A stretch of 64,000 nt of DNA, taken from positions 144,818 through 208,817 of the forward strand of contig JAYNZW010000001.1 in assembly GCA_038103905.1 (NCBI GenBank), in the 5' to 3' direction. Below the pieces are notes generated by a model. That model ran no database searches and was not told where the DNA came from. It worked only from the letters and a program-made list of their open reading frames with translations. Source of the stretch: Pelagibacteraceae bacterium. GTDB lineage: Bacteria > Pseudomonadota > Alphaproteobacteria > Pelagibacterales > AG-422-B15. Each line of letters opens with the position of its first letter. Position 1 is the first letter of the stretch. Both the position numbers and the translations under genes were made by a program. This document shows, one piece after another, positions 1 through 64,000 of the stretch.

Positions 1-2159
<2,159 letters not shown>

Positions 2160-2208
2160 ATTAATTAATATAATTAATTTTTGAATTTAAAAAAGAAGAG
2201 AAAAACTT

Positions 2209-3501
2209 TTGAGACAAGGTAATTTAACAAAACAAGATAATATTTCTCTAAAACTTAGAACTCTTATCTTTTTCAATTGGATTGCAATTATTGGTCAATC
2301 TTTAGCAGTTTTTGTTTCATACTCACTTATTGATGTTGAGTTCAACCTCTACGCAACAATATCTTTAATTTTAATCTTATTATTATTAAATATTTTTTTA
2401 ACCTTAAGGTATCCAGTAACTAAGACTCTAAGTTTTAACGAAATTACAATCTATCTGTTATTTGATCTCTTCCAGCTTATTTCTTTACTATATCTTACAG
2501 GTGGTCTCACAAACCCTTTTTGTATCCTTATTCTAGTTCCCATAGTAATTTCTTCTACTTATCTTGATTTGAATCGAACAATATTTATTTGTTTAGCATC
2601 AATTATTTCTCTAAGTATTTTACTTTTTTTCTATGTTCCAATAAGTAGTGATTTAATCAATTTTAATAGTAGCAGCTTCTCTGAAGTTGAAATTTTTTCA
2701 ATATGGGGAGCATTAATTATAACACTTATTTTTATTTCTGCTTATTGCTTTAGAACTGCAAGTGAGTCTCGCAAGGCAGGTGAAGCCCTACGTGAAACTC
2801 AAATGGCATTATCAAATGAGGAAAAAGTATCTGCACTTATGAGTCTTACAGCTGCTGCGGTTCATGAACTAGGCACTCCACTCTCTACTATTTCAGTGGT
2901 CTCAAAAGAGCTTGTTGGAAATCTAAATAAAAATGACTCAAATTATGAAGATTTACTCTTGATACAAACACAAGTCAAAAGGTGTGCAGAAATATTAAAG
3001 AGACTTCGAACAAGTAATTTTGTGACTGGCAGTGATGAGTTTCTAAATGAATTTACATTTACAAGTCTCATAAATGAAGTACTAGAAGATTATTCTAATG
3101 AAAAAATTGAAGTTTCAATTAATGCTGATGATATTTTTGCTGAAAAGAACATAACTTTTTCAAGAGTTCCTGAGATTATTCAGTCTTTATCAAATATAGT
3201 GGATAATGCTTTTAAATATGCAGAAAATAAAATTATTATTAATTTGAAATATGCAGAAAAGTACATAATTGTTGAGATAATAGATGATGGAAAAGGCTTT
3301 TCCCCTGAAATTTATTCATTATTGGGAGAACCTTATGTTCGAAGGAGTATTGATAAGGAAGATAAAGGATTAGGCTTGGGCTTATTCATATCAAAAAATT
3401 TAATTGGTAAGACTTACGGTGATATTGAGTTTTTAAATCAGAAGCCAAACGGAGCATGTGTAAGAATTTATTTAAACAAGAAAGAATTAAATATTAGCTA
3501 G
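2209..3501 (+). CDS. regB: Redox-sensing histidine kinase RegB/PrrB family
   Basis: The N-terminal half has about six hydrophobic helices. Present are the RegB quinone-site heptapeptide GGLTNPF, the H-box AAAVHELGTPLSTI, a redox-box Cys in QVKRCAEILKRL, and ATP-lid motifs DDGKGF and GLGLGLFIS. The track start is TTG, so the exact start is uncertain. Confidence 0.85.
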   Translation: MRQGNLTKQDNISLKLRTLIFFNWIAIIGQSLAVFVSYSLIDVEFNLYATISLILILLLLNIFLTLRYPVTKTLSFNEITIYLLFDLFQLISLLYLTGGLTNPFCILILVPIVISSTYLDLNRTIFICLASIISLSILLFFYVPISSDLINFNSSSFSEVEIFSIWGALIITLIFISAYCFRTASESRKAGEALRETQMALSNEEKVSALMSLTAAAVHELGTPLSTISVVSKELVGNLNKNDSNYEDLLLIQTQVKRCAEILKRLRTSNFVTGSDEFLNEFTFTSLINEVLEDYSNEKIEVSINADDIFAEKNITFSRVPEIIQSLSNIVDNAFKYAENKIIINLKYAEKYIIVEIIDDGKGFSPEIYSLLGEPYVRRSIDKEDKGLGLGLFISKNLIGKTYGDIEFLNQKPNGACVRIYLNKKELNIS

Positions 3502-3505
3502 TTTT

Positions 3506-4036
3506 ATGAATGAAGATAATTCACTTTTAATCTTAGATGATGATGAAATCTTTTGTAAGCGATTACAAACGGCAATGAGTAGAAAAGGTTTTGACTCATA
3601 TGGAGCCTATTCAATCAAAGAAGCAAAAGAATTACTTAAAAATTCTATACCAAAATACGCTGTAATCGATTTGAGATTAGGTGATGGTAATGGACTTGAA
3701 GTTGTATCAATAATTTCAAAACAAAGAAAAGATAGTAAGATCATAATTTTAACTGGATATGGAAATATTCCAACTGCTGTTGCTGCGGTTAAGGAAGGGG
3801 CTTGTGATTATTTATCAAAACCAGCTGACGCCGACGATATTGAGGCCGCTCTTAGATCTCCATACGAGAAAATGCCTGATCCACCGATTAATCCGATGTC
3901 TGCAGATCGGGTTAAATGGGAGCATATTCTTAGAGTATATGAGCAATGCAATAGGAATGTATCAGAAACTGCTCGTAGACTTAAAATGCATAGAAGAACC
4001 CTTCAAAGAATTCTTCAAAAAAAGTCCCCACGATAA
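3506..4036 (+). CDS. regA: Response regulator RegA/ActR/PrrA family
   Basis: Receiver motifs LLILDDD, VIDLRLGDGNG and LSKPAD. It also has the near-invariant RegA-type HTH NVSETARRLKMHRRTLQRILQK. It lies 4 nt downstream of regB. Confidence 0.9.
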   Translation: MNEDNSLLILDDDEIFCKRLQTAMSRKGFDSYGAYSIKEAKELLKNSIPKYAVIDLRLGDGNGLEVVSIISKQRKDSKIIILTGYGNIPTAVAAVKEGACDYLSKPADADDIEAALRSPYEKMPDPPINPMSADRVKWEHILRVYEQCNRNVSETARRLKMHRRTLQRILQKKSPR

Positions 4037-4043
4037 AATAAGA

Positions 4044-5243
4044 TTATGCTGATTTCTTTAAATTATTGATTTCACTCAGAGTACTTACACCTTGGTCAGC
4101 AATCTCTTGACCTGCAACAGTATCATTTTCAGAATCTAGTTCATCCATATTTACGAACTCAGCATATGTTGCTTTAGTTCTGTCAGTAATAATATGCGCT
4201 TTAAGTAAAGTTTTAACCAAAACCCTGAATATATTATTTTGGTTTTTCATTTCATCTTTAATAACTTCACCCTGATCAATATATTTATGAAATTCTTGAT
4301 CAACCCATTTATAATCTAAGCCAACACAAGAATATACATGTTTCTTTTCAGTTGGATTTACAAGATTAAATAAAAGTTCAACAAATATTTTTTCAGCCCA
4401 ATCTTCAACTTTTATGTGCTCACTTTTTGATAACTTAGGAATAGTTCTGTCTGCCCAAATTTTACCAAACTTATGATGAAAAGCCTCGTCACTCATTGTG
4501 TACTTCAACAACGTTTTTAGAACGGGATCATTTGTATTTTCGTAAGCCATTGCAAAAGCGCCCATTGCTAATCCCTCAATCATCATCTGCATTCCAACGA
4601 TTTTCTTATAGACAACATCTGATGATACAATGTCATTAGCAACTCTTCCAAGTGTTGGGCCAACCTTATATGGCGCTCCCCATCTTGCTTGAATATATTT
4701 TGTGAAACCTGCCACATGCCTAGCTTCTTCTCTCGTTTGATTTGCAGCGTATTCTTGTGCACCAGGATCCCTTAAAACATGACAAAGACTAGCACTTAAA
4801 GACAGCGCAGCTTGCTCACCATGCAGTATTTGCGATAATACAAATCTAAAACTTTCATTATTTAACTTAATTAGTTGTTTTTCAGATAATTTATCTCTGA
4901 TGCTTGGTATTTGTAATTCAATTCCAAAAGGACCATCAGGGTCAACTATATTTTCATTATCAATATCAAACGGTATATCAAAATCGATGTATTTTTTGTC
5001 ATTAGGATCCCAAAAATGTTTGTGAGTCGCGCTTATAATTTTATCAAAGGCATCAGATCGATCACTGTATCGGTCTTCATCCATCATTGGAATAAAGTGT
5101 CTAGGGTTAGCAGCATTATACGCAGGATCTTTTGTTAGTGAGTTCTTACCAGTATTAGATGTTTGCCACTTTTCTTGGACTTTATATACTTTGTCTTTTG
5201 CAATTATTTTAGCAATTTGTATTTTCTGAGATAATTCAACCAT
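4044..5243 (-). CDS. Ferritin-like di-iron carboxylate protein (AurF/R2-like oxygenase fold), function unknown
   Basis: Full E...EXXH...E...EXXH ligand set: HGEQAA, REEARH, MMIEGLA, SDEAFHH. 399 aa with no signal peptide. Confidence 0.6.
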   Translation of the reverse strand: MVELSQKIQIAKIIAKDKVYKVQEKWQTSNTGKNSLTKDPAYNAANPRHFIPMMDEDRYSDRSDAFDKIISATHKHFWDPNDKKYIDFDIPFDIDNENIVDPDGPFGIELQIPSIRDKLSEKQLIKLNNESFRFVLSQILHGEQAALSLSASLCHVLRDPGAQEYAANQTREEARHVAGFTKYIQARWGAPYKVGPTLGRVANDIVSSDVVYKKIVGMQMMIEGLAMGAFAMAYENTNDPVLKTLLKYTMSDEAFHHKFGKIWADRTIPKLSKSEHIKVEDWAEKIFVELLFNLVNPTEKKHVYSCVGLDYKWVDQEFHKYIDQGEVIKDEMKNQNNIFRVLVKTLLKAHIITDRTKATYAEFVNMDELDSENDTVAGQEIADQGVSTLSEINNLKKSA

Positions 5244-5482
5244 ATGCAGAATTTAATTTAAAAAAATATAGAAGTAAACATACTATTAAATATCTAGATA
5301 TATCAATGTGACAAACAGTCAAATTTATTTAATAAAAAAAAATCAATTTAATCAATATCTTATAAAAATTAATCATAAAATTTATTTTAAAAAGATTATT
5401 GTTTTTTGTGTACTTTAACACAATTTTCCAATAATTTTAGCCAATCAAAAACGGGCTTTCAAAAAAAATAAACTAACTATTT

Positions 5483-8248
5483 ATGTTGCAGAAAATTGAA
5501 GATTTTGTTTTTAAGTTCAAGTTGTCAATATTAGGCATATTTGTTTTATTAACAATTGTTATGGGTTATTTTGCGCTCCAAATAAGAATGGATGCAGGAT
5601 TCTATAAGCAGTTGCCATCAAATCACGAATTTATACATACATATTTTCAATATCAAGATGCTCTTAGTGGTACTAATAGTATTACGATCTCTCTTAGAAC
5701 AACAGATGGGGAAATATTTGAAAAAGACTATCTTTCTAAGCTCTACGAACTTTCAGAAACTGTAAGATATCTTCCTGGAGTTAATCAAGCAAGTATGAAG
5801 TCTTTGTGGACTCCTAACACCAGAGTGATGAGGGTTACCGAGGAGGGCTTTGAAGCTACTACAGTTATACCAGGCAATATAACTCCTTCAGAATTAAATG
5901 ATGCTGAAATAAAAAATATCAGAGATAGAGTTTTGACTGGTGGCCATGTTGGAAGTTTAGTTGCCAATGACTTTTCAGCTTCTTTAATTAGAGTTGAACT
6001 TACCGAATTTGATCCTCGTACAGGAGAAAAATTAGACTATTTACAGCTTGGAAGAGAAATTGAATCTATACGTGATGAATATGAGCAAGGAAATTATAAA
6101 GTCGAAATAACTGGATTTGCAAAAATGATTTCTGATATTGCAAGTGAGGCTTATAATGTTGTTATATTTTTTGCTCTTGCTTTTATTTTAACAATTCTAG
6201 CAGTTTATTGGTATTCAAGGTCATGGACTTTAACTTTCCTTCCTTTAGTTTGTTCGCTTACTTCTTTGGTTTGGCAGTTCGGAATGTTAAAGGTTCTCGG
6301 TTTTGGACTTGATCCACTTGCAATTCTCGTTCCTTTCTTAGTTTTTGCTATTGGAGTTTCACATGGAATTCAACAGGTGAATCAAATCACAAAAGAAGTT
6401 ATTGATGGACGGTCAGCCGAATATGCTGCAAGAGCTAGTTTTTCAAGATTATTAGTTCCTGGCAGTATGGCTTTAGTTACTGATCTCGTTGGTTTTGGAA
6501 CACTTATTTTATTGCCAATTGGAATGATCCAAGAATTAGGTATTACAGCTTCAATTGGAGTTGCATTTAAAATTATAACAAATTTAATTATGCTTCCATT
6601 GGCTGCATCCTATGCAAGATATAACGATAATTTTGTTAAATCAGCATCATCAGCTATCGCATATAGAAGAAAAAGAGTAGCTATATTTGGACAGATGGCA
6701 AAGCCTCGAGCAGCTGGCATTACACTTACAGTAAGTGCAATATTATTTGCTGGTGCAATTTTTATGGCATCAGACAGACATGTCGGTGATTTACATGCTG
6801 GTGCGCCTGAACTCAGACCCGAGGCAAGGTACAATCAAGACATTTCAGAAATAACTAATAGGTACAATGTTACTACGGATGTTTTAGTTGTTATTTTTGA
6901 GAGTTTAGCAACAACTCTTGGGCTACCTGCTTGTAGAACAATTGATATGATGCAGGCCCAAGATAATTTTCATTGGTATGCAGAAAATATTGATGGAGTT
7001 GTTTCTGTAATATCTCTCTCCAGTATTGCTAAGAGAGGAATGAGTGGTTACGCAGAAGGCAATTTAAAATGGTCTTATTTACCAAGGAATGACAGAGCTT
7101 TGTCTTTTGCTTCTAGTGTTGTTGGCCCAGAATCAGGTTTAATGAATGAGAGCTGTTCGATCATGCCAATCTATATTTTTACGGAAGACCACAAAGCAAC
7201 AACAATCTCTCACATTATTGAGGAAATTGAAAATTACAAAGATCAGTTTTTAAAATCAGACGCCACATATACCATGAAGTCATTCATTAAAAGACCAAGC
7301 GAGGGTACTGATTTCATTTCTGAAGCAAACGTAGTAAGTGGTTTTTATGCTGGTGAATTAAAAGATTGGAATATAAATGAACATGAATATTTTAATTCTG
7401 ATGAATGGATTTTATTTGGCCATGAAAATAATTTCAATGTCAGAGATTTATGGACTAATAAACTTACTAGCTATTTTAGAGATATAGATCAATATGATGA
7501 AAAATTAGAACCTGCAGTAAGAGAAATTAGAAAAGCAGATATCGCTATCAAGACATTTTTTAATGAAAATCCAGATGTACCAGCAATTGTTTATGATATG
7601 GAAGAAATAAACTTTCGTTTAGCCAGTGGGACTGTGGGAATACAACATGCTACAAATGAAATTATTGAAGAGTCTGAAATACCGATGATGATGATTGTGT
7701 ATGCCGTTATCTTTTTACTAGTTTTTGGAACATATTTGGATTGGAGAGCAACTATTTGTTGCACGGTACCACTTACATTTGCAACGATGTTGGGATATGC
7801 ATTTATGGATATTATGCAGATAGGTTTAAAAGTTTCAACTTTACCTGTCATGGTTTTAGCCGTTGGTATAGGCGTTGATTATGCTTTCTATATTTACAAC
7901 CGACTTCAGACATATCTGAAAGAGGGCATGGAAATTTCTCAGGCTTTCGAACAAACTTTCGCTAATACAGGTGCTGCTGTTGTGTTTACTGCTTTAACTC
8001 TTGCAATTGGTGTATCGACTTGGTCTTTCTCAGCTCTTAAGTTTCAGGCAGATATGGGAATGCTACTGACATTCATGTTTCTTATTAATATGGTATGTGC
8101 AATGACTACGTTACCAGCATTAGCTGTTGTCTTAGATAAAGTTTTTCCAAGAAAAAATGATAGTATATTTAAATTTGTAGGTGGCCAATCTGGTGTTGCA
8201 TATTTAGTAGCAATCTCACTTGTTATTATCGCTCTATTTTTTATTTAA
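5483..8248 (+). CDS. RND-superfamily exporter (COG1033 / MMPL-HpnN-like)
   Basis: 921 aa built as two repeats, each a large soluble loop followed by about 5-6 TM helices. The first block spans roughly residues 215-375 and the second 735-870. It has an N-terminal anchor helix. Confidence 0.7.
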   Translation: MLQKIEDFVFKFKLSILGIFVLLTIVMGYFALQIRMDAGFYKQLPSNHEFIHTYFQYQDALSGTNSITISLRTTDGEIFEKDYLSKLYELSETVRYLPGVNQASMKSLWTPNTRVMRVTEEGFEATTVIPGNITPSELNDAEIKNIRDRVLTGGHVGSLVANDFSASLIRVELTEFDPRTGEKLDYLQLGREIESIRDEYEQGNYKVEITGFAKMISDIASEAYNVVIFFALAFILTILAVYWYSRSWTLTFLPLVCSLTSLVWQFGMLKVLGFGLDPLAILVPFLVFAIGVSHGIQQVNQITKEVIDGRSAEYAARASFSRLLVPGSMALVTDLVGFGTLILLPIGMIQELGITASIGVAFKIITNLIMLPLAASYARYNDNFVKSASSAIAYRRKRVAIFGQMAKPRAAGITLTVSAILFAGAIFMASDRHVGDLHAGAPELRPEARYNQDISEITNRYNVTTDVLVVIFESLATTLGLPACRTIDMMQAQDNFHWYAENIDGVVSVISLSSIAKRGMSGYAEGNLKWSYLPRNDRALSFASSVVGPESGLMNESCSIMPIYIFTEDHKATTISHIIEEIENYKDQFLKSDATYTMKSFIKRPSEGTDFISEANVVSGFYAGELKDWNINEHEYFNSDEWILFGHENNFNVRDLWTNKLTSYFRDIDQYDEKLEPAVREIRKADIAIKTFFNENPDVPAIVYDMEEINFRLASGTVGIQHATNEIIEESEIPMMMIVYAVIFLLVFGTYLDWRATICCTVPLTFATMLGYAFMDIMQIGLKVSTLPVMVLAVGIGVDYAFYIYNRLQTYLKEGMEISQAFEQTFANTGAAVVFTALTLAIGVSTWSFSALKFQADMGMLLTFMFLINMVCAMTTLPALAVVLDKVFPRKNDSIFKFVGGQSGVAYLVAISLVIIALFFI

Positions 8249-9187
8249 TTACTTATTAATAAGTTTAATAAATAATTCTTCAAAATCATTATCCTCAATA
8301 TTTATATCTTTAATATTAATTTGCAGACCAGCTAATTTTTGTAGTAACTCTTGATGAGTAACTAATTTTGGATCGTATTCTATTGTTAAACTATTAATAC
8401 CCTTAATGAATGAAATTTTTAGATCTTTGAAAATGTCTGTATCTATTACATTTGAGTCATCATGTTCGATAGTAATTTTTTTGTAATTCATCTTAGATTT
8501 TATTTTTTTTGTTTCATCTAAAACTAAAAGCTTACCTTTATTAATGATTGCTATTTCATCACATAAGTTTTCAGCTTCATGTAAATAATGAGTTGTTATA
8601 ATTATTGTTTTACCCTGAGTTTTTAATGATCTTATATTATCCCATAATGTTTGCCTTAACTCTACATCCACGCCAGCTGTTGGCTCATCAAGAATGAGTA
8701 TCTCGGGGTCATGAACCATGGCTTTAGCAATAAGTAATCTTCTTTTCATTCCACCAGAAAGAGTTCTGGCATAAGCATCAGCTTTATCTTCTAAAGCTAA
8801 TAATTTAAGAATTTTTTTTGTTTGCCTTTTTTCTTTTGGAACGCCATAGAGTCCTGCTTGTAGTTCTAATAACTCAAAAGGAGTAAAAAAAGGATCCATA
8901 TTCAATTCTTGAGGAACTATACCAATACGTGGCTTTATTTCATTTAGCTCTTTTGAATAATCTTTTCCAAGAACCTCGATACTACCCGAAGTTTTGTAAA
9001 CTAGGTCAGCGAGGATATTAATTATGGTAGATTTGCCAGCACCATTAGGTCCCAATAAACCAAATATAATTCCAGATTTAATTTCTAGCGAAATGTTATC
9101 TAAGGAGTAGGTTTTTTGATTTTTATAAATCTTTGATAAATTATTAATTTTTATTGCAATGTTTTCACTCATAACTATTTTGTACAA
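8249..9187 (-). CDS. ABC transporter ATP-binding protein (ABC-2/NatA type)
   Basis: Walker A GPNGAGKST, signature LSGGMKRRL, Walker B ILILDEPT and an H-loop TTHY. The track start is TTG at 9187, with an alternative ATG at 9172. No cognate permease is adjacent. Confidence 0.85.
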   Translation of the reverse strand: MYKIVMSENIAIKINNLSKIYKNQKTYSLDNISLEIKSGIIFGLLGPNGAGKSTIINILADLVYKTSGSIEVLGKDYSKELNEIKPRIGIVPQELNMDPFFTPFELLELQAGLYGVPKEKRQTKKILKLLALEDKADAYARTLSGGMKRRLLIAKAMVHDPEILILDEPTAGVDVELRQTLWDNIRSLKTQGKTIIITTHYLHEAENLCDEIAIINKGKLLVLDETKKIKSKMNYKKITIEHDDSNVIDTDIFKDLKISFIKGINSLTIEYDPKLVTHQELLQKLAGLQINIKDINIEDNDFEELFIKLINK

Positions 9188-9227
9188 TTAATAGTTTTTA
9201 TTTTAATTTCTTGTATCATATAAACTT

Positions 9228-9407
9228 ATGAGCTCACCAGATAAAAAAGATTCACACTATCAAGTTTCTGAAATTGTTCACAGTAAAAAGGTTAGTTGTG
9301 ATGGAGGTGGAGGTGTCTTAGGACATCCAAAAATATATCTTGATATGGGAAAAGAAAATCAAATTATCTGTCCTTACTGTAGTAAAAATTTTATTCTTAA
9401 ACTTTAG
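9228..9407 (+). CDS. zf-CHCC-type zinc-finger mini-protein (59 aa), absent from the supplied ORF track
   Basis: My own translation is MSSPDKKDSHYQVSEIVHSKKVSCDGGGGVLGHPKIYLDMGKENQIICPYCSKNFILKL. The pattern C-x8-H ... C-x2-C and HPKIYL match the small alphaproteobacterial / NDUFS6-like zinc-finger family. It fills the gap before polA exactly. Confidence 0.7.
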   Translation: MSSPDKKDSHYQVSEIVHSKKVSCDGGGGVLGHPKIYLDMGKENQIICPYCSKNFILKL

Positions 9408-9410
9408 TTT

Positions 9411-12200
9411 ATGACTAAAAAAAACCATCTATTTTTAATTGATGGCTCTGGATATATCTTTAGAGCTTACTATGCTCTACCTCCTTTGTACCGAAAAAGT
9501 GACGGCCTTCCAACAGGAGCTGTAAACGGTTTCTGTAATATGATTTATAAACTAGTAGAAGATACAAATCGTGATGTGAAACCATCACATATAGCTGTAA
9601 TATTTGATAGTGCAAGAAAGACATTTAGAAATGATATTTATAAAGATTATAAAGCAAATCGAGGAGAGCCTCCTGAAGATTTAATTCCACAGTTTCAAAT
9701 AATAAAAGACTCTGTGAAAGCTTTTGGTATTCAATCCATCGAATTACCTGGATTTGAGGCCGATGATATTATTGCTACATATGCACGAATTGGAAATGAA
9801 AAGGGTTGGCAAGTTTCAATTGTTTCTTCAGATAAAGACCTTATGCAGATTGTAGACAGAAATATTTCACTTATTGATACAATGAAAAATAAATCAATTG
9901 GACCAGATGAAGTTATAGAAAAATTTGGAGTTGAACCGAAAAAAGTTATAGATGTTCAAGCTTTGGCAGGTGACAGTTCAGATAATGTTCCAGGAGCACC
10001 AGGTATAGGAATTAAAACAGCAGCAACATTAATAAATGAATTTGGAAATCTAGAAAACTTACTTAAAAACTGTCATCAAATAAAGCAGAACAAAAGACGA
10101 GAGACATTAGAGAATTTTCAAGAACAAATTTTAATAAGCAAGAAGTTAGTTACGCTTAAAAACAATGTTAGTGATATTCCTACAATTGAACAACTTAAAA
10201 GTACTAAAGCTAATGTAAACGAACTAATTCCATTTTTAACTGATCTAGAGTTAAATAAACTAGCTGACAGAATAAAGAAAAAAAATCCTAACGTTGATCT
10301 TTCAATTAGTAAAAATAAAAATAAGGCGTCAATTTCAAATTTTGAGAAAAAACCAACCATTAAAAAAAATATCGATCAAACTGGCAATCAGAAAACAAAT
10401 TATTCAATGATAAATGATGAAAGTAAACTTGAAGAAATTATAAATCAAATCTCAAAACAAGATATGTTTGTATTTGATGTTGAAACAGACTCATTAGATA
10501 TACAAAAAGCAAAATTAGTTGGAATCTCTGTTTGTTTTAATTTAGAAAATTCTTTTTACATTCCAATTGGTCATCAAGAGGATACCAAACAATTAGAAAT
10601 TAGTCAGATTAAAAATAAATTAGCTCCACTTTTTAAATCTGAATCAATCATTAAGGTTGGGCATAATATTAAATTTGACATTGCTATTCTTCAAAAGTAT
10701 GAAATTCAGGTAAATAGTATTGATGATACGATGTTAATGTCTCTAGTATGTGATGCTGGAATAAATCGTCATAATATGGATGATTTGGCAAAAATTCATC
10801 TTAATCGTGAAACAATCAAATTCAAAGATGTAGTTGGCTCAGGTAAATCTCAATTAACATTTGACCAAGTCAAAATTTCTGAGGCTATAAATTATGCTGC
10901 AGAAGATTCAGAAATTACATTCAGACTTTATAAATTATTTAAGAAAAGAATACTCAACGAGAGAAACGCATCTGTTTATTATGAAATTGAAAGACCCCTA
11001 ATAAACTCTATTTTGAAGATGGAAACTAATGGAATGAAGGTTGATAATAATTATCTGAAAAATTTATCTAATGAATTTGAGCTCAGGATTAAAAATGTTG
11101 AAAAAAAGATTTTTAAGCTTGCAGGAAAAGAATTTAATATTGGATCACCTAAACAGTTATCGGAAATTTTATTTGATTTTCTAAAATTAAATCCCCCCAA
11201 AAAAACAAAATCTGGTGAAAGATCAACTGGTATCGAAGTTCTAGAGGATCTTGCGTATGAAGGAAATAAGATTGCGGAGCATATTATCGACTGGAGGCAA
11301 ATTTCAAAATTACGAAGTACTTATTCTGAAGCTCTTCAAGGCCATATTTCTAACGAAACAGGTAGAATTCATACTTCTTTTTCAATGGCGTCAACAAATA
11401 CTGGGAGACTGGCTTCATCAGATCCTAATCTTCAAAATATACCTATTAGAACTGATGAAGGTAGATCAATTCGTAAAGCCTTTATTGCTGAAAAAAATAA
11501 AACAATATTTTCTGCTGACTATAGTCAAATTGAATTAAGAGTTCTTGCACACATAGCTAATGTTGATCAGCTCAAAGAAGCTTTTAATAATAATGATGAT
11601 ATTCATAAGATGACAGCTTCAGAAATATTTAATGTTAAAATGAAAAATGTCACCAATGATCTGAGGAGACAAGCTAAAGCAGTGAACTTTGGAATTATTT
11701 ATGGAATTTCAGCATATGGATTGGCTAAACAACTCAGTATATCCAATTTTGAGGCTTCAGATTTTATAAAAAAATATTTTAATAAATTTAGTGGAATAAA
11801 AGATTTTATGGAAAATACAAAGGAGTTATGCCGTCAAAACGGTTATGTTGAGACATTATGTGGACGAAAATGTTTTTTCCCTCGAATAAAAGATAAAAAT
11901 TTTGCTTTACGATCTTTTCAAGAAAGAGCTGCAATAAATGCTCCAATTCAAGGAACTGCAGCAGATATAATTAAATATGCTATGATAAAAATAGATAAGA
12001 AGTTGAATAATAATGAAGATTGTAAAATGATTTTACAAGTACACGATGAATTAATTTTTGAAATTCAAAAGAGTAAAATTGAAAAATATTCTAATTTAAT
12101 AATAAATGAAATGCAAAATGCTCTAGAGCCTCATACTAAATTAAGTATACCTTTGATAGTTGATAGCAACTCTGGTAAAAATTGGAATGAGGCGCATTAA
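9411..12200 (+). CDS. polA: DNA polymerase I
   Basis: 5'-nuclease N-terminus LIDGSGYIFRAYYA and 3'-5' exonuclease motif FDVETDSL. Polymerase motifs are A (DYSQIELRVLAH), B (RRQAKAVNFGIIYG) and C (QVHDEL). 929 aa. Confidence 0.95.
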   Translation: MTKKNHLFLIDGSGYIFRAYYALPPLYRKSDGLPTGAVNGFCNMIYKLVEDTNRDVKPSHIAVIFDSARKTFRNDIYKDYKANRGEPPEDLIPQFQIIKDSVKAFGIQSIELPGFEADDIIATYARIGNEKGWQVSIVSSDKDLMQIVDRNISLIDTMKNKSIGPDEVIEKFGVEPKKVIDVQALAGDSSDNVPGAPGIGIKTAATLINEFGNLENLLKNCHQIKQNKRRETLENFQEQILISKKLVTLKNNVSDIPTIEQLKSTKANVNELIPFLTDLELNKLADRIKKKNPNVDLSISKNKNKASISNFEKKPTIKKNIDQTGNQKTNYSMINDESKLEEIINQISKQDMFVFDVETDSLDIQKAKLVGISVCFNLENSFYIPIGHQEDTKQLEISQIKNKLAPLFKSESIIKVGHNIKFDIAILQKYEIQVNSIDDTMLMSLVCDAGINRHNMDDLAKIHLNRETIKFKDVVGSGKSQLTFDQVKISEAINYAAEDSEITFRLYKLFKKRILNERNASVYYEIERPLINSILKMETNGMKVDNNYLKNLSNEFELRIKNVEKKIFKLAGKEFNIGSPKQLSEILFDFLKLNPPKKTKSGERSTGIEVLEDLAYEGNKIAEHIIDWRQISKLRSTYSEALQGHISNETGRIHTSFSMASTNTGRLASSDPNLQNIPIRTDEGRSIRKAFIAEKNKTIFSADYSQIELRVLAHIANVDQLKEAFNNNDDIHKMTASEIFNVKMKNVTNDLRRQAKAVNFGIIYGISAYGLAKQLSISNFEASDFIKKYFNKFSGIKDFMENTKELCRQNGYVETLCGRKCFFPRIKDKNFALRSFQERAAINAPIQGTAADIIKYAMIKIDKKLNNNEDCKMILQVHDELIFEIQKSKIEKYSNLIINEMQNALEPHTKLSIPLIVDSNSGKNWNEAH

Positions 12201-12976
12201 TGAGTGAAGTAATAGTTCTAGTTACAGGTGGTTTTGATCCTATTCATAGTGGCCATATTTTATATTTGAAAGATGCAAAAAAACTTGGTGATAAACTCAT
12301 CGTAGGAGTTAATTCTGATCAATGGTTGATAAATAAAAAAGGAAGCCCCTTTATGCCTATAGATGAAAGGATTAATATAATTTCAAATTTATCAGTAGTT
12401 GATGAAGCTATTGAATTTGAAGATGATAAATTTAATTCTGCAAGTGGTGCAATTCATAAGGTTCTTCAAAAATATCCTAATCATAAGATAATATTTGCAA
12501 ATGGTGGAGATCGAAATGATAAAAATATTCCAGAGATGAATGAATTTAGTGATCATCCTAATGTATTCTTTGAGTTTGGAGTAGGTGGAGATTATAAAAA
12601 AAATTCATCAAGTTGGATTCTTAAAAATTGGAATGGCACAAAAGAGATTAAACCATGGGGGTGGTATCGAGTTATTGATGACTCTGATGACCACAAAGTA
12701 AAGGAAATACTAGTAAATCCAAAATCTAGATTAAGTTTACAATCGCATAGTAAAAGATCAGAGGTTTGGACAGTAATTAAAGGTGAAGCATTAGTCACAA
12801 TAGACACAAAAACTTTTTTATTAAAAAAGAATGAGTCAACATTTATTCCTGCAGGGTCAGTGCATCGACTTGAAAATCAATTAGATAAGCCCCTTAGTAT
12901 AATTGAAATACAAACAGGATCTTATTTTGGTGAAGATGATATTAAGAGATTTGAAGATGATTATAATAGGTCATAA
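12200..12976 (+). CDS. Fusion protein: cytidylyl/adenylyltransferase-like domain + type-II phosphomannose-isomerase-like cupin
   Basis: The N-terminal half has TGGFDPIHSGHILYL, an HxGH nucleotidyltransferase motif of RfaE-II/TagD type. The C-terminal half has KPWGWYRVI...RLSLQSHSKRSEVWTVIKG...VHRLEN, a cupin of GMP/PMI type. The start overlaps the polA stop (TAATG). Confidence 0.7.
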   Translation: MSEVIVLVTGGFDPIHSGHILYLKDAKKLGDKLIVGVNSDQWLINKKGSPFMPIDERINIISNLSVVDEAIEFEDDKFNSASGAIHKVLQKYPNHKIIFANGGDRNDKNIPEMNEFSDHPNVFFEFGVGGDYKKNSSSWILKNWNGTKEIKPWGWYRVIDDSDDHKVKEILVNPKSRLSLQSHSKRSEVWTVIKGEALVTIDTKTFLLKKNESTFIPAGSVHRLENQLDKPLSIIEIQTGSYFGEDDIKRFEDDYNRS

Positions 12977-12979
12977 TTA

Positions 12980-14248
12980 ATGAAAACTTTATCACCAAAA
13001 TATTACTTAATTATATTTCTATTTTTAAATATAATTAACTTTGTTGATAGAAATATACTCTTTGCTTTTGGTGACACAATTAAAACAGAGTTTGCTCTAA
13101 CAAATACTCAATGGGGCCTTCTCACAGGCTTAGTTTTTTTATTTTCATATTCTGTTGCCTCAGTTTTTATCGGTGTTTTAGGTGATAGATTTAGTAGAAC
13201 TAAAATTATTGGAATAGGTATTATGTTTTGGAGTGCGATGACAGCTCTAACAGGCCTTGCAAAAAATATTTCAACTTTATTTTTATCAAGAGCACTAATT
13301 GGAGTTGGTGAGTCTTCACTTTCGCCCAATGCTATGTCTATGTTAAGTGACGTTTATTCTCAGGAAAGAAGAGGACTTGCAACTGCTATTTACTATTTAG
13401 GAATACCTCTAGGAGTTGGGATTGGGTTTCTGATAGCAAGTATCTTTGGTCCTATTTTTGGCTGGAGAAATATTTTTATTTCTCTTGGGGTTATTGGAGT
13501 CATAGTTGGTTTCTTAATTTATTTTCTAACTGAACCTGCACGAGGAGCATTTGATAAAAAAGATGATGCAAATACAGAACAATCAAAAATAAGTGATATT
13601 ATTAAACTCGCCTTTAAATCAATTACGAGCTCAAGATCTCTCTGGCTGATAATGTTGGGTGGCGTGATAGGTCATATACCCCTGGGCGTGGGAGGCTTTG
13701 ATACTGTGTGGGCTGTGCAGGAACGTGGATTTAAAGAAGAAGAATACACTGCAATATTTGGCCTCTTCTTTGTTATCGGAGGCTCAATAGGAGCTATTTT
13801 TGGAGGTTTTGTTGGTGATTATTTTGCAAAGAGATACAAGGCAGGAGCTATGTTGGCTCTAATTGTTATTTACATGTTTTTAATTCCAATGAGTATTTAT
13901 TATAGATTTGCTTCTCCTGATAGTATCTATTTTTATGTTGCTCTCTTCTTAATTACTTTTCAAGTTACAGTTTTTTATGGACCTACATTTGCCGCTGTTC
14001 AATCTTTGTCTCCATATAAGGTAAGAACATCAATTCTTGCAATTTGGATTTTAGCAGTAAATATCGTAGGTATGGGCATAGGTAGCTTTTTTACAGGCTA
14101 TTTATCTGATACAATTTTTGCTGATTTCAAAGATCCATTATCATGGTCTACATCCTTAATGGCTGCATTTACCTTTTTATCTCTTCTCTGCTATCACTTA
14201 GCAAGAAAAACATATGATGAAGATATTAAAAAAGCTCAGTTAAGTTAA
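12980..14248 (+). CDS. MFS transporter
   Basis: About 12 hydrophobic helices and the MFS loop motif [13 protein letters not shown] after TM2. 422 aa. Confidence 0.8.
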
Positions 14249-15846
14249 GCTTTTACTGGACCAGAAGACCTTACATTATCATCGACATTACCCTCAAACT
14301 TTACAAAGTTTTCAATAAACATGGATACAAGTTTTTTTGCTTGTAAGTCGTAAGCCTTAGGATCATTCCATGAATTTTTTGGATTAAGTATTTTAGAATT
14401 CACATTACTTACATGAAGTGGAACTTCAAAGCCAAAGTTTTCATCTTTTCTCATTTCAGTATTAGCTAGTTCACCTGAAAGTGCTGCATTAAGTAAAGTT
14501 CTCGTATCTTTAATGCTTATTCGTTTTCCAACACCATAAACTCCACCAATCCATCCTGTATTGACGAGCCAGCAATCTACATCAAATTCAGAAATTTTCT
14601 TTTTCAAAAGATCACCGTACTCAATAGGATTTCTTGGCATAAACGGTCCACCAAAGCATGTTGAAAAAGTTGCTTGAGGCTCATTGCCCAAGCCCATTTC
14701 TGTTCCAGCAACTTTTGCAGTATAGCCTGATAAAAAATGGTACATCGCTTGAGAGGGAGATAATTTTGAAATTGGAGGCAATACACCAAACGCATCCGCA
14801 GTTAACATGATTATATTTTTTGGATGAGATGTTTTTCCACTAAGTGTTACATTTGGGATAAAATCTAAAGGGTATGCACCTCTTGTATTTTCAGTTAATG
14901 AATTGTCATCTAGATCGAGATCCCCATCAGATTTAAGAACTGCGTTTTCAATTACCGTTAACTTTTTCTGCGTAGTTGCATATATTTCTGGTTCAGCTTC
15001 CTGCGATAGTCTAATTAACTTGGCATAACAGCCACCTTCAAAATTAAATAGGCCTTCATCAGACCAGCCATGTTCATCATCACCAAGCAAGGATCTTCCA
15101 GGATCTGCACTTAAAGTGGTTTTTCCAGTTCCCGAAAGACCAAAAAATATTGCTGAGTCTCCGTCAGGGCCAGTATTAACAGAACAATGCATAGGCATAA
15201 TACTTTTTTCAGGTAGAAAAAAATTTAACAGAGTAAAAACAGATTTTTTAGTTTCGCCAGCATACTCAGTACCGCCGATTAAAATTATTTTTTTTTCTAG
15301 ATTTATCGCTATTACCGTTTCACTATTCGTACCATGTATCTTAGGAATCATTTTTAGATTAGGGAAATTTATAATTGTAAACTCACTATTGTAGTTTTGG
15401 AGTTCGTCTGATGTAGGTCTTACCAATAGGTGTCGTGCAAAAAGACCATGCCATGCATATTCAGTAATAATTGTTACAGGTAATGAATTTTTTCTATCAG
15501 CCCCCCCTAAAAGATCATGAACATATATTACTTTATCTTTCGAATACTCTGAAAATGTATCTAAAATTTTATCAAAGTGATCTTCAGATATTTCAACATT
15601 CGTTTCGCCAAAATCTATTTTGGATCCATGAATTTTATCTTTTACAAAAAATTTATCATTTGCTGATCGACCGGTGTGTTTTCCTGTCTTGACTACAAGT
15701 GCGCCATATTTTGATAAACGACCTTCATTAGTTTCTGATGAGATTTTATATAATTCATCAGAGCTTAGATTTCTATGTACTTTTGAGGCATTATTTATAA
15801 AGATTGAATTTAAGCTATTTTCCATAAGTGATGGCCAATAAAACAT
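14245..15846 (-). CDS. pckA: Phosphoenolpyruvate carboxykinase (ATP)
   Basis: Motifs GRSANDKF, kinase-1a [18 protein letters not shown] and VNTGW. 533 aa. Confidence 0.95.
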
Positions 15847-15958
15847 ATTTCACAATCTATGTTAAGTTTAAATTTTGATATATTATGGGGATAAGTGAAT
15901 AGATATTTTTGATGATTTAGGCCATTTTAATGACACAAATAAACTTACAATATGTCTT

Positions 15959-16657
15959 ATGAAGCATACCGTAGCACTAGTTGATGATGATCGTAATATT
16001 TTGATATCACTCGAAGAAATTCTAAAAAAAGAAAATTTTTCAATTCAAAGTTACTCTGACGGGGATTCGGCATTAAAAGGAATGTATCGAATTCCCCCAG
16101 ATATTGCAGTTATTGATATTAAAATGCCAAAAATGGATGGCTATGAGTTATTCAGAAAGATTAGAGAGAAACTTAAGATTCCGGTAATTTTCCTTACATC
16201 AAAAGATAAAGAGGTTGATCGTTTAAAAGGACTGATGCATGGCGCTGATAATTATGTAACAAAAGGTGGAAATTTTTCTAAGCAAATATTGGTTGAGACA
16301 ATAAAGAATACCCTCAACCGTATTAAAATTGAATCTGATCAGCAAAATAGTAATGATATTATTGTTTATAAGGATTTGAGAATGGATTGCGCAAAGCAAG
16401 AATGTGAATGGAAAAATAAACCCTTATTGGATCCATTAACAACTACGGAGTTTAAGATCATTAAAGAACTTGTAATTAAGCCTGGTATAGTCAAAACTCG
16501 AGATCGATTAATGGATATCGCTTATAAAGATGATTTATATGTCGATGATAGGACTATAGATAGCCATGTAAAGAGAATAAGAAAAAAATTCAAAAAAATT
16601 GATCCAGAATTTCAGTCTATTAACACTTTATATGGTTCAGGATATCAATGGAAATAA
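15959..16657 (+). CDS. chvI: OmpR-family response regulator, ChvI/BvrR-like by synteny
   Basis: Receiver motifs LVDDD and VIDIKMPKMDG plus a winged-helix C-terminus TIDSHVKRIRKKF...GSGYQW. It is divergent from pckA and upstream of a HAMP kinase, as in Rhizobiales chvI-chvG. Confidence 0.7.
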   Translation: MKHTVALVDDDRNILISLEEILKKENFSIQSYSDGDSALKGMYRIPPDIAVIDIKMPKMDGYELFRKIREKLKIPVIFLTSKDKEVDRLKGLMHGADNYVTKGGNFSKQILVETIKNTLNRIKIESDQQNSNDIIVYKDLRMDCAKQECEWKNKPLLDPLTTTEFKIIKELVIKPGIVKTRDRLMDIAYKDDLYVDDRTIDSHVKRIRKKFKKIDPEFQSINTLYGSGYQWK

Positions 16658-16684
16658 ATATAATTTTCATTAATATTATGTATC

Positions 16685-18205
16685 TTGAATAGCTTATTTA
16701 AAAAATTTTTATTTTATAATATTTTAGGATTTCTTCTTTTAGGTATCTTATCAATTCTTATAATTATTCTATCAAATAATTATCAATTAAATAAGAGATT
16801 ATCTCTTATTCAGACTCAAGCATTAATTTCATACAACTATATTAACTCAATTAATTTTCAAAAAGTAAATATTGAAAATCTCTCTAAAGAAGAACTTTAT
16901 GCAAATCTTGAATTAAAAAATTTATCTATAATCATAATTGATAAGGATAAAAATATTTTTTTTGATTCAAAGGGGTATGATTTAGCAAAAGAAGGATTTA
17001 TTTCAGAAAAGAAAGTGTCTATTGGCGAAGAAGTTAATATCATAGATAATGAACTTGAAAAAGAAGGTCTTGATTTAGGAAGAAACTTCTTAGTAAATAA
17101 AGAATTTGAGAGTTTTTTTAAGAAATCTTATGACGGTTCAAAATCTAAATTTTCAATTACTCTAGATAACAATCGGCTGTTATTATTTTCGATATTTCCA
17201 TTTGAAGCCTTTGATGAAAATTTATTTATTGTTGCCTATGAAGATAACTCAGAGATTAATGTAATTAATGAACAGGTTAGACTTAATATCTTTTTAAGCT
17301 TTTTGGCCATTATTTTATCATTAATGATCTTTTCAGTTTTTTTAAATTTTTTCATTCTGCAGCCAATAAAAATATTAGCCCAATCAGCAGCAGATATTGG
17401 AAAAAACTTAAAATCAAAACCAAAAATTGACGAACTTGGAAAAAGACAAGATGAAATAGGTGATTTATCAAAAACTTTAAATGAAATGCTAGAAAATTTA
17501 TATGAAAAAATAAATGACACTGAGAAGTATTCTGCTGATTTAATGCATGAGATAAGAAACCCTCTAGCTTCAATAAAAATGGCAAGTGAAGTTATATATG
17601 ACAAAACTGATCAAGATTATCAAAAGTTCATTGAGATGATTGAAGCAGATATAATGAGGATAGAAAATATAATTACAGATTACTCAGCAATGATTAAGGA
17701 TGAGGCTAGATTATCAACGAGCGAATCAAAAGTTTTTAATATTAAAGAATTGATGGGAGAGATTATAAATGAATACGAAAAATTAAATATTAATAACATA
17801 GGATTTGCTACTATTTCTGATAATAGTACAGATGATAAATTTAATATAAAAGGTCAATCATCTTTTTTGCGTCAGGCTATTCAAAATATAATTGATAACG
17901 CAATCTCATTCTCTAATAATGGCGATCAAATTACATTAAATTTATCTTCAACAAGCAATTATATAAGTTTATCAATTTCTGATAATGGACCTGGAATTAA
18001 AGAGCCAATTTTTGAGAAAATTTTTGAGAGATTTTATTCTCTGAGAGATAATGATGATAATCTTCAAATTCATTCAGGCCTTGGATTAAATATAGCAAAA
18101 CAAATTGTGGACTCTCATCAAGGTTATATTTCAGCAAATAACTTACTTGATAATGATAGAATAATAGGAGCAAGATTTATCATTAATTTACCTATTGCTA
18201 AATAA
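16685..18205 (+). CDS. chvG: Sensor histidine kinase, ChvG/BvrS/ExoS-like by synteny
   Basis: Two TM helices flank a roughly 170-aa periplasmic segment. A HAMP-like linker is followed by the H-box LMHEIRNPLASI, the N-box QNIIDNAISFS, and DNGPGI / GLGLNIAKQ. The start is TTG in the track and is uncertain. Confidence 0.7.
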   Translation: MNSLFKKFLFYNILGFLLLGILSILIIILSNNYQLNKRLSLIQTQALISYNYINSINFQKVNIENLSKEELYANLELKNLSIIIIDKDKNIFFDSKGYDLAKEGFISEKKVSIGEEVNIIDNELEKEGLDLGRNFLVNKEFESFFKKSYDGSKSKFSITLDNNRLLLFSIFPFEAFDENLFIVAYEDNSEINVINEQVRLNIFLSFLAIILSLMIFSVFLNFFILQPIKILAQSAADIGKNLKSKPKIDELGKRQDEIGDLSKTLNEMLENLYEKINDTEKYSADLMHEIRNPLASIKMASEVIYDKTDQDYQKFIEMIEADIMRIENIITDYSAMIKDEARLSTSESKVFNIKELMGEIINEYEKLNINNIGFATISDNSTDDKFNIKGQSSFLRQAIQNIIDNAISFSNNGDQITLNLSSTSNYISLSISDNGPGIKEPIFEKIFERFYSLRDNDDNLQIHSGLGLNIAKQIVDSHQGYISANNLLDNDRIIGARFIINLPIAK

Positions 18206-18251
18206 GCTATAACTGTTAAAAAATTATTTAAATTTAATTAATATATAAATT

Positions 18252-19547
18252 ATGACTGAAACTAATGATTATAAAGTAGCTGATATTGAATTGGCAGAAT
18301 TTGGAAGGAAAGAAATATCTCTTGCTGAAACTGAGATGCCAGGACTAATGGCACTCAGAAGTGAATACGGTAAGGAGAAACCGCTAAAGGGAGCCCGAAT
18401 TGTTGGATGTCTTCATATGACTATTCAGACAGCGGTCTTAATTGAAACATTAGTTGAATTGGGTGCTGATGTTAGATGGTCGTCGTGTAATATCTTTTCT
18501 ACACAAGATCATGCTGCAGCCGCCATAGCCAAAGCAGGTATACCTGTTTTTGCGTGGAAAGGTGAAACAGAGGAAGAGTATTGGTGGTGTGTAAGACAAA
18601 CTATTGAAGGTAAAGACGGCTGGCGACCAAATATGATACTAGATGATGGTGGTGACTTAACAGCATTGATGCATAAAGAATATAAAGAATTACTAAATGA
18701 TGTTAAGGGTTTGTCTGAGGAAACAACTACAGGAGTTCTTGCTCTTAAAAAAATGGAATCAGATGGAACTCTTCTAGTACCAGCAATCAATGTTAATGAC
18801 TCAGTTACAAAATCAAAATTTGATAATCTTTACGGCTGTAGAGAAAGTTTAGTTGATGGAATTAAAAGAGCCACAGATGTTATGATGTCTGGAAAAGTTG
18901 CAATAGTTGCTGGGTTTGGGGATGTAGGAAAAGGAAGTGCAGCATCTTTAAGACAAAGTGGAGCAAGAGTTATGGTTACAGAAACCGATCCTATTTGTGC
19001 TCTACAAGCAGCGATGGAAGGCTATGAGGTTGTTTTAATGGATGAAATGATCAAAGAAGCAGATATTGTTGTAACAGCGACAGGCAATAAAGATATTGTA
19101 ACCGCAGATCACGTCAGAGACATGAAAGATAGAGCTATACTTTGTAACATTGGTCATTTTGATAATGAGATACAAGTTGATGCACTCAGAAATTATAAAT
19201 GGGATGAAATTAAGCCTCAAGTTCATGAGATCACACTTCCTGACGGAAAAAGAATTATTTTATTAGCAGAGGGACGTCTCGTTAACCTTGGTTGTGCCAC
19301 TGGTCACCCAAGCTTTGTTATGAGCGCTTCATTCACTAATCAGGTGACGGCTCAAATGGAGCTGTGGAATAACTCTGAAAATTATGAAAAAAAGTTATAT
19401 GTTCTTCCAAAGCACCTTGATGAAAAGGTTGCCAGACTACATTTAGAGAAGGTTGGAGCTAAATTGACTAAACTTTCAAAAGATAAGGCAGACTATATCA
19501 GTGTAACACAAGAAGGCCCATACAAGCCCGAAGCATATAGATACTAA
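18252..19547 (+). CDS. ahcY: Adenosylhomocysteinase
   Basis: Motifs [25 protein letters not shown] fold [12 protein letters not shown] and GHFDNEI, with a C-terminal YKPEAYRY. 431 aa. Confidence 0.95.
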
Positions 19548-19574
19548 TCCAGAAATAAGTGTTATCATTTAAAG

Positions 19575-20027
19575 ATGATTGTCTCTAACGAGAAGGACAC
19601 ACAAAATATTGCAAATAAAATTGCCAATAGTATCAATGGCACTAATCTTGTTTTATGTCTGAATGGTGACTTAGGAGCAGGCAAAACAACTTTTACAAGA
19701 CATCTAATTCGTAATCTTCAAAATGATAAATTTGCCAATGAAATTCCTAGTCCAACATTCACGCTTCTTCAAATTTATGACTATCAATTAGGGCAGATAT
19801 ATCATTATGACTTTTATCGGTTAGACAAAATAGAAGAGCTCTTTGAATTAAATTTTTCAGAATCACTGAGAAATAATATTTGTATAATTGAGTGGGCCAA
19901 TAAGTTTAAAAAAGCACTTCCAGTAGATAGAGTAGAAATAGATTTTGAAATCATTTCTGAAAATTCTCGAAAGCTTAAATTTAATTTTTCAGGAAAATTT
20001 AAAAAAGATTTTTTTCAATGGCTATAA
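19575..20027 (+). CDS. tsaE: tRNA t6A biosynthesis ATPase TsaE
   Basis: P-loop GDLGAGKTTFTR and the motifs SPTFTL, HYDFYRL and IEW. 150 aa. Confidence 0.85.
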   Translation: MIVSNEKDTQNIANKIANSINGTNLVLCLNGDLGAGKTTFTRHLIRNLQNDKFANEIPSPTFTLLQIYDYQLGQIYHYDFYRLDKIEELFELNFSESLRNNICIIEWANKFKKALPVDRVEIDFEIISENSRKLKFNFSGKFKKDFFQWL

Positions 20028-20986
20028 ATGAAATCAGTATTAAATCTTTTTTACTTAGAAATAAAATTTCTGATTATAAGTTAGAACAGATCAAATCAGA
20101 TGCGTCATTTAGAGAGTATTACAGAGTTTCAGGTAAAAACCTTTTAGTTATGTATGCGCCAAAAGAAAAAGGAGAGTCGTTTATTAATTTTGAAAAGATC
20201 AATAAAATTCTATCTTCAATTAATCTCAGTGTTTCTAATATCTATGATATAGATTATGAAAATGACTTAATGCTAATAGAAGATTTTGGAAATGAAGTTT
20301 TTTCCAAGATATTAGATAACAATAATGAAAAAGATTTCTACCTGAAATCTATTCAATTGTTATCATATATTCATAACCATTCAGACTTAGAAATCTCTAA
20401 TATAGAAAGATACACCTGTGATATTTTAATTAATGAAAGTGAGTTGTTCATTGAATGGTATTTAGAAAAGCACCTTAAGTTAAACTTAAGTAGTCCTGAA
20501 AGAGAAGAATTTCGTAATATTTTGGAAAAGAATTTTAAATCTCTTTCTCCTAAACATGATACTCTTGTATTAAGGGATTTTCATGTAGATAATTTAATAT
20601 ATTTAAGAAAAAGAAATGGAATTAATCAGCTTGGATTAATTGACTATCAGGATGCATTGCTTGGTTCAACTGCATACGATTTTATTTCTTTAGTTGAAGA
20701 TGTAAGACGTCCAATCAAAGAAGAACTTAAAAATTTTCTAATTGAAACTTATAGTAAATTAATATTTTTAGATCAAAAGGAATTGGAAAGAGAAATAAGT
20801 TTTTACTCAATTCAACGGAATTTAAAAATTATTGGTATATTTTCACGTTTGAAATATCGAGATAACAAAATGAATTATTTTTCCATGATTGAAGTAGCAT
20901 GGGGCTTTATAAATTATCATCTTAAAAAGCCTGAATATAATGACCTTAATGATTGGATTGATACAATAATGAAAAATAAATCATGA
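20018..20986 (+). CDS. amgK: Aminoglycoside-phosphotransferase-fold kinase, AmgK-like (anomeric MurNAc/GlcNAc kinase)
   Basis: Brenner motif LRDFHVDNLIYL followed by IDYQDA. It sits in the conserved tsaE-kinase-nucleotidyltransferase arrangement. It ends with a TGA inside an ATGA overlap. Confidence 0.6.
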   Translation: MAINEISIKSFLLRNKISDYKLEQIKSDASFREYYRVSGKNLLVMYAPKEKGESFINFEKINKILSSINLSVSNIYDIDYENDLMLIEDFGNEVFSKILDNNNEKDFYLKSIQLLSYIHNHSDLEISNIERYTCDILINESELFIEWYLEKHLKLNLSSPEREEFRNILEKNFKSLSPKHDTLVLRDFHVDNLIYLRKRNGINQLGLIDYQDALLGSTAYDFISLVEDVRRPIKEELKNFLIETYSKLIFLDQKELEREISFYSIQRNLKIIGIFSRLKYRDNKMNYFSMIEVAWGFINYHLKKPEYNDLNDWIDTIMKNKS

Positions 20987-21684
20987 TTAAGAGCGCGATT
21001 ATACTTGCGGCTGGACTTGGAAAAAGGATGCTTCCCTTAACCAATGATATGCCTAAACCAATGATAGAAATTAAGGGAAAACCAATGATAAGACACCTTA
21101 TTGACTTATTAGATGATATAGGAATTCAAAAAATATGTGTGAATGTTCATTATAAATCTGAGCTATTAGTTGATTACCTTCAATCAATTGAAAGTAAGAA
21201 AATTATCATTTCAGATGAGACTAATGAGTTACTTGAAACAGGAGGAGGTATAAAAAAGGCTTTCAATTATTTAGATGAGGATTATTCATTTGTGTTTAAT
21301 AGTGATAACTTATGGAATAATAGACTCTCAAATCAAATTAAAAATATGTCAGAGAAATTTCAGGCAGATGCTATGGGAGCTTTCTTAGGTCTGTCTCATA
21401 TTAATAGTCTTGAAGGATATGATGGGGCTGGTGATTTTTGTTTTACAAATGATCAATCAATAAAAAGGTACAAATATGGAAATACAAATCCATATGTATA
21501 CAGTGGTATTCAAATAATCAAAAAAGATTTAGTAACTTCATTAAGTGAGAGAGTTTTTTCAGTAAATAAAGCCTGGGACATTGCAATTAAATCAAAATCT
21601 TTATATGGATTTATTCTCGAACATCAAATAAAACATATTGGAACACCTAAGATGGTAGAAAAAGTAAATAATGAAAAAAATTAA
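20983..21684 (+). CDS. murU: Sugar-1-phosphate nucleotidyltransferase, MurU-like
   Basis: N-terminal ILAAGLGKRMLPLTNDMPKPMI. 233 aa. Translationally coupled to the AmgK-like kinase. Confidence 0.6.
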   Translation: MIKSAIILAAGLGKRMLPLTNDMPKPMIEIKGKPMIRHLIDLLDDIGIQKICVNVHYKSELLVDYLQSIESKKIIISDETNELLETGGGIKKAFNYLDEDYSFVFNSDNLWNNRLSNQIKNMSEKFQADAMGAFLGLSHINSLEGYDGAGDFCFTNDQSIKRYKYGNTNPYVYSGIQIIKKDLVTSLSERVFSVNKAWDIAIKSKSLYGFILEHQIKHIGTPKMVEKVNNEKN

Positions 21685-22258
21685 ATTTTTTATTTTTATA
21701 TTTTTTCTCTTTATTCCTGAATTTGTATATTCAAATGATAATTTGGCGAACTTTATCATTCGCAATTATAATCAAGGAGAATTGCCAACAGTTGGAAACA
21801 CTGAAGCTGAATATACTATTGTAGAATTTTTTGACTATCGTTGTGGATATTGTTCAAAACAAGCAAATGATCTTGCAAGAATTTTAGAAGAAAAAGATAA
21901 TATCAAGATCATTTATTTAGAATTTCCTATTTTTGGCGGTATTTCTGATACTGCAGCAAGAATTGCGTTGAGTGTATGGAATACAAAACCTGATTTATAC
22001 TTTGACATTCATAATCAATTTATGAATTTAGGTCCAAGAATGAAAAAGGATAGTATTATTGATATACTTAACCAATTTAATCTCAATGGGGAGATAATTT
22101 TTGAAGAGGCAGAAAAGAATAAAGATAATGAAATTATTAAGAAGAATAGATCTTTAGCTCTAAGTCTTAATATAAGAGGTACACCTGCTTTAATCATCAA
22201 TGATAATTTAAGCCCTGGGTATCTAAAATATGAAAATTTAATTTCTATCTTAAAATAG
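21671..22258 (+). CDS. DsbA-family thiol:disulfide oxidoreductase (exported)
   Basis: Signal-like N-terminus, CxxC site in FFDYRCGYCSK, and a cis-Pro region RGTPALII. Confidence 0.75.
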   Translation: MKKIKFFIFIFFLFIPEFVYSNDNLANFIIRNYNQGELPTVGNTEAEYTIVEFFDYRCGYCSKQANDLARILEEKDNIKIIYLEFPIFGGISDTAARIALSVWNTKPDLYFDIHNQFMNLGPRMKKDSIIDILNQFNLNGEIIFEEAEKNKDNEIIKKNRSLALSLNIRGTPALIINDNLSPGYLKYENLISILK

Positions 22259-22325
22259 CTATTTCAAAAGTATTATTTGAATATCTAGGCTTGAAATATA
22301 TTAAAAACATAAATATCTTAAAATT

Positions 22326-22652
22326 ATGATCCAAAAAGCTAAATTTGAAATAGGTGAGATTGTAAAGCATAGATACTTTGACTTTAGGGGAGTTATTTTT
22401 GACGTTGATCCTGAATTTAATAATACAGAGGAATGGTATAACTCTATTCCCCTACAAGTCAGGCCCATTAAAGAGCAACCCTTCTATCACTTATTAGCGG
22501 AAGCACCAGGACAACCTTCTTACGTCGCTTATGTATCGCAACAAAATCTACTTAGAGATGATGCACCCGGACCATTGGCACACCCACTAATTGATGAGTT
22601 ATTTAACGGCATAAAAGATGGTAAATATATTACGCGTAGTAAACATAATTAA
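22326..22652 (+). CDS. hspQ: Heat-shock protein HspQ / hemimethylated-DNA-binding YccV family
   Basis: Motifs FEIGEIVKHRYFDFRGVIFDVDPEF and PFYHLL. 108 aa. Confidence 0.8.
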   Translation: MIQKAKFEIGEIVKHRYFDFRGVIFDVDPEFNNTEEWYNSIPLQVRPIKEQPFYHLLAEAPGQPSYVAYVSQQNLLRDDAPGPLAHPLIDELFNGIKDGKYITRSKHN

Positions 22653-22657
22653 TTTTA

Positions 22658-23197
22658 ATGAAAAGTTTAGCAAAACCAATCATTGAATTTGGTCCTGTAG
22701 CAGTTTTCTTTTATTTCTTCATCAAGACTGGTGAAATTCAGTCAGCGATTCTTCCTCTGATGGTTGCAGCTGGCATAGCTATCGTCGCTTCTTTACTCAT
22801 TGAAAAAAAAGTTAATCAAATGCTAGTATTTAGTACATTATTAATTTTTGTATTTGGATCTTTAACTATTTATTTTAATGATCCTTTTTTTATTAAAATT
22901 AAAGTAACAATAGTTAATCTTATCTTTGCAGGCATACTATATATTGGAATTTTATTTAAGAAGCCTCTTCTTAAAAATTTAATGAGCGGTTCTCTTAAAA
23001 TGAATGATGAAAGTTGGTTTATTTTAAGTAAAAGATGGGCTGTGTTTTTTTTATTCTTGGCTATTTGTAATGAAATCGTTTATAGAAATTTTTCAGATGC
23101 ATTTTGGGTTAATTTTAAACTATTTGGTATTATGGGTTTAACATTCATATTTATATTTTCTCAAGTATTTTTTATTCAGAAAAATATGCAACAATAG
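22658..23197 (+). CDS. yciB: Inner-membrane septation protein A (YciB/IspZ family)
   Basis: 179 aa with five hydrophobic helices. N-terminal FGPVAVFF and overall colinearity with YciB. Confidence 0.65.
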   Translation: MKSLAKPIIEFGPVAVFFYFFIKTGEIQSAILPLMVAAGIAIVASLLIEKKVNQMLVFSTLLIFVFGSLTIYFNDPFFIKIKVTIVNLIFAGILYIGILFKKPLLKNLMSGSLKMNDESWFILSKRWAVFFLFLAICNEIVYRNFSDAFWVNFKLFGIMGLTFIFIFSQVFFIQKNMQQ

Positions 23198-23202
23198 TTT
23201 TT

Positions 23203-24039
23203 TTAAAAGGGTTGATCGCCCACAATCGAAATCCTGTCCATTACTCTTTCATGACCGAGACCTCTTCCTGGATAAAAATCTGCAATCGCATAATGTTGAG
23301 TATTTCTATTATCTAGTATTGCTACAGCTCCCTCAGTCCATTTAAATCGACATGACAAATCAAGTCGCTCTTGGTGTTTAAAAATATGATTTAACAAAGC
23401 ATTGCTTTCATTTTCAGGAAGGCCAACTATTTTTTTTGTATAGGTAGGGTTTACGTATAAAATTTTCTTTCCTGTTTCAGGGTGAGTTCTTATAATTGGA
23501 TGTTCATTTGAATATCGTTCTCCAATTTTTCCATTACTTTCCATTTTTGAATAGTTTTCCACAAAAAATTTTGAACCATTAGAAGTATGAATTGCCTTTT
23601 TATTTTGAATAATTTTTTTAATCTCTTCATCAAGAGTCTCTAAAGCTAATTCCATATTTGAAAAAACTGTATCACCACCTATTGGAGGTATTTTTAAAGA
23701 TTTAAGCATAATTACTTTACTTGGCGTGAGATCATAACTCACATCACTATGCCAACCTTCACCCCATTGATTTTTTTCATCTGCAGCTTTAATGATTCTT
23801 GTTATTTGAGGATATTTTTCGATTCCTTTGACATAAGCATGTTCTTCAATTGGACCAAACATAGATGCAATTTCAATGTACTTTTCTAAAGTTAAATTTT
23901 GGTTACGAAAAAAAATGACTTTATGTTCTAATAAGAGATTGTTAATTTCTTCAAAATTTTTATTACTAAGCGAATTAAGATCAAAATTATTTACTTCAGC
24001 GCCAAGAGCTCCTGAAACTAAATCAACATTCATAATCAA
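23203..24039 (-). CDS. TauD/TfdA-family Fe(II)/2-oxoglutarate dioxygenase
   Basis: HxD iron motif in GWHSDVSY, a distal His in NRNTQHYA, and a C-terminal R in ERVMDR. 278 aa. Confidence 0.8.
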   Translation of the reverse strand: MIMNVDLVSGALGAEVNNFDLNSLSNKNFEEINNLLLEHKVIFFRNQNLTLEKYIEIASMFGPIEEHAYVKGIEKYPQITRIIKAADEKNQWGEGWHSDVSYDLTPSKVIMLKSLKIPPIGGDTVFSNMELALETLDEEIKKIIQNKKAIHTSNGSKFFVENYSKMESNGKIGERYSNEHPIIRTHPETGKKILYVNPTYTKKIVGLPENESNALLNHIFKHQERLDLSCRFKWTEGAVAILDNRNTQHYAIADFYPGRGLGHERVMDRISIVGDQPF

Positions 24040-24057
24040 AAGTTATTTAATTTTTTT

Positions 24058-24945
24058 TTAGTTGTCATTTATTTTCTCATTTTCATTTTCATAAAACTGA
24101 TCAATAATTCTGTAGGCAACAAATATAAAAACAATTAAACCGCCTATAAGCTCCAAGGTTGGCGGCTGTTCACCTAATACAATCCATGCCCAAATTGGAG
24201 TAAGAATAGGTTCAGTTAAAATAAATAATGCAGCCCTATGAGGTGGAATATATCGAGAACCTATAGTTATAAGCAAAAACCCTATTCCAACTTGAAAGGC
24301 TCCAATAAATATTGATAGAAGTAAATCGTGTGTATTAATATTATATTCAGAAATTATTGATAGACTGATAACCAATGCAACTATTCCTGCAAGAAAAGTA
24401 GCGGGCATAAAATCAATTTCAGGAGATTTATTTATAAGAGTTAACTGAAAAGCAAAGCAAACTGGAACTCCCAACATTATTAAATTGCCTACTGCATGAT
24501 CAGCCTCTATTCCTCCTGAGAACATTATAAATACGCCAAGCATTGAACCACCAATTGCAATAAGTGTTTTTACGCTGATTGTTTTTTTGAGGAAAAAATA
24601 ACTAGCAACCATTGCAAAAAGTGGTGAAGTACTTAATAAAAAACCTCCATTTGCAACAGAGGTTTTACTCATTCCAAATACATAAAGTATGTTGCTTATG
24701 CCAACAATAAATGCAATCAGTAGCCCACTATAACCAATATTTTTAAAAGCCTTTGGTGTTTTACTTTTAAATTTGACAAGAATATAAACCATCATGATTG
24801 ATGAAAAACCAATCGAGCGAAAAGCTGTAATTTCAAGTGGAGTTGCAGACTCCATATATTTAATTAGTGTCCCACCAAAGCTTAAAAATATTCCTGCTCC
24901 AATCAGACAAAGGGCACCAATTTTTTCTTTATTGTAATTCATCAT
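24058..24945 (-). CDS. DMT-superfamily (EamA) permease
   Basis: 295 aa with ten hydrophobic helices in two EamA-like halves. Confidence 0.8.
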   Translation of the reverse strand: MMNYNKEKIGALCLIGAGIFLSFGGTLIKYMESATPLEITAFRSIGFSSIMMVYILVKFKSKTPKAFKNIGYSGLLIAFIVGISNILYVFGMSKTSVANGGFLLSTSPLFAMVASYFFLKKTISVKTLIAIGGSMLGVFIMFSGGIEADHAVGNLIMLGVPVCFAFQLTLINKSPEIDFMPATFLAGIVALVISLSIISEYNINTHDLLLSIFIGAFQVGIGFLLITIGSRYIPPHRAALFILTEPILTPIWAWIVLGEQPPTLELIGGLIVFIFVAYRIIDQFYENENEKINDN

Positions 24946-24988
24946 TTTCTAATTCATTATATGATTGATTTTTGGGGAGTAAATACAA

Positions 24989-26704
24989 ATGAAATTATTA
25001 TCAATTTTTATTATTATTTTATTTTTTGTTTCATGTGATGAGCAGGGCGAAATAAATGTCTCAAACTCTGGTATAAATGAAGGCCTTAGCGAAGAACATA
25101 GAAATGAATTCAGACGTGATATTATTGAGGTAACAGAGGGCGTTTATTCTGCAATAGGTTTTGGTTTGGCTAATTCAATCATGATTGAAACAAGTGATGG
25201 ATTAGTTATTGTAGATACTCTTGGTTCTGAAGAACGAGCAACCGAGGTATTAGAAGAGTTTAGAAAAATTTCATCTAAACCGATCAAGGGAATAATTTAT
25301 ACTCATAACCATTTAGATCATATTGGAGGCACTACAATTTTTGCTCAAGGAGCAGAGCCAGAAATTTATGCGCAGGAAAATATTCTCTATAACATAGACA
25401 ATATATCAACAACGATTAGACCAATAATTTTTGAACGTTCTGCTAGACAGTTTGGAATTCCTCTTTCTGAAGATCAAATTGTACATCAGGGAATTGGAGG
25501 ATTTTTAGAAATTAATGCTGGTTCCACTATTGGATTACTAAGACCAACGATAACCTTTAATGATAAATTAGATTTAAAAATTGATGATCTTGAAATAGAG
25601 CTTGCGCATGTCCCTGGAGAAACTGACGATCATTTGTATGTATGGCTACCTGATAAGAAAGCTGTAATGGTAGGTGACAATTTTTATAGAACATTTGCGA
25701 ACCTATATGCAATTAGAGGAACAAAATTTAGAAACCCGATGGAGTGGGTCCATAGTATTGATAAAATAAGAGAGTTAGATGCTGAATATTTAATTCCAAG
25801 TCATAGTAGGCCAATTGTAGGTAAAGAAAATATTGCTAAAGCATTACAAGACTATAGAGATGGTATTCAGTTTGTTCATGATCAAACGATAAGGCATATT
25901 AATAAAGGACTAATGCCTGATGAAATTGCAAAATTAGTCAAACTTCCACCTCATTTAGCTAGCTCACCTTACCTTCAAGAATTTTATGGCTCAATTAGCT
26001 CTTACGTAAGATCAGTCTTTTCAGGATATATCGGATGGTTTAGTGGAAATATAACTGAGTTACACCCTTTAGATAATACTGTAAAAGCTCAAAAGATAAG
26101 AGAGCTTGCTGAAAACAGTGTTTCTCTAAATGATGCTGCAAAAAATGCGCTTGAGAATGGAGAATTTCAGTGGGCAATGGAACTAGCCGATATTTTAATA
26201 GCTCTTAATCCAGATGATGAAAATTCAAAGAAAATAAAAGCACAAGCTGCAGAAAATTTTTCTTACACTCAAACAGCTTCAAATGATTACTATTATTATC
26301 AAACTGTAGCAGGAGAATTGCGTGGAGAAATTGATGTTTATACAAATAGCAATAAAGTAACTCCCGCTCAACTTTATAGTACTCCAATGAAATCTATTTT
26401 TAATTCAATCCCCGTAAATTTGAATGCTGAGAAGTCACTAGAAGTAGATAAAAAAGTTTTATTTACATTTACTGATTTAGATCAAGTTTTTAGGATACAT
26501 ATTAGAAGAGGAGTTGCTGAATTAACTTTTGCGTCTCAAGATGATGAGGAGTTAGTAATCAAAACAGATCAACAATCACTCAAAGAAGTTTTTGCTGGAT
26601 TAAAAAGTGTTCCTAGTATTTCTTTGATGTTGGCTAAAAACGAGATTGAAGTTGAAGGTGGAAAAATAGAATTTTTAAAATTTTTATCTCTTTTCCAAGG
26701 TTAA
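24989..26704 (+). CDS. Type III (metallo-beta-lactamase fold) alkyl/aryl-sulfatase, lipoprotein
   Basis: Lipobox FFVSC, MBL motif YTHNHLDHIGG, the dimerisation-domain signature GYIGWFSGNITELHPL, and a C-terminal SCP2-like tail. Confidence 0.8.
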   Translation: MKLLSIFIIILFFVSCDEQGEINVSNSGINEGLSEEHRNEFRRDIIEVTEGVYSAIGFGLANSIMIETSDGLVIVDTLGSEERATEVLEEFRKISSKPIKGIIYTHNHLDHIGGTTIFAQGAEPEIYAQENILYNIDNISTTIRPIIFERSARQFGIPLSEDQIVHQGIGGFLEINAGSTIGLLRPTITFNDKLDLKIDDLEIELAHVPGETDDHLYVWLPDKKAVMVGDNFYRTFANLYAIRGTKFRNPMEWVHSIDKIRELDAEYLIPSHSRPIVGKENIAKALQDYRDGIQFVHDQTIRHINKGLMPDEIAKLVKLPPHLASSPYLQEFYGSISSYVRSVFSGYIGWFSGNITELHPLDNTVKAQKIRELAENSVSLNDAAKNALENGEFQWAMELADILIALNPDDENSKKIKAQAAENFSYTQTASNDYYYYQTVAGELRGEIDVYTNSNKVTPAQLYSTPMKSIFNSIPVNLNAEKSLEVDKKVLFTFTDLDQVFRIHIRRGVAELTFASQDDEELVIKTDQQSLKEVFAGLKSVPSISLMLAKNEIEVEGGKIEFLKFLSLFQG

Positions 26705-27151
26705 ATGGGTTACAGATCATCACTAACTGTAGGTATATTAGGATTAATACCATTTGTGGCCATCTTTGTTTGTTGTCTCATAACCCCTGCTGATCAAGAA
26801 GTATACGATTTATTAATTTATCTATTTGTTTCTTATGCAGCAATTATTTCTTCTTTTTTAGGAGGTATACAATGGGGCCTAATTACTGCATCAGCTGACC
26901 GAATTTATAGTGTGTTTTTGCCATTATTAATTTCAACTATACCTGCACTAATGGGATGGTCAGCTTTAATATTTGTCACTAATCTTTTCTATTCATTAAT
27001 CATAATTGTTATTTCATTTATATTGGCTTTGGCCCATGATTATTATTTGTATAATACAAAAGCTACACCATACTGGTTTCTCAATATAAGAGTTCCATTA
27101 ACGAGTGCTGTTATAATAATTTCAATCTTGATGTTTTTTTATATAAATTAA
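26705..27151 (+). CDS. Small integral membrane protein (DUF3429-like)
   Basis: 148 aa with four or five helices and the motif GGIQWG. The start abuts the sulfatase stop. Confidence 0.5.
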   Translation: MGYRSSLTVGILGLIPFVAIFVCCLITPADQEVYDLLIYLFVSYAAIISSFLGGIQWGLITASADRIYSVFLPLLISTIPALMGWSALIFVTNLFYSLIIIVISFILALAHDYYLYNTKATPYWFLNIRVPLTSAVIIISILMFFYIN

Positions 27152-28380
27152 GAAATTATTCTTGATATAAACCAATATATTCCGAAGCTAATTACAAAAA
27201 CAAAAATTAAATTTTTAAATAATATTTCAACATTATCTAATTTTAAAAATCTCATTAATTTCAGTACAAGTAGAATTATTGAAACAAAAATTATCTGTCC
27301 TATTTCAACACCAATATTAAAGCCTGCTAAGCCATAAACTAAATTATAATTTTCAATTTCTGTTTTAAGAAGGAATGATCCAAACCCATAACCATGTATT
27401 AACCCAAATAAAACTGTAACAATGTATATAAGAATGCTCTTATTTTGTAAGTTTTTGTATAAACCAAAATAGCTAATTGAAAATATGATAATTCCTACCA
27501 ATGTAGTCTGAGATACTAAAATTGAATTATTAAGGCTGAAAAATAGTAATAAAATTAATGTGGCTGTTAATAAAAAAAAGATTTCCTTAAATTTCTTTGT
27601 TTTTTCTATGAAATATTCAAGACCAAGAAAAAATATTGTAAAGCCAATAAGAGATTCGACAAGCATCATATTTGGGGTTGCATAACCGAGAGTCGAAAAA
27701 ATAAGTGTAATACTATGACCTAAGGTGAAGCCCGTAACTACTATTAAAAGTTTTTTTATACTTGAAAGAAGTAATACTAATCCTGCAATAAATAAGAGAT
27801 GGTCGTAGCCATTTAGTATGTGTTCAATACCAATTTTTATGAAGTTAAAAATACTTGATAAATAATTATTATTTTTATCTTCGCTTTCTTTTTTTTCTAA
27901 GTTGATCGATTGATCATTAAAGAAGAGGGCTTTTTCTAGTATTATACTGTCTTCCTTATATACCCTTGCAATATGAATATGACTTGGAATGATGTCAAAA
28001 AATGCATTATTAATTATTTTTATTGATTGTTGCTGTTCACATTGAAATTTCATTGCAATATTTAATGAACCCTCTCTTGAACTAAGTAGACTCATTGGTG
28101 TAGATTGAGTACATAAAATGTTGTCGGACGTGACTTGAATACGCTTTTCTAAATATTTTATGAATGCTTCACTTTCACTCAATTTTTGTTCATAAAGAAA
28201 TTTTTCTATCTCCGGTAATTTTAAAACTCGAGTTGCTTCTAATTCAAATATATTGAAAGTACCTTCAATATTAACTCCATTCACAACCCATTTAGAGTGT
28301 GATTCACTGAAATAATGTGCATTAGCAGAAAAAATTGAGGCAAAGGTTATGAATGTTAAACATTTAATTAGCTTTAACAT
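27148..28380 (-). CDS. HupE/UreJ_2-family membrane protein with ~170-aa exported N-terminal domain
   Basis: A signal peptide ending SANA is followed by HYFSESH. The membrane-domain signature is GIEHILNGYDHLLFIAGL, with TLGHSITL, and about six TM helices. Confidence 0.6.
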   Translation of the reverse strand: MLKLIKCLTFITFASIFSANAHYFSESHSKWVVNGVNIEGTFNIFELEATRVLKLPEIEKFLYEQKLSESEAFIKYLEKRIQVTSDNILCTQSTPMSLLSSREGSLNIAMKFQCEQQQSIKIINNAFFDIIPSHIHIARVYKEDSIILEKALFFNDQSINLEKKESEDKNNNYLSSIFNFIKIGIEHILNGYDHLLFIAGLVLLLSSIKKLLIVVTGFTLGHSITLIFSTLGYATPNMMLVESLIGFTIFFLGLEYFIEKTKKFKEIFFLLTATLILLLFFSLNNSILVSQTTLVGIIIFSISYFGLYKNLQNKSILIYIVTVLFGLIHGYGFGSFLLKTEIENYNLVYGLAGFNIGVEIGQIIFVSIILLVLKLMRFLKLDNVEILFKNLIFVFVISFGIYWFISRIIS

Positions 28381-29236
28381 CTAAATCGTATCTTTTAATT
28401 TTAGCATTTTCTTTTAGAAACTTAATGTAGTCTCTAAAATATTTGTCATCGTTTGAGTTTTTATAATCAAATAAAATTTTATCATATAATCTATGAAATA
28501 AATTTTCGTCTAAAATATTAATATTTGTATTTTTTATTTGGGCAATCAATACTCCACTTTCATATTTTATTGGTTTCGAAATTTCATTAAGATCTAAATC
28601 AAAAATTTCTTTACAAAAAGAAACACCAAGTAATTGATTACAATCTTTCTGACTTATGAGACGATTTGGAATTGAAAAGAAAAGATTTTGATGAAATTGA
28701 TTTTTTGCCGACTCAAACCCAGAATTAATAATTGTTTCAAGTACCAAATCGGCGTCTTCTTTTTTTTGAGAATTTAAAAATATTAGATTTAATTGAATTA
28801 ATTTATTTAATTGATACTTATTTTTATTTTTTTCATAATATTCTTTTAATTCTTTCTCAGATATTTCTTCATCATTCTGCAGCAGGACAGAATCAATAAC
28901 TTGTTGAATAATGGCTTTTCTAATTTGAATATCAAATTTATGTAACTCAAGATCGATTCCTTTTTGCAAAAGAAGCTCTTCCTCAATCATTTTTTCAAGA
29001 ACAATCTCTAGTAATTCCTCATCATTTTCATCGATTGAGTCAATTCCGAGAGTGCTGATATACTTAATGTATTGATCCTCGGATATAACCATATCGTTCA
29101 CCAAAGCAACTGCATTTTGTTGTCTTAAATACTGATTTGATGATTTATTTTGAAATAATTCTTGGGAAACAAGTAAGACCCCAATAATTAATGCGCTGAT
29201 AAAAAGGTAATTAATGTTGTTTATGAAACGAAACAT
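28364..29236 (-). CDS. Membrane-anchored SurA-N/PpiC-like chaperone-type protein
   Basis: N-terminal anchor helix, then an acidic helical region (AVALVNDMVISEDQYIKYI ...) resembling the SurA N-terminal domain. It overlaps the downstream HupE-like gene by 17 nt. This is a weak call. Confidence 0.4.
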   Translation of the reverse strand: MFRFINNINYLFISALIIGVLLVSQELFQNKSSNQYLRQQNAVALVNDMVISEDQYIKYISTLGIDSIDENDEELLEIVLEKMIEEELLLQKGIDLELHKFDIQIRKAIIQQVIDSVLLQNDEEISEKELKEYYEKNKNKYQLNKLIQLNLIFLNSQKKEDADLVLETIINSGFESAKNQFHQNLFFSIPNRLISQKDCNQLLGVSFCKEIFDLDLNEISKPIKYESGVLIAQIKNTNINILDENLFHRLYDKILFDYKNSNDDKYFRDYIKFLKENAKIKRYDLDVKAN

Positions 29237-29292
29237 AATTCTTGCACTATCATCAATTTTTATTCATTATTCAAGTGTTTCAAAGAAAATAT

Positions 29293-31695
29293 ATGACATT
29301 TATTAAATACTTTTTATATCTAATCGTTGCTGTTTTTTTATTTGTTTCAACAGGGGTTGTCATACTGGACAGAGGTTTTTTTTCTGAGTCTTTAGGACCT
29401 GGAGAAATCCAAGGAAAAATAAACACCCCAGAGTTTGTCTATAGTAAAACAGAAAATTACAAAAATGCAGCACAATCGCTTAGCGTTAGTGGTGAAAAAC
29501 AAATTTTATTTGGTGATCTTCATGTTCATTCTACTTTTTCATTGGATGCACATCAAATGAGCTTACCAATTGTTGGGGGAGTTGGCGTACACCCAGTTGC
29601 AGATGCATGTGATTTTGCAAGACATTGTTCGGCACTTGATTTTTGGTCAATAAATGATCATGCAGAAAGTCTTACACCCAAGAGATGGAAAGAAACAAAA
29701 GAAACAATTCGACAATGTAATCAACTCAATGTTGATAAGCAAAACCCAGACTGTGTAGCATTCCTTGGTTGGGAATGGACACAAGTTGGAGCAAATCGTG
29801 GTACACATTGGGGGCACCATAATGTTATCTTAGCCGAAGAAGAGGAAGACTTAGTTCCAACGAGACCAATTGCATCGCAAAGTATTGCACGTCAAGTTTT
29901 AGGCAATGCACCTGATTGGCCTAATGTATCCTATGCATTTATTGATATGAAAAACTTCAAAAGGTATCTTGATTTTAATAATTATGTTACTGAAATTTTG
30001 GATACACCAATATGTGAAAGAGGAGTTCCTTCGAAAAGCCTGCCGCCAAATTGTAGTGAAGATGCATTAACCCCTCTTACTTTAGCCAATAAAGTTAACG
30101 AATATGATAGTGATTATATAATTATTCCACATGGACAAACCTGGGGTCTTTATACACCTAAAGGCTATACATTAGATAAAGGGTTGGAACTTTCTAAACA
30201 GTATCCTCATCAATTTGATTTATTAGAGATGCACTCAGGACATGGTAACAGTGAAGAGTATAGATCTTGGCGAGCAAGTACTGTGACAAGAGAGTCGGAA
30301 GTTGTTGTCGATACAATGATCAATGTACGAGATGTGACTGAGTTAGACTTTAAAACAGGAACTTTAATTGCTACAGTAGATGGAAAAGAAAGATCTATCG
30401 ATTTTGGAACCCAAACATGCCCAAAGCCATCAGATAATTACACGCCTCAATGTTGGAAGTTGGGAGAAATCATTTATGAACGATGTATTGAAGCTGGCGT
30501 AAATGAACAAGAATGTGAAGCGCGTAAAATTAAGACTCAGCAGATCGTTGTAGACCGAGGTCGAACAGGGATAAATGCTGTTTCAAATTTATCAGAGAGA
30601 GATAAATTAGACTCCGGTCAGTGTCGTGATTGCTTTTCTCCTGCAATGAATTATGTGCCTGGTGGAAGTGCCCAGTATGGAATGGCACTAACAAAGTTTA
30701 ATGATGATGGTTCAAAACATCGATTTAAATACGGATTTATTTCATCTAGTGATAATCATCAAGCTGCTCCTGGTTCAGGTTATAAGGAATTATTTCATTC
30801 AAGTGTTGATGGCGTTGGTCCGCCAACAGAATTATTTGATAAATTTTTACATATGGAGCCTTATACGATAGGTGCTGAAAACTTAAATCCTCTTAAAGAC
30901 GCATATTTATCTGATGACCAACCTATTGATTTTGATCTCACAAAACTGAACTTAGGGTTTAATTCGATTGAATGGGAACGTCAAAGATCATTCTTTCAGA
31001 CTGGTGGTTTAGCAGCAGTTCATTCTGAAGGAAGATCAAAAGAAGAAATATGGAATGCTTTCAAAAGACATGAGACATATGCAACTAGTGGACCAAGAAT
31101 ATTACTATGGTTTGATCTTGTGAATAATGAGAATAGTCCTAATGGTAAGTCACCAATGGGTTCACTTGTTGAAATGAATAATAATCCTGAGTTTGAAGTT
31201 AAAGCAATGGGATCATATGTACAAAAAAGTGGATGCCCTGAGGATGCTTATGCAGCACTTGGCGAAGACCGAGTAAACGAGCTTTGCTACAACGAATGCT
31301 ATAATCCTACTGATGAGCGTAAAAAAATTACAAGAATTGAGATTATTAGAGTTTGGCCTCAAGAATATGTTAATCAACCAATAGACGATAGAATAGAAGA
31401 CACTTGGCTTGTTCACAACTGCGATACAAATAGTGCCGGTTGCAAGTTTACTTTTATGGATCCAGACTTCTCTACTATGCAATCAGATGTCAGTTATTAT
31501 GCAAGAGCTATAGAAGAACCATCGCCGATAATAAATGTAAAAGGTGCTCACTGCATTTATGATGACGAGGGCAATTGTTCAGAGTTTAAAATTTGTACTC
31601 AAGATTGGAAGAATCCAAGAGATTTAGACGCCTGCACAAGTATTGATGAACCAAGAGCTTGGTCATCTCCCATCTACTTAAATTACAAATCATAA
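29293..31695 (+). CDS. DUF3604-like exported metal-dependent (PHP-type) hydrolase, Cys-rich C-terminus
   Basis: An anchor/signal helix is followed by ILFGDLHVHSTFSLDA and SINDHAE, which are PHP-like His/Asp metal ligands. The last ~200 residues contain about 13 Cys. I prefer ATG 29293 over the track TTG at 29242, which would leave only 5 bp to the divergent gene. Confidence 0.6.
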   Translation: MTFIKYFLYLIVAVFLFVSTGVVILDRGFFSESLGPGEIQGKINTPEFVYSKTENYKNAAQSLSVSGEKQILFGDLHVHSTFSLDAHQMSLPIVGGVGVHPVADACDFARHCSALDFWSINDHAESLTPKRWKETKETIRQCNQLNVDKQNPDCVAFLGWEWTQVGANRGTHWGHHNVILAEEEEDLVPTRPIASQSIARQVLGNAPDWPNVSYAFIDMKNFKRYLDFNNYVTEILDTPICERGVPSKSLPPNCSEDALTPLTLANKVNEYDSDYIIIPHGQTWGLYTPKGYTLDKGLELSKQYPHQFDLLEMHSGHGNSEEYRSWRASTVTRESEVVVDTMINVRDVTELDFKTGTLIATVDGKERSIDFGTQTCPKPSDNYTPQCWKLGEIIYERCIEAGVNEQECEARKIKTQQIVVDRGRTGINAVSNLSERDKLDSGQCRDCFSPAMNYVPGGSAQYGMALTKFNDDGSKHRFKYGFISSSDNHQAAPGSGYKELFHSSVDGVGPPTELFDKFLHMEPYTIGAENLNPLKDAYLSDDQPIDFDLTKLNLGFNSIEWERQRSFFQTGGLAAVHSEGRSKEEIWNAFKRHETYATSGPRILLWFDLVNNENSPNGKSPMGSLVEMNNNPEFEVKAMGSYVQKSGCPEDAYAALGEDRVNELCYNECYNPTDERKKITRIEIIRVWPQEYVNQPIDDRIEDTWLVHNCDTNSAGCKFTFMDPDFSTMQSDVSYYARAIEEPSPIINVKGAHCIYDDEGNCSEFKICTQDWKNPRDLDACTSIDEPRAWSSPIYLNYKS

Positions 31696-31711
31696 ATAGA
31701 TATTTAATATC

Positions 31712-31740
31712 AATTAGTTAATTATAAAAATTAACTAATT
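31712..31740 (+). terminator. AT-rich perfect hairpin after the DUF3604 gene
   Basis: AATTAGTTAATT-ataaa-AATTAACTAATT, a 12-bp perfect inverted repeat 17 nt after the stop. No clean T-tract follows. Confidence 0.4.
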
Positions 31741-31828
31741 CATTTACTTGACAATTTGGCATTCAAGTATTGTTGAGAGCCATATTTAGGGTGGTATTAC
31801 AAAAACATAATTTAGGGGGATATCTCAA

Positions 31829-33106
31829 ATGTTTAAAAACTTAATCTTTTATAGCGTGATTGCTACTTTGGTTTCTTCATCAGCTTATGCAGGTGTTGAT
31901 CAAGAAGTAGCATATATTTTTAATACTTTTTCTTTTTTAGTTTGTGGCTTTTTAGTTATGTGGATGGCTGCTGGCTTTTGTATGTTAGAGTCTGGGCTAG
32001 TTACAACCCGAAGTGTTTCTACTATTGCTGCGAAGAATATTGGAAAATTTGCAATCGTTTCAGTAGTTTTTTACCTTGTTGGATACAATTTAGGGTACGG
32101 AATTCCTGAAGGTGGTTATATTGGAACATTCTCTACGTGGACAGACTCATCTTCTATTGAAACAGGGTATTCCGACGCATCTGATTGGTTCTTTCAAACA
32201 TTATTTGTATGTGCAACTTGTTCAATAGTTTCAGGTGCAGTTGCTGAAAGAATTAAAATTTGGCCATTCTTTTTATTCTCTGCCATACTTGGTGGATTTA
32301 TCTATCCAATTCAAATGGGTTGGGAATGGGGTGGAGGCTGGCTTGATGCGCTAGGCTTTGCTGATTTCGCTGGATCAACATTAGTTCATGCATGTGGAGG
32401 AGCAGCGGCACTTGCTGGTGTAATGTTGTTGGGTCCTCGAATTGGAAGATACAGCACAAAAGGTGAAGTTCAGTCGATGGAACCGTTTGCAGCCTCTTCA
32501 ATACCACTAGTTGCTCTTGGAACTTTCATACTATGGATGGGCTGGTTCGGTTTTAATGGCGGATCACAACTTGCACTTGGTTCTTATGAAGATGCTACTG
32601 CAATGTCTACGATATTTATAAATACTCAATTAGCAGCATGCGGAGGTTGTTTAGCTGCAGCTGTAGTTACTCGTCTTGTTGGTGGTAAGACTGATGTTGT
32701 AATGATGTTGAATGGTTGTTTAGCAGGTCTTGTATCAATTACAGCTGAACCATTAATGCCTTCTCCAATTTTAGCAATTATTATTGGAGCGGTCGGTGGA
32801 ATTATTATGTATGTAGGTACTAATTTTCTAAACAGCATGAAACTTGATGATGTTGTAGGGGCTATACCAGTTCATATGTTTGCAGGCATATGGGGGACAA
32901 TGATTGTGCCACTATCAAATCCTGATACTTCATATGTTACACAATTCATAGGTGTTGCCTCTGTAATTGCCTTTGTTTTTATCGTTTCCTATATAGTTCT
33001 TTTAATTATCAAAAACACAATAGGTTTAAGAATTAGTGAAGAAGCTGAAAAATTAGGCACCGACAAGTCTGAAGTTGGAGTTGTAGCTTACTCAATTAGA
33101 GATTAA
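31829..33106 (+). CDS. amt: Ammonium transporter (Amt family), copy 1
   Basis: Signal peptide ending SAYA. Motifs AGFCMLESG, DFAGSTLVHACGGAAALAG and WFGFNGGS. Strong SD (AGGGGGA) upstream. Confidence 0.93.
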   Translation: MFKNLIFYSVIATLVSSSAYAGVDQEVAYIFNTFSFLVCGFLVMWMAAGFCMLESGLVTTRSVSTIAAKNIGKFAIVSVVFYLVGYNLGYGIPEGGYIGTFSTWTDSSSIETGYSDASDWFFQTLFVCATCSIVSGAVAERIKIWPFFLFSAILGGFIYPIQMGWEWGGGWLDALGFADFAGSTLVHACGGAAALAGVMLLGPRIGRYSTKGEVQSMEPFAASSIPLVALGTFILWMGWFGFNGGSQLALGSYEDATAMSTIFINTQLAACGGCLAAAVVTRLVGGKTDVVMMLNGCLAGLVSITAEPLMPSPILAIIIGAVGGIIMYVGTNFLNSMKLDDVVGAIPVHMFAGIWGTMIVPLSNPDTSYVTQFIGVASVIAFVFIVSYIVLLIIKNTIGLRISEEAEKLGTDKSEVGVVAYSIRD

Positions 33107-33127
33107 TCCTTAACTTTTAAAAAATAG

Positions 33128-33161
33128 CCTCCCAGTCTTAATTGACTGGGAGGTTTTTTTT
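33128..33161 (+). terminator. Rho-independent terminator of amt copy 1
   Basis: CCTCCCAGTC-ttaatt-GACTGGGAGG, a 10-bp GC-rich stem, followed by eight T. Confidence 0.9.
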
Positions 33162-33292
33162 ATATTTTTTTTCTTTGCTGCCATTCTGGCAAAAAGTTTC
33201 ATGACATGATGGCAGATGAGTCAAGTTGTTTCTTAGTTACATTCAAATGATATTGAACAATCTTAAATTTTTATTAATGGGAGAAAATTAAA

Positions 33293-34561
33293 ATGATTAA
33301 AAGAATAGTTATGTACTCATTACTATTCACTTCTTTATTAAGTGTTAGTGCTTATGCAGGTACAGATGATGAAACTGCTTATGCTCTAAATACTTTATTA
33401 TTTTTAGTAAGTGGATTCCTAGTAATGTTAATGGCTGCAGGTTTCTGTATGCTTGAATCAGGAATGGTTACATCTAAAAGTGTGTCAACAATTGCTGCAA
33501 AAAATATTGGACTTTATTCTATTGCAGGACTGATGTTCTGGGTAATAGGTTATAATGTTGCTTACGGTATACCGGAAGGGGGATACATTGGATCCTTTAC
33601 TCCATGGAGTGACGCATCTGCAATTGATACAGGCTATTCAGATGGATCTGATTGGTTCTTCCAGATGGTTTTTTGTGCGACAACAGTTTCAATTGTATCT
33701 GGTACTTTAGCTGAAAGAATTAAAATTTGGCCTTTCTTTCTATTTGCTGCAATTTTAACTGGAATTATTTATCCAATTGAAATGGGCTGGCAATGGGGAG
33801 GCGGCTGGTTATCAGCTGCTGGATTCTCAGATTTTGCTGGTTCAACTTTAGTTCATGCTGCTGGTGGTGCAGCTGCATTAGCAGGAGCAATTGTGCTTGG
33901 TCCACGACTTGGTAGATTTAATAATGGTAAATTAGTGCCATTTGCAAGCTCATCTATTCCGTTAGCTACACTTGGAACATTCATACTATGGTTTGGATGG
34001 TTTGGTTTTAATGGTGGATCTCAATTAGCATTAGCTGGTTTTGAAAATGCGACAGCCGTTGCTACAATCTATATTAATACTAACCTTGCTGCTTGTGCCG
34101 GTGTCATGACTTGTGCAGTGATTACAAGACTAGTAAATGGTAAAACTGATGTAATCATGATGTTAAATGGTGCACTTGGTGGATTAGTGGCAATTACTGC
34201 TGAGCCGCTTACACCTACACCGCTTATGGCGATCATTATTGGTTCTATTGGTGGAATAATTGTAATTGTTGGTACCGAGGTTCTAACAAGGTTCAAAATT
34301 GACGATGTTGTTGGAGCTATTCCAGTACACTTATTTGCCGGAATTTGGGGTACGCTTGCTGTTCCATTGACAAATAGTGGTACCAGCTTTGGTGCGCAAT
34401 TACTTGGTACAGCTTCAATCTGTGCTTTTGTTTTTGTAGTTTCATTCATAATTTGGTCAATTATGAAATCTACGGTGGGCATAAGAATAAGTGAAGAAGC
34501 CGAAAAAGAAGGAACTGATATAGCTGAGACTGGTGTAACAGCTTACGCTATCAGAGACTAA
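33293..34561 (+). CDS. amt: Ammonium transporter (Amt family), copy 2
   Basis: Colinear paralogue of copy 1. Motifs AGFCMLESG, DFAGSTLVHAAGGAAALAG and WFGFNGGS, with the same C-terminal RISEEAEK.GTD tail. SD is GGGAGA. Confidence 0.93.
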   Translation: MIKRIVMYSLLFTSLLSVSAYAGTDDETAYALNTLLFLVSGFLVMLMAAGFCMLESGMVTSKSVSTIAAKNIGLYSIAGLMFWVIGYNVAYGIPEGGYIGSFTPWSDASAIDTGYSDGSDWFFQMVFCATTVSIVSGTLAERIKIWPFFLFAAILTGIIYPIEMGWQWGGGWLSAAGFSDFAGSTLVHAAGGAAALAGAIVLGPRLGRFNNGKLVPFASSSIPLATLGTFILWFGWFGFNGGSQLALAGFENATAVATIYINTNLAACAGVMTCAVITRLVNGKTDVIMMLNGALGGLVAITAEPLTPTPLMAIIIGSIGGIIVIVGTEVLTRFKIDDVVGAIPVHLFAGIWGTLAVPLTNSGTSFGAQLLGTASICAFVFVVSFIIWSIMKSTVGIRISEEAEKEGTDIAETGVTAYAIRD

Positions 34562-34579
34562 TTTCCTCCTGACCTTAAA

Positions 34580-34628
34580 CAGTTCTGCAATTTAACTCCC
34601 CTAAATTATTTTGCAGGACTGTTTTTTA
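34580..34628 (+). terminator. Probable intrinsic terminator of amt copy 2
   Basis: CAGTTCTGCAA ...20 nt... TTGCAGGACTG, 11 bp with one G-U pair, followed by TTTTTT. Confidence 0.6.
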
Positions 34629-34667
34629 TTTTGAATTTTTATTTTTTCCTAATACAGTCTTTCTTTA

Positions 34668-35618
34668 ATGGAAAATCATTCACATAAATTTGAAAAAAAG
34701 AAAGCTGGGGTATTCTTTTTTAAATCATCAAGTCCTTTCGAATTTCACCATATTTTGAACGGTATTGATATTGAGCCTAAAGAAGAAATTTATGGTTCCC
34801 TTATTTTTCCTGAAAATGTAAAGCATCCATGTCCTGCAGTAATTGCTGTTCACGGTAGTGCAGGATTAAGAGGAAATCACCATGACCATATTGTTAACCT
34901 TTTGGAAGCTGGTATTGCTGTTTTTAGGATCCATAGCTTTGAAGCAAGAGGTTTAATTTCAATTATTGAAGATCAAATGAGAGTAACTTTAGCTACAATG
35001 ATAACAGACTCATTCCGTGCACTCTCTTTATTATCTCAGCATCCAGATATAGATCCAAATAAAATTGGAATTATGGGCTGGAGCCTTGGAGGAAGTACAT
35101 CTTTCTACTCGGCATGGTCTCCAATTGTGAAAGCTTTGACAGTAGGAGATGAAAAATTCTCTGCTCATCTTCCACTTTATCCTGGTACACATATTAAACC
35201 TGAAATCAATGAATGGACTGATGCACCCATGAGAATTCTATGTGGTGATGCTGATGATTATACTCCAACTAGTTTGGTTAAAAATATTCTAGATTATATG
35301 AAGCCTGTTAAATCAAATATAGAATTAATTACTTATCCCAACGCCCATCATTCTTTTGATTCAATCGATCCAATCGAATTTATTCCTTATGCAATTAAGC
35401 TTACTGAGAAATTTGCTATTATTGACAAAAATACCAATCTTTCATTCACCCTAGATGATGGAACGATAATTCCTTGCGATGATGCTGAAGGTCGCATGAA
35501 TTTAATTAAAGCAGTTCCTAATATCATGGGGGCTCATGCGGGCTGTGATTGGGAGGCGAGAAGACAGTCACATAAAGATGTTGTCTCTTTCTTTAAAAAA
35601 GAATTTCTAAATTCGTAA
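34668..35618 (+). CDS. Dienelactone-hydrolase-like alpha/beta hydrolase
   Basis: Nucleophile elbow GWSLGG, then CGDADDYTP and AHHSFD as the Ser-Asp-His triad. 316 aa. Confidence 0.7.
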   Translation: MENHSHKFEKKKAGVFFFKSSSPFEFHHILNGIDIEPKEEIYGSLIFPENVKHPCPAVIAVHGSAGLRGNHHDHIVNLLEAGIAVFRIHSFEARGLISIIEDQMRVTLATMITDSFRALSLLSQHPDIDPNKIGIMGWSLGGSTSFYSAWSPIVKALTVGDEKFSAHLPLYPGTHIKPEINEWTDAPMRILCGDADDYTPTSLVKNILDYMKPVKSNIELITYPNAHHSFDSIDPIEFIPYAIKLTEKFAIIDKNTNLSFTLDDGTIIPCDDAEGRMNLIKAVPNIMGAHAGCDWEARRQSHKDVVSFFKKEFLNS

Positions 35619-35621
35619 TTT

Positions 35622-35647
35622 TTAGAGTCTAAATTTATTGACTCTAA
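35622..35647 (+). terminator. Weak hairpin after the hydrolase gene, overlapping the umuD -35
   Basis: TTAGAGTC-taaatttatt-GACTCTAA, an 8-bp stem. Confidence 0.3.
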
Positions 35648-35666
35648 TATCCAGCAGTGCAATAAT
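35638..35666 (+). promoter_or_regulatory. Sigma-70-type promoter of umuDC
   Basis: TTGACT-N17-AATAAT with TG two bases upstream of the -10 (tgcAATAAT), 35 nt before the umuD ATG. Confidence 0.65.
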
Positions 35667-35668
35667 AA

Positions 35669-35683
35669 GAACAAAACAAGAAC
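35669..35683 (+). promoter_or_regulatory. Alphaproteobacterial LexA operator (SOS box)
   Basis: GAACaaaacaaGAAC is an exact GAAC-N7-GAAC direct repeat (GTTC-N7-GTTC on the other strand). It starts 3 nt after the -10 hexamer. Confidence 0.75.
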
Positions 35684-35700
35684 AAATTAGTATTTAATCA

Positions 35701-36108
35701 ATGTTATTAACCTTTTACAAAGAAGGCGTGGAATGTGGATTTCCGTCTCCAGCTAGGGATTTTACTGAGAGCTCCATAGATTTGAATGAAGAGTTGATTC
35801 ATCATCCCAATGCAACTTTTGTTGTGAGAGCACGCGGCCATTCAATGATGGATGCAGGCATATCACCCGGTGACCTAATTATTGTTGATCGAAGTTTAAA
35901 GCCTCGTCATGGATCTGTTATTGTTGCAGTGTTAGACGGTGAACTGAGTATCAAGATTCTAAGTATAAAAAGTAAAAACGACATCATACTAAAATCAGCA
36001 AATAAAAATTATGAGGATGTTTATGTTTCAGAAGAAATGGACTTTATGATTTGGGGCGTCTGCACATATGTGGTTCATGATCTTAAGAAGATTAACTATC
36101 CTTTATGA
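35701..36108 (+). CDS. umuD: Translesion polymerase V accessory subunit UmuD (S24 autopeptidase)
   Basis: Cleavage-site block VECGFPSPARDF, Ser nucleophile in ARGHSMMDAGI, and Lys in GELSIKIL. 135 aa. Confidence 0.88.
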   Translation: MLLTFYKEGVECGFPSPARDFTESSIDLNEELIHHPNATFVVRARGHSMMDAGISPGDLIIVDRSLKPRHGSVIVAVLDGELSIKILSIKSKNDIILKSANKNYEDVYVSEEMDFMIWGVCTYVVHDLKKINYPL

Positions 36109-37367
36109 AAAAAAAAGTTTTTGCATTAATAGATTGTAATGCTTTTTATGTTTCTTGTGAGAGAGTCTTTAATCCAAAACTAAACAATAGACCAGTTGTA
36201 GCCTTATCTAATAATGATGGATGTATCATAGCTAGATCTAAAGAAGCAAAAGCTCTTGGAATTAAAATGGGTGTCCCACTTTTTAAAGTTAAAGATATTA
36301 TCGAAAGAGAGAATGTTATCGTATTTTCATCAAATTATACTTTGTACGCAGATATGTCGAGACGAGTTATGAATATAATATCTGAATTTTCTCCAAGTAT
36401 TGAAGTTTACTCAATTGATGAGGCATTCATCGAGTTGACAGGTGTAAAAGTAGACTATGAATTCTATGCTCATAAATTGAGACAGACAATCTTACAGTAT
36501 ACAGGTATCCCAGTGAGTATTGGAATTGCATCAACAAAAACTTTGACAAAGGTAGCTAATCACATTGCAAAAGATAATGAAAGTTTAAATGGTGTATGTT
36601 CACTGGTTGATCACAAAAATTTAGATAGAGTGTTAGAAGATACTCATGTTAGTGATATATGGGGAGTGGGTAGACAGCTATCTAAAAAACTAATCACAAG
36701 TGGAGTCTTTAACGCAAAACTTTTAAAAAACTCTGAAGATACATGGATAAGGAAAATGATGAGTATTAATGGATTAAAAACAGTCTCTGAATTGAGAGAA
36801 ATATCTTGCTTAGACTTAGAAGAAACATCAGCTACTAGAAAAAGCTGTTGTACCACAAGATCTTTTGGGAGACCTCTGGTTAATCTTGAAGATATAGAGC
36901 AGGCAGTTACTACTTTTGCTCGTCGTGCGACAGAAAGAATAAGAGGTGAAGATTTAACTGCTTCTATGGTTTCTGTTTTTTTACGAACTAACCCTTTTGA
37001 TAAAAAAAATAACTATTATTCAAATAGTTCAACAATAACATTGAGTTATCCAACATATGATACAGTGCATATAGTGAAAGCAGCTCTAGACATAACAAAA
37101 AAAATTTTTCGTAAAGATTATAACTATAAGAAGGCTGGAGTTTTACTTAGTGGATTTTATAAAAAAGGAACTGAAACTAAAGATTTATTTTCTGAGTCAA
37201 AATACAGATCTCCTAATTTAATGTATGCGGTTGACCAAATCAATCAGCGTTATGGAAGCGATACAATTCAAATAGCCACAGAGTGTCAAACAGGAAAATG
37301 GAAACAGAAAAGAAAAAATTGTACTCAAAGCTACACAACTCAGCTTGATAAAGTTTTATTAGTTTAA
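36105..37367 (+). CDS. umuC: Y-family DNA polymerase UmuC
   Basis: Motifs ALIDCNAFYVSCERVFNP, YSIDEAF and WGVGRQLSKKL. ATGA overlap with umuD. 420 aa. Confidence 0.9.
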   Translation: MKKKVFALIDCNAFYVSCERVFNPKLNNRPVVALSNNDGCIIARSKEAKALGIKMGVPLFKVKDIIERENVIVFSSNYTLYADMSRRVMNIISEFSPSIEVYSIDEAFIELTGVKVDYEFYAHKLRQTILQYTGIPVSIGIASTKTLTKVANHIAKDNESLNGVCSLVDHKNLDRVLEDTHVSDIWGVGRQLSKKLITSGVFNAKLLKNSEDTWIRKMMSINGLKTVSELREISCLDLEETSATRKSCCTTRSFGRPLVNLEDIEQAVTTFARRATERIRGEDLTASMVSVFLRTNPFDKKNNYYSNSSTITLSYPTYDTVHIVKAALDITKKIFRKDYNYKKAGVLLSGFYKKGTETKDLFSESKYRSPNLMYAVDQINQRYGSDTIQIATECQTGKWKQKRKNCTQSYTTQLDKVLLV

Positions 37368-38291
37368 ATTACTTGATAAAAAATCTAAAAATACATTGGT
37401 AATTTTATCTGGAATCTTTGAGCTCCCAGCGTGACCACCTGAGAAAACAAAAACATCAGCATCCTTATTTAATGAAATTATCGACTCAACTGATTGAGGT
37501 GAAACTTCAGTATCATCATTTGCATAAGCTATATGTAATGGAATATTACTTTTTGAAAAAACTTCGTAAGTAGAAAAATAGTTTTTAGGAAAAAGATATC
37601 TAGATGAAGAGAGGAGAGAATATTCACTTCCAGGTAAGATTAGTTGATTAATATATCCATTAATCAACTCCTCAGATAATGAAACTTCATTTCCCCATTC
37701 CAAAGCTCTTTTTTTGATAAGAGGGAGTCCAAAAAAACGCATAGTGATCTCGCCAAGAAAAGGAATACGAAGAATTTTAAAAATAAAATTATCAATATTA
37801 ACAACAGGAACTTGGATTCCAACTGCCAAAGAACGATTAATATTATTATTTGCAAATTCAATAGCGATTGGCGCTCCCATTGAAACACCATATAGAATAA
37901 ACTGATCAATATTTAAATGATCAAGAAGTTCATCAAGTTGCTGTTGATATATATTCATTGAGTATTTAATTTTTGGCCGGTCTGAATAACCTCTTCCAAA
38001 TTGGTCGTAACATATAACCCAATAACCACGTTGACTTAAATTTTTGCAGAAATCAGTATAGCCCTCAGAAGGAACAGTTCCACCATGTATCATTATTATT
38101 GGTGTATTATTATTTGAACCAAACTCTTTATACGCTGTTAGTCCGTTTGTAAGTTCTATAAATTTATAATCTGAAGACTTTTGAAACTGAGAAAGGTTCC
38201 CGTTTTCACGATATAGAAACAAGTAGATAACAGAGATAAAAACTGCGCCTATTGCTAAAATAGTAAGTAAAAGTTGATAAGACATATTCAT
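37359..38291 (-). CDS. Membrane-anchored alpha/beta hydrolase
   Basis: N-terminal TM helix, HGG oxyanion motif (IMIHGGT), nucleophile elbow GVSMGA, and a C-terminal GGHAG. The 3' end overlaps umuC by 9 nt. Confidence 0.7.
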   Translation of the reverse strand: MNMSYQLLLTILAIGAVFISVIYLFLYRENGNLSQFQKSSDYKFIELTNGLTAYKEFGSNNNTPIIMIHGGTVPSEGYTDFCKNLSQRGYWVICYDQFGRGYSDRPKIKYSMNIYQQQLDELLDHLNIDQFILYGVSMGAPIAIEFANNNINRSLAVGIQVPVVNIDNFIFKILRIPFLGEITMRFFGLPLIKKRALEWGNEVSLSEELINGYINQLILPGSEYSLLSSSRYLFPKNYFSTYEVFSKSNIPLHIAYANDDTEVSPQSVESIISLNKDADVFVFSGGHAGSSKIPDKITNVFLDFLSSNLN

Positions 38292-38386
38292 TTTTTGCAG
38301 AATCTCCGGCTTAATTTAAGTTGCTTCGTAACCTTCATTTTGTTAGCATAATTGCCTTATAATAAAAATAAAGAAGGTAATAAATA

Positions 38387-39598
38387 ATGAAAAAATCAAT
38401 ATTTACAGTTCTATTAGGCGCTTCTCTAATAGCGCTCGTAGCAGGCTGTTCTCAGCAAAAAGAAGAGGTAGCCGCGAGTGATATAAATGTAGGAATTATT
38501 TTAGGTTTTACAGGACCTATTGAGTCTTTGACGCCAACAATGGCTTCATCTGCTGAGCTTGCATTCAAAGAAGCAACTGACGCTGGTATACTTAATGGTT
38601 CAACTCTAAATCCTGTTAGAGCTGACTCGACTTGTATCGATGCAGCTGCGGCAACATCTGCTGCTGAAAGATTAGTGACAGCTGATAATGTAGCAGCAAT
38701 TATGGGCGCAGATTGTTCAGGTGTGACAACAGCTATTGCAAATAATGTCGCTGTCCCAAATGGTGTTACAATAATTTCACCATCTGCAACGTCACCTGCA
38801 TTAACAACAATAGAAGATAAAGGATTTTTCTTCAGAACAGCTCCATCTGATGCTCGTCAAGGACAAGTTCTTGCTCAAGTTGTTATGGATAGAGGAATTA
38901 AAAAACTTGCTGTGACTTACACAAACAATGACTACGGAAAAGGTTTATCTGATAGTTTTGTTGGAGCATTTACAGCTATGGGCGGTGAAGTGACTATTGA
39001 AGTACCTCACGAGGATGGTAAAGCTGATTATTCTGCTGAGGTAAGCACTTTGTCAGCTTCTGGTGCAGAAGAGCTTGCAGTTTTAGGTTATGTTGATCAG
39101 GGAGGAAAAGGTATTATCCAAAATTCTCTTGATACAGGAGCCTTCTCAAGATTCATTTTAGCTGATGGAATGATTGGTCAAAGCTTAATTGATAATGTCG
39201 ATGGTGATTTGACTGGTACATTTGGAACTTTGCCAGGAAATGAGTCTGACGGTGCAGCAATGTTTATCAAAATGGCAAGCGCAAATGGTATTCCAGGTGA
39301 TGGACCATTTGAACAAGAGTCATACGATGCTGCTGCATTAATTGTTCTTGCAATGCAAGCTGGTGGATCTGCTGATAGAGCTACTATCGCAAAAAATGTG
39401 ATGGGAGTTGCTAATGCCCCTGGTACAGAAATTCTTCCAGGTGAGCTAGCTAAAGCAATAAACCTTCTTAAAGATGGTAAAGAAGTAAACTATCAAGGCG
39501 CAACTAATGTTGAGTTTTCTGATGTTGGTGAAGCATCAGGATCTTATAAAGAACTTGAAATAGGTTCTGGTAAGTTCAACACAATTCAAGTTAGATAA
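38387..39598 (+). CDS. livJ: Type-I periplasmic binding protein of a Liv-type (branched-chain/other amino acid) ABC system, lipoprotein
   Basis: Lipobox LVAGCS. The Ala/Gly-rich 403-aa protein is colinear with the Leu/Ile/Val-binding family and faces the livGFHM operon. Confidence 0.8.
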   Translation: MKKSIFTVLLGASLIALVAGCSQQKEEVAASDINVGIILGFTGPIESLTPTMASSAELAFKEATDAGILNGSTLNPVRADSTCIDAAAATSAAERLVTADNVAAIMGADCSGVTTAIANNVAVPNGVTIISPSATSPALTTIEDKGFFFRTAPSDARQGQVLAQVVMDRGIKKLAVTYTNNDYGKGLSDSFVGAFTAMGGEVTIEVPHEDGKADYSAEVSTLSASGAEELAVLGYVDQGGKGIIQNSLDTGAFSRFILADGMIGQSLIDNVDGDLTGTFGTLPGNESDGAAMFIKMASANGIPGDGPFEQESYDAAALIVLAMQAGGSADRATIAKNVMGVANAPGTEILPGELAKAINLLKDGKEVNYQGATNVEFSDVGEASGSYKELEIGSGKFNTIQVR

Positions 39599-39606
39599 TT
39601 TTGCCT

Positions 39607-39633
39607 GTAAGGCCTAGTTCAGCTAGGCCTTAC
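39607..39633. terminator. Bidirectional hairpin between livJ and livM
   Basis: GTAAGGCCTAG-ttcag-CTAGGCCTTAC, an 11-bp perfect stem. Its 3' arm overlaps the last codons and stop of livM on the other strand. Confidence 0.6.
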
Positions 39634-40992
39634 AACCTTTTCAGGTATTACACCTCTAGGCATAAATCTCAAAGTTATTAATAAAATGGCCCCCATAATG
39701 AATAATCTCATGTGTGGAGCACTTGCAATCAAATGTGTTTTAATTGGATCTCCATAATCCAATCCACTTGTAATAAAACTAATAAATGCAATTGAAATAG
39801 GTTCTGCTTCGATCCACATAAACCATATAAAGAATCCACCAAATATTGACCCTAAGTTGTTTCCACTTCCTCCCACTATCACCATGACCCAAATTATAAA
39901 AGTGAATCTCAGAGGTTGGTAGGTTCCTGGTGTAAATTGCCCATCTAATGTTGTAAGCATTGCACCTGCTATTCCAATAATTGCTGAACCTAGGATAAAA
40001 ACTTGTAAATGTTGTCCAACAATATTTTTACCCATAGCACTTGCAGCAACTTCATTGTCTCTGATTGCTCTCAACATTCTTCCCCAAGGAGAATTTAAAG
40101 CAAGCTGACTTAAGAAAAATAAAATAATTAGTACACTAATAAACAAGCTGGCATAACAAAGTTTCACATAAATACTTGACCCTTCAATTACTAATTTATT
40201 TAATAAGTCTTGTTTATTAGATGCTGTTTCAATAGCAGATAGTTTAGATGTATTAACCCATTCGATTAGTTTAATAAACCACTCTGACTCTTGTAATCGA
40301 ATTTCATAAGGCACAGGCCTTGGAAGACCAGTAACATTTTTTACACCTCGTGATAGCCATTCTTCGTGTTTTAAAACGGCAATCACAATCTCAGAAATTC
40401 CAAGAGTAGCTATAGCCAAATAATCTGAGCGTAGTCCTAATGTAACTTTACCAATAATCCATGCGAGAAATGCAGCTGCAAATGCCGCAATTACCCAAGA
40501 AAAAATAATTGGCATTCCAAGCCCACCGAGAAAACCAGTTTTTGCTGGATTAATATCTTCAATTAAATCTATTGAAGGGGCATAAAAATTACCTAGTCCA
40601 ATTGCAGCTAATAAAATTATAAAAACTATTAAGAATCTCCTTTTGAAAATAGAGCCTATATATTTAGTGACATAAAAAATAAAAATTGCTGCAGCAATAA
40701 CTATCAATAAGCTAATAAGCATACCTGTTCCAGCTACTGACCAAGCTTCATAAATTGGTTGATGAGAAATAAGAACAGCAACAAGCCCACCTAAAGCCGT
40801 GAAACCCATGACTCCAGCATTGAATAATCCAGCGTAGCCCCACTGTAAATTAACGCCCATAGCCATTATTGCTGAAACAATGCATAAGTTAAATATCCCG
40901 ATTGATAAGGACCACGATTGAGCAACTCCAACAATGATGAGTAACAGTGCCATGATTAAAAAAGCAAGCTGGGTTCTATATTTTTGTATCAC
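39619..40992 (-). CDS. livM: Branched-chain amino acid ABC permease LivM
   Basis: 457-aa polytopic protein, last gene of the G-F-H-M operon, overlapping livH by 4 nt. Confidence 0.85.
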   Translation of the reverse strand: MIQKYRTQLAFLIMALLLIIVGVAQSWSLSIGIFNLCIVSAIMAMGVNLQWGYAGLFNAGVMGFTALGGLVAVLISHQPIYEAWSVAGTGMLISLLIVIAAAIFIFYVTKYIGSIFKRRFLIVFIILLAAIGLGNFYAPSIDLIEDINPAKTGFLGGLGMPIIFSWVIAAFAAAFLAWIIGKVTLGLRSDYLAIATLGISEIVIAVLKHEEWLSRGVKNVTGLPRPVPYEIRLQESEWFIKLIEWVNTSKLSAIETASNKQDLLNKLVIEGSSIYVKLCYASLFISVLIILFFLSQLALNSPWGRMLRAIRDNEVAASAMGKNIVGQHLQVFILGSAIIGIAGAMLTTLDGQFTPGTYQPLRFTFIIWVMVIVGGSGNNLGSIFGGFFIWFMWIEAEPISIAFISFITSGLDYGDPIKTHLIASAPHMRLFIMGAILLITLRFMPRGVIPEKVVRPS

Positions 40993-42008
40993 AGTGTCTT
41001 ACCTCTAAACAGTCCAGTAGGGCGAATAACTAAAACTATAACTAATATTATGAATGAAATCGCAAATTTATAATCAGTTGATAGGAATTGCATTAATCCA
41101 CTTGGTTCTAAATTACTTGGTAGTAAATACATAAAAAACTTTTTATACGCATAAGTGAGCATAACTTCTGAAAAGGCTATAATATAACCACCAGCTACAG
41201 CACCTAATGGATTACCTATTCCCCCTACGATTGCTGCAGCAAACATTGGAAGCAATAACTGAAAATATGTAAATGGTTTAAAGCTTTTATCCAGGCCATA
41301 CAAGACACCCGCAATAGTAGCTAGCATACCAACAATTATCCATGTAATCATAACCACTTTGTTAGGATTTATACCTGATAAAAGTGCAAGATCTTCATTA
41401 TTAGAATAAGCCCTCATTGACTTGCCCATTTTTGTTTTTTGTAGGAAATAAAATAATATCACCATGGTAATTAACGCTATCACAATGGTTAAAACTTGAG
41501 TTGACTTAATGCTAAGTCCTTCAGAAAGACCAGTGTATGCTTTAAACTCTACGGCCTTAATAATAAACTTCTCACCGTCAAAAAAAGTTCTATCTTTTGG
41601 ACCTATTATGAATCTAACAATTGCATTCATAATAAACATGACGCCTACAGACACAATCATGAATACAACCGGCTGGCTTTTTTGTTCTCGATAAAATTTA
41701 TAAACAATTTTATCTGTAATTAAACAAAAAGCAGCAGTTAGTCCCATAGCAAAAGGTAATGCAATCAGAGCCGTTGGAAGCACACCAGCTGTTATGCCCC
41801 ATGACTGAAATAACCATGTTATAAGTATGGCTATCATTGTTCCAAATGCCATTAGGTCACCGTGAGCAAAATTTGAAAATCTAAGAACTGCATATACAAG
41901 TGTTATGCCAAGTGCCGCTAGCGCTAACTGCGAGCCATATGATAAAGCTGGAACAATTACAAAATTTGATAAGAGAATTAATGCATTAATTAAGTCATAA
42001 TTTTCCAT
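40989..42008 (-). CDS. livH: Branched-chain amino acid ABC permease LivH
   Basis: 339-aa polytopic protein with a typical LivH N-terminus (NALILLSNFVI ... YGSQLALAALG). Confidence 0.85.
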   Translation of the reverse strand: MENYDLINALILLSNFVIVPALSYGSQLALAALGITLVYAVLRFSNFAHGDLMAFGTMIAILITWLFQSWGITAGVLPTALIALPFAMGLTAAFCLITDKIVYKFYREQKSQPVVFMIVSVGVMFIMNAIVRFIIGPKDRTFFDGEKFIIKAVEFKAYTGLSEGLSIKSTQVLTIVIALITMVILFYFLQKTKMGKSMRAYSNNEDLALLSGINPNKVVMITWIIVGMLATIAGVLYGLDKSFKPFTYFQLLLPMFAAAIVGGIGNPLGAVAGGYIIAFSEVMLTYAYKKFFMYLLPSNLEPSGLMQFLSTDYKFAISFIILVIVLVIRPTGLFRGKTL

Positions 42009-42010
42009 AC

Positions 42011-42718
42011 TTATCCGCCTAAAAATGCTTTTCTAACTTCAGTGTCATTTAAAAGTTCTGAGCCTTTACCTGTGAACTTGTTTTTTCCAGCAACTAAAAC
42101 ATACCCATAATCAGCAATATTCAGAGCCTGTTTAGCATTTTGTTCAACAATTATTATTGCAACCCCTGTCTTTTTAATATCGATAATCTTATCAAAAAGT
42201 TCATCCATCACGACAGGTGAAACCCCAGCGGTCGGCTCATCAAGCATCAAAACGTTTGGACGCGTCATCAATGCTCTTCCGACAGCTACTTGTTGTCGCT
42301 GACCGCCAGATAATTCTCCAGCAAGTTGCTCCTTCTTTTCATCAAGAATAGGAAAAAGTGAATACATTTCTTCAAAGGTTTCGCTGAGATCATCATCTCT
42401 TAGATAGGCGCCCATTTCTAAATTTTCTTTAACAGTTAATTCATTAAATATATTCATTGTTTGAGGGACAAATGATATCCCTGAGGCAACTCGATCTTGA
42501 GGCGATAGATTAGAAATGTTTTTCCCATCTAAAAATACTTTACCTTCACTTAATTGTAACATGCCTAACATTGCTTTCATTGCTGTTGACTTTCCAGCTC
42601 CATTGGGTCCCACAATTACCGAAATTTCTCCTTTATTAACGGAAACACTACAGTCGTTAAGAATATTTTCACCACCATATCCACCGACTAAGTTTTGGGA
42701 ACAAAAAAAATCACTCAT
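42011..42718 (-). CDS. livF: Branched-chain amino acid ABC ATPase LivF
   Basis: Walker A GPNGAGKST, signature LSGGQRQQVAVGRAL, Walker B LMLDEPT. 235 aa. Confidence 0.88.
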   Translation of the reverse strand: MSDFFCSQNLVGGYGGENILNDCSVSVNKGEISVIVGPNGAGKSTAMKAMLGMLQLSEGKVFLDGKNISNLSPQDRVASGISFVPQTMNIFNELTVKENLEMGAYLRDDDLSETFEEMYSLFPILDEKKEQLAGELSGGQRQQVAVGRALMTRPNVLMLDEPTAGVSPVVMDELFDKIIDIKKTGVAIIIVEQNAKQALNIADYGYVLVAGKNKFTGKGSELLNDTEVRKAFLGG

Positions 42719-43479
42719 ACTGCGCCACTTCTTCCAAGATAAGCAGAAATTACTTCTTCATTTTTTTTGATATCTTCAATCTTGCCTTCTGTTAGAATCT
42801 TGCCTTCTGACATTACTATGACTTTACTACAAAGCTTGCTAATGAATTCAATGTCATGCTCAATCATACAAAATGTATAACCTTTTTCTTGATTGAGTTT
42901 TAATATAACTTCAGCAATCTCGTTTAGCAGAGTCCTGTTAACGCCTGCTCCAACCTCATCCAGTAAAACAATATTTGCATCAACCATCATTGTTCTTCCA
43001 AGTTCTAATAATTTTTTTTGACCACCTGATAGGTTACCAGCCAGTTCATAAGTAAGATGTGATAAATTCAGAAATTCAATGACCTCAATAGCCTTTTCTT
43101 TTATTTTTTCTTCTTCTTCTTTTATTTTTTTTCTATTTATCCACGCATTCATTAATTTTTCACCAGATTGAAATCCAGGAACAACCATTAGATTTTCAAG
43201 AACTGTTAATTTTGAAAATTCATGTGCGATTTGAAATGTTCTTAATATTCCTTCATAGAATAATTGATGAGATGGCAGTCCAGTAATATTCTTTTTTTTA
43301 AAGTGTATCGTTCCACTTGATGGTTCAATGCTTCCACATATTACGTTGAATAGAGTTGTTTTACCCGCACCATTTGGCCCGATTAGTCCCGTTATTGAGC
43401 CTTGTTCAATTTCTAATGACACACTATCTACAGCATGAATACCACCAAATTGTTTACTAAGATTCTTTATTTCAAGCAT
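42715..43479 (-). CDS. livG: Branched-chain amino acid ABC ATPase LivG
   Basis: Walker A GPNGAGKTT, signature LSGGQKKLLELGR, Walker B VLLDEV. 254 aa with a LivG-type insertion. Confidence 0.88.
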   Translation of the reverse strand: MLEIKNLSKQFGGIHAVDSVSLEIEQGSITGLIGPNGAGKTTLFNVICGSIEPSSGTIHFKKKNITGLPSHQLFYEGILRTFQIAHEFSKLTVLENLMVVPGFQSGEKLMNAWINRKKIKEEEEKIKEKAIEVIEFLNLSHLTYELAGNLSGGQKKLLELGRTMMVDANIVLLDEVGAGVNRTLLNEIAEVILKLNQEKGYTFCMIEHDIEFISKLCSKVIVMSEGKILTEGKIEDIKKNEEVISAYLGRSGAV

Positions 43480-43514
43480 TTTTTAACAATACGCTAGTGA
43501 TAACTTTGGAGCAA

Positions 43515-44420
43515 TTACTTATTATCATTTGATGTTTGATTTAAATAAAGGGCAAATAAAATAAGGCCTAAAGACAACAGGACATTAATTTCAATTGCTT
43601 CATTTAAGAAAATTGCACCTGAAAAATAAGCTATTAGGGGTATAAGAAAATTGATTAAAGATAAAAAAACAGGTCCAGTAGTTTCAATTATCTTAAAAAA
43701 TAAAAGATTAGCAATTGCAGTAGCAAATATCCCTTGCATTGAAACTGCTAATATAGCTTTTGAATTAAATTCATTAAGCCAAAAAGGCTCAAGGAATAAT
43801 GCAAATGGAAAGATCCATATGACACTCGCTATCGTTACTCCAGTAGCAAGAGAAATAAAGTTTATATCAGGTACAAGTTTGGTTAAAACAGCATTTAAGC
43901 CATAGCAGGCAGCAGCTAATAGAACTATCAACTGACTTATCACTTCAATTGAATTTCCTTTACCCACCTGTGTAAGAGTATCAAAACCAAAAAGTATTAA
44001 TAATCCGCAAAATGCAATTATAAAACTTAATACTTTTTTGAAGTTTATTATTTCATTTTTTAAGATAATCGCACTCAATGCTAAAGTCAGTAATGGCATA
44101 GGGGACATTAATACACCGGCTAAACCGGCATTTATATATATCTCTGCAGAAGAAATTAATGAAAAAGGAATTGCTAAACCAAAAGCACCGAGTACAAAAT
44201 AAAAAAGGATAAGTTTCGGTTTCAGAATAAGTTTTTGCTTTTGTAGTATCATGACCACATATAAAATTATTGATGCCATCAAAAGTCTTAAAAAAACATT
44301 TGTTATTGGACCAATTTCCTCAACAGCAAGTTTGATAAATAGAAAATTAACCCCCCAAATCGTTGCAAGGGAAAGCAAAAATATCCAACTGATAAAGCTT
44401 GTTTGATTTATTTGTTTCAT
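43515..44420 (-). CDS. DMT-superfamily (EamA) permease
   Basis: 301 aa with ten hydrophobic helices. Confidence 0.8.
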   Translation of the reverse strand: MKQINQTSFISWIFLLSLATIWGVNFLFIKLAVEEIGPITNVFLRLLMASIILYVVMILQKQKLILKPKLILFYFVLGAFGLAIPFSLISSAEIYINAGLAGVLMSPMPLLTLALSAIILKNEIINFKKVLSFIIAFCGLLILFGFDTLTQVGKGNSIEVISQLIVLLAAACYGLNAVLTKLVPDINFISLATGVTIASVIWIFPFALFLEPFWLNEFNSKAILAVSMQGIFATAIANLLFFKIIETTGPVFLSLINFLIPLIAYFSGAIFLNEAIEINVLLSLGLILFALYLNQTSNDNK

Positions 44421-44472
44421 TTAAGTCGGAGGAGAGTATTATTGTATATCTCGAATGTAAATGTATTAATCT

Positions 44473-45075
44473 ATGCGAACTTTATTCATTTTTATTGCTT
44501 TATTGTCGATGCTTACAAGCTGTGCAAGTAAGCCCCCAGATAATCAGCAGAATATCTGTAAAATATTTAAAGAAAAATCATCGTGGTATAGATTAGTCAA
44601 TAAATCAGAGGAAAAGTGGGGTGCTCCAATTCATATTCAAATGTCTATTTTAAGACAAGAATCTTCTTTTCAAAATAGAGTAAAACCTGAACGCGAAATG
44701 TTATTTGGTGTCATCCCGTGGAAACGAAAATCAAGTGCACTTGGTTATACCCAAGCAATTGATGGCACATGGGATTGGTATAAGAAAGAAAATAATAAAC
44801 CGCTAGCTTCAAGGGTAAATTTTGCTGATGCTGTAGATTTTACTGGATGGTATATAAATAAGACTTCATCAATTAATAAGATTAGTAAAGACGATGCATA
44901 TAATCAATATCTAGCTTACCATGAGGGTCATGGTGGATATAAAAAAGGAACATATAAAAGTAAAGAATGGTTGATTGAGGTTGCACGAAAGGTCAAGGTA
45001 AGAGCTGACAGATATGAGTCTCAATTAAGTGATTGTGAAAGTGATTTTAATAAGAAGTTTCTGGGTATTTTTTAA
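44473..45075 (+). CDS. Lytic-transglycosylase-like (SLT family) lipoprotein
   Basis: Lipobox LTSCAS. SLT motifs are ILRQESSF (catalytic E-S), GYTQAI and AYHEGHGGY. Confidence 0.65.
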   Translation: MRTLFIFIALLSMLTSCASKPPDNQQNICKIFKEKSSWYRLVNKSEEKWGAPIHIQMSILRQESSFQNRVKPEREMLFGVIPWKRKSSALGYTQAIDGTWDWYKKENNKPLASRVNFADAVDFTGWYINKTSSINKISKDDAYNQYLAYHEGHGGYKKGTYKSKEWLIEVARKVKVRADRYESQLSDCESDFNKKFLGIF

Positions 45076-46052
45076 TGAAAAATAATAATAAGAAATTAAT
45101 TGCAGTTACAATGGGAGATCCGTCGGGTATTTCAACTGAAATTATTATCAAGTCATGGAAAAAAACTGCCCACAATTTTTTTGTAATACACGATCCTGAT
45201 TATATTTTGAAAGTTGCTAATAAACTAAAATTAAAAGTAAAAATTAAAGTTATATCTAATCCAGAAGAGGCCCATGGCGCCTTCAAAAACTATCTACCAG
45301 TTTTACCAATTGAAATTGATAAAAGCACTAAGTTAGGTAAACCAAATTATAATAATTCAAAAAATATTTTTCATTCGATTGATCTTGCAGTTAAACTTGC
45401 TAAGAAGAAAAAAGTTTCAGGAATAGTCACAAGCCCTATTTCTAAAGAAATATTATCTAAATTTAAAAAAAACTTTACAGGTCATACAGAGTACTTGGCA
45501 AAACTAGATAAGAAAAAAAACTTTGGAATGATGTTACTAAACAAGGAATTAAAGGTTGTTCCATTTACAACACATATTCCATTAAAAAATGTTCATAAGT
45601 ATATAAAATCAAAACCATTAGAAAGTGTTATAAAGCTATTGAATAGCTCTTTGAAAAAGAATTTTAATATTAAAAAACCAAAAATAGCAGTTACTGGCCT
45701 TAATCCTCATTCAGGAGATGGAGGACTTCTAGGCAAGGAAGAGCAAAAAATAATATTACCAGTTATAAAAAAAACTAGGAAGACTGGAATATCAATATCA
45801 GGCCCCTTATCACCGGACTCAGCTTTTCAGAAAAAAAATTTAAAATCATACGACGCCTTTTTATGTATGTATCATGACCAGGCTTTGATACCAATTAAGA
45901 CAATTGATTTTGAAAACACAGTTAATTATACACTGGGCCTATCTTTTGTAAGAACAAGTCCAGATCATGGAACAGGATATGATATAGCTAATAAGTCAGT
46001 TGCAAGTGAAAGAAGCTTAGTCTCAGCAATTAATTATGCTGCAAAGATTTAA
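45075..46052 (+). CDS. pdxA: 4-hydroxythreonine-4-phosphate dehydrogenase
   Basis: Motifs MGDPSGIS, GHTEYLA, GLNPHSGDGG, MYHDQALIP and TSPDHGT. Confidence 0.93.
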   Translation: MKNNNKKLIAVTMGDPSGISTEIIIKSWKKTAHNFFVIHDPDYILKVANKLKLKVKIKVISNPEEAHGAFKNYLPVLPIEIDKSTKLGKPNYNNSKNIFHSIDLAVKLAKKKKVSGIVTSPISKEILSKFKKNFTGHTEYLAKLDKKKNFGMMLLNKELKVVPFTTHIPLKNVHKYIKSKPLESVIKLLNSSLKKNFNIKKPKIAVTGLNPHSGDGGLLGKEEQKIILPVIKKTRKTGISISGPLSPDSAFQKKNLKSYDAFLCMYHDQALIPIKTIDFENTVNYTLGLSFVRTSPDHGTGYDIANKSVASERSLVSAINYAAKI

Positions 46053-46056
46053 ATTT

Positions 46057-46815
46057 TTATTTTTCAATACTAAAGGTTTGAACAGCATCATTAAACGATC
46101 CGAATAGTTTTTTTGAAAATTCATCAGTAGTTGAAGAAGTTTCAGGATGCCACTGAACTCCATAAAAATAACCATCATAATCTTTCAAACTAATTGCTTC
46201 GACAGTTTCATCTTTTGCAATTCCCTCAATCACAAGAGAGTCAGCAAGTTTATCAACTCCTTGGGTGTGAAGAGAATTTACTTCAATTGAATCACATCCA
46301 GCTAATTTATGAAGACCGCCATCTTCAGTTAAGTAAACTTCATGCTGTTTCCCAAACTGAATCTCTGGATCATCTGATTTAGGTGCACGATGATCCATTC
46401 TTCCAGGTACATTATGAATATCTGCATGTAAAGATCCACCTAAAGCTACATTAACTTCTTGAAAGCCTCTACAAATTCCAAGCAAAGGAATTTTTTTATA
46501 AAAAATATGTTCAATCAGCGGTAATACAGTTTTATCTCGATTTAGATCTAACGGCTCAACAACCTTATCTTTATTGTAAAACTCAGGATACACATTTGAT
46601 AAATTTCCAGTGAGAAGAACGCCATCAAATCTATTTAGAATAACCTTATAGTTTTCAGTATCAGCGGTTGCGGGTAAGATTACAGGTGTACAATCAGTAC
46701 TGTTTATTAATGCGTTAACGTAGTTTGCACCTGTTGCATGGTATGTTCGTTTTACATCTTCACGAGTAAATACATCTGCAAAAATAGCTACTAATGGTTT
46801 ATTTTGCCTATACAT
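46057..46815 (-). CDS. puuD: Gamma-glutamyl-GABA hydrolase family (peptidase C26, class-I glutamine amidotransferase fold)
   Basis: Nucleophile elbow LGICRGFQ and the catalytic His/Glu region GVQWHPE. 252 aa. Confidence 0.75.
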   Translation of the reverse strand: MYRQNKPLVAIFADVFTREDVKRTYHATGANYVNALINSTDCTPVILPATADTENYKVILNRFDGVLLTGNLSNVYPEFYNKDKVVEPLDLNRDKTVLPLIEHIFYKKIPLLGICRGFQEVNVALGGSLHADIHNVPGRMDHRAPKSDDPEIQFGKQHEVYLTEDGGLHKLAGCDSIEVNSLHTQGVDKLADSLVIEGIAKDETVEAISLKDYDGYFYGVQWHPETSSTTDEFSKKLFGSFNDAVQTFSIEK

Positions 46816-46868
46816 ATTTGATTAAATATTATTGTCGTTATTAATATTTAGCATATATTACTTTATGT

Positions 46869-48074
46869 ATGGTCATCAATATTGAAAATAAAAATAGTAA
46901 AACTAGCACTCAAAGTTCGTGGCAAGACGTATTAGCTCTAAATGATCAACTTTCATCGGATGAGCAAATAACTCAATCTTCTGTAAGAGCCTTTTGTGAA
47001 GACAAGCTAATGCCAAGAATAGTAAATGACAACCGCAATGAACACTTCTCAAGAGAAATTCTCTTTGAAATGGGGGAACAGGGTTTATTAGGGTCATATC
47101 TAAATGGCTATGGCTGTGCAGGCGCAAACTATGTTAGTTATGGATTAATTGCTAGAGAAATTGAGAGAGTTGATAGCGCTTATAGATCTTTGATGTCAGT
47201 TCAAACCAGCTTAGTAATGTTTCCAATTTTCCAATTTGGCACAGAATCTCAAAAAGAAAAATATTTACCTAAATTGGCAACCGGAGAGTTAATTGGCAGT
47301 TTTGGTCTTACTGAACCTGATGCGGGAAGTGATCCAAACGCCATGAAGACAAGAGCAAAAAAAGTTTCAAATGGCTATCAATTAAGTGGGACTAAAACTT
47401 GGATTAGTAATTCACCAGTTGCAGATATTATGGTTGTTTGGGCAAAAGATGATGAGAATATTATTAAAGGATTTATTGTAGAGAGAGATAGTAAAGGCCT
47501 TAGCACTCCAAAAATAGAAGGAAAGTTATCATTGCGTGCTTCAACCACAGGACAAATAGTGATGGAAGATGTTTTTTGCAGTGAAGAGCAAATGCTTCCT
47601 AACGCATCAGGACTTTCAGCTCCTTTTGCATGCTTAAACTCTGCTCGTTATGGAATTTCATGGGGAGCATTAGGTGCTGCAGAATTTTGTTTTGAGACTG
47701 CGAGACAATATGCGCTCGACAGAATAATGTTTGGGAAACCAATTGCAGCTACTCAACTAGTTCAATCAAAGTTAGTTGATATGCAAACAGAAATTGCTCT
47801 TGGATTTCAGGCTGCATTGAGAGTTGGAAGATTGATGGATAATAATGAATCTGATGCAAATATGGTTAGCCTTATAAAAAGAAATAATGTTGGAAAAAGT
47901 CTTGACGTAGCCAGAGTTGCTAGAGATATTCTAGGAGGTAATGGAATTTCAGATGAATATCATGTAATGAGACACATGATTAATCTTGAAACGGTTAAAA
48001 CTTATGAAGGCACACATGATGTTCATACATTAATAATGGGAAGAAATTTAACAGGAATACAGGCATTTAAATAA
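46869..48074 (+). CDS. gcdH: Glutaryl-CoA dehydrogenase
   Basis: Colinear with GCDH throughout: [70 protein letters not shown]. Confidence 0.9.
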
Positions 48075-48075
48075 T

Positions 48076-49443
48076 ATGGCATACTTAAATAGGACCACAA
48101 AACAGTGGCAAGACATAGATACCGCTCATCATCTTCACCCTTTCACTGATTATAAGTCATTGGCAAAAGAGGGAAGCAATATAATTGTTAAAGCTGACGG
48201 AGCTCATTTAACAAATACAGACGATAAGCAATTTTTAGATGCGATGTCTGGTCTGTGGTGTGTGAATGTTGGATATGGTAGAAAAAATTTAGCTGATGTT
48301 GCTTATAAGCAAATGCAAGAGCTTCCATATTATAATTCTTTTTTTAAAACAGCTACAGCTCCATCCATTGAACTAGCACAACAATTAGCAGAGATTGCTC
48401 CAAACGATTTGAATCATGCGTTTTTCTCATCAAGTGGCTCTGAAGCAAATGATACTGTAGTAAGAATGGTCAGAAGATATTGGGATCTAAAAGGCAAGCC
48501 AAACAAGAAAACTTTCATTAGTAGAGAGTACGCATATCACGGCAGTACAATGACTGGTGTAAGCTTAGGTGGAATGACCGCTATGCATGCACAAGGTGGA
48601 ATGATGCCTGGATTTGATCATGTAATGCCGCCTTATTGGTATAAGTACGGTGCAGATATGTCACCAGAAGAGTTTGGATTATTTACTGCCAATAAAATTG
48701 AAGAAAAAATAAATGAAATTGGACCTGAAAACGTTGCTGCATTTATTGGTGAACCAATTCAAGGCGCTGGAGGTGTAATTATTCCACCCGACTCATATTG
48801 GCCACGAGTCCAAGAGATATGTAATCAGTATGATATTTTATTAGTTGTTGATGAGGTTATTTGTGGGTTTGGAAGAACCGGCGAGTGGTTTGGAAGTAAT
48901 GCTTACAATATCAAACCAGATATTATTACTATGGCAAAAGGTATTAGTTCGGGCTACATCCCTCTTTCTGGAATTATGGTTGGTGATAGAGTAACTGAAA
49001 CATTAATTGATGAAGGAGGAGAATTCTATCATGGATATACATATTCAGGTCATCCAGTTGCTTGTGCTGTTGCTATTGAAAATTTGAAAATAATTAGAGA
49101 AGAAAATCTCATTGAAAACTCAAGAAAAACTTCAGTTTATCTGAAAGAGCGAATGAATGAAATCGCTGAACATCCACTAGTTGGTGAAGTTAGAATGAAA
49201 AGTTTTATAGGAGCAGTTGAGTTAGTGAAAGATAAAGATAAGAGAATAATGTTTGAAGAAACTGGTGTAGTTGGTGGAATTTGTAGAGATTACTGTATTG
49301 AAAATGGACTAGTTATGAGAGCAGTAAGAGATGGAATGATTTTTTGCCCACCTCTTATTTTTAATAATAATCATATAGATGAGTTAGTTGAAAAGCTTAA
49401 AAAATCTCTAGACCAGACGCATGCTCATATTTCTAAATCATAA
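48076..49443 (+). CDS. Class-III (omega) aminotransferase, SpuC / beta-alanine:pyruvate type
   Basis: Motifs HHLHPFTDY, FFSSSGSEANDT, a DEV segment followed by ICGFGRTG, and PLP-Lys in TMAKGISSGY. 455 aa. Confidence 0.85.
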   Translation: MAYLNRTTKQWQDIDTAHHLHPFTDYKSLAKEGSNIIVKADGAHLTNTDDKQFLDAMSGLWCVNVGYGRKNLADVAYKQMQELPYYNSFFKTATAPSIELAQQLAEIAPNDLNHAFFSSSGSEANDTVVRMVRRYWDLKGKPNKKTFISREYAYHGSTMTGVSLGGMTAMHAQGGMMPGFDHVMPPYWYKYGADMSPEEFGLFTANKIEEKINEIGPENVAAFIGEPIQGAGGVIIPPDSYWPRVQEICNQYDILLVVDEVICGFGRTGEWFGSNAYNIKPDIITMAKGISSGYIPLSGIMVGDRVTETLIDEGGEFYHGYTYSGHPVACAVAIENLKIIREENLIENSRKTSVYLKERMNEIAEHPLVGEVRMKSFIGAVELVKDKDKRIMFEETGVVGGICRDYCIENGLVMRAVRDGMIFCPPLIFNNNHIDELVEKLKKSLDQTHAHISKS

Positions 49444-49871
49444 GTGTAATACTCATTATCTCTTAAGTAACCAAGAGACTCGTAGAGTGACTGTCCAGGA
49501 GTATTTGTCTTTGCTGTTGATAATTCAATAGAACCAAAATTATTTTCAGTTGCATATTGTTTAGCGGCATTCATAAGTAGTTTAGCAAAACCTCTTCTTC
49601 TATACTCTTCTCTGACAAATAAATCATAGAGAACGATCTTCTGTCTAACATTTACTGAATCAAAAGTTGAATATAGTTGAGTGAATCCAATACATCTTTC
49701 TTTTTCTTCTGCAAAAAAGATTACTGATTCATTGTTTGAAAGCCTTTCAGTTATATATTTTTGAGCAACACTAATATTAGATTCTTGTTTATAAAAAACT
49801 CTATATAGATCGAAAACTTCTCCTATAATCTTTGCATCATTTACATTTGCACGTTTTATATTTTCAGACAT
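49425..49871 (-). CDS. GNAT-family N-acetyltransferase
   Basis: 148 aa with the acetyl-CoA motif REEYRRRGFAKLLM. The 3' end overlaps the transaminase by 19 nt. Confidence 0.8.
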   Translation of the reverse strand: MSENIKRANVNDAKIIGEVFDLYRVFYKQESNISVAQKYITERLSNNESVIFFAEEKERCIGFTQLYSTFDSVNVRQKIVLYDLFVREEYRRRGFAKLLMNAAKQYATENNFGSIELSTAKTNTPGQSLYESLGYLRDNEYYTYDLEI

Positions 49872-49874
49872 CTT

Positions 49875-51032
49875 TTACCTCCTGAATGTTCTGTAAATAG
49901 AAATTACTAAAAAAATAAATGTGAAAGAGGTAATTGTGTATATAAAGCCCATTGGACCAACTATATCCATTACTCTGCCACCAATAAGAGGTCCAATTAA
50001 CGAGCCGACCTCAAAAACCATTACTAGAATCGCTGTTGCTCCTGCAACCTGTGAAGCGCTGTAGCGCTCACCTAACATTGTAAGCGAAATAGCAAAAATT
50101 CCACTTGCTGCGCCACCCCACATAAAACAACTAATTGCCATTATATAAAAATTATTAATAAACAGCGCAAATATGATTGGGCATATAAAAGTGATTAAAA
50201 CAGCAGTATTCATGAGAAGTCTCTTATTCATTTTATCGAGTAACACACCAATGATGGGCTGGCAAATTACACCTCCTACCAAAGTGATGGTCACATATTG
50301 CAAAGCTAGATCTTGAGAAAAATTACTTTTAATCATGAAGATCGGAAAAAATGAAACAAACATAACATCATCTAAGCCACATAAAATAGCTGCTCCAAAT
50401 ATTGTAGGTGCAGCAATTATTGCAGCAAATACAGGAAGAGATTTTTTTTCAGGCAATTTAGGATCATCAATTTTAATTGTAATTAGTGGTATTATTGCAA
50501 GGAAAGATAGGGCTGAAATCACAACAAAAGGGAACCATCCCTCAATACCAGTGAGTGAAATTACCATTGGTCCAATTGCAAAACCAATTACAAAAACAGT
50601 ATTATAAATTGTTACTATCTTACCTCTGTTACTATCATTAGCCATAGATAGCATCCATGTATCAAATGCATTCCAAGCTAATGCTCCAGCAAATCCAATC
50701 AAAAATCGAATTAGGAACCAAGATGTTAAACTTTCAAAAATAGGAAATGTGAAATATAGAAGTATTGTAAATATTTGAGCTATGACGATGGATCGCGCTA
50801 ATCCAATTTTATGAATGATGATTGGCGTTATTCTTACAAATAAAATAACAGCCAGCGGTTGTGCAACAACGTTTAAACCAATTTCTGTATTTGAATATCC
50901 TCGTGATTCAAGAATTAGTGAAAGCAGTGGTATTAATGTTCCAAGCTTTATTCCTATTATGAGGGCACATAAAAAAAGAACAAGATATGTTTTATATTGG
51001 TTTCCTAAATATGATTGAACTACAGATGTCAT
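49875..51032 (-). CDS. MFS transporter
   Basis: 385 aa with about 12 helices. It lies downstream of, and overlaps by 4 nt, the TetR gene. Confidence 0.8.
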   Translation of the reverse strand: MTSVVQSYLGNQYKTYLVLFLCALIIGIKLGTLIPLLSLILESRGYSNTEIGLNVVAQPLAVILFVRITPIIIHKIGLARSIVIAQIFTILLYFTFPIFESLTSWFLIRFLIGFAGALAWNAFDTWMLSMANDSNRGKIVTIYNTVFVIGFAIGPMVISLTGIEGWFPFVVISALSFLAIIPLITIKIDDPKLPEKKSLPVFAAIIAAPTIFGAAILCGLDDVMFVSFFPIFMIKSNFSQDLALQYVTITLVGGVICQPIIGVLLDKMNKRLLMNTAVLITFICPIIFALFINNFYIMAISCFMWGGAASGIFAISLTMLGERYSASQVAGATAILVMVFEVGSLIGPLIGGRVMDIVGPMGFIYTITSFTFIFLVISIYRTFRR

Positions 51033-51676
51033 TGGAACTTTTCTTCATTTGGATAGATATTTCTGAAATATTTAATGATTAAGTTCCTACAAAATTCATT
51101 AGTATATATTTTTGGATCAAACAAGATTCTTTGCCATAATCCGTCGACCATTGAATGATATGTTTCACTAATTTCAATTGCGCTTAAAGAATTTTGATTT
51201 GTTTTAGAATTTATCTTATCAATAAGTTTTTCCATTTGATGAAGATATATTTCATCTTGTTTTTGACATATGGATAGATATGATGGCCTAAATTTTACTT
51301 CACTATAAAATGCGATCCAAACTGATATTTTGTTCCGATTAGCAATTTTTTTACTAAAATCATTCTCACAAATTTTAAGCAACCTTTCAATGGGATCTAA
51401 ATTCTCATCCTCAAATATTTTTTGCCAAGATTTTTTATATTCATCAGATAGAAACTGAAGAGAGCTCAGTAATAAATTTTCTTTTGATTTAAATCTAAAA
51501 TTTGCATATCCCTGTGACACTTTGGCTTTTTTGGCAACATGTGAGATTGTTGTGTCCCCAAGGCCTCTTTTAGCAATTGTTTCAATTGTCGCATCAATAA
51601 GTTTCTGATGATTTATAGAAATTTCACTACTTTTTTCATTTGATGTTTCTGTTTGTTTTTGACTTACTGCAATCAT
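51029..51676 (-). CDS. TetR/AcrR-family transcriptional regulator
   Basis: N-terminal HTH GLGDTTISHVAKKAKVSQGYANFRFKSKENLL. 215 aa. Divergent from the flavoprotein operon. Confidence 0.88.
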   Translation of the reverse strand: MIAVSQKQTETSNEKSSEISINHQKLIDATIETIAKRGLGDTTISHVAKKAKVSQGYANFRFKSKENLLLSSLQFLSDEYKKSWQKIFEDENLDPIERLLKICENDFSKKIANRNKISVWIAFYSEVKFRPSYLSICQKQDEIYLHQMEKLIDKINSKTNQNSLSAIEISETYHSMVDGLWQRILFDPKIYTNEFCRNLIIKYFRNIYPNEEKFQ

Positions 51677-51721
51677 GACAATTTAAAGAATATACAAAGA
51701 TCTCTCTCAAGGATAGTTTTG

Positions 51722-51741
51722 TATTGAATAATCATTCAATA
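51722..51741. promoter_or_regulatory. Candidate TetR operator in the divergent promoter region
   Basis: TATTGAAT-aatc-ATTCAATA, an 8-4-8 perfect palindrome centred between the TetR start (51676) and the start of the first flavoprotein gene (51775). Confidence 0.55.
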
Positions 51742-51774
51742 TTGTTATCATATATATAAATTTTTGTAAGTTTT

Positions 51775-53403
51775 ATGCCAAAAAATACGCATGATATTAT
51801 TGTTGTTGGGGCAGGTCATAACGGGCTAACTGCAGCTAGCTATATGGCAAAAGCTGGCCTCGATGTTCTTGTTCTTGAGAAAAATGAATGGATTGGCGGA
51901 GCCGCTGTAAGCCGAGAATTATTTCCAGGATGGAAGTATTCAAACTGTTCTTATGTTTGTAGTTTGTTAAGGCCAGAAATCATGAGAGATCTTGAACTGT
52001 ATAAGTACGGGTTACAAATTATTCCTTATGAAGGAAGTGCAACAATGATGAGGAATGGCGATTATTATGCTCACTATCACGATCATGATATGACAATTAA
52101 TTCTATAAGACGTCATTCTCATAAGGATGCAGAAGCGTATGAGCGATATAGTAGGGATGTACTTAGACAATGTAAAATTATCAAACCTTTGTTAAAGATG
52201 ACACCTCCCGACCTAACTTCATTTAAACCAAAAGATCTTTTTGGAGCATTAGAATTTGCTAAACACTTTGCGGCAAAAGATGAACTAGGTGGTCTAGGTG
52301 AAAAAGAAATTTATGATACGATAAGATTCTATACAATGAGTATTCGGGATTATCTCGATGAGTATTTCGAAAGTGATATTACAAAAGCCCACTTAGCAGG
52401 TAGTGCAATTATTGGTACTGCTTTAGGGCCATGTTCACCGGGCTCTGCTTATGTTCTACTGCATCATTATATGGGTGAGGTTGATGGATCAGTTGGATCA
52501 TGGGGTTACTCGAGAGGTGGAATGGGTTCTATAACAAAAGCGATGATGGGCTGCTTAAATGATCATGGAGGTGAGGTTAAGCCAAGTAGTGAAGTCACAA
52601 ATGTTATTGTTAAAAATGGTAGAGCAATCGGTGTTGCTACTAAAAATGGTGATGAGTATTACGCAAAAAAAATTGTATCTAATTTAGATGCAAAAAGAAC
52701 CTTCTTAAAGATAACTGAAGAAAAATCTCTTCCAGAAGACTTTGTTGAAAGAATTAAAAATTTTAAAATTAGAGGATCCTCAGGAAAACTAAATATTGCT
52801 CTAGACGGACTTCCAGATTTTCCTTGTATTCCTGAAGGTGATCCAGGAGGCGGTGGAGATATGCATTTCACTGAGTCCATTGAGGAAATGGAAGGAGCTT
52901 ATGACGACTGGAAAAGAGGTCAATGGTCAAGAAATCCTTATGTAGATATGTGTATACCATCAAAAAGTGATCCTACGATGGCTGCTCCAGGTAAACATTA
53001 CATGTCAGTATTTATTCAATATGTACCATTCAATTTGGCAAATGGAGGATGGAATGAAGAAAGAAAGCAAGAATTTGGAAGACATATTGTTGATTGCATA
53101 TCTGAGTTTTCTCCAAACTTTAAAGATTTAATTAATCACTATGAAGTGAGAACTCCAATGGACTTAGACAGTGAGGTTGGATTAACTGAAGGAAATATCT
53201 TTCAAGGTGAATTAACAATGGACCAACTCATGTTCAATCGCCCTGTTCCTGGTTACGCACAATATCGTACTCCATTAAAAAATATGTATATTTGTAGCTC
53301 ATCTACTCATCCTGGAGGTGGCGTAATGGGAGCACCTGGTGCAAATGCAGCGCGTGAAGTTCTTCTTGATATGAAAATGCCTCAAAAAGGAAATTACTAC
53401 TAA
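51775..53403 (+). CDS. FAD-dependent oxidoreductase, CrtI/COG1233 (PYROXD2-like) superfamily, paralogue A
   Basis: Dinucleotide fold IIVVGAGHNGLTAA...LEKNEWIGG, then GSWGYSRGGMGS, and C-terminal THPGGGVMGAPGANAA. 542 aa. Confidence 0.8.
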   Translation: MPKNTHDIIVVGAGHNGLTAASYMAKAGLDVLVLEKNEWIGGAAVSRELFPGWKYSNCSYVCSLLRPEIMRDLELYKYGLQIIPYEGSATMMRNGDYYAHYHDHDMTINSIRRHSHKDAEAYERYSRDVLRQCKIIKPLLKMTPPDLTSFKPKDLFGALEFAKHFAAKDELGGLGEKEIYDTIRFYTMSIRDYLDEYFESDITKAHLAGSAIIGTALGPCSPGSAYVLLHHYMGEVDGSVGSWGYSRGGMGSITKAMMGCLNDHGGEVKPSSEVTNVIVKNGRAIGVATKNGDEYYAKKIVSNLDAKRTFLKITEEKSLPEDFVERIKNFKIRGSSGKLNIALDGLPDFPCIPEGDPGGGGDMHFTESIEEMEGAYDDWKRGQWSRNPYVDMCIPSKSDPTMAAPGKHYMSVFIQYVPFNLANGGWNEERKQEFGRHIVDCISEFSPNFKDLINHYEVRTPMDLDSEVGLTEGNIFQGELTMDQLMFNRPVPGYAQYRTPLKNMYICSSSTHPGGGVMGAPGANAAREVLLDMKMPQKGNYY

Positions 53404-54917
53404 TGTCTGATATGCAATATGATGCCATTATAATTGGCGGAGGTCATAACGGACTTGTTTGCGCAAATATTCTTGGTAAAAAAAATAAAAAAGTTTTAGT
53501 TTGTGAAGCCCGTGAAAATTGTGGGGGCATGGTTAATCATGAAATTATCAATTATGTTCCATCTGTTCCAAATAGCGTAAGCCAATCAATTGGTGGATTA
53601 AATCTTAAGTATATTCCAAAAGGCACTATTGCTCTCTCAGAATCTGGTAAACACATTCGACTTATTGGAAATTTACACTTGGACCATGCTACGATCGCGA
53701 AGTTCTCAACGCAAGACGCTGATCGATACCTTGAGTTTCATGACAAGATGTCTCAGTTCTCAAAAACGCTTGGCAAATTCATGTTGGATTCACCTCCAAG
53801 AATTATGAATAATAATTTTTCAGATTATGCAAAATTATTCAAGCTAGGTTTGAACGTGAGAATGCTTGGCAAAAAAAGATTTAACGAGTTTGCAAGAATG
53901 ATCGGTTTAAATATAGCTGATGAACTTGAGGATAATTTTGAGAGTACTCTGCTTCAAGGACTTATTGCTCATGATTCTGTTTTAGGTTCAAACTTAGGAG
54001 CAAGATCACCTGGTTCATTGATTAACTTATTGTATAGAATGGCTGTTCATGGCAACTCACTTTTTGGTGGTATCTACGAAATGGAAGGTGGATCTGAGTC
54101 ATTTATTTCTGCTCTTTTAGAAAAATGTAATAGAAATAGCGTTGAAATAAAAACATCTGCATCTGTAAAAAATTGTTTAATTGAAGATGATAAAGCAGTT
54201 GGTGTTGAATTACATAATGGCGAAAAATTTTTTGGAAAAACAGTAATTTCAAATGCTGATCCTAGATCAACATATCTTTGTTTACTTGGTGCTCAAAATC
54301 TTGATACGGATGTTAAGAGAAGAATTAAACATCACCGGTCAAAAGGGCGTGTCGCAAAGCTTTCACTTGAACTAAAACAAATGCCAGAATTTAATGATTG
54401 TGACATTGAAGATCTAAACAGCAGAATGGTGGTTTCTCCTTCTATTGATTATATTGAGGAAAATTTTAACCCAAGCAAATTTGATAAATTATCATCTGAG
54501 CCAGTTCTTGAGATCTGTTTAAAAAAAGATAAAGACAGCAATCCTTCTTTGGATATTCAGGTTCAATATGCTCCCTACAGAGCTCATGGTGGTTGGGAAA
54601 ATATTAAAGAAGACTATGTAAACTCAATTATAAAAATTTTATCAAAGTACTCTTCAAACATTGAAAGCTGTATTGAAAGTAAAACATTTATCACTCCAGA
54701 TGATATAGAACAAAATTATCATGTTTCAGGGGGACATTGGCATCATGGAGAAATTCAAATTGATCAACTATTTATGCTTAGACCTATTCCTGGGGCAGCA
54801 CAGTATAGGACTCATTTAGATGGTCTTTATTTGTGCGGTGCTGGAGCTCATCCAGGTGGAGGAATGCATGGAATTTCTGGGAAAAATGCTGCCAAAGTTG
54901 TTCTGGGAGATCTATAA
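53403..54917 (+). CDS. FAD-dependent oxidoreductase, CrtI/COG1233 superfamily, paralogue B
   Basis: IIIGGGHNGLVCA...EARENCGG and C-terminal AHPGGGMHGISGKNAA. 504 aa. The start overlaps the stop of paralogue A (TAATG). Confidence 0.8.
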   Translation: MSDMQYDAIIIGGGHNGLVCANILGKKNKKVLVCEARENCGGMVNHEIINYVPSVPNSVSQSIGGLNLKYIPKGTIALSESGKHIRLIGNLHLDHATIAKFSTQDADRYLEFHDKMSQFSKTLGKFMLDSPPRIMNNNFSDYAKLFKLGLNVRMLGKKRFNEFARMIGLNIADELEDNFESTLLQGLIAHDSVLGSNLGARSPGSLINLLYRMAVHGNSLFGGIYEMEGGSESFISALLEKCNRNSVEIKTSASVKNCLIEDDKAVGVELHNGEKFFGKTVISNADPRSTYLCLLGAQNLDTDVKRRIKHHRSKGRVAKLSLELKQMPEFNDCDIEDLNSRMVVSPSIDYIEENFNPSKFDKLSSEPVLEICLKKDKDSNPSLDIQVQYAPYRAHGGWENIKEDYVNSIIKILSKYSSNIESCIESKTFITPDDIEQNYHVSGGHWHHGEIQIDQLFMLRPIPGAAQYRTHLDGLYLCGAGAHPGGGMHGISGKNAAKVVLGDL

Positions 54918-56117
54918 ATGAATAGTGATTTAAGATTTTCAGCTTTAAAGAAAACGCCATTTCATTCAAGAACGAGCTTAGCTTCGCGAACAAATAAATG
55001 GTACACGTGGAATGGTTTCACTGTCCCTACAGAATATTCGACTGTAGAACTTGAGTACACTGCTGCTAGGAATGGAACTTCTGTAATGGACTTAACTCCT
55101 ATGGGTAAGTACGAAATAACAGGAGATGATGCACATCTTTTTGTTGATTATTTAGTTACAAGGGATTTGTCTGAGATGAAAGATAATACAGTTGCATATA
55201 TTATATGGTGCAATGAAGATGGAAAAGTTCTTGATGATGGAACAATATTTAAATACTCATCAAAAAAATTTATGCTTTGTTGTGCTGTAAAAATTTTTAA
55301 TTGGTTAAATGATTCTGCAGAGGGATTTGATGTAGGAATCAAAGATGTAACAGATACAATTGCCGCTCTTTCTTTGCAAGGTCCGACATCTTGTTCAACT
55401 CTTAAAAACTATGGAGCACATGATTTAGAAACACTAGCTCCATTTGAAATGAAACAATTCACTATAGATGGATACAACGTTTTAATTTCTCGTACTGGTT
55501 TCACAGGAGATCTAGGATATGAAATATGGACTGATCCTGAAAACGCCGAGTCAGCTTGGGATAGTATTTTTGAAGCTGGTAAGCAACTTAAAATCAGGCC
55601 ATTTGGAATGCATGCTTTAGATATGACAAGGATTGAAGCAGGATTTATTCAAACCAATACTGATTTCATGGCTGCAGAGGATGCATTAAGACCAGTAAGA
55701 ATGAGATCACCATATGAAATTGGAATGGGGTGGCTGGTCCATTTTAAAAAGAAAAATTATTTTGTTGGTAAAAAAGCACTTAAGTTAGAAAAAGAAAAAA
55801 GTACAACTGAGAGGTGTCTAGTGGGTCTCGATATAGACGGAGACAAGCCAGCACATGGCTCTGTTATCTATAATGAAAAAAAAGAAGATATTGGAATCGT
55901 GACTGCTGCAATGTGGAGTCCGACAATGAAGAGAAATATTGCTTTAGCTTCATTAAAGCGTCCCTACGGCATTAAAATTAAAGATAATATATTTGCAGAA
56001 ATCTATCATCCTGAAGAAATTGAATATCGTAAAATTTGGGCTAAATGTAAGGTTGTAAAGAGACAATTTTACAACCCTGAAAGAAGAAATAAGGTCCCCG
56101 CAGACCTATATGAATAG
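54918..56117 (+). CDS. Stand-alone GcvT-like (aminomethyltransferase-fold, folate-binding) protein
   Basis: TPFHSRT...EYTAARNGTSVMDLTPMGKYEITGDDA, then LSLQGP and SRTGFTGDLGYEIW. 399 aa. The ATG directly follows the upstream TAA. Confidence 0.8.
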   Translation: MNSDLRFSALKKTPFHSRTSLASRTNKWYTWNGFTVPTEYSTVELEYTAARNGTSVMDLTPMGKYEITGDDAHLFVDYLVTRDLSEMKDNTVAYIIWCNEDGKVLDDGTIFKYSSKKFMLCCAVKIFNWLNDSAEGFDVGIKDVTDTIAALSLQGPTSCSTLKNYGAHDLETLAPFEMKQFTIDGYNVLISRTGFTGDLGYEIWTDPENAESAWDSIFEAGKQLKIRPFGMHALDMTRIEAGFIQTNTDFMAAEDALRPVRMRSPYEIGMGWLVHFKKKNYFVGKKALKLEKEKSTTERCLVGLDIDGDKPAHGSVIYNEKKEDIGIVTAAMWSPTMKRNIALASLKRPYGIKIKDNIFAEIYHPEEIEYRKIWAKCKVVKRQFYNPERRNKVPADLYE

Positions 56118-56142
56118 CCAAAAATTATAATTTTTAGCCTAA

Positions 56143-56167
56143 TTCAATTATTGAACAGCCATTCAAT
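56143..56167. promoter_or_regulatory. Second cluster of ATTGAA/TTCAAT half-sites upstream of the interrupted transaminase
   Basis: TTCAAT-t-ATTGAA palindrome (56143-56155) plus an ATTCAAT repeat (56161-56167). The half-site is the same as in the 51722 palindrome, but the spacing differs. Confidence 0.35.
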
Positions 56168-56184
56168 TTGAGGTATAATGACTC

Positions 56185-57588
56185 ATGCCAAAATCAACAC
56201 CACAAACGCCGACGAAAGAATTGCTCAACACTCTCGATGATCGAATATTGCACCCATGGCAATATTTAGAATATCGAGGCGAGGATGATCGAACATTCAT
56301 TGATAAGTCTAATGGAATTTATCTTTACGATAAAACAGGAAAAAAACTTATCGATGGGCCAGGGGGGATGTGGAATGTAAATGTTGGTCACGGTGTTAAA
56401 GAAATAGCTGATGCTGTTTATGAGCAGATTACTAAGATGCCTTACGCTAGTCCGTTTACTGAGTCTACAGAAATAGCTCACAATTATGCTTCTAGGCTTG
56501 TAAAATATGCTCCTGGTGATTTAAAAAGAGTTTTTTTCACTTCTGGAGGATCATCTGCTGTTGACTCAGCCTTACGTTTTGTCATGTTTTATAACAATGT
56601 ATGTGGACGTAGAGAAAAAAAACAAATTATCTCAAGGCATGATGCCTATCACGGTAGTACTTTTTTAGGAGCCTCTTGCTCTGGTAAAGAACGCGACAAA
56701 AATAATTTTGATTTTGCGACAAATATAGTTCACCATATTTCATCACCTAACCCTTTCCGTAAACCTGATGATTTAACTGATGAAGAATTTTGTGATTTAA
56801 AGGTTAAAGAATTGGAGGATAAGATTTTAGAGATAGGACCTGATAAGGTTGCAGCTTTTATTGCTGAACCAATTTTAGCATCAGGTGGTGTAATTGTTCC
56901 ACCTAAAGGTTATCAAAAAAAGACACACGCAGTTTGTAAAAAGTATGATGTACTTTACATCTCTGATGAGATTGTGACGGGTTTTGGAAGATTAGGCCAT
57001 ATATTTGCATCAGAAAATTATTTTGATTTTACTCCAGACATTATTCTCCTCGCAAAGGGAATTACATCTGGCTATGTTCCATGTGGTGCTGTTGTTATTT
57101 CAGAAAAGCTAATGTCACAATTAGATAACAAAGAGAAAGTTATATTTTCTAATGGATTCACTGACTCCGGCCATCCAGTGAGTATGGCCGCGGCTACTGC
57201 AACTTTAGATTACATGGAGAAAACCAACTTATTAGACCATGTGAAGGAAGTAGGTCCATATTTTCAAAGTAAACTAAGAGAATTAACCGACCTTCCAATT
57301 GTTGGCGAAGTAAGGGGAGAAGTATTAATGTCAGCAGTAGAATGCGTTTGAAATAAAGATAAAAAATACCCACTTAATTTGTCATATGAAATAGTTTCAA
57401 GAATAAATGAGCATTGTCAGCAATTAGGATTAATTGTTAGACCTTTATTCAGCACTTGTGTGATGTCACCATCACTTATCATTACAAAGGAACAGGTTGA
57501 TGAGCTTGTTACTATTTTGAGAAGAGGAATTGAGCTTGCAACTGATGATATCAAAAAAGAAGGTCTTTGGTCATCATCTGCGAATTAA
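56185..57588 (+). pseudogene. Class-III aminotransferase interrupted by one in-frame TGA (57349-57351)
   Basis: The track ORFs 56185-57351 and 57379-57588 are in the same frame. Joined, they give a 467-codon protein colinear with the paralogue at 48076 (GGMWNVNVGHG, FFTSGGSSAVDS, DEIVTGFGRLG, LLAKGITSGY, then ...GLIVRPL...SPSLIIT). Confidence 0.8.
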
Positions 57589-58826
57589 TGAGCTCATTCA
57601 ATCAATACAAAAAAAGCTATCAAGAAGGCAAAACACTTCCTCAAGATTTTTATACTGATGAGAGTATTTTTTCTGAAGAAATGAAGCAAATTTATTTTAA
57701 ACAATGGCTAATGGTCGACCATGTTAGCCGTATTCCTAACCCAGGTAATTATTTTGTTTTTGAAGCCGAGAAAGAATCAATAATTGTAATTCGTGGAAGA
57801 GATAATGTGATTAGGGCCTTTTATAATGTCTGCACTCACCGAGGCTCGAGAATTTGCCTTGACGAAGAAGGTTCAAAAAAACTCTTAGTGTGTCCTTATC
57901 ATGCGTGGAGCTTTTCTGCAGAGGGCGAGTTAAAAGCTGCCCGATATATGCCAGATGATTTTAAGCTCGAGGAACATGGACTAAAGAAGTGCCATATCAA
58001 AATATATGAAGGATTAATTTTTATAAATCTCTCTCTTGACGATCCAATGGATTTTGATGATTTTATGTCACCATTAAAGGAGTTAGTCAGTTTTCATGGT
58101 ACGGGAAAGTCTAAAATTGCTGCTCGAAAAAAATATCCAACAGACGCTAACTTCAAATTAGTTTTAGAAAATTTTCAAGAATGCTATCATTGTGGCAATG
58201 CGCATCCAGAACTTAGTTCAGTTCATGAAAAAGATTGGGTCTATACAATGGGAGCCGGACTGGGTACAGCGCCTCAAAAAGATACAGATGAATATTTAAA
58301 AAAAATAGGTCCTTGGATTGAAGAATGTAAAAAACAAGGAACACCATCTGAAACTTATTTAGAAACTGAAGAAGGTCTTAAAAGAGGTTTAAATCGTTAT
58401 GTTGACCGCACTCCGATTGGGAATGGACATCTATCACAAACGAAAAATGGCAAACCAGCTTCAAAAATTATGGGAAAATTTAAGGATTTTGATGGAGGAT
58501 TATCACAAGTCAGCTTCAACCCATTTAGTTGTTGTTATCTCACTAATGATTTTGGCATCATGTTTGTTTTTAAACCTAATTCAATCTTAAAATCAGAAGT
58601 AGAATTAATTTGGCTCGTTAGTGAAGATGCTAAAGAGGGTCGAGATTATAATACAGACGATGTTACATATATTTGGGATATAACAACACAAGAAGACACA
58701 ACAATAATTGAAAACAATCAAAAAGGTGTTCTTTCACAATCTTTTACACCAGGTGTACTATCTCAGAACGAGTCAGCAGTTACATATTTTTATAATTGGT
58801 ATTTTACCAATATGCAGCTACCATAA
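57588..58826 (+). CDS. Rieske non-haem-iron oxygenase alpha subunit (GbcA/CntA/Stc2-like)
   Basis: Rieske ligands CTHRGSRIC-x..-CPYHAWSF (CxH-x17-CxxH) and mononuclear iron motif ENFQECYHCGNAHPE. I prefer ATG 57588 (TAATG overlap) over the track TTG at 57567. Confidence 0.82.
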   Translation: MSSFNQYKKSYQEGKTLPQDFYTDESIFSEEMKQIYFKQWLMVDHVSRIPNPGNYFVFEAEKESIIVIRGRDNVIRAFYNVCTHRGSRICLDEEGSKKLLVCPYHAWSFSAEGELKAARYMPDDFKLEEHGLKKCHIKIYEGLIFINLSLDDPMDFDDFMSPLKELVSFHGTGKSKIAARKKYPTDANFKLVLENFQECYHCGNAHPELSSVHEKDWVYTMGAGLGTAPQKDTDEYLKKIGPWIEECKKQGTPSETYLETEEGLKRGLNRYVDRTPIGNGHLSQTKNGKPASKIMGKFKDFDGGLSQVSFNPFSCCYLTNDFGIMFVFKPNSILKSEVELIWLVSEDAKEGRDYNTDDVTYIWDITTQEDTTIIENNQKGVLSQSFTPGVLSQNESAVTYFYNWYFTNMQLP

Positions 58827-58841
58827 TCTTAGAGCACCTTC

Positions 58842-60197
58842 ATGAAGCAATTGTATGATAAAGCAATATATGATTTTAGTACGCCAATTAAGAGCTACTG
58901 GGAAGAAATAAGTCATTTTGATCAGAGTCAATTTCCAAAATTAGTTGGTGACCAATCTTGTGATGTATGTGTTATTGGTGGCGGCTTCACTGGAATAAGT
59001 ACAGCATATCATATAGCAAAAAATTATGGAGGGGATGTTAGGCTTCTTGAGGCTGGACATTTTGGATTTGCAAGTAGTGGAAGGAACGCAGGATTTTGCT
59101 GCCTTCCAGCAACAAAATTATCAATTAGCCAATTGATTAAAAAGTTTGGAATGGATGAAACTAAAAAGTTTTTTGCTTCTCAAATTGAAGGAGTCGATCT
59201 TTTAGCATCATTAATCGCTGATAATAATATTGAGTGTGAAAAAGTTGGTACAGGAAATCTTGATGTGGCTCATCATCCAGATAGTAGTGAAGAATTAAAA
59301 GAGTGGGGAAATGATTTAAAAAATTATTTTGGAATTAATACGCGATGGATTCCAAAAGAAGAGTTTGATGAGACAGGGCATCAATCAACAGAACAATTTG
59401 GTGCAGTGTTTACAGAAGCTGGATTTGCAATGAATCCAATGGCATTTTTGGATGGATTTGCTCATGCCGCAGTCAATATTGGCGCTAAACTACATGCGCA
59501 TTCGAGAGTCAAAAAATGGGAGAGAAATGGAAAGCACAAACTAATAACTGAAGATGGTTCATTGACTTGTGATAAAGTTGTAGTTGCTACAAACGGTTAT
59601 ACAGATGAGTCTTTACATTCAAGTTTTGCAAATAGGATGGTTCCAGTTCTATCAAATATTATTGTTACTAGAGAGATGAGTGAGGATGAGTTTAAAATGC
59701 AAAATTATAAAACTTTGAATCCAATCTGTAACTCTAGAGAGATTTTATATTATTACCGCAGGATGCCGTCTAATAGAATGCTTTTTGGAACCCGAGGTGA
59801 CACATTTGGCGATGAAAGAAGTGCTCTTAAAATGAGAGAAATTATGACAAAACAATTTAGAGGAGTATTTCCCAATTGGAATGAAATTGATATTGAGCAT
59901 TATTGGAGAGGAACAGTGGTTATGACTCGCGATCTTGTTCCTGCCTTTGGTAGCCTTGAAAATGATAAGACCGTATTTTTTTCATATGGCTATCAAGCAA
60001 ATGGAAATAATACAACTGTTTACTGTGGAAAAAAATTAGCTGAGATGATTTATGAATCGAATAGTGGTGAAACAAATATTTCAAAAGTATATCAAGGCCT
60101 ATCTCCAAAAATTCCTTTTGGCTTTCTTAGATTATGGTATCTCAGAATTTATCTCTGGTACTCTAGATTTACAGATAAAAGCAAAAAAGAGATTTAA
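58842..60197 (+). CDS. FAD-dependent oxidoreductase (DAO family), gamma-glutamylputrescine-oxidase PuuB-like
   Basis: The N-terminus is colinear with PuuB: SYWEE...CDVCVIGGGFTGISTAYHIA...LEAGHFGFASSGRNAGF. 451 aa. Confidence 0.72.
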   Translation: MKQLYDKAIYDFSTPIKSYWEEISHFDQSQFPKLVGDQSCDVCVIGGGFTGISTAYHIAKNYGGDVRLLEAGHFGFASSGRNAGFCCLPATKLSISQLIKKFGMDETKKFFASQIEGVDLLASLIADNNIECEKVGTGNLDVAHHPDSSEELKEWGNDLKNYFGINTRWIPKEEFDETGHQSTEQFGAVFTEAGFAMNPMAFLDGFAHAAVNIGAKLHAHSRVKKWERNGKHKLITEDGSLTCDKVVVATNGYTDESLHSSFANRMVPVLSNIIVTREMSEDEFKMQNYKTLNPICNSREILYYYRRMPSNRMLFGTRGDTFGDERSALKMREIMTKQFRGVFPNWNEIDIEHYWRGTVVMTRDLVPAFGSLENDKTVFFSYGYQANGNNTTVYCGKKLAEMIYESNSGETNISKVYQGLSPKIPFGFLRLWYLRIYLWYSRFTDKSKKEI

Positions 60198-60234
60198 ATT
60201 GCATCTGTTATTTTTATAAATTAGAATTTTTTGT

Positions 60235-61119
60235 ATGTTGAACTTGTGGCGAAAATTATATGTAAAAAGTGAAATTATCAGAGCTTATTCACTTCTTTCA
60301 CCAGCTTTAGTTCTTGTTATTTTAGCCATGGCTGTTCCTATGGGACTTATGTTGAGTTTTAGCATGTTTACTCAAGTCAGCATGATGGAAATCGATTATA
60401 CTTTTACATTTCAAAGATATATTGATTTTTTTCAAAAAAATTTATTGGTCACACTTTTAATTAAATCAATTAAAATATCATTTCTTGTAACTCTTATCAC
60501 TCTCGTAACAGCATACCCTGTTTGTTATTACATCGCTTTTTATGTTAAAAAAAATAAAATGCTGTGGCTTGTTTTACTTACTCTACCATTTTGGACATCT
60601 TACTTATTAAGAGTATTTTCTTGGAAGATTATTCTTGGAACAAAAGGAGTAATAAACTCTTCACTAATGAACGCTGGAATCCTTAGTGAACCCCTTACAT
60701 TTCTAATGTATTCAGAGACTGCAGTAGTTATTACTTTGACTCATGCATGGGCAGCCTTTGCATTATTACCATTGTATGTTTCACTAGAAAAAATTGATTT
60801 TTCTCTTATTGAAGCTGGAAGAGATCTTGGCTTATCTCGATTTGAAGTTTTCTGGAAAATTACTTTTCCATTATCATTGCCTGGAGTGATTGGTGCAATT
60901 TTAATTATATTTATCCCAACAGTAGGTGATTATGTCACCCCAGCTTTACTTGGCGGAACTGATGGTCGTATGTTATCTAATATGATCCAGGCTTACTTTG
61001 GGAAAATAAATAACATTCCTCTTGGAGCAGCATCGGCAACTATAATGCTAGCAACTGTTGCTATTATAACAATTATTGTTTCAAATGTAACAAAGAGACT
61101 GACACAAAGGCTAACGTAA
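60235..61119 (+). CDS. Polyamine-type ABC permease (PotB/PotH-like)
   Basis: Six helices and the EAA loop IEAGRDLGLSRFEVFWKITFPLSLPG. Confidence 0.82.
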   Translation: MLNLWRKLYVKSEIIRAYSLLSPALVLVILAMAVPMGLMLSFSMFTQVSMMEIDYTFTFQRYIDFFQKNLLVTLLIKSIKISFLVTLITLVTAYPVCYYIAFYVKKNKMLWLVLLTLPFWTSYLLRVFSWKIILGTKGVINSSLMNAGILSEPLTFLMYSETAVVITLTHAWAAFALLPLYVSLEKIDFSLIEAGRDLGLSRFEVFWKITFPLSLPGVIGAILIIFIPTVGDYVTPALLGGTDGRMLSNMIQAYFGKINNIPLGAASATIMLATVAIITIIVSNVTKRLTQRLT

Positions 61120-61121
61120 AG

Positions 61122-61931
61122 ATGAACGAAAAAAATAATACACTACTGATATATACTCTTCTTTATTTTGGTTTTTTATATGTGCCAGTTTTATTCTTGC
61201 CTATATTTAGTTTTAATGATGCAAATTATATGTCATTTCCACTAGCTGGATTTACAACAGAACATTATGAAGAGATGTGGTCAAAAAGAAATCTTCACAA
61301 AGCCTTATGGGCTAGTATAAAAGTTGGAGTTGTTGCAAGTGTAGTTAGTACAACTATCGCTCTTTTCGCTGCAAAGGCCTTTGCTCGTTATAAGTTTAGA
61401 GGACAGAAGATTTCTTATGGTGCAATTATGATGCCATTTTTAATTCCTGAGATCATTTTAGCTGTAGCTATATTAATCATCTGGGTCAATCTTGGCTTTA
61501 AATTAGGCCTAGTACCAGTGACAATTGGACATACTTTATTTTGTACGCCATTTGCAATGTTAATATTAATAGCTCGTATTGAAGGATTTGACTTTTCTCT
61601 TGAGGAAGCTTCAAGAGATCTAGGAGAAAATGCATGGGGTACATTTTATAGGGTATCACTTCCGCTATATTTACCCGGGATAGTTGCAGCTCTTCTTCTG
61701 AGTTTTATAATTTCATTTGATGAGTTTATTCTTGCATTCTTCTTGACAGGTAGTGATGCGACACTGCCTATGTATATGTGGGGTCAAATGAGATTTGTCC
61801 AAAAATTACCACATGTGCTGGCATTAGGAGCAGTAATAATTGTGTTTACTACTTTGATTGTTTTGTTAGCATTCTGGTTGAGAAATGTTGGCCAAGGAAA
61901 AGGAAAGAAAGATATAGCTATAAAAATATAA
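61122..61931 (+). CDS. Polyamine-type ABC permease (PotC/PotI-like)
   Basis: EAA loop EEASRDLGENAWGTFYRVSLPLYLPG. 269 aa. Confidence 0.82.
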   Translation: MNEKNNTLLIYTLLYFGFLYVPVLFLPIFSFNDANYMSFPLAGFTTEHYEEMWSKRNLHKALWASIKVGVVASVVSTTIALFAAKAFARYKFRGQKISYGAIMMPFLIPEIILAVAILIIWVNLGFKLGLVPVTIGHTLFCTPFAMLILIARIEGFDFSLEEASRDLGENAWGTFYRVSLPLYLPGIVAALLLSFIISFDEFILAFFLTGSDATLPMYMWGQMRFVQKLPHVLALGAVIIVFTTLIVLLAFWLRNVGQGKGKKDIAIKI

Positions 61932-61937
61932 AAGATT

Positions 61938-63020
61938 ATGAACAACTCATTTATACAAATTAATAATATTTCAAAACATTTTGCAGATGTTAAGGCAGTT
62001 GATGATGTTTCATTTGAAATTAAAGAAGGTGAATTCTTTTCACTTTTGGGACCCTCTGGTTGTGGAAAAACAACTTTGTTACGACTCTTAGCAGGATTTG
62101 AATACCCAACTTCTGGTAATTTATTAATTGATGGAATAGATATTACTGCGCTACCTCCAGATAAAAGACCTACAAATATGGTTTTTCAGAATTATGCTAT
62201 TTTTCCTCATTTGAATGTTGAAAAAAATATTCAATTTGGATTGAGAAAACTTGGCTTAAGTAGCGATGAAATAGAGAAAAGAGTAAAAGATGTTTTATCT
62301 CTCGTGAAGCTTGAAGGATATGAGGAAAGATTTAGTAATCAATTATCTGGAGGTCAAAGACAGCGTGTCGCGCTTGCAAGAGCTCTAGTAAGGCAACCAA
62401 AAGTACTTTTATTAGACGAGCCTCTTGGTGCATTAGATAAAAAGTTAAGAGACGAAATGCAGCTAGAATTAAGAACTCTACAGAAAAATATTGGAATTAC
62501 TTTTGTATTTGTAACTCATGATCAACAAGAAGCTATCAGTATGTCGGATAGAGTAGCAGTAATGAATAATGGAAAAATTCAACAACTATCGGCACCAAAT
62601 GATCTTTATAAGAATCCAGAAAATATATTTGTAAGTGATTTTATTGGTGAAACGAATTTTCTTAAAGCTGAAACGAAATTAAGTGATGGTGAATTTATCA
62701 GTGTTTCAATTGAAGAATTAGGTGAGTTCAAAATTAAAAATAATTTAAATATTTCAGCAAATTCTACAGATGTTGTATGTAGCGTTCGCCCGGAATCAAT
62801 GATGATTTCTAAAGTAAAATCAGACTGGGATATTTGTCTTGATGCTAAAATTAAACAGACTTCATATTTAGGTGAGATGACTAGATTTTATGTAGAAGCA
62901 AAAGGAATTGATAAGATCATCACTGTTTCTTCACAGCATTTCGATAATCAATCCTTTGAAAATAACGAATGCTTTATAAGTATGAGTTTAGAAGATATTT
63001 CTCTATTAAATAAAAAATAG
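61938..63020 (+). CDS. Polyamine-type ABC ATPase (PotA/PotG-like)
   Basis: Walker A GPSGCGKTT, Q-loop FQNYAIFPHL, signature LSGGQRQRVALARAL, Walker B LLLDEPL, and a C-terminal TOBE-like domain. Confidence 0.88.
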   Translation: MNNSFIQINNISKHFADVKAVDDVSFEIKEGEFFSLLGPSGCGKTTLLRLLAGFEYPTSGNLLIDGIDITALPPDKRPTNMVFQNYAIFPHLNVEKNIQFGLRKLGLSSDEIEKRVKDVLSLVKLEGYEERFSNQLSGGQRQRVALARALVRQPKVLLLDEPLGALDKKLRDEMQLELRTLQKNIGITFVFVTHDQQEAISMSDRVAVMNNGKIQQLSAPNDLYKNPENIFVSDFIGETNFLKAETKLSDGEFISVSIEELGEFKIKNNLNISANSTDVVCSVRPESMMISKVKSDWDICLDAKIKQTSYLGEMTRFYVEAKGIDKIITVSSQHFDNQSFENNECFISMSLEDISLLNKK

Positions 63021-63049
63021 CCTGCCCCCAAAAAAGAACAGGCTATTTT
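63015..63049. terminator. Bidirectional hairpin between potA-like and the convergent binding-protein gene
   Basis: AAATAGCCTG-cccccaaaaaagaa-CAGGCTATTT, a 10-bp stem with T-runs on both strands. The 5' arm includes the potA-like TAG stop. Confidence 0.6.
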
Positions 63050-63071
63050 GAGATTTTATTTTAATCTCTGA

Positions 63072-64000
63072 TCAACCGCCAGCAACCATTTCAGCCCACT
63101 GAGCTTCCATGTAGTCTGTTACTTCGTCTGAAGGCATAACTGAGAACATTCCATTTGAAAGGTGTTCTGCAGGATTTGATGCTACTCCACGTTCAGCAAG
63201 TTCATCAGCAGTAATAGTGCTAAAGCCTTTTCTATTCGAATGACCATAACCCCACTCACTTAATAAGTAAGCTGAAGTTTCAGCACTAGTAGCTCCATTA
63301 ATCATTGCATATGCTTTATCAAGGTCTGCACCTTTAACAATCGCAAGTCCGCATGCCCACGTCATTGTACCATTAGCAGGCTGCATCATTTTTGCTCCAG
63401 CATTCCATGCAATTTCGTTCCATCCAAGAGCTACGTCTATTTCTTCATTACCCAATGCTTCTACCATTGAAGATGTATCTCCAAAGAAAGCACGGATTTG
63501 TCCGTTGTCTCTCATTTCACGGAACTTGTTGATTGCTTTATCAATAGCAGCTTTTGTTAACTGATCTTTTTCTCTAATATCAATTCCAAGGTGATGCATC
63601 ATCAAAAATAATGAGTCAGCAGCTGAGTCAAGTATTCCAACTTTACCTTTAACTCTTGGATCTTCCATTAGATCAAAGCTTTCGTTATCTGCATTCATCC
63701 AAGTAACTCGATCAGGCATATAAAACAAAGTTGTGTCACCCCAATCGATTGGTGCAAAATAATTTTGGCCATTAACGATACCACTTGGTAAGTCTCTGAC
63801 TTCAGGGAACATATCGTCCCAGTTGTCAATTCTAGAAGTATCAAGCGGCTGAAGCACTCCAGCTCTCACCCAACGAGCGATCTCACCTTGGCAAGGCCAA
63901 GCTAAGTCAACTTCAAAACCAGCTTTTAATTTTTGTAATCCTTCTTCAGCATCACCGAATGTTGAATATTCAGGTGAGCCATGTTCTTCTGCGTATGTTC
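63072..64000 (-). CDS. Family-1 extracellular solute-binding protein, PotD/PotF-like (N-terminus beyond window end)
   Basis: The reading frame stays open upstream of the track start (63869) to the window edge: ...TYAEEHGSPEYSTFGDAEEGLQKLKAGFEVDLAWPCQGEIARWVRAGVLQPLD.... The layout is typical of PotD/PotF. Confidence 0.75.
   Translation of the reverse strand, partial: TYAEEHGSPEYSTFGDAEEGLQKLKAGFEVDLAWPCQGEIARWVRAGVLQPLDTSRIDNWDDMFPEVRDLPSGIVNGQNYFAPIDWGDTTLFYMPDRVTWMNADNESFDLMEDPRVKGKVGILDSAADSLFLMMHHLGIDIREKDQLTKAAIDKAINKFREMRDNGQIRAFFGDTSSMVEALGNEEIDVALGWNEIAWNAGAKMMQPANGTMTWACGLAIVKGADLDKAYAMINGATSAETSAYLLSEWGYGHSNRKGFSTITADELAERGVASNPAEHLSNGMFSVMPSDEVTDYMEAQWAEMVAGG

Follow-up and report, generated by a model that had tools for sequence, protein, structure and literature searches.

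The SAR11 window analysed here, a stretch of 64,000 nucleotides, contains a trio of genes, two for flavoproteins (A and B) and one for a folate protein (T), which is a widespread unit kept in hundreds of proteobacterial species. We propose, with a probability of roughly 0.6 and on the basis of sequence, that A, B and T would together form a tetrahydrofolate (THF)-coupled, flavin-dependent oxidative N-demethylase of a new architecture, acting on a secondary or tertiary methylated amine. With thousands of homologues and a gene order that all 72 informative loci share, the unit is far beyond chance, and no published characterisation of it was found in the literature. Amine demethylation, as its most likely role, would provide a testable function for the whole PYROXD2-related family.

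The open reading frames given in the initial annotation for TetR, A, B and T were exact, and A, B and T are indeed a packed, head-to-tail trio facing the divergent TetR gene (Table 1). The A/B junction is a TAATG overlap at 53401-53405 (tac TAATG tct), and at the B/T junction the TAA is directly followed by ATG at 54915-54920 (cta TAA ATG aat). Likewise, the stop of A and the start of B overlap in 65 of 77 loci, and in 52 of 73 T overlaps B or follows it by no more than 5 nt. These conserved junctions are consistent with translational coupling.

Table 1. Features of the A-B-T region in window coordinates
Feature	Coordinates	Strand	Evidence
BetI-type TetR-family repressor, 215 aa, divergent from trio	51029..51676	-	TetR_N 39.8 bits, TetR_C_6 43.3 bits
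Operator-like palindrome TTGAATAATCATTCAA, upstream of A	51724..51739	.	pattern search
Flavoprotein A, PYROXD2-like, 542 aa	51775..53403	+	Amino_oxidase and NAD_binding_8 above Pfam thresholds
Flavoprotein B, diverged A paralogue, 504 aa	53403..54917	+	Amino_oxidase and NAD_binding_8 above Pfam thresholds
GcvT-like folate-binding protein T, free-standing, 399 aa	54918..56117	+	GCV_T 203 bits, GCV_T_C 46 bits
Second operator-like palindrome TTGAACAGCCATTCAA, upstream of transaminase	56151..56166	.	pattern search
Class-III (omega) transaminase, functionally linked neighbour	56185..57588	+	Aminotran_3 249 bits; PRK07036 554 bits
Rieske non-haem-iron oxygenase, Stc2/GbcA/CntA group	57588..58826	+	Rieske and Ring_hydroxyl_A
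DAO-family FAD amine oxidase or dehydrogenase, context gene	58842..60197	+	DAO 186 bits
PotB-, PotC-, PotA-type ABC permeases and ATPase, context genes	60235..63020	+	annotation of window
PotD/PotF-family periplasmic binding protein, runs off window end	63072..64000	-	frame open to 63998

Relatives of A are present in at least 595 species according to a genome scan. Among the fetched loci with sufficient DNA downstream of A, all 72 have A, then B, then T on the same strand, an order common to the Alpha-, Beta- and Gammaproteobacteria and found in the Pelagibacterales, Kiloniella, Mesorhizobium/Rhizobium, Steroidobacteraceae, Halieaceae, Woeseiaceae and Burkholderiaceae. No A-B, B-T or A-T fusions were seen among the top homologues. 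The surroundings are partly shared as well, with a class-III transaminase in 59 related loci, PotB-, PotC- and PotA-type ABC homologues in 50-57, a TetR homologue in 52, an Stc2/GbcA-type Rieske homologue in 45 and a DAO-family homologue in only eight. Other accessory genes vary by clade (an ALDH, an ADP-forming acyl-CoA synthetase, an acyl-CoA dehydrogenase, GS-like enzymes, a carnitine-dehydrogenase-like protein, an HD-domain protein and a SAM methyltransferase), and thus no single substrate emerges. Genes for folate recycling, such as folD and purU, were not among the recurrent neighbours.

A and B are diverged paralogues (28% identity over the full length, E=2e-70), each with a GxGxxG motif at the N terminus and HPGGG at the C terminus; matches to the DAO Pfam family are limited to the first ~41 residues. 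The predicted structures (AF2; pLDDT 84 for A and 87 for B) have a CrtI/flavin-amine-oxidase fold with intact FAD motifs. The best fold matches of the A model are CrtD (4rep, TM 0.74), then NicA2 and MAO, and the structures nearest after CrtD and CrtI are NicA2, MAO and putrescine oxidase. The earlier label of CrtI/COG1233 flavoproteins holds at the level of the superfamily, but the proteins are better described as a PYROXD2-like subfamily, PYROXD2 being the nearest named relative of A. Mouse PYROXD2 is 38% identical to A over the full length (E=5e-133), and B is 27% identical to PYROXD2. Of the 171 positions in A that are at least 97% invariant across 82 orthologues, 101 are identical in mammalian PYROXD2, among them those in the motifs GAGHNGL, YVLLHH, GGMG, GNIF and HPGGGVMGA. 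B keeps the FAD motifs, with an invariant GGHWHH of its own replacing the YVLLHH and GNIF of A and PYROXD2.

PYROXD2 is a flavoprotein of mitochondria without a known reaction (PMC8777681), where, unlike A, it has no known partner of the B or T kind. The human locus has been associated with trimethylamine, dimethylamine, N6-methyllysine, N2-acetyl-N6,N6-dimethyllysine and N-methylpipecolate (PMC3169529, PMC8109053, PMC13352909), a link to methylated amines that is statistical rather than enzymological. Some bacterial relatives are nearer to PYROXD2 (45-46%) than to A (39-43%), and at the one informative locus among these a GcvT gene was absent; judged from such comparisons, A is not clearly a PYROXD2 orthologue.

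T was described as a free-standing protein of the GcvT type, which agrees with the two Pfam domains on its separate reading frame, and it looks like a working folate protein, since the motifs DDGT, SRTGxTGDLGYE and RxEAG do not vary among 71 orthologues. T can be aligned along its whole length with GcvT of T. maritima (1woo) and with Tdm (9q59, 169 bits), and among the NCBIfam models it is most like the C-terminal half of TMAO demethylase (274 bits, spanning model positions 377-722 of 763). It accompanies A and B throughout, and never gcvH or gcvP. Identification with a known GcvT or DmdA equivalog was rejected, as all such models score below their cut-offs (for GcvT 174 versus 235.85 and 239.5 versus 300; for DmdA 142 versus 410 bits).

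The annotation of 46-64 kb agrees with the proposed setting of about 18 kb of amine-catabolic and Pot-type genes. Enzymes encoded here are a PuuD-like hydrolase, an acyl-CoA dehydrogenase, two class-III transaminases, a GNAT protein, the Rieske oxygenase and the DAO-type oxidase, alongside an MFS transporter, PotB/C/A, which probably serve substrate import, and the PotD/F-type binding protein. The latter is 96% identical to a 366-aa protein of the related locus L008 and matches PotF and PotD in the PDB (~E=1e-16). An in-frame TGA at 57349-57351 interrupts the transaminase downstream of T at a position where its nearest relative has Gly, and the frame runs on to a TAA at 57586-57588, which overlaps the ATG of the Rieske gene (TAATG). 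The Stc2/GbcA/CntA group, to which the Rieske oxygenase belongs, comprises quaternary-amine N-demethylases and monooxygenases; its PDB matches are 3n0q (247 bits), stachydrine demethylase Stc2 (3vca, 227) and CntA (146), and the GbcA model gives 307 bits, below the cut-off of 670. For the DAO-family gene the best NCBIfam model is L-pipecolate oxidase (160 bits, under cut-off).

The divergent TetR gene scores 97 and 96 bits with the BetI equivalogs, under the cut-offs of 118 and 201. The pattern TTGAAY-N4-RTTCAA (TTGAAYNNNNRTTCAA) has only two matches in 64 kb, one ahead of A and one ahead of the transaminase that follows the trio, where 0.13 are expected. Two promoter-like sites, both identified by consensus match only, coincide with these palindromes: at 51724-51751 the -35-like hexamer is placed on the left half of the first, and the site at 56151-56179 overlaps the second. 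In 35 of 85 loci a related pattern, TGAAYRNTYRTTCA, lies some 50-300 bp ahead of A, or of a transaminase preceding A, and L008 has an equivalent palindrome just upstream of its transaminase.

From these patterns we infer a model of the chemistry, in which THF is used and A and B form a heteromer, and also of the pathway order, the substrate and the electron acceptor. A, presumed to be the catalytic FAD subunit, would oxidise the N-methyl group of the amine to an iminium, B would most likely be bound to A as an obligate, diverged FAD-binding partner, and T would trap the one-carbon unit on THF as 5,10-methylene-THF, so that no free formaldehyde would be released. An N-methylated cationic amine may be imported by the Pot-type ABC system and, if quaternary, could lose its first methyl group to the Rieske oxygenase; A/B/T would then strip the remaining methyl group or groups, and the resulting primary amine would be taken by the class-III transaminase. 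The BetI-type repressor is expected to bind the operators, which would coincide in part with the promoters of both units, A-B-T and the transaminase-led one.

We also considered the possibility that there is no heteromer and that A and B are separate demethylases acting in sequence, from tertiary to secondary to primary amine, each handing its one-carbon unit to T, which would mirror the order of DMGDH and then SARDH in glycine-betaine catabolism. B has all FAD motifs, with its invariant GGHWHH in the active-site region where A and PYROXD2 have EGNIF, both monomers have confident folds, and full demethylation of a tertiary amine would take two steps before the transaminase. However, the frequent A/B overlaps and the finding that A never occurs without B in the 72 loci are a pattern seen more often with stoichiometric subunits, the very unequal conservation (68% mean pairwise identity for A, 48% for B) better fits a catalytic and an accessory subunit, and in a more distant relative of A (47% identical) a B-like gene overlaps the stop too, which makes two separate enzymes rather unlikely. 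Cleavage of larger N-alkyl groups by A/B as a polyamine or secondary-amine oxidase, as in spermidine- or acetylpolyamine-type C-N oxidation, seems improbable. It accords with the fold of Amino_oxidase enzymes, with the local Pot-type ABC, PuuD-like, GNAT and SpuC-like transaminase genes and with PuuA- and PuuC-like genes in other clades, and T would have a secondary role, for example in formaldehyde or aldehyde detoxification or on an aminomethyl intermediate. Yet known polyamine oxidations do not, to our knowledge, release a one-carbon unit, which would leave the strict linkage to T unexplained, and the partner Rieske enzyme is in a quaternary-amine demethylase group. It had been suggested that the substrate is what the neighbouring transporter imports, such as a polyamine or an N-alkylated amine; the Pot-type genes are there, but their label does not prove a polyamine, as the SAR11 'PotD' protein SAR11_1336 binds the betaines glycine betaine and DMSP, not polyamines (PMC11485210).

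Pot-type transporters of SAR11 take up DMSP (PMC11485210), and T might be a DmdA-like methyltransferase moving a sulfonium or onium methyl group directly to THF, with A/B performing an unrelated redox step on the product. Although T does match DmdA, it is nearer to Tdm and GcvT. As far as is known, DmdA functions without a flavoprotein partner, whereas A and B always precede T, and we consider this reading very improbable. Hardly any credence is left for the ordinary explanation, in which A/B would act on carotenoids or isoprenoids as desaturases or ketolases, with T as a housekeeping glycine-cleavage protein adjoining by accident. Among curated models A and B match CrtO ketolase best, CrtD and CrtI are the top structural matches, sharing the fold and the terminal FAD motifs, and T has both GcvT domains. 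Nonetheless, every carotenoid score is far under its curated cut-off (crtI_fam: A 90 and B 84 versus 238 bits; CrtO: A 292 and B 187 versus 1000), identity to the PDB structures is 17-18%, and CrtI in the PDB gives 57 bits compared with 387 bits for PYROXD2 in the case of A. The annotated ORFs, which cover most of the window, include no carotenoid genes, as the initial annotation had noted, and no gcvH or gcvP, the synteny is invariant in an amine-catabolic setting, and the regulator is of the BetI type. The ordinary reading is already contradicted by these data.

We favor the folate-coupled N-demethylase, for which several known systems offer parallels. In SoxABGD and the dimethylglycine and sarcosine dehydrogenases, as proposed for A/B/T, oxidation of an N-methyl group by a flavin is paired with capture of the one-carbon unit by a folate domain of the GcvT fold; the folate domains of SoxA, DMGDH and DMGO match T with 82-92 bits, and SoxB with SoxA may likewise combine a catalytic flavoprotein, a Rossmann-type partner and a T module. 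Their catalytic flavoproteins belong to the DAO family, however, their T module is fused to the enzyme, and no SoxD- or SoxG-like genes were seen with the A-B-T unit. A precedent for a free-standing GcvT protein encoded with an N-demethylase is DmmD of dmmDABC, which has been proposed to attach the liberated one-carbon unit to THF (PMC5520151). DmmABC differs from A/B in not being a pair of CrtI-like flavoproteins, none of the genes beside A-B-T was recognised as DmmABC-like, and dmmDABC is absent from SAR11 (PMC5520151). Tdm has the folate domain most similar to T among curated models, but fused to a metal-dependent N-terminal catalytic module without a flavin. The catabolism of stachydrine and glycine betaine (Stc2/StcD; GbcAB, DgcAB, Sox) also places a Rieske oxygenase of the same group beside a flavin demethylase and a betaine-type regulator, which suggests stepwise demethylation of a quaternary amine. 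In those systems the second-stage demethylase is of another enzyme family than A/B, and since a transaminase follows the demethylase here, the pathway would end in a primary amine and not in proline or glycine.

The genes for the two PYROXD2-like flavoprotein paralogues (A and B) and for the free-standing GcvT-like folate-binding protein (T) lie in a window with a G+C content of 32.8%, and the ORF listing gives these three and the adjacent TetR-family gene exactly the coordinates reported in the initial annotation. The junctions, read directly, agree with that description as well: the stop codon of A and the start codon of B have one base in common in a TAATG at 53401-53405, and at 54915-54920 the ATG of T comes immediately after the TAA of B. 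Over their whole length A and B share 28% identity, in keeping with their description as paralogues. The public annotation provides no specific function for any of the three. The database entry for the exact A protein reads "amine oxidase [Pelagibacteraceae bacterium]", and this protein is present on 42 contigs, Tara samples among them, with 754 members in its 90% cluster; B is labeled "hypothetical protein" and T "aminomethyltransferase".

Features of the trio and its surroundings (positions in the window)
Feature	Position	Strand	Remark
TetR-family gene	51029-51676	minus	ORF listing
Operator-like site 1	51724-51739		between TetR gene and A; TTGAAYNNNNRTTCAA match
Flavoprotein A	51775-53403	plus	542 aa ORF
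Flavoprotein B	53403-54917	plus	504 aa ORF
GcvT-like protein T	54918-56117	plus	399 aa ORF
Operator-like site 2	56151-56166		just upstream of transaminase gene; TTGAAYNNNNRTTCAA match
Class-III transaminase	56185-57588		downstream of trio; in-frame TGA at 57349-57351
PotD/F-family binding protein	63072-64000	minus	runs off window end; listed ORF has only an internal GTG start at 63869

Close homologs of A number in the thousands, and a scan of one genome per species identified a relative in at least 595 species. The best 80 of these loci, in which A is 59-94% identical, span the Pelagibacterales, Kiloniella, Mesorhizobium/Rhizobium, Steroidobacteraceae, Halieaceae, Porticoccaceae, Woeseiaceae and Burkholderiaceae/Comamonas. 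In all 72 loci with at least 2.9 kb of sequence after A, the next genes on the same strand are B and T, in that order, so that the gene order, which the initial annotation had proposed to compare across related genomes, is kept also beyond the Pelagibacterales. The GcvT-fold module is strictly co-inherited with A and B, and the junctions are tightly packed or overlapping: the stop of A and the start of B overlap in 65 of 77 loci, by 1-20 nt, and in 52 of 73 loci B and T overlap or lie no more than 5 nt apart; two pairs of these loci represent the same contig twice. Pairwise identity averages 68% in A, 54% in T and 48% in B. A more distant relative, only 47% identical to A (L087:304-2144), is likewise followed by an overlapping B-like flavoprotein with a GGGHNGL motif (MAKDRVLVIGGGHNGL...), and the A/B type of pairing thus extends past the group of A orthologs. 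Judged from the sequences, the synteny, the overlaps, the unequal conservation and the distant pair together form a pattern that would be expected of subunits produced in fixed proportions, which is not proof of a complex. No natural fusions were found among the top 120 homologs of either A or B. One apparent A-B fusion of 904 aa (P0099) comes from a long-read contig with 2x coverage in which the neighboring genes are fragmented too, and was therefore judged to be a frameshift artifact.

Both flavoproteins belong to the CrtI/flavin amine oxidase superfamily: they show its two-domain FAD-binding fold, carry GxGxxG at the N terminus and an FAD motif at the C terminus, and exceed the gathering threshold of Amino_oxidase (PF01593, 48.6 for A and 37.9 for B; threshold 19.8). 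Both are also above the Pfam threshold for NAD_binding_8. All curated carotenoid models scored far below their cut-offs (crtI_fam 238.1, CrtD 500-580, CrtO 1000), with 90.2, 76.8 and 291.8 bits for A and 83.5, 85.4 and 187.3 bits for B, which bears out the placement of the two proteins outside the carotenoid enzymes. Carotenoid genes were found neither among the annotated ORFs of the window, scanned up to about 18 kb and from about 29 kb onward, nor among the recurrent neighbor clusters of the 80 loci, and the earlier remark that such genes are missing nearby holds to that extent. A and B are not catalytic flavoproteins of the DAO family either, since the DAO Pfam match covers only a Rossmann segment (residues 7-47) and the soxB score of 31.8 bits lies below the cut-off of 529. 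For HTCC1062, the "general amine oxidase" was considered as a homolog of A and rejected, as it is the DAO-family protein SAR11_1304.

Compared by sequence with solved structures, they come closest to CrtI, with a score of only 57 bits. The AlphaFold (AF2) monomer models are confident, with pLDDT values of 84 for A and 87 for B, and a Foldseek search with the A model returned 4rep, 4dgk, NicA2 and MAO at a probability of 1.00. The best superpositions were on the carotenoid desaturases 4rep and 4dgk, followed by NicA2, MAO-A/B and putrescine oxidase, at TM values of 0.54-0.74 and identities that never exceeded 18%. Since these matches span carotenoid desaturases as well as flavin amine oxidases, the modeled fold would permit amine-oxidase chemistry in A without being decisive.

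A much closer relationship was seen to the mammalian protein PYROXD2. A PYROXD2 query of the protein database returned authentic, named PYROXD2 proteins. Among them, mouse PYROXD2 (P0224) shares 38% identity with A along the full length (387 bits, E=5e-133) and only 27% with B. Across 82 orthologs of A, 171 positions are at least 97% invariant; 101 of these are identical in mammalian PYROXD2 and only 49 are kept in B. Thus, by full-length similarity and invariant motifs A falls in the PYROXD2 family, and B does not carry those motifs: it retains the FAD motifs and has an invariant GGHWHH in place of the YVLLHH and E/G-GNIF of A and PYROXD2. The loop in the GGHWHH region is modeled with low confidence in both monomers and may become ordered upon binding of a substrate or a partner.

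An exhaustive search of 1.84 billion representatives yielded 2098 relatives at E<=1e-30. Among these, four bacterial-sized proteins (P0364, P0367, P0373 and P0380) are 45-46% identical to mouse PYROXD2 and only 39-43% identical to A, so the clade of A is not the bacterial clade closest to the animal proteins. Context was looked up for three loci of other PYROXD2-like clades: the one informative locus, of a PYROXD2-closer protein, lacks a GcvT neighbor, and the contigs of the other two were too short, although a B-like partner gene was visible in one. Because of these closer representatives and the locus without GcvT, A is better described as a member of a PYROXD2-like subfamily than as a demonstrable ortholog of PYROXD2. 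In the locus L088, a bacterial protein that is 46% identical to mammalian PYROXD2, and nearer to it than to A, is followed by a gene for a CoxS-type [2Fe-2S] small subunit (L088:1890-2204) rather than by GcvT, which hints at different partners for other PYROXD2-like clades.

T has both GcvT domains (GCV_T 203 bits, GCV_T_C 46 bits) and aligns end to end with the Thermotoga maritima GcvT (1woo) and with the TMAO demethylase Tdm (9q59). The motifs DDGT, SRTGxTGDLGYE and RxEAG, which probably include the catalytic Asp and folate-contacting residues of T proteins, are invariant in 71 orthologs. The scores against the GcvT equivalogs are all below the cut-offs (TIGR00528 174 against 235.85, PRK00389 239.5 against 300 and PRK13579 127.8 against 459), as is that against the methyltransferase DmdA (142.5 bits, cut-off 410). 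Among the curated models T scores highest with TMAO demethylase, of which it matches the folate half (274 bits, positions 377-722 of the 763 in the model). Neither gcvH nor gcvP was identified among the annotated ORFs of the window or among the recurrent neighbors. With these scores, no such partners in the window and a constant position after A and B, T is distinct from the canonical T protein of glycine cleavage.

The divergent regulator has a TetR_N domain and a BetI-type C-terminal domain, and with a palindrome in the divergent promoter it qualifies as a BetI-type TetR repressor; it stays below the cut-offs for the choline-responsive BetI proper, with 97.3 against 118 and 95.6 against 201.3. 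The operator arms are only 6-7 nt long and were missed by a length-thresholded search for inverted repeats; they were found by eye and then by a pattern search. TTGAAYNNNNRTTCAA matches only twice in the 64 kb, with 0.13 matches expected, and both sites coincide with promoter-like -35/-10 sequences, identified as consensus matches only. In 35 of 85 loci, which belong to several classes, the related pattern TGAAYRNTYRTTCA precedes A, or a transaminase gene situated before A, by about 50-300 bp; in some loci it also stands ahead of transporter or transaminase genes. It is this conservation of the candidate operator across loci that supports the putative control by TetR put forward in the initial annotation.

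The transaminase gene contains an in-frame TGA, past which the frame stays intact for 78 more codons to a TAA at 57586-57588. The residue at this position is Gly in the closest relative (L006) and Ile in more distant ones, and the TGA is explained by a nonsense change of a single base, by an error in the sequencing or by recent pseudogenization. The transaminase stop overlaps an ATG of the next gene, for a Rieske oxygenase, in a TAATG (57586-57590) of the same type as that between A and B, and the Rieske gene therefore probably starts at 57588 rather than at the listed TTG at 57567. The closest solved relatives of the Rieske protein are 3n0q, the stachydrine N-demethylase Stc2 and the carnitine monooxygenase CntA. 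It is followed by genes for a DAO-type oxidase, PotB/C/A and a PotD/F-type binding protein.

Many of these genes are also recurrent partners in the related loci: class-III transaminase in 59, PotA-type ATPase in 57, TetR in 52, permeases in 50-51 and Rieske oxygenase in 45, with the PotD/F-type binding proteins in two clusters of 32 and 23 loci. The binding protein of the window is 96% identical to a 366-aa protein in the locus L008, where the A protein is only 73% identical, so that the transporter genes are much more conserved than the enzyme genes between these two genomes. Other genes are specific to certain clades and include PuuC/BADH-like ALDH, ADP-forming acyl-CoA synthetase, acyl-CoA dehydrogenase, GS-like enzymes, a GntE/HemL-like transaminase, an HD-domain protein, a SAM methyltransferase, a second amine oxidase and a carnitine-dehydrogenase-like 3HCDH+4HBT protein. 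The last of these is found near the trio in Steroidobacteraceae (L012, L017 and others; e.g., L017:16744-18237, L012:3197-3790), together with a small HD-domain protein. Also in this family, a long ORF near the trio (L011:3841-5559) combines a BetI-type TetR C-terminal domain with a Rieske domain, and may be a merger of two genes in the ORF calling.

The rest of the window holds a Liv/Urt-type ABC system (38387-43479), two tandem amtB paralogues upstream of it (31829-33106 and 33293-34561) and housekeeping genes; with the amine genes, the amtB pair and the ABC system make half of this window a nitrogen-scavenging island. An overlapping pair of umuD-like (Peptidase_S24) and umuC-like (IMS/Y-family polymerase) genes at 35701-37367 represents an error-prone-repair cassette in a streamlined SAR11-type genome. 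At 29242-31695 is a gene for an 817-aa protein, the sole Pfam match of which is a partial DUF3604 (residues 490-623).

Attempts to narrow down the substrate pointed to no single compound. In the PDB the binding protein has only PotF and PotD relatives (about E=1e-16), and there is no structure there of SAR11_1336, a SAR11 "PotD" protein that binds glycine betaine and DMSP (PMC11485210); the "Pot-type" label does not establish a polyamine substrate; look-ups of the exact sequences of the binding protein and the Rieske protein returned no match. The accessory genes vary by clade, and no one compound accounts for all of them. N-methyl or N,N-dimethyl derivatives of GABA, beta-alanine, putrescine, ethanolamine, taurine, 2-aminoethylphosphonate and lysine were considered, as were dimethylglycine, sarcosine and dimethylamine, and none is specifically supported.

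We hypothesize that the operon serves the demethylation of an imported N-methylated cationic amine. If the amine is quaternary, a first methyl group could be removed by the Rieske oxygenase, by analogy with Stc2 and the glycine-betaine oxygenase GbcA. A, probably in complex with B, would then oxidize a remaining N-methyl group to the iminium, the carbon would be captured by T on tetrahydrofolate, as in known folate-dependent demethylases, and the primary amino group would finally be removed by the transaminase. Alternatively, A and B could be consecutive demethylases with the same chemistry and T in common.

Three other explanations were considered. If A and B were polyamine oxidases that cleave a C-N bond, the obligatory presence of T would be left unexplained. 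A direct methyl transfer by a DmdA-like T agrees less with the scores and would give A and B nothing to do. The idea of carotenoid enzymes next to a housekeeping GcvT is contradicted by the scores and the gene context alike. We favor folate-coupled oxidative N-demethylation by A, B and T as the more likely explanation.

PYROXD2 itself is a mitochondrial protein of which the function is "little known", and patients with biallelic variants suffer from a severe infantile disorder (PMC8777681). The locus has been associated with the levels of trimethylamine, dimethylamine, N6-methyllysine, N2-acetyl-N6,N6-dimethyllysine and N-methylpipecolate (PMC3169529, PMC8109053, PMC13352909), a link to methylated amines that consists of metabolite associations only (PMC3169529, PMC13352909). 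In the literature on PYROXD2 function we found no assigned reaction and no link to a folate protein for PYROXD2 or its bacterial relatives. A bolder reading, which we consider rather doubtful, is that the whole PYROXD2-like subfamily consists of flavin N-demethylases of small methylated amines. If true, the bacterial operon would be the ancestral, folate-coupled form of the enzyme, and human PYROXD2 the long-unassigned demethylase behind the associations with N6-methyllysine, dimethyllysine, N-methylpipecolate and TMA/DMA. It would also imply a previously unrecognized route for demethylation of secondary and tertiary amines in SAR11 and many other marine and soil Proteobacteria. This route could cover the dimethylamine step, where no enzyme is known in SAR11; that SAR11 lacks the known dimethylamine enzyme has been called a metabolic bottleneck (PMC5520151).

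The operon sits inside nitrogen- and amine-scavenging islands in SAR11 and many other abundant Proteobacteria, and if it feeds methyl carbon into the folate pool it would represent an uncounted route in the marine methylamine, nitrogen and one-carbon cycles. The gene context furthermore yields a concrete functional hypothesis for an orphan human mitochondrial disease gene. This hypothesis is directly testable because cultured carriers exist, such as Kiloniella laminariae DSM 19542, several Mesorhizobium strains, Peteryoungia aggregata and Lentisalinibacter orientalis.

The literature on COG1233 or phytoene-dehydrogenase-like proteins in combination with GcvT or aminomethyltransferase revealed no characterized member. 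Folate-coupled oxidative N-demethylation is an already known kind of system, and none of its described architectures combines two PYROXD2/CrtI-like flavoproteins with a T protein of its own. The role proposed for T is paralleled by the folate domains of sarcosine oxidase, DMGDH and Tdm, and by the role proposed for the free-standing DmmD (PMC5520151).
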